From: a virus
Lineage: Duplodnaviria > Caudoviricetes
DNA length: 24,970 nt
IMG/VR virus record: IMGVR_UViG_3300032318_000081
Location: 1-24,970 of that record
Direction: 5' to 3' (one strand)
Positions 1 through 24,970 of the stretch are shown one piece after another. A program made the translations under genes and the position numbers. Numbering within the stretch: position 1 is the first letter of the stretch; the number at the start of each line of letters is the position of its first letter. The notes under the pieces are model-generated. The model saw nothing but the letters and a program-made list of their open reading frames with translations, searched no databases and was not told the DNA's origin.

Positions 1-3
1 CAA

Positions 4-393
4 ATGGAACGTGCAAAGTCTGCTATGATGGCACGACTTGGACTTGATGACAAAGACACCCGCAAACGAGAATATACGCTCGCAAGAGGCGCATTCGTAA
101 ACGCCTACGCTACCAAAGGAACGCTCGTTGAACTTGGGCATATCATTGGCCGTGACCATTCCACCGTCATCCACGCCCATAAGGAACACAAATCAAGACT
201 CAATTACAAAGACTACCGATGGGCGTACAAGATTGCCTGCGAGATACGTGATGAGTACCCGATTGAAACGCTTGAGAACGTAGATGTGAAAGCCCTTGAG
301 GATGAAATCAAAAGGCTTAACGATTTGCTCACGGAGTTAATTAAATATAAAGAACTATATTTAACCCTGAAAAAGACATTTGATGAATTTTAA
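4..393 (+). CDS. DnaA domain IV (Bac_DnaA_C)-like helix-turn-helix protein with C-terminal coiled coil; may be truncated at the N-terminus by the window edge
   Basis: TLVELGHIIGRDHSTVIHA matches the DnaA C-terminal signature (SL.EIG..FGGRDHTTV.HA). It is followed by the heptad-like KALEDEIKRLNDLLTEL. No AAA+ domain within the ORF. Confidence 0.7.
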   Translation: MERAKSAMMARLGLDDKDTRKREYTLARGAFVNAYATKGTLVELGHIIGRDHSTVIHAHKEHKSRLNYKDYRWAYKIACEIRDEYPIETLENVDVKALEDEIKRLNDLLTELIKYKELYLTLKKTFDEF

Positions 394-532
394 CGTAGGC
401 TTCTACCCCATCTACGGCTTGGTTCTTGGTGTGAACTGGTCAAAGACCGAATACCTTGATGAAGAAGAAACAATCCAACAGATTCAGGTAGCACTCGGCA
501 TATTTATGCTTGAAATATCTTGGAACTCTTAA
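383..532 (+). CDS. Small hypothetical protein (49 aa, MNFNVGFYPIYGLVLGVNWSKTEY...IQQIQVALGIFMLEISWNS), not in the ORF track
   Basis: ATG at 383, TAA at 530-532; overlaps both neighbours and fills the gap exactly. Confidence 0.65.
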   Translation: MNFNVGFYPIYGLVLGVNWSKTEYLDEEETIQQIQVALGIFMLEISWNS

Positions 533-1056
533 ACGTACTTGCTGAACGCCACACCGATTGGATTCGGATGGTCAAGAGTTTTGGTGCAGACCAAGACCTT
601 GCCAACGACATAGTCCAAGAGATGTACGTTCGCCTGTACAAATACGTTGGAGAGCCTGAAAAAATAATGTACAACGAGCATGAGGTCAACACCTTTTTCG
701 TGTACGTTACCCTTCGCAATATGTACGCAACCTTGATGAAGGCAAAGAGCCGCATTGAGTTTGTAGATGTAAGCCAATTTGAAGATGAGCTAATCTTTGA
801 GGAGGCCAACGAAGAAGCCGAAGTGCAGATGGTTGCTCTCTACGATGAGATATGGGAGCAGGCATCCGATTGGCATTGGTACGACAGGAAGATATTTGAC
901 CTGTACCACAACACCGATATGAGCATTAGAACGCTCGCAGACAAAACAAAAATCTCAGCACGTTCAATATTTAATACCTTAAAAAATGCAAGAGAACGAA
1001 TCCAAACCGACTGCAACGACCACTACCAAGCGTGGAAGGAAGCCAAAGAGGAGTGA
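520..1056 (+). CDS. Phage-encoded sigma-70/ECF-like RNA polymerase sigma factor
   Basis: Region 2-like ANDIVQEMYVRLY...FFVYVTLRN and region 4 HTH RKIFDLYHNTDMSIRTLADKTKISARSIFNTLKNARERI; 178 aa is a typical ECF size; TTG start. Confidence 0.8.
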   Translation: MELLNVLAERHTDWIRMVKSFGADQDLANDIVQEMYVRLYKYVGEPEKIMYNEHEVNTFFVYVTLRNMYATLMKAKSRIEFVDVSQFEDELIFEEANEEAEVQMVALYDEIWEQASDWHWYDRKIFDLYHNTDMSIRTLADKTKISARSIFNTLKNARERIQTDCNDHYQAWKEAKEE

Positions 1057-1393
1057 AGGTCTTGGCGATACGATAGAGAAAATCACCACCGCCACAGGCA
1101 TTAAGGCTGCCGTTGACTGGTTCAGCGAAGCAACAGGCGTTGACTGCGGATGCGATGCCCGTAAGGAGAAGCTCAACAAAATCTTCCGTTACCGTAAGCC
1201 CGAGTGCTTGACCCAAACCGAGTACGAATACATTGGCAAGATGAAAGGTCGCAATGTGGTGACTGCGTTTGAGCAGACCGAACTGAATAAAATCTACAAC
1301 CGAGTATTCAACGACAAGGTGCAGCCCACTTCGTGCGGCAGTTGTATGCGTGGTAGGTTGCAAGAGCTTGAGGCTTTATACAACGCTTATTGA
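986..1393 (+). CDS. Hypothetical phage protein with CGC and CxxC motifs (possibly Zn-binding)
   Basis: GLGDTIEKIT...DCGCDARKEKLN...SCGSC; codon usage matches the rest of the genome. Confidence 0.7.
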   Translation: MQENESKPTATTTTKRGRKPKRSEGLGDTIEKITTATGIKAAVDWFSEATGVDCGCDARKEKLNKIFRYRKPECLTQTEYEYIGKMKGRNVVTAFEQTELNKIYNRVFNDKVQPTSCGSCMRGRLQELEALYNAY

Positions 1394-1884
1394 TGAATCA
1401 TTCAGGAAAAATAGGCGAGGCTAAGTGGAAGGCTTATCTTGAGTCCGTTGGTCACATTGTAGAAAATGCTCCTGAGCGAGTGTTTTACGATTGGGATTTG
1501 AAATCAACTACCACCGACAAAAGGACAGTAACTTTTGAGGTCAAGTACGATGAGAAGGCATACTATTGGGCAGAGAAACGAGGTATGCCTGATAATCCAA
1601 ATATGTATATTGAATACAAAAACACAAATCAAAATAGGGACTCGGGAATCTTAGCGAGTAAAGCCGACTACTATGTCTACATTTTGAAGGCCGAAGAAGA
1701 CATTGCGTATGTTTTTAAGCGTGGCGAGTTGTGTGAGCATTTAGTCAATGCCAACTATAAGAGCGTAGGCAATAGCGCAACAGGCGATGACAATGCACTT
1801 GGCTGGATTCCCCCTTTAAAAGAAATGGTAAAGCACCATTCGTTTCACACCAAGATAAATCTCAATGCCAATACCAAAACCTAA
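1390..1884 (+). CDS. PD-(D/E)XK-fold nuclease (restriction-endonuclease/resolvase-like)
   Basis: GKIGE...YDWDL...TFEVKYD catalytic pattern, followed by NMYIEY...SGILASKADYYVY. Confidence 0.7.
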   Translation: MMNHSGKIGEAKWKAYLESVGHIVENAPERVFYDWDLKSTTTDKRTVTFEVKYDEKAYYWAEKRGMPDNPNMYIEYKNTNQNRDSGILASKADYYVYILKAEEDIAYVFKRGELCEHLVNANYKSVGNSATGDDNALGWIPPLKEMVKHHSFHTKINLNANTKT

Positions 1885-2002
1885 ATCAGGCGAGAAGCAA
1901 TCCGACTACATCCAGCGTTGCATGGAAGCCATCGGAAGCGAGTATCCAGACAAAGACCAAGCGGTAGCAGTTTGCTACACACAATGGAAGGAGGGCAAAT
2001 AG
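1865..2002 (+). CDS. Small hypothetical protein (45 aa, MPIPKPKSGEKQSDYIQRCMEAIGSEYPDKDQAVAVCYTQWKEGK), not in the ORF track
   Basis: ATG at 1865, TAG at 2000-2002; overlaps the upstream gene and ends inside a terminator hairpin. Confidence 0.75.
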   Translation: MPIPKPKSGEKQSDYIQRCMEAIGSEYPDKDQAVAVCYTQWKEGK

Positions 2003-2013
2003 CCCTCTTTTTT
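1991..2013 (+). terminator. Rho-independent terminator
   Basis: GAGGGC-AAATA-GCCCTC perfect stem followed by TTTTTT. Confidence 0.85.
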
Positions 2014-2043
2014 ATTCATAGTATATCTAATTTCAACCATAGT

Positions 2044-2074
2044 GTTGTGGATGTGAACGCTTTGCGTACATTTG
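2044..2074 (+). promoter_or_regulatory. Bacteroidota primary-sigma promoter (-33 TTG, N19, -7 TACATTTG)
   Basis: TTG at 2045-2047, 19-nt spacer, TAnnTTTG at 2067-2074. It lies just after a terminator and just before an A-rich leader and the ATG at 2098. Confidence 0.75.
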
Positions 2075-2097
2075 ATTATCATTTAAAACCAATCAAA

Positions 2098-2217
2098 ATG
2101 AAACAAATATCTGCACACCAAGTCAAGGTCTTCTTTGCGAAGCTCATTGCCTCTATCGTTATCATTGGCGGCCTTATGGGGTCAATGGCTATTGTTGAAC
2201 TAATTGCTGGACTTTAA
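2098..2217 (+). CDS. Small single-pass membrane protein (39 aa, MKQISAHQVKVFFAKLIASIVIIGGLMGSMAIVELIAGL)
   Basis: ATG preceded by AAAACCAATCAAA and the promoter; hydrophobic C-terminal helix. The 1918 start in the track crosses a terminator and is unlikely. Confidence 0.65.
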   Translation: MKQISAHQVKVFFAKLIASIVIIGGLMGSMAIVELIAGL

Positions 2218-2218
2218 A

Positions 2219-2533
2219 ATGTTATTTGAAATTGATGACCTTCAGATGTGGCTTGAGGACTCTCACGAGATGCCACAGGCTTATTGGAATGCCGTAGAAG
2301 CAGGAACCGATAAAGAATACCTCGCTGAATGGCTTGGATACGAATCCGTTATTGAGATGGAGAAGTACGAGATGACCATTGAGTACAAGGAGGAATCCTA
2401 CAACGAGGATGGCTACACCAACACCACCGCATATCCGACCTCACACATCAGCAATCCGCCTACTAAGATGGATATGCAGTTGTACTACAAGTGGATTAAT
2501 TGGGCAACGTCCGTAGCAGCAGATGAATACTAA
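2219..2533 (+). CDS. Acidic hypothetical protein
   Basis: ATG at 2219, 1 nt after the upstream stop (track start is TTG 2204); genome-typical codon usage. Confidence 0.7.
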   Translation: MLFEIDDLQMWLEDSHEMPQAYWNAVEAGTDKEYLAEWLGYESVIEMEKYEMTIEYKEESYNEDGYTNTTAYPTSHISNPPTKMDMQLYYKWINWATSVAADEY

Positions 2534-2708
2534 AATGAAAACACCATTCACCGTGTTCTTTGAGAACCATCCCGAGTTCAGTGATGCCACAAAGGAATCC
2601 TACCTTCACATTGAGAAGATGCACATACAATCAGCCTACTTCACGGGCAAGGTGCAATACGATAGTGCCAAGACCGAAGAAGAATTTTGGTTGCAGCGTT
2701 ACGAATAA
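2523..2708 (+). CDS. Hypothetical protein (start may be ATG 2535)
   Basis: Fills the gap between adjacent genes. Confidence 0.6.
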   Translation: MNTKMKTPFTVFFENHPEFSDATKESYLHIEKMHIQSAYFTGKVQYDSAKTEEEFWLQRYE

Positions 2709-2736
2709 TTTACTATCTTTAACAAAACCAATCAAA
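2691..2736 (+). promoter_or_regulatory. Possible second Bacteroidota-type promoter (TTG-N20-TATCTTTA) plus repeated leader AAAACCAATCAAA
   Basis: TTG at 2691-2693 and TATCTTTA at 2714-2721 (one mismatch to TAnnTTTG). The 13-mer at 2724-2736 is identical to 2085-2097. Confidence 0.5.
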
Positions 2737-3506
2737 TGAAAATCATAGAACTACTTGATGGAAGCACTTGGGATTTAGAAACTATCAAATCCAAGATGCA
2801 CGATGATGACTTCTACTACGGCAACCTGTCAAAGAATGCCTTGTCATCTTCAGCTTGTAAATTATTATTAACCTCACCCAAGACCTACCACTACGTCACC
2901 AAGTACGGCTCGGAGGATTCCGATGCCTTCTCGGTAGGTAGGCTCGTTCACCTAATGGCTCTTGAGCCTCATCGTGTGGAGGAGTACAACGTGATTGAGG
3001 TGCAGAGCAAGAACGCAAAGGCGTGGCAGGAAGCAAAAGGCCAACGCAACATCTGCACCCGTAAGGAGATGGATGAAGCGCAGCGCATCGCTGATGCCCT
3101 ACTTCGTAACGAATACTTTTTGTCAATGATTCAAGGCTGCGAGTTTGAGCAACCAGCAATCGGATTGATTGAGGGCATTCCCTTCCGAGCAAAGGCAGAC
3201 ATCATTGCTGACGGCTTCTTGGCTGACTTAAAAACAACAACCGACCTACGTGCGTTCCCTTACTCGGCAAAGAAGTACGGATACGATGTACAGGCGTTCA
3301 TCTACACCCGATTGTTTGGTGTGCCCATTGACAAGTTCTACTTCATAGCTATTGATAAGGCGAGCTTGGATGTAGGCATCTACTCCATCACTCCTGAGTT
3401 CGTAGCAGAAGGCGAACGAAAAACGCTTGAGGCAATTGAACTCTACAAGCAGTTCTTCATCTTGGGTGAGGACATTGACTCGTACACCATCTTCGGGGAA
3501 CTTTAA
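2736..3506 (+). CDS. RecE/exonuclease VIII-like PD-(D/E)XK exonuclease (DUF3799/PDDEXK_1-like)
   Basis: LSSSACKLLL.SP, GRLVHLMALEP, E...RAKADII...LADLKTT and YGYDVQAFIY motifs. Confidence 0.85.
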   Translation: MKIIELLDGSTWDLETIKSKMHDDDFYYGNLSKNALSSSACKLLLTSPKTYHYVTKYGSEDSDAFSVGRLVHLMALEPHRVEEYNVIEVQSKNAKAWQEAKGQRNICTRKEMDEAQRIADALLRNEYFLSMIQGCEFEQPAIGLIEGIPFRAKADIIADGFLADLKTTTDLRAFPYSAKKYGYDVQAFIYTRLFGVPIDKFYFIAIDKASLDVGIYSITPEFVAEGERKTLEAIELYKQFFILGEDIDSYTIFGEL

Positions 3507-3518
3507 CACCAAATAGAA

Positions 3519-3617
3519 ATGAGAACTCCGCCCGCTTATGGCGCATTAGGATTCAGCAAGTGGAATGCAACCGCCCTGATTAACGGAGTCTTTTTCTTTA
3601 ACACCAACAAGAGATGA
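3519..3617 (+). CDS. Possible 32-aa mini-ORF (MRTPPAYGALGFSKWNATALINGVFFFNTNKR) or structured RNA, between repeats 1 and 2
   Basis: ATG in repeat 1 and in-frame TGA in repeat 2; the segment also folds into a nested hairpin. Confidence 0.4.
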   Translation: MRTPPAYGALGFSKWNATALINGVFFFNTNKR

Positions 3618-4219
3618 AACAGACAGCAGTAGATTGGTTGGTTAAACAACTAACAGAAGTAGAACGAAAAAACTGGATAAATAATAAAATTCTATCAATT
3701 GGTAAAAATACATTAGCTAAACAAACATTTGATGGAATTATTGAACAAGCTAAACAAATGGAAAGAGAGTTAATTAAAGACTCTTGTACTATGGCTATTA
3801 TGCAATGGAACGAATGGGATAAGACAAACTATCTTGATTTATACGACCATAAAATAGAAGGTGCTGAAATATGGTCAGAAGATTATGTTAAAGAATTGTA
3901 CTGAGAGATTGAAGTTCCTGAACCAAATAAAGTAATAGAACCATTTAACGATTATACTTCGTATTGTCAATACGTTAAAGAGGACTGGAATGACGGTTAC
4001 ATTAATGAGCTTTTTGAAAGTGGTTATATAGTTGAAAAGGAATATATTGGTGAATACGAATGTGCTTCAAGAGATATCGAATACAGAATGCTTACCGAAA
4101 GTGAATTTAACGAAACCTTTAATAAGGAAGAGCAAGAACTTGTCCAAATAAATCAAGATAACCCAGTAACAAAGGGTAGTACTGCTTTAGTAAAAACCTT
4201 TAACACCAATGAGAAATGA
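3614..4219 (+). CDS. AT-rich hypothetical protein (MKQTAVDWL...); 96 aa to TGA 3902-3904, but the frame stays open to 4219 (201 codons if read through)
   Basis: Single in-frame TGA. The downstream 104 codons (EIEVPEPNKV...KTFNTNEK) have no stop and end in repeat 3 with ATGA coupling. Confidence 0.65.
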
Positions 4220-4422
4220 GAGAGCAATTTGTGCGGATAGCAATGGCTCGCCTACGCAGCATCTATCCATTCAAACCTCAACGCAGAGCAGTTGCTGCTC
4301 GTATGTGGGTTCAATATCTTGAACGATACGCCAAGCGTGAGTGGGAGCGTAACGAAGAAGAGATGAACAAACGGATGGATATCATCGGGCAGAACGGCAA
4401 CACAGGCGAACACTATGAGTAG
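4216..4422 (+). CDS. Hypothetical basic protein ending RMDIIGQNGNTGEHYE
   Basis: ATG lies in repeat 3; overlaps the next gene. Confidence 0.7.
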   Translation: MREQFVRIAMARLRSIYPFKPQRRAVAARMWVQYLERYAKREWERNEEEMNKRMDIIGQNGNTGEHYE

Positions 4423-5356
4423 GCCGTTCGTTGTAGCCTTCCATAAGGTAAACTCAGGGGTAGCATATCATCGTGTGTTTGCCCCTTTGATTTGCCACCA
4501 AGAGGCAGACGTAATGTTCGTTGAGAAGATAACGGACATTGAGCCTGAGGTATGGCCTAAGATTACTCACTTCTTCTCAAGCCGTGCATTCCCTGTTGAA
4601 CCCTTTGATGACTTCGTTAGGCTATGTCGCAAGGAAGGTATCAAGCTAATCATTGATAACGATGACTGGTGGGTGCTACCTCCTAATCATCCCCTCAACG
4701 GATTCTACGGAAGGCAGATGAAAGACCGCATCATTCGGTCTATGAAAGCAGCAGATGAGGTATGGGTAACCAACAAGCACCTCGCTTCAAAGGTGAAGAA
4801 GTACAACACCAACATCCGAGTAATTCCAAACGCCATCAGCGTACCCACTTGGCAAATAAACCGAGAACCATCAGAGAAGGTGCGCTTCGGTTACATCGGA
4901 GGCAACCACCACCAAGCGGATGTTCGTGATTCCACGATTGACCTATACGGATATGAATCCTATGTAGCAGAAGTAGATGGCTATCCAGAGATGATGCGAG
5001 CAGCATACAAGCTACCAACTATGCCTCCGACTCATTACCATCGCCTGTATGAATACTTTGACGTCAGCCTTGTGCCGTTAACAGGAAGCGAGTTTGCTAA
5101 GTGCAAATCGCATCTAAAGATGCTTGAGGCAGGATTCAGTAAGTGTGCTCTTATTGTGAGCAACACGCACCCCTACCAACCATACATCACCAAAGACAAC
5201 TGCATTGCTATCAACCACCCAAGCGAATGGGCAGGAGCAATCAAGAGGCTAAACGAAAACCCCAACCAAGTCCAAGACCTAACTGAATCGCTATATGAGT
5301 ACGTTCAGGATTTTACGATGGACAAAATAAACGAACTACGATGCTTTACATTGTAA
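4415..5356 (+). CDS. Glycosyltransferase, GT-B fold (GT4-like)
   Basis: SGVAYHRV.AP, LIIDNDDWW, ADEVWVTN..LA, VIPNAI, FGYIGG and DVSLVPL...FAKCKSHLKMLEAG...LIVSN..PY. Confidence 0.85.
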   Translation: MSRPFVVAFHKVNSGVAYHRVFAPLICHQEADVMFVEKITDIEPEVWPKITHFFSSRAFPVEPFDDFVRLCRKEGIKLIIDNDDWWVLPPNHPLNGFYGRQMKDRIIRSMKAADEVWVTNKHLASKVKKYNTNIRVIPNAISVPTWQINREPSEKVRFGYIGGNHHQADVRDSTIDLYGYESYVAEVDGYPEMMRAAYKLPTMPPTHYHRLYEYFDVSLVPLTGSEFAKCKSHLKMLEAGFSKCALIVSNTHPYQPYITKDNCIAINHPSEWAGAIKRLNENPNQVQDLTESLYEYVQDFTMDKINELRCFTL

Positions 5357-5868
5357 CTCCCTGCTCACGACCACAAAACCTCAAACGCATCAAGCAGTAC
5401 ATTCCTGAATGGGCTACGTGGGTGGTGATGATGGATGCCTCTACCGACTTCAAAGAAGCAACAGGCGCAAACGTAACCCACTACTCTACCAAGACAGGAC
5501 ATTGGGGAAACCCACTACGCAATGAGTTCCTTGACCTCTACCAAGACCAATTCACGCAAGATGACTGGGTATACTATCTGGATGATGATAACATCTTACA
5601 CCCGAAGTTCAATGAGCAATGGTCAAACCTCCATAACCTTGACTCCTCAATCGTAACGTGGGGACAAGAGGGAAGGCTACGCCCTACTGACCAACCAAAA
5701 GTCGGGAACATAGACACCGCTTGCTATATGTTCAAGCCATACCACCTACCCAAGCTACGCTTTGAGAATATATACGAGGCCGATGGCCTATTCGCTGCTG
5801 CTGCCGCACGGCAAGGAACACTCATCTGCGTGGATTCCTATCTTTGCTACTACAACGCTCTGCGATGA
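5341..5868 (+). CDS. Glycosyltransferase, GT-A fold (GT2/GT43-like)
   Basis: LYIVTPCSRP.NL N-terminal strand, GNPLRN, VYYLDDDN (DxD motif), IDTAC and YEADG.F. Confidence 0.8.
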   Translation: MLYIVTPCSRPQNLKRIKQYIPEWATWVVMMDASTDFKEATGANVTHYSTKTGHWGNPLRNEFLDLYQDQFTQDDWVYYLDDDNILHPKFNEQWSNLHNLDSSIVTWGQEGRLRPTDQPKVGNIDTACYMFKPYHLPKLRFENIYEADGLFAAAAARQGTLICVDSYLCYYNALR

Positions 5869-6392
5869 AAACCTACAAAGAGATTCAAGGGTGGTTCAAC
5901 CACCAAGCAGCATATGACTTCCTGCTATCGCAAATCCCAGAAGGAGGCACGTTCGTAGAACTCGGTGCGTGGCTCGGTAAGTCATCTGCTTACCTATGTG
6001 ACAAATCAACACATCAAAACATCACCATCATTGATTCTTGGAAAGGGTCAGAGAACGAACTTGACACGACTCATCAGCTCGCAACGGAGGTAGACATCTA
6101 CGACCTGTTCGTTGAGAACATGGGAGAGCGCAAATACAAAGCCATCAGAACAACATCCAAAGCAGCATCCAAGAAATTCAAGAACGAATCCTTAGACGTA
6201 GTCTTTATAGACCTAACCCATACATATGAAGCGGTAAAGGAGGATATTCAACTATGGCTACCCAAAGTAAAGAAGGAAGGCTACATAGCAGGAGATGACT
6301 ACCACGAACATTGGCAAGGAGTAATCCAAGCCGTAGATGAACTCCTGCCACACGCCACGTTCATTGATGACTGTTGGCTCTACAAGAAATGA
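5865..6392 (+). CDS. Class I SAM-dependent methyltransferase (Methyltransf_24-like, non-DNA substrate)
   Basis: VELGAWLGKS, IIDSW and DVVFIDLTHTYEAVKEDI..WLPKVK.EGYIAGDDY; ATG 5865 overlaps the upstream TGA. Confidence 0.85.
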   Translation: MKTYKEIQGWFNHQAAYDFLLSQIPEGGTFVELGAWLGKSSAYLCDKSTHQNITIIDSWKGSENELDTTHQLATEVDIYDLFVENMGERKYKAIRTTSKAASKKFKNESLDVVFIDLTHTYEAVKEDIQLWLPKVKKEGYIAGDDYHEHWQGVIQAVDELLPHATFIDDCWLYKK

Positions 6393-6649
6393 AGAACCAC
6401 ACAAAGGTCTACCTAAAGGGAATGGGCTACGATACCACCGACTGGATTCCTTGCGAGGTATGCCAAGCACAGGCCGTAGACATCCACCACATTGAGGCAC
6501 GTGGTATGGGAGGGAGCAAAGAGGCGGACACCATAGAAAACCTAATGGCTCTATGCCGCAAATGCCACAACGCATTCGGTGACCTAAAGCAGCACAAGGA
6601 TATGCTCAAGGCAGTCCACAACCACCACCTATCTAAAAGAGTTATTTAA
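6389..6649 (+). CDS. HNH endonuclease (terminase-associated type)
   Basis: CEVC...VDIHHIEARGMGG...NLMALCRKCH; ATGA overlap at 6389; upstream of the terminase genes. Confidence 0.85.
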   Translation: MKNHTKVYLKGMGYDTTDWIPCEVCQAQAVDIHHIEARGMGGSKEADTIENLMALCRKCHNAFGDLKQHKDMLKAVHNHHLSKRVI

Positions 6650-6651
6650 TT
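6641..6651 (+). promoter_or_regulatory. Candidate late-promoter element GTTATTT just upstream of the ATG
   Basis: Related motif seen at 9231, 17032 and 19311, each a few nt before a module-initial ATG. Confidence 0.45.
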
Positions 6652-7749
6652 ATGAAACGAGTACCCATCTCGCAGGTTATTCCTAACCCTACCAACCCAC
6701 GCATAATCAAGGACGATAAGTTTAAGAAGCTCGTAAAGTCCATTGAGGAGTTCCCTGAAATGCTTGAGCTACGCCCAATCGTAGTGGATAGCAATATGGT
6801 GGTACTGGGTGGGAATATGCGCCTGAAGGCTTGCATTGCAGCAGGACTTAAAGAAGTTCCTATCATCGTAGCGGATAACCTTACCGAGCAGCAACAGGCG
6901 GAATTCATCATCAAAGACAACGTGGGCTTCGGAGAATGGGATTGGGACTTGCTCGCTAACCAATGGGATGTAGAAGCGTTAGAGGATTGGGGACTTGAGC
7001 TGCCCTTTGACAATACGCCTGTGCTTGAAGCGGAGGAGGATGACTACGAAGCACCAAGCGAAATACAAACGGACATCGTATTAGGTGACCTGATAGAGAT
7101 AGGCCACCACCGACTGTTATGTGGGGACTCTACCGATAGCGACCAAGTGGCTCGGCTGATGAATGGTGAGAAGGCTGATATGGTATTCACCGACCCACCA
7201 TACGGAATGAACGCAGTATCAAAGTCAGGCGTACTGAAGGAAAAATACGGAAGTGATATTCTTGGTGATAGCGACACGAATGCAGCAAAAGATTCATTCA
7301 ATCTGATTTATTCATTGTACCCCGATGCTTTGCACATTTGGTGGGGTGCGAACTACTACTCATCCTGCTTGCCCGATTCTGAATGTTGGATTGTTTGGGA
7401 TAAGAACAATGGTGGAAGCGACCAAACCGATTGCGAGCTTGCGTGGTCAAACGCACGAAGTGTGGTACGCCAATACACAAAGGCATCAGAAAAAACCAAC
7501 AGGGTACACCCAACACAAAAACCCGTTGATTTAATTTCGTGGGCATTCAATAAGTTTTGCGACAATGCGAAGCTCATTAGTGACTTTTTTCTTGGTAGCG
7601 GAGCCACAATGGTAGCAGCACACCAACTCAACCGCAAATGCTTTGGTATGGAACTTGACCCGAAGTACTGCCAAGTGATTGTAGACCGAATGCACAAACT
7701 TGACCCATCACTTGAAATCAAAATAAACGGCAAGCCGTATGGCAAATAA
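6652..7749 (+). CDS. ParB/Srx N-terminal domain fused to a beta-class N6-adenine/N4-cytosine DNA methyltransferase
   Basis: NPTNPR...LVKSI...RPIVVD...LGGNMRLKA (ParBc); HRLLCGDS, TDPPYG, HPTQKP, DFFLGSGAT and GMELDPKY (N6_N4_Mtase). Confidence 0.9.
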   Translation: MKRVPISQVIPNPTNPRIIKDDKFKKLVKSIEEFPEMLELRPIVVDSNMVVLGGNMRLKACIAAGLKEVPIIVADNLTEQQQAEFIIKDNVGFGEWDWDLLANQWDVEALEDWGLELPFDNTPVLEAEEDDYEAPSEIQTDIVLGDLIEIGHHRLLCGDSTDSDQVARLMNGEKADMVFTDPPYGMNAVSKSGVLKEKYGSDILGDSDTNAAKDSFNLIYSLYPDALHIWWGANYYSSCLPDSECWIVWDKNNGGSDQTDCELAWSNARSVVRQYTKASEKTNRVHPTQKPVDLISWAFNKFCDNAKLISDFFLGSGATMVAAHQLNRKCFGMELDPKYCQVIVDRMHKLDPSLEIKINGKPYGK

Positions 7750-8086
7750 TGACATCCTTAAAAAGGCAATGCTTGAGGCTTTAGAGAAATCTTTAGGCGT
7801 TGTCACCTCTGCTTGCAAGACGGTGGACATCTCACGGGAAACGCACTACCGATGGATGCGTGAGGATGCCGACTACAAAGCAGGAGTCGAAGCACTATCA
7901 GACGTTGCCCTTGACTTCGCAGAAAGCCAACTGCACAAGCAAATCAAAGACGGCAACTCAACCGCCACCATCTTCTACCTAAAGACAAAGGGCAAGAAGC
8001 GTGGGTACATAGAACGCCAAGAGGTAGAGGTAGCATCAGGCAAGATGTTCCAAATAGAGGTGCTTGGGGAAGATTCAGACCAATAA
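7739..8086 (+). CDS. terS: Terminase small subunit (HTH)
   Basis: GVVTSACKTVDISRETHYRW helix-turn-helix and ATIFYLKTKGKKRGY; directly upstream of TerL. Confidence 0.7.
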   Translation: MANNDILKKAMLEALEKSLGVVTSACKTVDISRETHYRWMREDADYKAGVEALSDVALDFAESQLHKQIKDGNSTATIFYLKTKGKKRGYIERQEVEVASGKMFQIEVLGEDSDQ

Positions 8087-9221
8087 GGTATTCAACCACC
8101 TAAAGCGCAGCGACAAGAAGATTGTCGTTGAGCAGGGCGGTACTCGGAGTGGGAAGACATACAACATCCTGCTTTGGGTGATTTTCTATTATACCGACCA
8201 GCATACGGACAAGACCATCACCATCTGCCGCAAGACATTCCCATCGCTTCGTGCTTCGGTGATGAGGGACTTCTTTGACATTCTGCGTAGCCACGACCTG
8301 TACCGTGAGGAGTACCATAACAAGTCAAACCACGAATATTACCTCAACGGAAACTTGGTGGAGTTCATCAGCCTTGACCAGCCGCAAAAGATACGAGGCA
8401 GAAAGCGAGACCTGTTGTACATCAACGAGGCCAACGAGCTAACATACGAAGATTGGCAGCAGCTTATCCTGCGTACTGAAGGCAGGGCAATCCTTGACTA
8501 CAACCCATCTGATGCGTTCCATTGGATTTACGATAAGGTTGTTACCCGTGATGACTGCGACTTCTTCCAGACCACCTACCTTGATAACCCGTTTCTTGAT
8601 GAAGCAGTAAAGGCAGAAATTGAACGCCTGAAGGAAACGGATGATGACTACTGGCGTATCTACGGATTGGGTGAGCGTGGTATGAGCCGTGCCACCATCT
8701 TCCAATTCGGGATGAACGAGATACCTGCTGATGCAACCTTGCTCGCATACGGAATGGACTTCGGTTACACGAACGACCCAACCTCGCTTGTTGCGGTGTA
8801 CAAATCGGGGGACAACCTGTACGCAGATGAACTCATCTATCAAACGGGACTTACCAACCCCGATATCAGCAACAGGCTAAAAGACCTAAACATTGACAGG
8901 CGCACAGAGGTATACGCTGATTCTGCTGAACCCAAATCTATTGAGGAGCTGCATCGTATGGGATGGAACGTAAAACCCACGCAGAAGGGCGCAGATAGCG
9001 TTATAGTGGGTATTGACGTGCTGAAGCGACACAAGCTATTCGTTACCCCACGAAGCAACAATCTAATTAAAGAGATGCAGAACTACAAATGGGTAGAGGA
9101 CAAGAACGGAAACCTCCTGAACAAACCCATAGACGCATTCAACCACGCCATAGATGCTATGCGCTACGCAACATACAACAAGCTAAGCAAGCCGAACTAC
9201 GGCCGCTATGCTATACGTTAA
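8064..9221 (+). CDS. terL: Terminase large subunit (PBSX/SPP1-like)
   Basis: Walker A QGGTRSGKT, Walker B LLYINEAN, DYNP, nuclease-domain GMDFG, ADSAEP and NHAIDAMRY. Confidence 0.95.
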   Translation: MGKIQTNKVFNHLKRSDKKIVVEQGGTRSGKTYNILLWVIFYYTDQHTDKTITICRKTFPSLRASVMRDFFDILRSHDLYREEYHNKSNHEYYLNGNLVEFISLDQPQKIRGRKRDLLYINEANELTYEDWQQLILRTEGRAILDYNPSDAFHWIYDKVVTRDDCDFFQTTYLDNPFLDEAVKAEIERLKETDDDYWRIYGLGERGMSRATIFQFGMNEIPADATLLAYGMDFGYTNDPTSLVAVYKSGDNLYADELIYQTGLTNPDISNRLKDLNIDRRTEVYADSAEPKSIEELHRMGWNVKPTQKGADSVIVGIDVLKRHKLFVTPRSNNLIKEMQNYKWVEDKNGNLLNKPIDAFNHAIDAMRYATYNKLSKPNYGRYAIR

Positions 9222-9230
9222 ATTCTAAAG

Positions 9231-9243
9231 GTTATTTTATTAG
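9231..9243 (+). promoter_or_regulatory. Candidate late-promoter element GTTATTTTATTAG-ATG
   Basis: In the short gap after terL; shares the TCTAAA..GTTATTT context with the 6641 site. Confidence 0.45.
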
Positions 9244-9980
9244 ATGGAACTAAAGGTCAACGTACCCACCACCTTGAGCGAGATTACGCTTGAGCAATAC
9301 CAACGCTTTGTAAAGTTAGAAGGCGATGAGGAGTTCCTTACCCATAAGATGCTGGAAATCTTCTGCGGGCTGCCTCTTGCTGACTTGCCCAACGTGCGGG
9401 TCAAGGATGTGAGCAACGTAACGAGCCACATCTACAAGATGCTCAACGAGAAGCCAAAGCTCAAGCCTACGTTCACCATTGGCAAACAGGAGTTCGGGTT
9501 CATTCCTGAGTTGGACAATATCACCTACGGTGAGTTTGTAGACCTTGACACCTACATCCAAGACATCCAGAATCTGCACAACACGATGGCGGTATTGTAC
9601 CGACCCATCACCAAGCAAGTAGGCGATAGATACCTAATAGAGCCATACGAGTCAGCAAGCAAATATGCAACGCTGATGAAGCAAGCTCCGATGGATGTGG
9701 TAATGGCAGCATCGCTTTTTTTTTATCGTTTAGGGAACGAGTTGTTGCAGGCTACCCTGAGCTATTTGGAGAAGGAGAATCAGAAAACCAATTCAGCAGA
9801 CAAGCCCAATTCGCCAAACGATGGGGATGGTACTCTACCATCTATCAGCTTGCTCAAGGAGATATTAGAAGGTTTGGAGGAGTCACTGAATTGGAGCTAC
9901 ACAAGTGCCTTCAGTTCCTCACCTTTGAAAAGCAAAAGCAAGAAGTTGAAAACGACTTAATTAAACAATCAATACGATGA
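9244..9980 (+). CDS. Putative tail assembly chaperone with programmed -1 frameshift (0-frame product 238 aa ending 9960; -1 product about 245 aa ending 9980)
   Basis: T9 run at 9716-9724 (CTT TTT TTT TAT). The -1 frame is open 9720-9980 (FLSFRERVVAGYPELFG...KRWGWYSTIYQLAQGDIRRF...KQSIR) and its TGA overlaps the next ATG. Confidence 0.7.
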
Positions 9981-10444
9981 GGCAGTTTTACGACATCACT
10001 ACCAAACTCAAGGACACGCTGCTGGCGCATAGCCAAGTCAATGTGGTTACGACAGGTGACCTGTTTGACGTTGACCTAAACAAGCAGACCATCTTTCCCC
10101 TTAGCCATATCATCGTAAACCAAGCGACCTTTGAAGGTCAGGTGGTACGCATGAGCGTAAGTCTCGTTTGTATGGACGTGGTTGATGATACGAAGGAAGA
10201 CCCCAGAGCGCAACCAGAGCCTTTCTACGGCACTTCTAACGTGCAAGACATACTCAACACCCAACTCGCAGTAATCAACGATGTGGTGCAAGAATTACGC
10301 AGAGGCACTTTGTACTCCGACTTGTACCAATTAGATGGCAACCCAACCTGCACTCCGTTCTTGGAACGCTTTGAGAATCTTCTTGCTGGATGGACTGCTA
10401 CGTTTGACGTGCTGCTTGCTAACACCGAGATAAGCGTCTGCTAA
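9977..10444 (+). CDS. Putative tail terminator/completion protein
   Basis: 155 aa with an FP.SHI motif and alternating beta-strand pattern; position in the tail block. Inference only. Confidence 0.5.
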   Translation: MRQFYDITTKLKDTLLAHSQVNVVTTGDLFDVDLNKQTIFPLSHIIVNQATFEGQVVRMSVSLVCMDVVDDTKEDPRAQPEPFYGTSNVQDILNTQLAVINDVVQELRRGTLYSDLYQLDGNPTCTPFLERFENLLAGWTATFDVLLANTEISVC

Positions 10445-10980
10445 TGACACGGGATGAGCGCATACAGGCGGTGCTTGATAAGTTCGGCAAATACGTTGTG
10501 CAACAGGCGAGAGCAAACCTCACCCGCCAACGCAAGAACGTAACGAAGGATTTGTACGACTCTATTGAATGGACTGCGGTTGCATCAAAGAGTGGTGAGT
10601 CCTTCACGGCAGTACTATCAATGCTTGAGTATGGGCAGTTCCAAGATAGCGGTGTAAAGGGAAAAAGCAGCACCTATGGCTCAGCACAAGGTAGCCCATT
10701 TCGTTTTGGCACAGGCACGGGCAAGAAGGGTGGTCTTACGGAAGCAATGCAAAAATGGGTACGTGCAAGACGCTTTCAGTTCCGCCAAAAGAACGGCAAG
10801 TTTATGAGCTACGATAGCACGGCATTCCTTATCGCACGAAGCGTATACCAAAAAGGAATCCCTGCTTCGTTCTTCTACTCACGACCATTTAACCTCGCAT
10901 TCCAAAAGCTACCTGCTGAATTGGTAGAGGCATACGCACTCACCCCTGATGACTTCAAAGAATTCCTAAAGAAAAAATGA
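10444..10980 (+). CDS. Putative neck/tail completion protein (HK97 gp10-like, basic)
   Basis: T.DLYDSI, YGQFQDSGVKG and FLIARSVYQKGIPA..F...F pattern; strongly basic. Confidence 0.55.
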   Translation: MTRDERIQAVLDKFGKYVVQQARANLTRQRKNVTKDLYDSIEWTAVASKSGESFTAVLSMLEYGQFQDSGVKGKSSTYGSAQGSPFRFGTGTGKKGGLTEAMQKWVRARRFQFRQKNGKFMSYDSTAFLIARSVYQKGIPASFFYSRPFNLAFQKLPAELVEAYALTPDDFKEFLKKK

Positions 10981-12242
10981 GTATACCTGTTTCAGCGACT
11001 CCTGCGTCTATCGCTACGGCTCGCAGCCCAATCTTCATCACGGGCAAGAATAACACGCTGACCAACGATTCGCTGGATGCGATGACTGTGAATATCAGCT
11101 CGTACACGGGAACACAAACGCCAGTAGTAAGCCCGACCACCTACACGCTATCCAAGAACTACTCCATCAACGAGGTCATCAACTTTGAGATATCTGACCT
11201 AATCCGTGAGAAGTTCCAGCATCCATTCGGTAAGGCATTCATCACCGAGCCAAGTGCATCAGAAACAGGCGAAGCAGTATGGGTACGCAGAACAGGAGAT
11301 TGGACTTACTCTGACAATGGCGCAGCACCAACTACGGGTGTTATTGGAACGGTATACTTCTTGGCTCTTGAGGGATACAAATCGCTCGGAGAACTGCAAA
11401 ATGCAGGGGTAACGCAAGCAGGACTTGTGACCTCACGCCCATTCCAAGTGCTTGCAGGCAACTCGCAGAGCCTTGCGGTATCGTACAACACCTACTCAGG
11501 CGTAAACGGATTCACCATTGAAATCAACGGAGTAGAGTATTGGTTCTCGCTCAAGGATGAGCTGGGATGGGCTAATACAACCACGACCTCTACGCAGATG
11601 GTCATCTATATTCCGAGTGGCGTTACCAACGTAGCAACATTCTTAGGCGTAACACCAACCGATGACTACACCATCAACCTGCTTGTCAACAACGAGTGTA
11701 TCAGCTACAACGACCGAGTGAAGGCTGATGGCGGAACGGTAGAAGCACTTGGCTGCCTATGCGAAGCGGTAGATGCTCTTGGCGGTAACGATGACAAGGT
11801 AGCCTACGACTTTGAGGTGGTATGCGAACCTAAGTACGACCCATATCTAATTCAGTTTGTAAACAAGTACGGGGTATCTGACTACCTTACGTTCTTCAAG
11901 AAGTCAACGGAGCAGGGTAACTTCACGCAAGACCAATACCAAAAGAGCATCTATGCGGATGCGTATACGGATGTCAACTACGTGAACGGCAAATACCAAT
12001 CGTTCAATATCAATTCTCGCAACACGCTAACGCTCAACACAGGCTTCGTGGATGAGTCGTATGGTGCTATCATGGAGGAGATTCTGATGAGCGAGAAGGT
12101 AGCAGTATACGAGGATGGTCAATGGGTAGCAATCCAACCAAATCGTGGAACTATTGACTACCAGAAATCCATCAATGACAAGACCATTAACTACACGATG
12201 AGCTTCACCTATGCGTTTGACCAACGGATGCTTGTACGATGA
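10977..12242 (+). CDS. Virion tail protein (distal-tail-like C-terminal domain) carrying one copy of the RV..DGG motif
   Basis: Beta-rich, Ser/Thr-rich N-terminal part; C-terminal FVNKYGVSDY.TF...LTLNTGFVDE...EEILMSEKV. Confidence 0.55.
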   Translation: MSIPVSATPASIATARSPIFITGKNNTLTNDSLDAMTVNISSYTGTQTPVVSPTTYTLSKNYSINEVINFEISDLIREKFQHPFGKAFITEPSASETGEAVWVRRTGDWTYSDNGAAPTTGVIGTVYFLALEGYKSLGELQNAGVTQAGLVTSRPFQVLAGNSQSLAVSYNTYSGVNGFTIEINGVEYWFSLKDELGWANTTTTSTQMVIYIPSGVTNVATFLGVTPTDDYTINLLVNNECISYNDRVKADGGTVEALGCLCEAVDALGGNDDKVAYDFEVVCEPKYDPYLIQFVNKYGVSDYLTFFKKSTEQGNFTQDQYQKSIYADAYTDVNYVNGKYQSFNINSRNTLTLNTGFVDESYGAIMEEILMSEKVAVYEDGQWVAIQPNRGTIDYQKSINDKTINYTMSFTYAFDQRMLVR

Positions 12243-14248
12243 ATAAGGTTGATATTTATGTCAATGGTCAGAGGCTTGATGTATTCCAAGATGAGGAGAT
12301 AAACCTCAACATCTCGGTGCAGAATGTTCAGGACATCAGCAAGGTGTTCACCGACTTCACGCAAGGGTTCACCATTCCTGCTACGCCAACCAACAATGCC
12401 ATCTTCGGGTACTACTACCGCACCGATTTTAGTGGCACGTTTGATGCTCGCTTTCGCCAAGATGCGTTCATTGAAATCAACTCGTTGCCATTTCGCTCTG
12501 GCTCGGTAGAGCTTGATGGTGTACAACTAAAAGGTACTGAACCCTACGCCTACAACATTACGTTCTATGGCGGCTTGGTAAACCTCACCGACTTGTTTGG
12601 TGATGACTACCTGTATGACCTGAACTTCAGCGCATACGACCACGCTTATACGGATGATGCAGTTTTTGATAGATTCACTACCGAATACGACAATGCGTTC
12701 TTTTATCCGTTGATGAGTCCTGTCAAGAATTGGTTTTATGATTCAAGAAATGGAAACCACGATGATAACAACTTACACTATCACAATAATAGCGAACAAC
12801 ACGGAATCCACTACTACGAGCTGAAGCCTGCGATGAAGGCATACGCTATATTGGATGCCATAGAAGCAAAATACGGAATCACCTTCACGGGTTCATTCTT
12901 ATCAGCCAATCCATTCGTAGACCTATCGCTATGGCTTCACCGCTTTGAGGGCTATATGTTTGCTTCAGGAAACGACATTGAGTGGAGGCTTATCAACTTT
13001 AACCGAAATACGGGTAGCGGCAGCCAATTCAATCTGACCACCGAAACGTGGACAGTACCAGAGAGCAAAGAATACGACCTTGACATCACGATGGCCAACG
13101 TAGACCAGAACTACGAGTTGGGTGTGTTCCGCAATGGCGTATTTGATTATTCGGTTTTAGTAGATGCACATCCTTCTTCATCGGTTACAAGCACGATGGA
13201 GAACTTGCTATACACGGAAGGAGATACTATTCAGTTATTCATCCGACCACAGGTAGCAGCATCTATGAACTACCAATGCACGGACTATTCAGGCATCAAC
13301 TCTTTAGCGGGTGTTGAATTCTCGGTAGACCAGACACTTGCTGCGGTATATACCTTCACGGTGATAGTTACCGACCTAATGCCTGAAATCAAGGTAAGGG
13401 ACTTCCTTGCTGGTATCTTGAAGATGTACAACATGGTCATCGTACCTACCACATCTACATCGTTCTTGCTTCAGCCGTTGGATGATTGGTACGCAGCAGG
13501 AAGCGACAAGGACTACCAATCCTACTTTGACATCACGGAGTACTCGGTAAACCGACCTCCGCTATTTAGGGAGATTGAATTCAAGTACCAAGACACGGAG
13601 CAGATACTCGGCTTCCAATATCAGAAAGCTAATAATACAGGGTTTGGTGACCTTCGCAACTTCTTTGCATTTGATGCAGAGGATTTCATTATTGAAGTTC
13701 CGTTTGAGTGTCCATTGTTTGAAAGATTAACCGACCAACGTACGGGTGCATTAACCAACGTACTTGTCTACAAGAGCATCACCGAGAATACAAACGAGGA
13801 TGGCACATTTAACAAATACTTGGGTGCGCCTGTTGTTTTTTATGCTTCGTATGGGGATTACTTTATTGATTCAAACCCCGTTGCATTTGTAAACTCGGAC
13901 AATAATACAAGCAGAAGGGTAGACTATTGTTGGTACGCTAATACCTCAAATCTACCAACAAGCGCAGGAGCATCGTACTCTACGTGCTTTGGTGCAGACA
14001 TTGACCCATACCACCTACAAAGCGTAAGCCGCAGTTTATACAACGAATACTGGAGCGACTACATCACCGACCTTTACAACGTAAGGCGTAGGCTCTTTCA
14101 AGTTGATGCGGTTCTACCGCTTGGTGCTATGCTATCTATGAACCTCCAAAACGGAGTAATCTGGAACAACAACAAGTACATTGTCAATTCCGTGCAGGTG
14201 AGTCTGACCACAGGCAAAGCAACATTTGAACTCCTTAACGTAGTATGA
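12239..14248 (+). CDS. Tail tip/baseplate hub-like protein
   Basis: 669 aa; N-terminal LDVF.DE.I...FTQGFTIPAT..NNAIF and C-terminal YIVNSV......ATFELL; adjacent to the tape measure gene. Confidence 0.55.
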   Translation: MNKVDIYVNGQRLDVFQDEEINLNISVQNVQDISKVFTDFTQGFTIPATPTNNAIFGYYYRTDFSGTFDARFRQDAFIEINSLPFRSGSVELDGVQLKGTEPYAYNITFYGGLVNLTDLFGDDYLYDLNFSAYDHAYTDDAVFDRFTTEYDNAFFYPLMSPVKNWFYDSRNGNHDDNNLHYHNNSEQHGIHYYELKPAMKAYAILDAIEAKYGITFTGSFLSANPFVDLSLWLHRFEGYMFASGNDIEWRLINFNRNTGSGSQFNLTTETWTVPESKEYDLDITMANVDQNYELGVFRNGVFDYSVLVDAHPSSSVTSTMENLLYTEGDTIQLFIRPQVAASMNYQCTDYSGINSLAGVEFSVDQTLAAVYTFTVIVTDLMPEIKVRDFLAGILKMYNMVIVPTTSTSFLLQPLDDWYAAGSDKDYQSYFDITEYSVNRPPLFREIEFKYQDTEQILGFQYQKANNTGFGDLRNFFAFDAEDFIIEVPFECPLFERLTDQRTGALTNVLVYKSITENTNEDGTFNKYLGAPVVFYASYGDYFIDSNPVAFVNSDNNTSRRVDYCWYANTSNLPTSAGASYSTCFGADIDPYHLQSVSRSLYNEYWSDYITDLYNVRRRLFQVDAVLPLGAMLSMNLQNGVIWNNNKYIVNSVQVSLTTGKATFELLNVV

Positions 14249-14397
14249 AGCAGACGTATTTAGGTTATTTGATTGAACTCCTCAACTCGGATGAGTGGAT
14301 TGGTGCAGGCGAGAATATAGAAATCGCCAAAGGCAAGCATAAACTACCCGAAGGATGGAACGAATATATTAAGTTGCAATGGCGGCAGTTGAAGTAA
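14245..14397 (+). CDS. Small hypothetical protein (50 aa, MKQTYLGYLIELLNSDEW...IEIAKGKHKLPEGW...), not in the ORF track
   Basis: ATGA overlap at 14245 and TAA at 14395-14397; bridges the hub and tape measure genes. Confidence 0.7.
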   Translation: MKQTYLGYLIELLNSDEWIGAGENIEIAKGKHKLPEGWNEYIKLQWRQLK

Positions 14398-15917
14398 TTG
14401 AGATTAAAGGTGATGCCTCCTCCGCTATTGCGGCTTTAAAGGCCGTAGGCATTGAGGCTAACAAGACCACAACGGCTGCACAAAAAAGCAATGAGGCTAT
14501 CAACGATGGCCTTGAGGCATTAGACAAGCAGACCAATGGTGCGGTATCAGCGTTCCGCAGTTTGCAGGGTGGAATCAAGAGTGCAGTTACCGCATTCACT
14601 ACGCTCAAAGGAGCAATCATCGCTACGGGTCTTGGTGCGCTATTGGTAGCAGTAACATCGCTCGTTACCTATTTCAAAGAAACCGAACGAGGCGGTGACC
14701 AGCTCGCTGAGGTTATGGGCTTTCTTGGAGCAGCAGTCAAGGTCGTAATTGACCGAGTAATTCTCTTGGGTGAGTCATTATTTAAACTATTCTCAGGGGA
14801 CTTTAAGGGAGCGATTGAAGGCGTAACGGGAGCATTCAAGGGATTGGGTGATGAGATTGCAAGAGAGAGCAAACTCGGTCGTGAACTCGCCAAGCAACTC
14901 AACGATGTAGAGGATGCAGAACGTGCGCTCATCGCACAACGTGCCATCGCTAACAAACAGATTGCAGAGGCTCGCTTGATTGCCGATGACGTTAACAAGA
15001 CCACCGAGCAGCGAATTGCTGCGGTTAAACGTGCAGGTGCTATTGAAGAACGAGTAGCACGGCAGGAACTTGCCGTTCAGCGTCAGCGTTTGTCAGTCCT
15101 TGAGCAGCAGGCTAAGATGGGCGAGGCTACCGAAGAAGGACTCACCCGCATTGAGGAGGCACGTGCAAGAATCTCCGAGCTGGAGCAAGCAAACATTATG
15201 CGTAGGAAGCGTTTGCAGACCGAAACTATTGGGCTTCTAAACGAAGAAATCGCCAAGACTAAAGAACTTGAGAAGGCTCGCCAAGATGCCGAGAAAGTAC
15301 GCTTTGAGGATAGCGAAAAGAAGTTTAAGAAGTACGTTGATGACTCGGTAAATGCGGCCAATGTAGGCGCAGGTCAGGTAGCAAGAGTCGGACAATTTTA
15401 TGCGGAGGCTATCGCTCAAGGAACAGAAACTTCAGCAGCAGACCTTAGTGACTACATCAACTTCACGCTTGCGAACCTTGATGCAGTAAGTCAAGCCATT
15501 AGCGGATTTGCTGCGCTTGCAGGAGAGAACACCAAACTAAGCAAGGCACTTGCCATCTCGCAGATTGTCATTGACACGTATATGGGTGCTACCAAAGCGC
15601 TCGGTGCGTACCCGCCTCCATTTGGTGCTATCGCAGCAGCAGGAGTTATCGCAGGAGGTATCGCCAACCTCAACAAGGTAAAGTCAACGCAGATACCCAC
15701 CTCTCCAAGTGCTGCACCTACGGCTACTATCTCTGCACCTACCGCAGCATCACAACCACCGCAGTTCAACATCGTTGGGCAGGGTGGCGTGAACCAATTA
15801 GCGCAGAGCATCGGTGGTCAGTTTGACCGACCGCTACGTGCGTATGTGGTGAGCCAAGACATTAGCACCGCACAACAACTGCAACGCCAACGAGTAAGAA
15901 CCGCAACATTCGGATAA
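14379..15917 (+). CDS. Tail tape measure protein (512 aa)
   Basis: Ala/Gly-rich amphipathic helices (AIIATGLGALLVAV), long coiled coil, and C-terminal RAYVVSQDI..AQ. Confidence 0.8.
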   Translation: MAAVEVIEIKGDASSAIAALKAVGIEANKTTTAAQKSNEAINDGLEALDKQTNGAVSAFRSLQGGIKSAVTAFTTLKGAIIATGLGALLVAVTSLVTYFKETERGGDQLAEVMGFLGAAVKVVIDRVILLGESLFKLFSGDFKGAIEGVTGAFKGLGDEIARESKLGRELAKQLNDVEDAERALIAQRAIANKQIAEARLIADDVNKTTEQRIAAVKRAGAIEERVARQELAVQRQRLSVLEQQAKMGEATEEGLTRIEEARARISELEQANIMRRKRLQTETIGLLNEEIAKTKELEKARQDAEKVRFEDSEKKFKKYVDDSVNAANVGAGQVARVGQFYAEAIAQGTETSAADLSDYINFTLANLDAVSQAISGFAALAGENTKLSKALAISQIVIDTYMGATKALGAYPPPFGAIAAAGVIAGGIANLNKVKSTQIPTSPSAAPTATISAPTAASQPPQFNIVGQGGVNQLAQSIGGQFDRPLRAYVVSQDISTAQQLQRQRVRTATFG

Positions 15918-16849
15918 TGAAACTTATTGAACTAATCTTAGATGAAACGATGGCACTCACGGGGATTGATGCCATCAGCCTCGTAGAGCATCCTGCTATT
16001 GAAGAGGACTTTATCGCCCTCAAGTCAGAGCGTGTAGAATTCGCTGCACAGGATAACGAGAAGCGCATCCTTATGGGAGCAGCACTCGTTCCAAACAAAC
16101 CCATCTACCGAGTAAATGGCGAGGAGGAGTTCTACGTTTACTTCAGCCAAGACACCATACGCAAAGCGAGTGAGATGTTCTTCCAGAAGGCAAACCAGAA
16201 CAACGCTACGCTTGAACACGAAGTAGAAATCAACGGACTCACGGTTGTAGAGAGCTGGATTATTGAGGATGAGGTTCACGATAAGAGCAAGAAGTACGGC
16301 TTTGAATTGCCTATTGGTACGTGGATGGTTTCCATGAAGGTCAACAACCCTGAGATTTGGGATGGCTTCGTAAAGACAGGCCGTGTCAAGGGATTCTCTA
16401 TTGAGGGCTACTTCGTTGACAAGATGAACTTCGCCAAGCAGGAGATGGAGCGCCTTGAGGAGCAAGAGGCGGCTTTGCTGCTATCACAAATCGTAGCCAT
16501 CATCAAAAAGGATGGGCGCAAGAAAAGCGGTAAGCGTATGGAATTGGAATCCTACTCGGACTACCCACAAGCAGTACGCTCTAACGCCAAGCGTGGTATC
16601 GTGCTGAACGAGAAGAATGGCAACAAATGTGCTACGCCTGTTGGTAAGGTACGAGCGCAGCAGTTGGCGCAAGGCAAGCCTGTAAGCGTAGAAACCATCA
16701 CCCGTATGTACTCGTACCTATCAAGAGCCGAAGAATACTACGATGAGAACGACACTACCGCTTGCGGCACCATCAGCTACCTGCTATGGGGTGGTCTTGC
16801 TGCAAAGCGTTGGGCTGAATCTAAACTTAAAGAATTGGGCAAAATATGA
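15917..16849 (+). CDS. XkdF-like putative prohead serine protease with an additional C-terminal domain
   Basis: LVEHPAIE, RILMGAALVPNKPIYR, TLEH, VESWI, GTWMVSMKV and KGFSIEG. The extra domain starts SYSDYP...CATPVGKVRAQQLA...ISYLLWGG. Confidence 0.75.
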   Translation: MKLIELILDETMALTGIDAISLVEHPAIEEDFIALKSERVEFAAQDNEKRILMGAALVPNKPIYRVNGEEEFYVYFSQDTIRKASEMFFQKANQNNATLEHEVEINGLTVVESWIIEDEVHDKSKKYGFELPIGTWMVSMKVNNPEIWDGFVKTGRVKGFSIEGYFVDKMNFAKQEMERLEEQEAALLLSQIVAIIKKDGRKKSGKRMELESYSDYPQAVRSNAKRGIVLNEKNGNKCATPVGKVRAQQLAQGKPVSVETITRMYSYLSRAEEYYDENDTTACGTISYLLWGGLAAKRWAESKLKELGKI

Positions 16850-17007
16850 TACGACCACAAAAGCTACCCGTAGCCTCACCAAGAGGCGGAAACAGAGGAT
16901 GCCTCTGCAAGGACAATACCTACTCACGTAAGTGCTGCGATGGCTCTCTGCCTGCTCAAGGCATCGGCTCATTGACTGGTCAAGGTGATGTAGAACTCAA
17001 CCCATAA
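16846..17007 (+). CDS. Cys-rich micro-protein (53 aa, ...SPRGGNRGCLCKDNTYSRKCCDGSLPAQGIG...), not in the ORF track
   Basis: ATGA overlap at 16846 and TAA at 17005-17007; CxC...CC motif. Confidence 0.75.
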   Translation: MIRPQKLPVASPRGGNRGCLCKDNTYSRKCCDGSLPAQGIGSLTGQGDVELNP

Positions 17008-17012
17008 AATGT

Positions 17013-17042
17013 TACAAATAACCAACCCTCTTTTATTTAGTT
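17013..17042 (+). promoter_or_regulatory. Candidate late promoter TACAAA-N13-TTTATTTAGTT
   Basis: Same bipartite motif and spacing as at 19292-19321. Confidence 0.6.
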
Positions 17043-17046
17043 AGAT

Positions 17047-17640
17047 ATGAAAGCAAATAATATCCTTAACCGCATCCTTGCCGAACTCAGCTCCATTCGT
17101 GAGGTTAAGTTTGAGCAAATGACCCTTGAGAACGGTGCCGTTCTTGAGGCTGAAGTATTTGAAGCAGGAAACGAAGTATTTGTCATTAGTGGCGAAGACC
17201 GTGTTCCTGCTCCTGTTGGTGAGCATCTTCTTGCTGATGGCCGTGTATTGGTTATCGCTGAAGAAGGTGTAATCGCTGAAATCAAAGAGGCTGCTGCCGA
17301 AGAAGAAGCAAGCGTTGAGATTGAGGTTGAAGCCTCAGTTGAAGAACCCGCTACTGAACTCGCAGAAGTTGAAGTAAAAGAAGAAGCTCCTGCCGTTGCA
17401 GCCATCGTGGAGAAAGTCCTTGAGGAGATTGCAATGATGCGTGAGGAGATGAAAGCAATGCGTGAGGAGATGGGCGGCTACGCCAAGAAGGAGGAGATGG
17501 CATCGGTTAAAGCCGAGCTTTCTGCCGCACCTGCTGCGAAGCCCATCAAACACAACCCCGAAAAAAAGCAAGTCAACAAGGTTGAATTTAATCGCCCCGC
17601 AAAGGCGATTGACCGAGTCCTTGCACGTCTTAACAAATAA
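17047..17640 (+). CDS. Capsid scaffolding protein
   Basis: Very acidic, Glu/Ala-rich coiled coil with a basic C-terminal helix (IDRVLARLNK); between the protease and major capsid genes. Confidence 0.7.
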   Translation: MKANNILNRILAELSSIREVKFEQMTLENGAVLEAEVFEAGNEVFVISGEDRVPAPVGEHLLADGRVLVIAEEGVIAEIKEAAAEEEASVEIEVEASVEEPATELAEVEVKEEAPAVAAIVEKVLEEIAMMREEMKAMREEMGGYAKKEEMASVKAELSAAPAAKPIKHNPEKKQVNKVEFNRPAKAIDRVLARLNK

Positions 17641-17658
17641 TAAAACCCGAAAAATCAA

Positions 17659-18585
17659 ATGGCTACGACCACCACGATTACCACTTCGTACGCTGGACAA
17701 TTTGCCAGCAAGTACATCTCTGCTGCTCTGTTGAGCGCAGACACGCTGGACAAAGGACTCATTGAAATCCTTCCCAACGTAAACTACCGCACCACCCTTC
17801 AGAAGGTTAACACCGACTCTATCGTTCGTGACGCAACTTGCGACTTTGACGCTACGTCTACGCTGACCTTGACTGACCGTGTTCTTGAGGTTGAACCGTT
17901 CCAAGTTAACCTGCAACTCTGCAAGAAGGACTACTACGATTCTTGGATTGGTGGTCAAATGGGCTTCTCTGCTTACGATAGCATCCCCGCTTCGTTCGCT
18001 GACTTCCTTATCGCCCACGTTGCTGCTAAGACTGCCCAAAAGATTGAGCAGAACATCTGGAATGGTAACGCTGCTTCTGCTGGTGAATTCTCTGGCTTCC
18101 TGTCTTTGATGACTGCTGACTCTGACGTTGTTGACGTAACGGCTACCACCGTAACGGCTTCTAACGTAATCACCGAGCTTGGTAAGGTTGTAGACGCTAT
18201 CCCCGCTGCCCTTTACGGCAAGGAGGACTTGACCATTTACGTTCCGCAAAACGTTGCTAAGGCTTACGTTCGTGCTTTGGGTGGCTTCGCTGCTGCTGGT
18301 GTAGGTGCTAACGGTCTTGACAACAAAGGCACGATGTGGTACGGTGACCAGCCTCTGTTCTTTGATGGTATCAAAGTAGCTATGGCTAACGGCCTTCCTT
18401 CAAACCGTATGGTTGCTGCTCAGTCTTCTAACCTGTTCTTCGGTACGGGTCTGCTGAACGAGCGTAACGAGGTTCGTGTCCTTGATATGGCTGACCTTGA
18501 CGGCTCTGACAACATCCGTGTAATCTTGCGCTTCTTCGCAGGTGTTCAGTACGGTATCGGTTCTGACGTAGTTCTCTACTCTTAA
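17659..18585 (+). CDS. Major capsid protein
   Basis: 308 aa, strongly biased highly-expressed codon usage, follows the scaffold, IEQNIWNG motif, terminator downstream. Confidence 0.8.
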   Translation: MATTTTITTSYAGQFASKYISAALLSADTLDKGLIEILPNVNYRTTLQKVNTDSIVRDATCDFDATSTLTLTDRVLEVEPFQVNLQLCKKDYYDSWIGGQMGFSAYDSIPASFADFLIAHVAAKTAQKIEQNIWNGNAASAGEFSGFLSLMTADSDVVDVTATTVTASNVITELGKVVDAIPAALYGKEDLTIYVPQNVAKAYVRALGGFAAAGVGANGLDNKGTMWYGDQPLFFDGIKVAMANGLPSNRMVAAQSSNLFFGTGLLNERNEVRVLDMADLDGSDNIRVILRFFAGVQYGIGSDVVLYS

Positions 18586-18608
18586 TCCGAGTCATAGTTT
18601 AAACCACG

Positions 18609-18641
18609 AGGGGGTGTGGGTTCTGCCCCGCCCCCTTTTTT
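18609..18641 (+). terminator. Rho-independent terminator after the major capsid gene
   Basis: AGGGGGTGTGGG-TTCTG-CCCCGCCCCCT stem plus T-tract. Confidence 0.75.
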
Positions 18642-18663
18642 AATTCTAAAAAACAAACAAACA

Positions 18664-19215
18664 ATGCCTTGCGATTTAACATTAGGACGTGCAGTACCGT
18701 GTAAAGACGTAGTCGGTGGGATTAACAAAGTATTCTTCATCAACTACGATGACTTGGGTACGGTTACTCTGTCATCTGACGATAGCATCAGCAACATTTC
18801 AGGCACGTTTACTGCCTACGAATATGATGTAAAAGGAAACTCATCTTTTGAGCAGACTATCAACTCAAGCCGTGAGAATGGTACTACCTTCTTCACGCAG
18901 ACGTTGAACTTGACCTTGACCAAGCTCACGAAGCAGGACAATAAGCAATTGAAGTTGATGGCTTACGGCCGCCCTCAGGTGGTTGTACAGGACTACAACG
19001 GCAATGCGTTTATGATGGGTCTTAACTACGGAGCAGAGGTTACGGGTGGAACGATTGTAACGGGTGCTGCTATGGGTGACCTTTCTGGCTACACGTTGAC
19101 TCTTGAGGCTCAGGAGCAACTGCCCGCCAACTTCATTGATGGTGCTACGGTTGCAAATCCGTTTGCAGGACTTGCAGGTGCAGTTGAAACCATTGTTGTG
19201 GGTTCCAACTCATAA
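18664..19215 (+). CDS. Major tail (tube) protein
   Basis: MPCDLTLGRAVPCKDVVGGI...SRENGTTFFTQTLNLTL...GYTLTLEAQE. ATG 18664 follows the A-rich leader AAACAAACAAACA; the track's GTG 18616 start lies inside the terminator. Confidence 0.7.
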   Translation: MPCDLTLGRAVPCKDVVGGINKVFFINYDDLGTVTLSSDDSISNISGTFTAYEYDVKGNSSFEQTINSSRENGTTFFTQTLNLTLTKLTKQDNKQLKLMAYGRPQVVVQDYNGNAFMMGLNYGAEVTGGTIVTGAAMGDLSGYTLTLEAQEQLPANFIDGATVANPFAGLAGAVETIVVGSNS

Positions 19216-19225
19216 CGTATATTTG
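19195..19225 (+). promoter_or_regulatory. Bacteroidota primary-sigma promoter GTTGTGG-N14-CGTATATTTG
   Basis: Same architecture as 2044-2074 (GTTGTGG-N14-CGTACATTTG). Confidence 0.6.
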
Positions 19226-19227
19226 TG

Positions 19228-19290
19228 TTGTGCTATTGAACGGAATGGCGCAAATGGATGGAGAAGGGGGGCGAAAGCCCCTCTTTTTTT
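19228..19290 (+). ncRNA. Candidate ~60-nt small RNA (two hairpins)
   Basis: Promoter immediately upstream; hairpin TTGTGCTATT-GAACGG-AATGGCGCAA; then the terminator. Confidence 0.4.
19263..19290 (+). terminator. Rho-independent terminator with GAAA tetraloop
   Basis: GGGGC-GAAA-GCCCC followed by TCTTTTTTT. Confidence 0.9.
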
Positions 19291-19291
19291 A

Positions 19292-19321
19292 TACAAAAGT
19301 TTAGGCGGAGGTTATTTAGTT
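19292..19321 (+). promoter_or_regulatory. Candidate late promoter TACAAA-N13-GTTATTTAGTT
   Basis: Directly after a terminator and 3 nt before ATG 19325; matches 17013-17042. Confidence 0.6.
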
Positions 19322-19324
19322 GAG

Positions 19325-19759
19325 ATGCATATTCTACAAGTATCGGCTTTGCCTCAAACAATTACCATCATCCCTCGTGAGTTTGTTTTTTCTCAAGAGG
19401 ATTTGGATTTTTACTTTGAGCGTGTGTTGCTTGATAATGGTACGCTTGAGGGCGTATTATGCGTTGAGAGCGCATTAAACAACCTTGATGGTGTTACGCT
19501 ACTCTTGACCGATGAAAGCACCAACACAACCGCTACAATCAATCCTACGATTGAGGAGGCAAACGGCTTTATGTACCTGACTTCTACCTTTACATTGGTC
19601 AACAACCGATTCTACGGACTGAAGGTATTTTACGATGGAGATTTAATCTACCGAGATAGGGTCTTCGTAACGCCACAAACTGACTACGCCAAATTCACGG
19701 TAAACCAAAATGTCTACACGGAAGAAACAAGCTACGACAATGACTACATCATCATCTAA
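19325..19759 (+). CDS. Virion structural protein (possible head-closure/neck protein) with one copy of the RV..DNG motif
   Basis: MHILQVSALPQTITIIPR...; beta-rich; precedes the portal. The track start at 19103 crosses a terminator. Confidence 0.55.
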   Translation: MHILQVSALPQTITIIPREFVFSQEDLDFYFERVLLDNGTLEGVLCVESALNNLDGVTLLLTDESTNTTATINPTIEEANGFMYLTSTFTLVNNRFYGLKVFYDGDLIYRDRVFVTPQTDYAKFTVNQNVYTEETSYDNDYIII

Positions 19760-21503
19760 AGTCCACGTAGTAAACCTGTCCTCTTACACCACCCCTAACA
19801 TCACAGAGGTGCAGGGTAAAGATTGGGTATCCTATGGTGATGACAATAACTACTTTCAGTACCTGATTGACCGATACAACGGCTCACCAACCAACAACGC
19901 CCTAATCAATGGCGTGGTGGACTTTATCTACGGCAAGGGATTGGATGCTACGGATTCTGCTCGTAAGCCAAGTGAGTACGCAGCAATGCGTGGCCTGTTC
20001 ACTAAGGACTGCGTAAAGCAGCTCGTTGCTGACTATAAGATGATGGGTCAATGTGCCATTCAGGTCATCTACTCTCAAGACCACAATATGATTGTAGAGA
20101 TTGCCCACATTCCCATTGAAACGCTCCGTGCGGAGAAGTGCGATGAGGATGGCGAGATTAAGGGTTATTACTACGCCAAGAGTTGGTCGGATGTTGCTTC
20201 ACGCAAAGAAACGCCTGTACGCATCCCTGCGTTCGGAACGAGCAAGGAAGGTCTTGAGGTGTTGTACATCAAGCCATACCGAGCAGGATTCTACTACTAC
20301 TCACCCGTAGACTATCAAGGCGGCCTGCCGTATGCAGACCTTGAGGAGGAGATTGCGAACTTTCACATCAACAACATCCAGAACGGCCTCAACCCTTCTA
20401 TGCTCATCAACTTCAACAACGGAGTACCCAGCGAGGAGGAGCGCAGAACTATTGAGATGCAGATTGCAAACAAGTTCAGCGGCACGAATAACGCAGGAAA
20501 GTTTATCTTGGCGTTCAATGACAATGCTGAATCAAAAGCTACGCTTGATACGGTACAACTGAGTGATGCTCACAACCAATATCAGTTCTTGTCCAACGAG
20601 GCAATGCAGAAGCTGATGGTGGCTCACCGCATCACTTCTCCTATGCTTATGGGCATCAAGGATAGCTCAGGCTTAGGAAACAACGCAGAGGAGCTTAAAA
20701 CGGCTTCTATCCTGTTTGAGAACATCGTAATCAAGCCGATGCAAGAAACGCTGCTTGATGGATTTGAGAAGATTCTTATCTACAACGACATCAACCTCAA
20801 CCTGTACTTCAAAACGCTTCAGCCTCTTGAGTTCAGCAATGACATTGAAACGCCAATGGACGCTGAAACCCGTGAAGAAGAAACGGGAGTGAAGTTATCC
20901 AGCCAAGAGCCGAGCGATGAGCATTTTGATGAGGTCTTTGCTGCTTTGGAAGAAGTAGGCGAGGTCATCAACGAAGATGAATGGGAACTTGTAGATGAGC
21001 GTCCCGTTGACTACGAAGCAGAGCAAGCATTGAGCAAGTACGCCTTCGCATCAACAGGCAGCGCATTCCCGAACGCTAAAAGCTCGCAGGATGGCGTAAC
21101 CGAAGAAGGTCGCAGGTACAAAGTACGCTACGCTTACGCTCCGAATGCTACGAAGGCCAATAGCCGTGAGTTCTGCAAGAAGATGGTAGCAGCAAGCAAG
21201 GTATACCGCAAGGAGGACATTGAGCGCATGGGAAGCCAAGCGGTAAACGCAGGATTCGGTGTAGCAGGAGCAGCCACGTACTCTATCTGGTTGTATAAGG
21301 GCGGAGCAAGATGCCACCACTTCTGGATGCGTAAGACCTACCTCGCAAAAGCCGAAGGCGTAACGCCTGATGTAGGCAACCCCAACGCTGAGGTCACGGT
21401 AAACCAAGCCAAGCGAGCAGGAGTAGATTTAGAGCAGAACCCTTCGGATGTTGCAAAGCGTCCAACGGATATGCCAAACAATGGATTTGTAAACCCACGA
21501 TAA
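19740..21503 (+). CDS. Portal protein with C-terminal extension (minor-head/MuF-like Cys/His domain)
   Basis: YGDDNNY, SPTNNALI, NNIQNGLNPSMLI, FSGTNNAGKFIL and MVAHRITSP.LMGI portal motifs; extension SREFCKKM...KGGARCHHFW. Start ATG 19740 (or 19710). Confidence 0.8.
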   Translation: MTTSSSKVHVVNLSSYTTPNITEVQGKDWVSYGDDNNYFQYLIDRYNGSPTNNALINGVVDFIYGKGLDATDSARKPSEYAAMRGLFTKDCVKQLVADYKMMGQCAIQVIYSQDHNMIVEIAHIPIETLRAEKCDEDGEIKGYYYAKSWSDVASRKETPVRIPAFGTSKEGLEVLYIKPYRAGFYYYSPVDYQGGLPYADLEEEIANFHINNIQNGLNPSMLINFNNGVPSEEERRTIEMQIANKFSGTNNAGKFILAFNDNAESKATLDTVQLSDAHNQYQFLSNEAMQKLMVAHRITSPMLMGIKDSSGLGNNAEELKTASILFENIVIKPMQETLLDGFEKILIYNDINLNLYFKTLQPLEFSNDIETPMDAETREEETGVKLSSQEPSDEHFDEVFAALEEVGEVINEDEWELVDERPVDYEAEQALSKYAFASTGSAFPNAKSSQDGVTEEGRRYKVRYAYAPNATKANSREFCKKMVAASKVYRKEDIERMGSQAVNAGFGVAGAATYSIWLYKGGARCHHFWMRKTYLAKAEGVTPDVGNPNAEVTVNQAKRAGVDLEQNPSDVAKRPTDMPNNGFVNPR

Positions 21504-21506
21504 GAT

Positions 21507-22007
21507 ATGCCCACCGCCCTCTGGATAAAACGTGAAGACATTGTCCGCCAAACTGCCTTAGGCGGCAACGTGGACCAAGACAAGTACCTGCAATTCATTA
21601 AAGTAGCCCAAGAAATTCATCTTCAAAACTACACGGGTACTCGTTTGTACGACAAGATTAGCAACGATATTCTTGCGGGGACTCTCACGGGTCGCTACTT
21701 GGCATTGCTAAACGACTACCTTCAGCCGATGCTCATACATTGGGCTATGGTGGAGTACTTGCCTTTTGCTGCGTACACGATTGCCAATGGCGGGGTATAC
21801 AAGCACACAAGCGAGAATTCAACAAGCGTAGAGAAAAACGAGGTTGACTTTTTGGTGGAGAAGGAGCGCAACATTGCTCAGTACTATACTGACCGCTTCA
21901 TCACCTATATGAGCTACAACCAAGCGCAGTTTCCTGAATACTATCAAAACTCAAATGCCGATGTCTTCCCCGATACGGACGCAAACTTTTCAAGCTGGGT
22001 GCTTTAG
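21507..22007 (+). CDS. Head-tail adaptor/connector protein
   Basis: Helical 166-aa protein after the portal; IKVAQEIHLQNYTGTRLYDKI...LQPMLIHWA. Confidence 0.6.
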   Translation: MPTALWIKREDIVRQTALGGNVDQDKYLQFIKVAQEIHLQNYTGTRLYDKISNDILAGTLTGRYLALLNDYLQPMLIHWAMVEYLPFAAYTIANGGVYKHTSENSTSVEKNEVDFLVEKERNIAQYYTDRFITYMSYNQAQFPEYYQNSNADVFPDTDANFSSWVL

Positions 22008-22083
22008 TAAGAAGCAATATGAACCTAAGAAGGGCAATATACTCAAGCTGCAAAGTTATTTAAAAGAGAAAGAGAAGAAATGA
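21961..22083 (+). CDS. Possible small basic ORF (...SKKQYEPKKGNILKLQSYLKEKEKK); start uncertain
   Basis: Frame open from ATG 21961; TGA 22081-22083 overlaps ATG 22080. Confidence 0.4.
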   Translation: MSSPIRTQTFQAGCFSKKQYEPKKGNILKLQSYLKEKEKK

Positions 22084-22397
22084 ACCTAATCAGCTGGGGT
22101 ATTATATATTGTTCGTCTTGGTTTGGACAAACCGATGAAACGACCTTGTCCATCCAGAACGAGTCAGCACCTCCGTGCTTCTCTCCTGCAAATGAAATCG
22201 TAGACCAATACGTAACCCGTGTAACCAATGATGGTGGGGTAGTTGAGGGGTACGATTGCTTGGTGGCTGCTATTCAGGACTTGAACGAGGACACCTACTA
22301 CGATATTTTTGATACTTAAATCCAGCGTATGACCGATGACGGAGCAACATTGGAGGGAGAAGAATGCTTGATTGACCAACTATTTATTTTGAACTGA
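22080..22397 (+). CDS. Small virion-associated protein with two tandem RV..DGG motifs, interrupted by an in-frame TAA at 22317-22319
   Basis: After the TAA the frame reads IQRMTDDGATLEGEECLIDQLFILN, a second motif copy, and its TGA overlaps the next ATG (TGATG). Confidence 0.7.
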
Positions 22398-24079
22398 TGA
22401 GCAGTTATTTTGATGAGGCAAGCCTCGTAATGATTCCTTCGGGATACAAGAACCAAAAGGTCTACTCGGTGAAGCCTTTGGATGGGTCGGGTGACCTTAC
22501 GTTCAGCCGTGCCTCAAGTGCAACCCGTGTTGCAAGTAATGGCCTTATTGAGAAGGTGCGTACGAATCTTGCTACTTATAGCAGTGACTTTGCAAGCTCT
22601 GGCTCTCCTATTGATGCAACGGTTTCAACAAATACAACTACTGACCCTTTTGGCACTTCGCTTGCTGATTCTTTGCTTGAGGCAGCAACTACGGGAAACC
22701 ACCTTTGGTATCGTGACTTTACTGTTGTAAATGGTTACGAGGTAACATTCTCTGTTTATGTAAAAAGCATTGGAGGTCGCAATGTGCGCATCTCTGGAAG
22801 CACAGGTACTGGTTCTGAATTAGCCGTTGTTGACTTGTCAAATGGTTCAATTCTTGCATCAAGTGGTGCAGTAAGCGTAACGTCTGTTGGTAGCGGTTGG
22901 TATCGTATTAGCGTTACAACTACTTCAACGGGAACAACTGTACGATTCATTGCTTACGCAGCTGATGGAACGTCTATTTCTTATGCTGGCAACACATCAA
23001 AAGGAATCTACCTTTTTGGTCAGCAGTTGGAGTATGGGGTAATGACCGCCTACATCGCCACCACCAGCGCAGCGGTAAGCGTTGGCCCAGTTAGTGGGTT
23101 ACCCCGTTTGGACTACCTTGGGTCAACATGCCCAAAAATTCTCCTGGAACCAAGCAGAACGAACACCTGCCTATGGTCAGAACAGTTTAATAACGCAGGA
23201 TGGAGTACGGACAATAGCGGCGGAACCGGTACAATCACCAGGACGGCAAATTACGCAACCAGTCCAGACGGAACAACCAACGCGGATAGAATTCAAATCA
23301 CGCGCGGTTCTATTTACGCAAACATTTTTCAATCGGTAAGCACTACCGTTGGCCAAACATACACGGCAAGCGTTTACCTTAAGTCATTGTCGGGTACACC
23401 GGCCGTTAGTATGCTTTATGCTGACACGGCATATCGCAAAACGTTAACGACCGAGTGGGCGCGTTACACCGTAACATTTACGGCAACTGGAACCAGCGCC
23501 GCGCCTTTGATTGGCCTCTTTGCTGGGGATGCAGCCAGCTGCGACGTTTTGGCCTACGGCTACCAGTTCGAACTTGGTGCCTACGCCAGCTCGTACATCC
23601 CCACATTGGGAACGAGCGTTACAAGGGTTGCGGATGCTGCTTCTAAAACGGGCATTAGCTCGCTTATCGGGCAGACGGAGGGGACTTTGTTTGTTGATTT
23701 GACTGAAGTGAATGATTTGGACTTCCCTGAAATCACGATAGACAATAACAACAATACCGACCGAATCGTACTTACTCGCTCAGCTGCTGGTAACTGGGGA
23801 ATCTTTGTAGCTTCATCGGCTGCTTCTACCTACTCGGTGTACTCTACAACGTCATCAAGCAGCGGAAAATTTGCGCTTGCTTATTCATCGGCTGGGTACA
23901 CGCTATACCGAAATGGGGTGCAGATTGTAACGGGAACGTATAACCTTCCTACTGCTCTGTCGGCAGTACGACTGAATGGGCGTTCATCTTCTGACTTCTA
24001 CGCTACCAAGAAAGTAGGTCAACTTGTTATTTTCCCTACTCGTTTGTCAAATAGCGACCTCGCTGCCTTAACTGCCTAA
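22397..24079 (+). CDS. Fibre/spike-like structural protein with repeated carbohydrate-binding-like beta-sandwich modules and a LamG-like C-terminus
   Basis: ASLVMIPSGYK...FSRASSATRV N-terminus; two modules RTN...(Y/W)S..F...SVY.K...W.R..VT...Q(L/F)E.G....YI.T; Ser/Thr/Gly-rich. Confidence 0.7.
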   Translation: MSSYFDEASLVMIPSGYKNQKVYSVKPLDGSGDLTFSRASSATRVASNGLIEKVRTNLATYSSDFASSGSPIDATVSTNTTTDPFGTSLADSLLEAATTGNHLWYRDFTVVNGYEVTFSVYVKSIGGRNVRISGSTGTGSELAVVDLSNGSILASSGAVSVTSVGSGWYRISVTTTSTGTTVRFIAYAADGTSISYAGNTSKGIYLFGQQLEYGVMTAYIATTSAAVSVGPVSGLPRLDYLGSTCPKILLEPSRTNTCLWSEQFNNAGWSTDNSGGTGTITRTANYATSPDGTTNADRIQITRGSIYANIFQSVSTTVGQTYTASVYLKSLSGTPAVSMLYADTAYRKTLTTEWARYTVTFTATGTSAAPLIGLFAGDAASCDVLAYGYQFELGAYASSYIPTLGTSVTRVADAASKTGISSLIGQTEGTLFVDLTEVNDLDFPEITIDNNNNTDRIVLTRSAAGNWGIFVASSAASTYSVYSTTSSSSGKFALAYSSAGYTLYRNGVQIVTGTYNLPTALSAVRLNGRSSSDFYATKKVGQLVIFPTRLSNSDLAALTA

Positions 24080-24082
24080 CCT

Positions 24083-24475
24083 ATGAAATTCCTAAAATAC
24101 GAGTTCACGCCCAGCCAATGGGCTACGGCTAAAGCCAAGATTGAAACAACGGGTACTGACCCCGAAGGCGAAACCTACACCACTTGGAACTCCGAGTTGG
24201 TTACGGCAGTAGTTGAGTTAGGCTACCTCTGCACCGAATGGGGTACGGATGAAGAAGGCAACCAAGTTTGCTTGAAGACCTCACCGAAGTACGCAGTTGA
24301 CATCCTGTGGACTGGTGAGCCTCTTGCTACCTCTTTTGCCTCATACGTTGTATGGCCTGCTCCTTGTGGGGTTCACATCTTCGCAGGATGGGAGCAAGCA
24401 TACGCAGAGGAATACTGCAAGGCCAACCCCGAAGCAGCATACTGCCAACCTCCTGTACCTCCTGTTGAGCAATGA
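24083..24475 (+). CDS. Hypothetical protein (possible fibre assembly chaperone)
   Basis: Follows the fibre gene; acidic; YAVDILW...GVHIFAGW. Confidence 0.55.
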   Translation: MKFLKYEFTPSQWATAKAKIETTGTDPEGETYTTWNSELVTAVVELGYLCTEWGTDEEGNQVCLKTSPKYAVDILWTGEPLATSFASYVVWPAPCGVHIFAGWEQAYAEEYCKANPEAAYCQPPVPPVEQ

Positions 24476-24648
24476 CAAAGGAATCTGCTGATTCAGTTAT
24501 CACGTCTTGGTCTTTAACAGGCGCAGGACTGCTTGTTGGCTACGTTCATCAAGCGCTTGGCTTGTTGGTTCTTGTAGCATCACTTGCCTACACCTTATGG
24601 AAGTGGCGCAGAGATTGGCTTCGTGATAAAAACGAGCGCAAGTCGTGA
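24472..24648 (+). CDS. Holin-like membrane protein (58 aa), not in the ORF track
   Basis: MTKESADSVITSWSLTGAGLLVGYVHQALGLLVLVASLAYTLWKWRRDW...; ATGA and GTGA overlaps; hydrophobic core with a basic tail. Confidence 0.65.
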   Translation: MTKESADSVITSWSLTGAGLLVGYVHQALGLLVLVASLAYTLWKWRRDWLRDKNERKS

Positions 24649-24833
24649 TTATTGAGCGCATTTGGAAAGACCCAAAGACAACAGTATTAGGCCTGCTTAT
24701 CGTAGGCCTTTGCTTTGTTCTGGTATTCTACGAGAAGGCTACCCTCACGGAGGTATCTGCGTTCCTGATGGGAGCGTTTGCACTTATGTTTTTAAAAGAC
24801 CCTAACGATGGCAAAGCAACAGGCGGTAAGTAA
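24645..24833 (+). CDS. Holin-like protein with two transmembrane helices
   Basis: KDPKTTVLGLLIVGLCFVLVF...VSAFLMGAFALMFLKD. Confidence 0.65.
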   Translation: MIIERIWKDPKTTVLGLLIVGLCFVLVFYEKATLTEVSAFLMGAFALMFLKDPNDGKATGGK

Positions 24834-24936
24834 GTTTATCAGCAAGAGCAAGAAGCGAGGCAAGCATTCAAAGAGTGCAAGCAGCAACAAGGCAAGCAAG
24901 AACTACAAGAAGCCCTACGGAGGGCAAGGGCGATGA
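24808..24936 (+). CDS. Small highly basic protein (42 aa, ...KKRGKHSKS...KNYKKPYGGQGR), not in the ORF track
   Basis: ATG at 24808; TGA 24934-24936 overlaps the next ATG. Confidence 0.7.
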   Translation: MAKQQAVSKFISKSKKRGKHSKSASSNKASKNYKKPYGGQGR

Positions 24937-24970
24937 CCAAGAACTTCTCACTCGCTGAACTGACCAAAAC
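24933..24970 (+). CDS. N-terminus of a probable endolysin (peptidase M15-like), truncated by the window end
   Basis: MTKNFSLAELTKT resembles the NF.L.EL start of M15 peptidase endolysins; follows the holin-like genes. Only 12 complete codons are visible. Confidence 0.45.
   Translation, partial: MTKNFSLAELTK

Follow-up and report, generated by a model that had tools for sequence, protein, structure and literature searches.

Several described systems move small genes as units or recombine at short sequences lying between genes. Integron cassettes depend on an IntI-type tyrosine integrase, an attC-type site (an imperfect palindrome that folds as a single strand) and a fixed crossover point, and they occur as free circles. 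In T4-type phages, a repeated expression signal, the PeSL, flanks small uncharacterised genes of a hypervariable region, and copy-to-copy recombination with crossovers before the ATG and no integrase is given as the explanation of gene gains, losses and swaps (Arbiol 2010, PMC2839356; Comeau 2014, PMC4122927). PeSLs are described as containing a sigma-70 promoter, a stem-loop and, at the 3' end, a Shine-Dalgarno site with the start codon, and PeSL mini-circles were demonstrated by inverse PCR. Boundary sequences, short sequences shared at gene borders and used by homologous recombination, are also reported at phage mosaic junctions (PMC3029335, PMC2327257); in Island3, the last 18 codons of gene 68 are common with the upstream gene (Pope et al. 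2011, PMC3029335; Martinsohn et al. 2008, PMC2327257). These are scattered cases, and in the same account such sequences are said to be absent at most phage mosaic junctions (PMC3029335). The SAS of cluster K mycobacteriophages is a 13-bp asymmetric repeat with a Shine-Dalgarno core that precedes the ATG of non-structural genes in one orientation and is conserved beyond initiation needs; it accompanies constant gene families, its proposed role is in initiation, and the passages describing it draw no tie to gene swapping (Pope 2011, PMC3203893).

We analyzed a 24,970-base virus record (the window, meaning here the whole stretch at its full length) that carried terminase (8064-9221) and portal (19710-21503) genes and whose complete relatives were 31-32 kb long. 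The sequence CTTTAACACCAA was found exactly at positions 3501, 3596 and 4198 and belonged to the direct-repeat family that ranked first in the window, with a length of 24 nt and 83-92% identity to the first copy. With up to two mismatches allowed, the window contained 8 matches as compared to a shuffle mean of 2.57, and none of 100 shuffles reached 8. Each copy of this repeat, referred to here as the joint, had an ATG 18 nt in (3519, 3614 and 4216). Copy 1 (3501..3522, plus strand) contained the TAA stop of an exonuclease gene at 3504-3506, and the junction of exonuclease, joint and the following 95-bp unit was also present in locus L017. Copies 2 (3596..3617) and 3 (4198..4219), both on the plus strand, had an ATGA stop/start overlap and encoded FNTNKR* and FNTNEK*, respectively. 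A single X1 metagenome contig (3440-3839) covered copies 1 and 2, while copy 3 was crossed by one X1 contig (4082-5339). On the same strand, a degenerate joint at 4112..4126 appears to be a scar since relatives had a full joint and a gene end there: a complete repeat stood at the matching place in L187 and in one X1 contig, and a loose X1 end lay at 4122. Two plus-strand initiation sequences were related to the joint, namely that of a backbone gene (TTTAAAACCAATCAAAATG, 2081..2100), which matched only its 5' half, and that of the exonuclease gene (2717..2738).

The joints lay between two fixed genes. The left anchor (2736..3506, plus strand) encoded a 256-aa RecE/exonuclease VIII-like PD-(D/E)XK nuclease (PF12684, DUF3799, E 4.7e-26; phrog_412, PHROG exonuclease VIII, E 5.7e-39). 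The right anchor (4216..4422, plus strand), a conserved 68-aa gene starting with MREQF, belonged to no named family. The 602-bp unit between copies 2 and 3 had 31% G+C as compared to 47% for both flanks and for the window. An earlier note on this DNA had described the three copies, the stop/start architecture, the overlap of the first copy with the stop of a RecE-like gene, the AT-richness of the 602-bp unit and the degenerate copy, and all of these were confirmed.

A search of IMG/VR with the exonuclease identified 524 related stretches, of which the best 80 (86-100% identical in the exonuclease) were retained, giving 81 loci with the window. Both anchors were found in 70 of the 81, the conserved 68-aa gene following the array; 10 loci ended too early and L013 had no right anchor within 5 kb. 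In the 70 loci, drawn from the best 80 of 524 and the window, the slot between the anchors held 0-3,094 bp in 47 arrangements, so that gene content was not fixed among relatives. The slots contained 171 called genes in 79 clusters, the gene calls being rough and some contigs near-duplicates. Among 33 close loci, this slot had 21 length classes while other slots had 1-10. The 95-bp unit followed by one repeat and the 4216 gene, which is the window arrangement minus the 602-bp unit, was found in L004, L005, L007 and L045. In contigs of other runs, position 3617 was joined to 4215 in X5 and 3599 to 4216 in X2 and X17, the intervening content not being known, and loose contig ends accumulated at the three repeats. 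Both empty slots (L015 and L022) had a bare ATGA overlap without the repeat, so the first entry into the slot did not take place between two repeats. Direct joining of the exonuclease, a single joint and the 4216 gene was seen in no IMG/VR locus; in one X7 contig, a hairpin and one joint were all that separated the exonuclease from the 4216 gene.

Other elements were noted in and around the array. In ~20 loci (L001:1169, L004:1747 and L019:1895 among them), the stretch separating the exonuclease stop from the first joint contained a small hairpin or palindrome of the GAGTCGAATTCGACC type. A second short non-coding array element, starting with AAACCGAGAAGCC (L002:1481, L052:6919, L004:1767, L007:1708), had no Rfam match, and an H-type pseudoknot could be drawn by eye for the copy in L002. 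Neighboring slots varied without the joint, among them the one just upstream of the exonuclease, which had 10 length classes in 22 loci as compared to 21 in 33 for the array. Genes for a C5 methylase and a Mom-like protein, both DNA-modifying, came and went beside the exonuclease without a joint (upstream in L024, L032, L040 and L008; in the array in L045), and, in close relatives, the slot at 1390-1884 of the window contained nuclease-like genes of at least three unrelated kinds. L020 had a second joint-bearing array upstream of the exonuclease (94-1050). After the array, at 4415-6392 of the window, glycosyltransferase-like and methyltransferase genes were present in numbers that varied among relatives.

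The joint motif occurred 107 times in 39.9 kb of arrays and 4 times in 538.6 kb outside them, with no occurrence on the minus strand. In four of five near-complete genomes it formed one cluster on one strand, and the fifth had none. The earlier note had set as a test whether breakpoints of the variation coincide with the repeat, and they did: 234 of the 581 homology ends in arrays fell within -24..+8 of a motif ATG, as compared to a random mean of 60 and a maximum of 84. The remaining ends lay at the exonuclease end (99), the right anchor (58), internal conserved blocks (56, with 30 expected) and elsewhere (134); the last group matched no joint, block or anchor and counts against our best explanation. 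That whole genes are inserted or excised, as had been proposed, was upheld by the exact minus-602-bp form in four loci but is incomplete as a description, since half-genes were also exchanged at internal blocks.

Because selection favours gene borders anyway, we compared borders with and without the motif. Among the 33 close loci, four motif-bearing genes had 29 upstream partners in 39 occurrences, whereas 38 joint-less backbone genes had 68 in 356 and five motif-less array genes had 15 in 49. Two further points weigh against our best explanation: in the arrays, where calls are rough, the joint was missing from 57 of 129 called starts, and the contigs are non-independent samples.

The consensus of the joint was AAACCTTTAACACCAACGAGAA-ATGAAA, of which positions -12..+3 belonged to the search pattern while -13 and beyond were free. 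Of 100 distinct joints, 44 had the upstream stop at +1 and 21 had it at -15, the remainder having it at other positions. Since the stop lies in differing frames, the conserved thing is the DNA and not the peptide; peptide selection on FNTNEK was accordingly ruled out as the cause. G occupied -3 in 84 of the 100 joints though A would be synonymous, and C occupied -6 in 66; initiation alone would not predict either base.

We then asked with which neighbor the uncommon bases of the joint travel. Across 520 distinct joints, among ~300 upstream and ~300 downstream sequence clusters, those at -24..-15 went with the upstream gene and those from +5 with the downstream gene, while those at -14..+4 mostly went with neither. 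Linkage was recomputed as per-cluster means on 381 joints after removal of 149 exact seed matches, some positions having fewer than 10 clusters. Upstream linkage was 0.85 at -19, 0.45-0.65 at -18..-15, 0.40 at -12, 0.24 at -9 and ~0 at -5..-1; at -6 it was 0.56 relative to a background of 0.39. Downstream linkage climbed only from +3. This graded change of partner fits repeated crossovers across the 18-nt core and not a single cut. Adjacent cores were identical in 7% of 76 pairs as compared to 6% in the background, so flanking cores are no likelier to be identical than random ones, and target-site duplication, as expected of a transposon-like insertion, is excluded. Folded as RNA, joint regions did worse than shuffles (z +0.95 and +1.15), giving no hairpin at the joint, and no inverted arms at the joint were among the 25 longest inverted repeats of the window.

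Units bounded by the joint were shared across phage groups. The exact 23-mer was present in 106 viral stretches, 28 of which had the exonuclease at ≥70% in the fetched DNA (flanks were short in 26 of the 106). Comparison with 18 loci from contigs of 45-119 kb gave 29 shared stretches away from locus edges; both ends lay at the motif in 8 (92-99% identical, in 61-67 kb contigs) and at least one end in 20. In all loci, 367 motif-to-motif units formed 253 clusters, and the median unit length was 206 nt (75 units). Three units occurred in the orders ABC (L128), BAC (L135, L148) and CBA (L140). Of the 213 co-occurring unit pairs, 9 were found in both orders and 204 in a single order only, the latter counting against our best explanation.

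The 95-bp mobile unit (3501..3595, plus strand) is either a 32-codon ORF, MRTPP..FNTNKR (3519-3617), or a structured non-coding element. Across 45 viral loci it had 32 contexts on its upstream side and 24 on its downstream side; its sequence was near-invariant, it occurred on contigs of up to 126 kb, and two contigs had two copies each (L228/L229 and L240/L241). The start codon of the 45 copies was ATG (36), ATT (7), ACG (1) or ATN (1, unclear); the ORF was 26-37 codons long, its frame length shifting with a T-run, and several recurrent changes were synonymous. The predicted fold was modest (z -1.56), and its predicted outer stem, which ends in a T-run, would bury the unit's own start. Only 1 of 24 pairs covaried, and it was located in the joint, indicating no real covariation. 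Rfam gave no match in window 1800-4500 or in 20 loci, and a looser pattern for divergent relatives returned three close copies, the rest being unrelated. The unit may be non-coding.

The 602-bp unit forms a single 201-codon mosaic gene (3614..4219, plus strand) with the scaffold MKQTAV..EQAK.ME..NETFNTNEK. It is one reading frame whose sole break is a TGA at 3902-3904, so in the assembly FNTNEK* closes an interrupted frame. The position of the TGA is a glycine, read through, in L187, L188, P0001 and P0002, and the X1 contigs over it each had one unlisted difference near the contig end; the TGA may be a real stop or an assembly error. Four segments of the gene were each found separately in other proteins: an N-terminal VERKNW segment (P0036-P0055 group), a KDSCTMAI segment (P0029-P0035), an FNDYTSY segment that is the whole gene in P0003-P0009, and an INQDNPV tail (P0010-P0027). 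An internal segment (3742..4122, plus strand), starting at the EQAK.ME block and stopping at the degenerate 4112 copy that is a full joint in L187, was common to unrelated phages, with 95% identity to L187 (a 118.6-kb contig) and 94% to L188 (a 59-kb contig). Neither half of the gene matched Pfam or PHROG, and its Protein Atlas matches were unnamed viral clusters only. The MKQTAV..EQAKEMEKE..YYNETFNTNEK scaffold defines a large family of mosaic mini-proteins without a Pfam or PHROG model.

The earlier note had proposed an integrase-free system driven by phage recombination functions. The tyrosine integrase family PF00589 was absent from the five near-complete genomes (four of the window group and one 61-kb phage) with 14 of 14 controls positive, which bears out the first half of this proposal for tyrosine integrases. 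The second half was not supported, as RecT, ERF, Rad52 and Sak4 (PF03837, PF04404, PF04098, PF13479) were found in 0 of the 5 genomes and the exonuclease is so far just a neighbor of the array. By family match, the exonuclease half of a RecET/Red-type module appears to be present. In G001, G002 and G005, 160 ORFs were called and 56 of them scanned; these included genes for a RusA-like resolvase and a DnaB-like helicase, and an exonuclease VIII was present in the 61-kb phage as well. Several conserved phage genes had no family match. For a 172-aa protein of G005, comparison with solved structures gave nothing below E 0.098. Beside the DnaB-like helicase, a conserved 145-aa protein (L389:13614-14048) has a five-strand N-terminal domain, a glycine linker and a helical tail; it gave weak OB-fold matches and otherwise matched only unnamed phage proteins, and is a candidate single-strand DNA binding protein. 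Remote Gp2.5-like annealases beside RecE genes are described as able to elude ordinary searches (PMC2896510), and RecET reportedly joins homologies of 5-13 bp at a low rate (PMC2327257); we therefore regard a role of the exonuclease in the exchange as plausible.

Circles joining the repeats, for which the earlier note had suggested looking, were not found in contigs, the only material available and a weak test. The listed metagenome contigs, all of ≥1 kb, contained no self-joint of the 95-bp unit, none of 31 whole small contigs had a terminal repeat, no locus had a repeated 50-mer as expected of tandem copies, and 7 runs, all consisting of contigs, gave no go-back joint; each of these is likewise a weak test. 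PeSL circles were estimated at ~1 in 1e5 virions (PMC2839356), which is below the level that contigs would keep.

The arrays with variable gene content at the joint belong to a group of uncultured aquatic phages. When cultured relatives were sought among 50,697 phage records, window 3480-4260 had no DNA match, and the best terminase matches in the phage collection were at 42% (unannotated) and 38% (Flavobacterium phages). A Shine-Dalgarno match was present at 0 of 29 gene starts, and gene starts were A-rich. Bacteroidota are described as having no Shine-Dalgarno sites and favouring A at -3, -6, -12 and -13, the favoured base at -3 in Flavobacterium also being A (PMC6847099). Since the starts fit this pattern, we infer that the window phage probably has a Bacteroidota host. 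In genome bins, 5 of 11 loci were in Bacteroidota-labelled and 6 in other bins; the labels are not decisive because the binned loci look like phage DNA caught in bins. Joint-bearing mini-gene runs occurred in contigs binned with Flavobacteriales (L191, L192 and L195, the last 248 kb long and thus of jumbo-phage size). L189 belongs to the window phage group, yet its bin is labelled Ruminiclostridium.

Like integron cassettes, the arrays are tandem series of single-gene units that all point the same way and vary in content and order. The integron-style comparison made earlier nevertheless fails: no IntI-type integrase was found in the five genomes, the joint has no attC-like hairpin, linkage decays over ~18 nt without a fixed crossover, and half-genes are swapped too. 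The likeness to PeSL cassettes is closer, as the joint marks the ends of gene gains, losses and swaps in these arrays. However, the joint is ~22 nt long and, apart from its start codon, has none of the PeSL components described. At 1800-4600, sigma-70-like promoters numbered 6 as compared to 6.1 expected, with 0 at the joint, in a scan that excludes Bacteroidota-type promoters, and terminator-like sites numbered 0. Unlike a PeSL, the joint also supplies the upstream gene with its coding tail and stop, and it is common to unrelated phages. The shared FNTNEK tail resembles the Island3 case, but here one sequence forms 520 distinct joints in place of scattered examples. Like SAS, the joint is a short asymmetric repeat that directly precedes the ATG of non-structural genes, keeps to one orientation and is conserved beyond initiation needs, but it lacks the Shine-Dalgarno core of SAS. 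The system works like PeSL cassettes and like boundary-sequence recombination and is neither PeSL nor integron. What sets it apart is a minimal joint that is at once coding tail, stop, initiation region and start, and that is used by unrelated phages. A literature search, mostly outside subscription journals and without supplements, found no paper on the motif.

We consider it probable that the 22-bp repeat is a shared joint at which small genes vary in presence, partner and order, likely through short-homology recombination within the 18-nt core. The 18 nt of imperfect homology is short for efficient recombination, which counts against this explanation, as do the failure to find circles, tandem duplicates or self-joints in contigs or a known annealase in the five genomes, the lack of a joint in both empty slots and of an IMG/VR locus with one joint directly between the anchors, and the variation of neighboring slots without the joint. 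If the repeat were instead only a translation-initiation or coupling signal, with homology-independent recombination and selection keeping products joined at gene boundaries, one would expect much of what the starts look like: A at -13/-14 agrees with the initiation pattern described for Bacteroidota (PMC6847099), backbone genes carry a related 5' half, Shine-Dalgarno sites are missing from all 29 starts, and joint-less slots change too. But neither G at -3 nor C at -6 is a favoured base, the 3' half is not common to backbone starts, and the exact 23-mer recurs in 106 viral stretches. Moreover, partner change was about four times as frequent for joint-bearing genes as for others and variants switch partner within the joint, and we judge an initiation signal by itself an unlikely account. 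A true cassette system, in which the core would be recognised and cut by a dedicated, unrecognised recombinase or nickase that comes from the host, from a helper phage or from some unnamed gene of the phage, is likewise unlikely. Linkage has no step at one bond, many core variants are tolerated, there is no dyad or hairpin at the joint, and PF00589 has no match in the five near-complete genomes. Unrelated internal blocks are swap sites as well (56 ends, 30 expected), and swaps on several unrelated short sequences point to general homology. Such an enzyme would suit a core that is well kept in phages of 31-119 kb, a G at -3 that neither coding nor initiation explains, the circular permutations BAC and CBA, and the presence of several conserved phage genes without a family match.

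That the variety of arrays reflects chimeric joining at the short repeat during metagenome assembly is very improbable. Every sequence is a metagenomic contig, MKQTAV-type starts lengthen the shared stretch to ~40 nt and the X1 602-bp unit overlaps contigs of other genomes, all of which would favour such artefacts. On the other hand, all three joints were crossed by single X1 contigs (X1 possibly being the source sample), joints recur in separate records, as with the passage from the 95-bp unit to the 4216 gene in L004, L005, L007 and L045, and a graded decay of linkage is not expected from chimeras.

Under short-homology recombination at a shared joint, the joint would have originated in a Bacteroidota phage as an initiation region, strong and without a Shine-Dalgarno site, that was then fused to an FNTNEK coding tail. 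After any crossover within it, the gene upstream would still have a stop and the gene downstream a start, and we propose that swap products would for this reason be expressed at once and survive, and that the joint stays alike across phages because every swap copies it. The same process at other short blocks inside MKQTAV-type genes would yield chimeric proteins, the 602-bp gene being an example. Co-infected cells would be the place of exchange, from genome to genome or through transient circles, and candidates for the enzyme are host functions or the neighboring exonuclease acting with an as yet unrecognised annealing protein. In a broader version, which is possible though doubtful, the joint would be a common adaptor for a gene pool of unrelated phages of one host group, an integrase-free counterpart of the integron with free one-gene circles and a dedicated unrecognised enzyme. 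Its cargo would include non-coding RNA units such as the 95-bp element, and new proteins would arise in it by shuffling of blocks.

It has long been asked whether phage mosaicism reflects random joining with later selection or a steering of recombination to gene borders. Since one short joint serves hundreds of gene pairs in unrelated phages and its variants provide a map of crossovers, the steered model becomes testable by sequence. Small, fast-moving phage genes often include host-takeover and counter-defence genes, and the array is a ready list of several hundred such small fast-moving genes.

Follow-up and report, generated by a model that had tools for sequence, protein, structure and literature searches.

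How a single 25-residue motif came to be carried by otherwise dissimilar proteins of one phage, and what it does there, is the question raised by the 24,970-nucleotide stretch of viral DNA analysed here (IMG/VR record IMGVR_UViG_3300032318_000081; hereafter the window). The original prediction, made from the letters of the window, held that the motif is a portable tag that allows one fibre to be attached at several virion sites; our analysis confirmed the observation and lends support to the interpretation. Specifically, we put at about 80% the probability that the motif is a split-off front piece of the fibre, predicted to bind a socket at the fibre N-terminus in trans and likely locked there by a disulfide.

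Four copies of the tag and the proteins that carry them

The copies, their host genes, and the fibre gene are as follows.

10977..12242, + strand: 421-aa protein of PHROG 35281 (unknown function), a putative tail protein judging by gene order; hosts tag 1
11706..11780, + strand: tag 1, residues 244-268 of the 10977 protein, replacing a shorter loop of tag-less homologues
19325..19759, + strand: 144-aa protein with a predicted Ig-like (filamin/TIG-type) fold, directly upstream of the portal gene; hosts tag 2
19394..19492, + strand: clean 33-aa insert (residues 24-56 of the 19325 protein), seen by comparison with insert-less relatives
19412-19486, + strand: tag 2, within that insert
22080..22397, + strand: small adaptor gene with a W/G-rich leader (about 40 aa) and two tags; 105-106 aa in relatives, 79 aa here (TAA)
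22209..22283, + strand: tag 3, the translated copy in the adaptor gene
22317..22391, + strand: tag 4, which starts with TAA (TAC, Tyr, in relatives) and, barring a base error, goes untranslated in this contig
22397..24079, + strand: 560-aa fibre/adhesin of the RcGTA Rcc01080 family, with the first 57 aa conserved and the body variable

All four 25-codon stretches were recovered with the positions and translations first reported, and R4, D8, E13, C17, and L25 are common to them. Pairwise, the copies agree at 8-12 of 25 residues and at 34-39 of 75 nucleotides (45-52%), as expected from the earlier description of diverged DNA; at this level of DNA identity, a DNA-level repeat or mobile element was rejected. 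When profiles built with one copy left out were searched against all six frames of the window, the left-out copy was found with E values of 8e-4 (11706), 0.14 (19412), 4e-6 (22209), and 8e-3 (22317), while the best unrelated match reached 0.65; the copy at 19412, weak on window evidence alone, is settled by the sequences of relatives. Comparison of the 10977, 19325, 22080, and fibre proteins with the motif masked (BLAST, best E 2.2) bore out that the host proteins lack other mutual similarity, and a shared domain larger than the motif was rejected on the same comparison. Over 474 tag copies, R, D, E, and C are conserved at 99%, 96%, 99%, and 97%, respectively. Curated Pfam and PHROG models contained no named family matching the tag, with weak matches to the unnamed PHROGs 31097 and 28256, the former being gp05 of phage P12024S, which itself bears the tag; in the PDB, no solved structure matched (best E 0.64).

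The motif had also been read as an insert, and homologues without it do exist, accounting for 29 of 96 complete copies of the 19325 protein and 19 of 73 of the 10977 protein (from 130 loci, with some contigs fetched twice). Among relatives, two different loops of the gene in the 19325 slot carry the tag. A fold search with the 19325 protein returned only common Ig-like matches (best Z 7.7), phage neck and collar proteins among them.

With regard to the adaptor gene, described initially as a two-copy gene translationally coupled to the fibre gene, relatives have one open reading frame with two copies, but in this contig TAA at 22317-22319 leaves a one-tag frame of 79 aa. This TAA is private to the contig; relatives read Tyr, and base 22319 is C in three other runs, although from contigs alone a mutation and an assembly error at this base are indistinguishable, and one run, X1, may itself have given rise to the window. 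Stop-codon recoding at 22317 was rejected because TAC is found in relatives and in the three other runs. The adaptor end does overlap the fibre start (TGATG, 22395-22399), but since the TAA cuts the adaptor to 79 aa, coupling holds only for the intact allele. Adaptors elsewhere carry tandem tags, up to three or four copies, and small tag proteins have a fibre of this family directly after them in 51 of 56 cases read by eye.

Three further genes of the window belong to the same picture through their relatives.

12239..14248, + strand: 669-aa putative tail-tip protein of PHROG 38559, untagged in the window
16846..17007, + strand: 53-aa Cys-rich protein, untagged in the window
24083..24475, + strand: 130-aa protein that comes after this fibre family in relatives too, possibly an assembly helper

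In relatives of the 12239 protein, one site after residue ~59 takes either the Cys tag described above or a different, Trp-rich tag, and relatives of the 16846 protein that occur with another fibre family have the Trp-rich tag at the C-terminus. Tag sites elsewhere include two in the 10977 family and several in the 12239 family, and further carriers are a head-closure protein (PF05521), other large proteins, and small adaptors; gene order suggests that the tagged host proteins are virion parts. Profiles of the 10977 and 12239 families found no match in the PDB, and only unnamed PHROGs and unnamed clusters among PHROG and Atlas clusters. The tag profile reached 285 clusters (50% identity), with at least one probably spurious match among the top 150, and a strict tag pattern occurs in about 1,600 IMG/VR stretches.

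The cultured Nonlabens phage P12024S (Inhavirus) also has the tag system, and the 10977 protein is of the family of its gp44. Four structural families (PHROGs 35281, 38559, 29822, and 19091) and gene order are common to this phage and the window, which shows kinship at the level of structural genes. P12024S escaped a tblastn search of cultured phages with tag-only proteins, so searches of this type lack sensitivity.

The tag as a fibre N-terminal element, fused or free

As had been anticipated, the tag is fused to the N-terminus of fibres like that of the window elsewhere, namely in 92 of 120 matches to tag plus N-terminal domain, where it lies immediately before the fibre's first strand. Many relatives have a single gene with the order leader, tag, and fibre, and in two long proteins the tag and N-terminal domain are repeated as a unit. 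By contrast, none of 120 unfused fibres of the window type bears the tag. The absence of the tag from the window fibre and its fusion to the fibre in relatives thus suggest that an N-terminal element was split off and moved onto other proteins. Among 103 loci, the free tag was found in none of the 31 whose only fibre is fused, as compared to 66 of the 67 in which the fibre is unfused; a first pass of this count left 28 loci unexplained, mostly fused variant tags by eye, and the profile was then refined.

The fused-fibre model shows a well-ordered tag (pLDDT 95-97), and the 19325 insert modelled alone is of low confidence (pLDDT 43-51). For the fibre itself, a model of the fused homologue P0123 predicts a ConA-like domain with inserted carbohydrate-binding modules; its fold matches, which were toxin binding domains and sialidases, were given no weight, the ConA-like fold being common.

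Predicted docking and competing explanations

The residues concerned in the predicted contact are listed here.

19460-19462, + strand: codon of Cys46 of the 19325 protein, the tag cysteine
22403..22486, + strand: predicted tag socket, fibre residues 3-30, of which strand 15-18 would pair with residues 39-42 of the 19325 protein
23129..23131, + strand: codon of fibre Cys245, the disulfide partner of the tag cysteine predicted from the model, covariation, and co-loss

In a complex model of the 19325 protein with the fibre, the insert is predicted to dock on the fibre N-terminus with Cys on Cys (C46 touching C245), an outcome in favour of the original prediction. The score for this model, which took one tag copy of the four, was 0.85 (best of 3 controls, 0.00), and the mark applied was reached by 116 of 157 solved pairs and 2 of 215 mismatched pairs; the score is not independent of the fusion evidence, as the fibre alignment included 67 rows from the search with tag plus N-terminal domain, mostly fused forms, from which the model may have learned the fusion. 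Runs agreed with each other in at least 85% of contacts, the partner pLDDT was at least 73, and the interface on the 19325 side comprised residues 22-56 plus 103-104. Covariation in fused homologues (about 40 effective sequences) pointed to the same contacts. Among fused units, 76 keep both cysteines, 8 lose both, and 2, which retain one cysteine only, are discordant, with 18 unparsed, 8 of which lack both by eye; tag and fibre cysteines were lost jointly in at least three lineages. The models retain the helical character first proposed for the tag, but predict helix-short strand-helix, with the strand joining the fibre, rather than a plain helix-turn-helix; the suspected cysteine cross-link is likewise predicted, albeit from tag to fibre and not from tag to tag.

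By sequence, the tag of the window is separate from the fibre, standing on a leader-bearing adaptor and, inserted, in two other structural-module proteins. Under the preferred reading, its two short helices would clamp fibre residues 3-30, its G-T-L-E strand would be added to fibre strand 15-18, and its cysteine would meet Cys245, the disulfide presumably forming after lysis. If the tag binds the socket in trans, each tag carrier would be an attachment point for the same fibre, and the outcome would be multivalent display of a swappable polysaccharide-binding adhesin with a variable body and the first 57 residues fixed.

Pairing between tag and fibre type is consistent with such docking. In relatives that have a different fibre family, the Trp-rich tag takes over one of these sites, and 160 loci picked by fibre type (partial and incompletely dereplicated) comprised 79 with the Cys tag before fibre A, 73 with the Trp-rich tag before fibre B, 8 unpaired, and no crossed pairs; one fibre-A locus whose contig ends (L357) has a Trp tag. 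After correction for kinship, fibre type was not significantly linked to the tags in distant genes (p 0.5 and 0.125); this test was underpowered, its 5 independent pairs giving 2.4 and 3.5 in the same direction and 0 in the opposite one.

This last result leaves some room for an unlikely alternative in which only the adaptor tag docks the fibre, and the inserts in larger proteins are either cassettes, spare or vestigial, that recombination has spread, or occasional binders. Such a situation would also fit the untagged 19325-slot gene in 7 of 51 fibre-A loci, the Cys tag in that slot in 2 of 42 fibre-B loci (L018 and L035, with no fibre A in view), and the knockout of one adaptor copy in this contig. 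The inserts, however, keep R, D, E, C, and L at a DNA identity of 45-52%, the copy that passed the complex test was the 19325 insert, and P12024S has tags in two larger proteins only, no small adaptor having been found. Less probable still is that the tag serves in trans as a folding or stabilising piece (a split-domain chaperone) with the particle anchored by another route; while in fused forms the first domain of the fibre is completed by the tag, which is also predicted to supply the fibre with a strand, related fibres fold tag-free (the partner cysteine is missing from the matched part of Rcc01080, and the Mea-Yong924-1 fibre lacks both tag and cysteine), unfused fibres lack a leader, and a chaperone would not need insertion into many structural proteins. 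Binding of the tag to another tag or to a common virion protein such as capsid or tail tube, which would tie accessory proteins together with the fibre as one passenger, is the least credible reading, as the oligomerisation that tandem adaptor copies could allow is set against unfused fibres that are tag-free even though tag type tracks fibre type, the joint loss of tag and fibre cysteines, and a modelled interface that lies on the fibre.

Returning to docking in trans, we lean, if only slightly, towards a broader proposal that Bacteroidota phages use a natural tag-and-catcher code, in which peptides from fibre N-termini are moved freely into neck, tail, and head proteins and each is read by its own fibre family only. 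The code would include at least two orthogonal pairs (Cys tag and Trp-rich tag), and perhaps a third chaining fibre onto fibre, with the Cys pair disulfide-locked and adhesin number and position evolving by 100-bp insertions. The docking system would provide a concrete, testable rule for the attachment of host-recognition fibres in a large group of aquatic phages, give a role to several unnamed PHROG families, make fibre attachment sites readable from the genome, and explain how fibre bodies are swapped with the virion core untouched. The system is testable because the cultured P12024S carries it, and a tag of 25 residues for which a covalent catcher is predicted, together with a second, orthogonal pair, would be useful as a protein-coupling tool.

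Comparison with known systems

Klebsiella podophages KP32, K11, and KP34 have a conserved docking peptide and a branching domain (PMC13352976). As in the pair proposed here, a short conserved peptide is matched specifically to a folded domain, and a swappable receptor-binding protein is thereby fixed to the virion. In the KP32 type, the second fibre bears the peptide and the first fibre the domain, and only an anchor domain touches the virion; the pair is needed there for virion incorporation, a role that the predicted pair of the window may share. Compared by description, the window has the inverse polarity, with the peptide on the scaffold, at many sites in unrelated proteins, and the socket on the fibre; the pair would have arisen when the N-terminus of the fibre itself was split, and the predicted disulfide is a further difference. 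A peptide at the fibre N-terminus, as on the secondary fibre of the KP32 type, was absent from the 120 window-type fibres, the tag being on other proteins, and the branching-domain family had no match on the window fibre, the predicted socket being the fibre's own N-terminus.

The head spike of RcGTA, located on capsid vertices, consists of a base pentamer, Rcc01079, and the fibre Rcc01080 (PMC7296036, PMC10218006), which is reported to bind capsule (PMC7296036) and attaches in one way, through residues 2-10 (an IGLGLG-type leader) that bind the base pentamer. The fibre body is homologous to that of the window, as the family profile (107 homologues) matched the Rcc01080 body, 6tb9_F3, at E 2.6e-50 over profile positions 84-305; the match excludes tag and socket. 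A leader of IGLGLG type is frequent at the start of both adaptors and fused fibres (a loose pattern finds it in 25 of 120 small tag proteins), and an IALGLGLGL-type N-terminal peptide, present in many relatives, was found on neither the window fibre nor the window adaptor, which has the W/G-rich leader. No base gene of the Rcc01079 type was recognised in the window. Searches of an open-access literature library yielded no account of this tag.

Portable short modules that give modular and possibly covalent attachment, with orthogonal pairs, are known from cohesin-dockerin and SpyTag/SpyCatcher, and in donor-strand complementation of pili a donated strand completes the partner's fold. The likeness of these systems to the tag and socket would be one of analogy only, as Pfam, PHROG, and PDB searches with the tag gave no match in favour of kinship, the link in the window being a predicted disulfide and not an isopeptide bond.

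The Cys tag and its portability

Four 25-codon stretches with R, D, E, C and L common to all are present in the window as originally claimed, and the proteins that bear them have nothing beyond this motif, the Cys tag, in common.

11706-11780: copy 1, in the 10977 protein
19412-19486: copy 2, in the 19325 protein
22209-22283: copy 3, in the adaptor, a small gene (22080..22397) ahead of the fibre gene 22397
22317-22391: copy 4, following copy 3

Leave-one-out profiles regained copies 1 to 4 at E 8e-4, 0.14, 4e-6 and 8e-3, with the best unrelated match at E 0.65. The original prediction had also coupled the two-copy gene to the fibre gene; the fourth copy is present, but in this contig its opening TAA (22317-22319) does away with the coupling by overlap to the start of the fibre gene. 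Relatives have Tyr there in a single ORF of 105-106 aa, and base 22319 is C in three other runs; the TAA is private to the window contig and shortens a two-tag adaptor to one tag. As one-tag adaptors of 72 aa exist in nature, the 79-aa form may well be functional.

Sequence comparison indicates that the tag is an optional, portable insert. In a set of 130 loci (some contigs entered twice), homologues without it exist for both 19325 and 10977, as anticipated: the tag is present in 67 and absent from 29 of 96 complete 19325 homologues, where a clean insertion of 33 aa sets the tagged form (144 aa) apart from the tag-less one (111 aa), and it is present in 54 of 73 homologues of 10977. The 12239 family carries it in 6 of 71 homologues, the window's own member being without it. 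A strict DNA pattern matched about 1,600 IMG/VR stretches and a tag profile 285 protein clusters; over 474 copies, conservation is 99% for R, 96% for D, 97% for G, 99% for E and 97% for C. Further sites include a second position in the 10977 family, the N-terminus, middle and C-terminus in the 12239 family and another loop of the 19325-slot protein; the tag also occurs in a head-closure protein (PF05521) and two other large-protein families, and many hosts are proteins of 44-130 aa with a variable leader and one to three tags. ORFs that by eye resemble homing endonucleases are inserted beside the adaptor gene in some relatives (L007:13235-13561, L062:12137-12571 and L322:7080-7643).

Pairing of tags with fibres

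Neighbourhood and fusion argue that the tag belongs to the fibre, namely to fibre A, the family of the window fibre 22397, which is homologous to the RcGTA head-spike fibre Rcc01080. Among 56 small tag proteins read by eye, a 22397-family gene lies directly next in 51; two of the others are at contig ends and three have a different neighbour. Fusion of the motif to the N-terminus of 22397-like fibres, proposed at the outset, was found as leader, tag and fibre in one chain in 92 of the 120 best matches to a fused query, the closest relatives of the window's fibre carrying the tag in 0 of 120; in two long proteins, P0370 and P0376, tag and N-domain together form a repeating unit. In 103 loci of at most 20 kb, chosen by tag plus fibre start and searched with a profile refined after inspection of misses, a free tag occurs in 0 of 31 loci whose only fibre is fused and in 66 of the 67 whose fibre is unfused, the one exception resembling a divergent fusion; five loci have both fibre forms.

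The first 57 residues of fibre A are near-constant and its body is variable. In contigs from four runs, a common fibre start gives way to differing sequence at window 22567-22573, after fibre residue 57, which indicates that bodies are swapped while the predicted socket stays constant. A 130-aa gene (window 24083-24475) follows fibre A in relatives, and other small genes follow fibre B; such 3' genes are possibly fibre-specific helpers. Small beta-rich genes beside fused fibres or adaptors (L182:6137-6379, minus strand, and an 88-aa gene after the 107-aa tag protein of L150) we take to resemble those of head-spike base proteins; their products have no Pfam or PHROG match.

Fibre B starts with MGTTLTG, is unrelated to fibre A and matches tail-fibre PHROGs. 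In relatives of the window that bear fibre B, a small gene closes with a Trp-rich motif (W-x2-hydrophobic-x3-W-x2-W/T-x3-W). This motif also occurs in the 12239 family, at the exact site where others hold the Cys tag, and C-terminally in the 16846 family; no fusion to fibre B was seen.

L056:4008-4214, also L057, L062 and L069: Trp-rich tag, 12239 family
L054 and L058: Trp-rich tag, 16846 family

With 80 loci picked per fibre type, the gene ahead of fibre A carries the Cys tag in 79 and that ahead of fibre B the Trp-rich tag in 73; across both sets, crossed pairs number 0 and unpaired loci 8. The 19325-slot gene is tagged in 44/51 fibre-A, 2/42 fibre-B and 0/4 two-fibre loci, and the 16846 gene bears the Trp tag in 1/30, 19/20 and 3/3, respectively; in the two-fibre locus L322, both motifs (the Trp motif by eye) lie in a single small protein. 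A capsid-gene tree leaves only 5 independent pairs; none contradicts the rule, but the test falls short of significance (p 0.5 and 0.125). Linkage accounts for part of these raw counts. Read together, the loci argue that the second tag marks the second fibre. At seven loci (L456, L477, L478, L479, L482, L156 and L170), a first fibre ends in a Tyr/Met-rich tail and is followed at once by a second fibre whose N-terminus differs, which suggests that one fibre is chained onto another, a possible third pair.

Predicted docking of the tag on the fibre

In the predicted fused fibre, the tag folds into two helices, 18-34 and 42-54, with a short bridge at 38-39 between them (pLDDT 95-97); a ConA-like domain starts with the fibre's first strand, and an inserted carbohydrate-binding module matches Pa193 gp46 (Z 23.0, rmsd 2.0, 188 aligned). 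When 19325 is predicted alone, its insert reaches pLDDT 43-51 on an Ig-like core. The proposed tag-fibre interaction was recovered in a complex model of the window fibre with 19325, which scored 0.85 while none of three controls exceeded 0.00, with at least 85% of contacts agreeing between runs and partner pLDDT of at least 73. The score mark was reached by 116/157 solved and 2/215 mismatched pairs, counts that are approximate for self-made alignments, and the pass depends in part on the fusion evidence. Since a PDB sequence search returned no solved sequence matching the tag and the fibre's matches begin past the socket, the model is unlikely to recall a solved complex.

Residues 22-56 and 103-104 of 19325 are predicted to lie on fibre residues 3-30, 47, 238, 244-246 and 541-544, with tag residues 39-42 pairing with fibre 15-18 and tag C46 touching fibre C245. 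Covariation in the fused alignment (about 40 effective sequences) had indicated the same contacts before complex modelling: F39, E42 and L45 with T66, N68 and L78, in the numbering of the fused homologue P0123. The tag and fibre cysteines are the only ones kept in most alignment rows; 107 rows have both (85), neither (7), the tag's only (1) or the fibre's only (14, unfused rows), a wider count gave 76 both, 8 neither, 2 discordant and 18 unparsed, and joint loss appears by eye in at least three lineages.

Optional insertion, fusion, neighbourhood, a cognate second tag and joint cysteine loss are established at the level of sequence, and the docking mode and Cys-Cys contact are predicted by modelling. 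We put the probability that the tag docks the fibre in trans at roughly 80%. The complex was modelled for one tag copy, the 19325 insert; the main rival, that the adaptor's tag alone is used, seems to us improbable. The tag-bearing proteins are presumably virion components, and the disulfide would form in released particles. The adaptor leader would anchor on head or neck much as residues 2-10 of Rcc01080 attach to the base pentamer (PMC7296036), and the fibre would bind host polysaccharide (PMC7296036 and PMC10218006).

Host, cultured phage and known systems

The window is a complete contig of 24,970 bases with tailed-phage genes (terminase, portal, head protease, capsid and tape-measure) on a single strand. 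Unnamed PHROG families of its structural genes are those of Nonlabens phage P12024S, from which we infer a Bacteroidota host. The runs holding part of the window are mainly labelled freshwater metagenome; the tag profile matched 16 of 18 tag-pattern matches in genome contigs, 13 of these 16 in Bacteroidota bins. The gene at 18616, whose PHROG is unnamed, is presumably, by gene order, the tail tube. Ahead of the terminase lie three ORFs (4415-6392), by eye presumably two glycosyltransferases and one methyltransferase, and what we take to be a ParB-like/DNA methylase ORF (6652-7749). Among otherwise near-identical relatives, the tape-measure gene (14379-15917) shows 26-97% identity and the portal gene (19710-21503) varies strongly, at 586-689 aa.

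In the cultured P12024S, gp05, which occupies the 19325 slot, carries the tag (E 4e-10), and so does gp09 at its C-terminus (E 8e-8). The gp09 gene is paralogous to the putative tube gene and lies directly before gp10, an unfused fibre with the partner cysteine kept; with this phage in culture, the system is open to test. The tag is real and widespread, with a specific mechanism predicted by modelling, and no description of it was found in the open-access literature searched. The nearest known system pairs a conserved peptide with a branching domain in Klebsiella phage KP32 (PMC13352976); it operates in a similar way, though its polarity is reversed and it uses a single site. RcGTA provides the parallel for the fibre family and, in many relatives, for the leader, but not for the tag.
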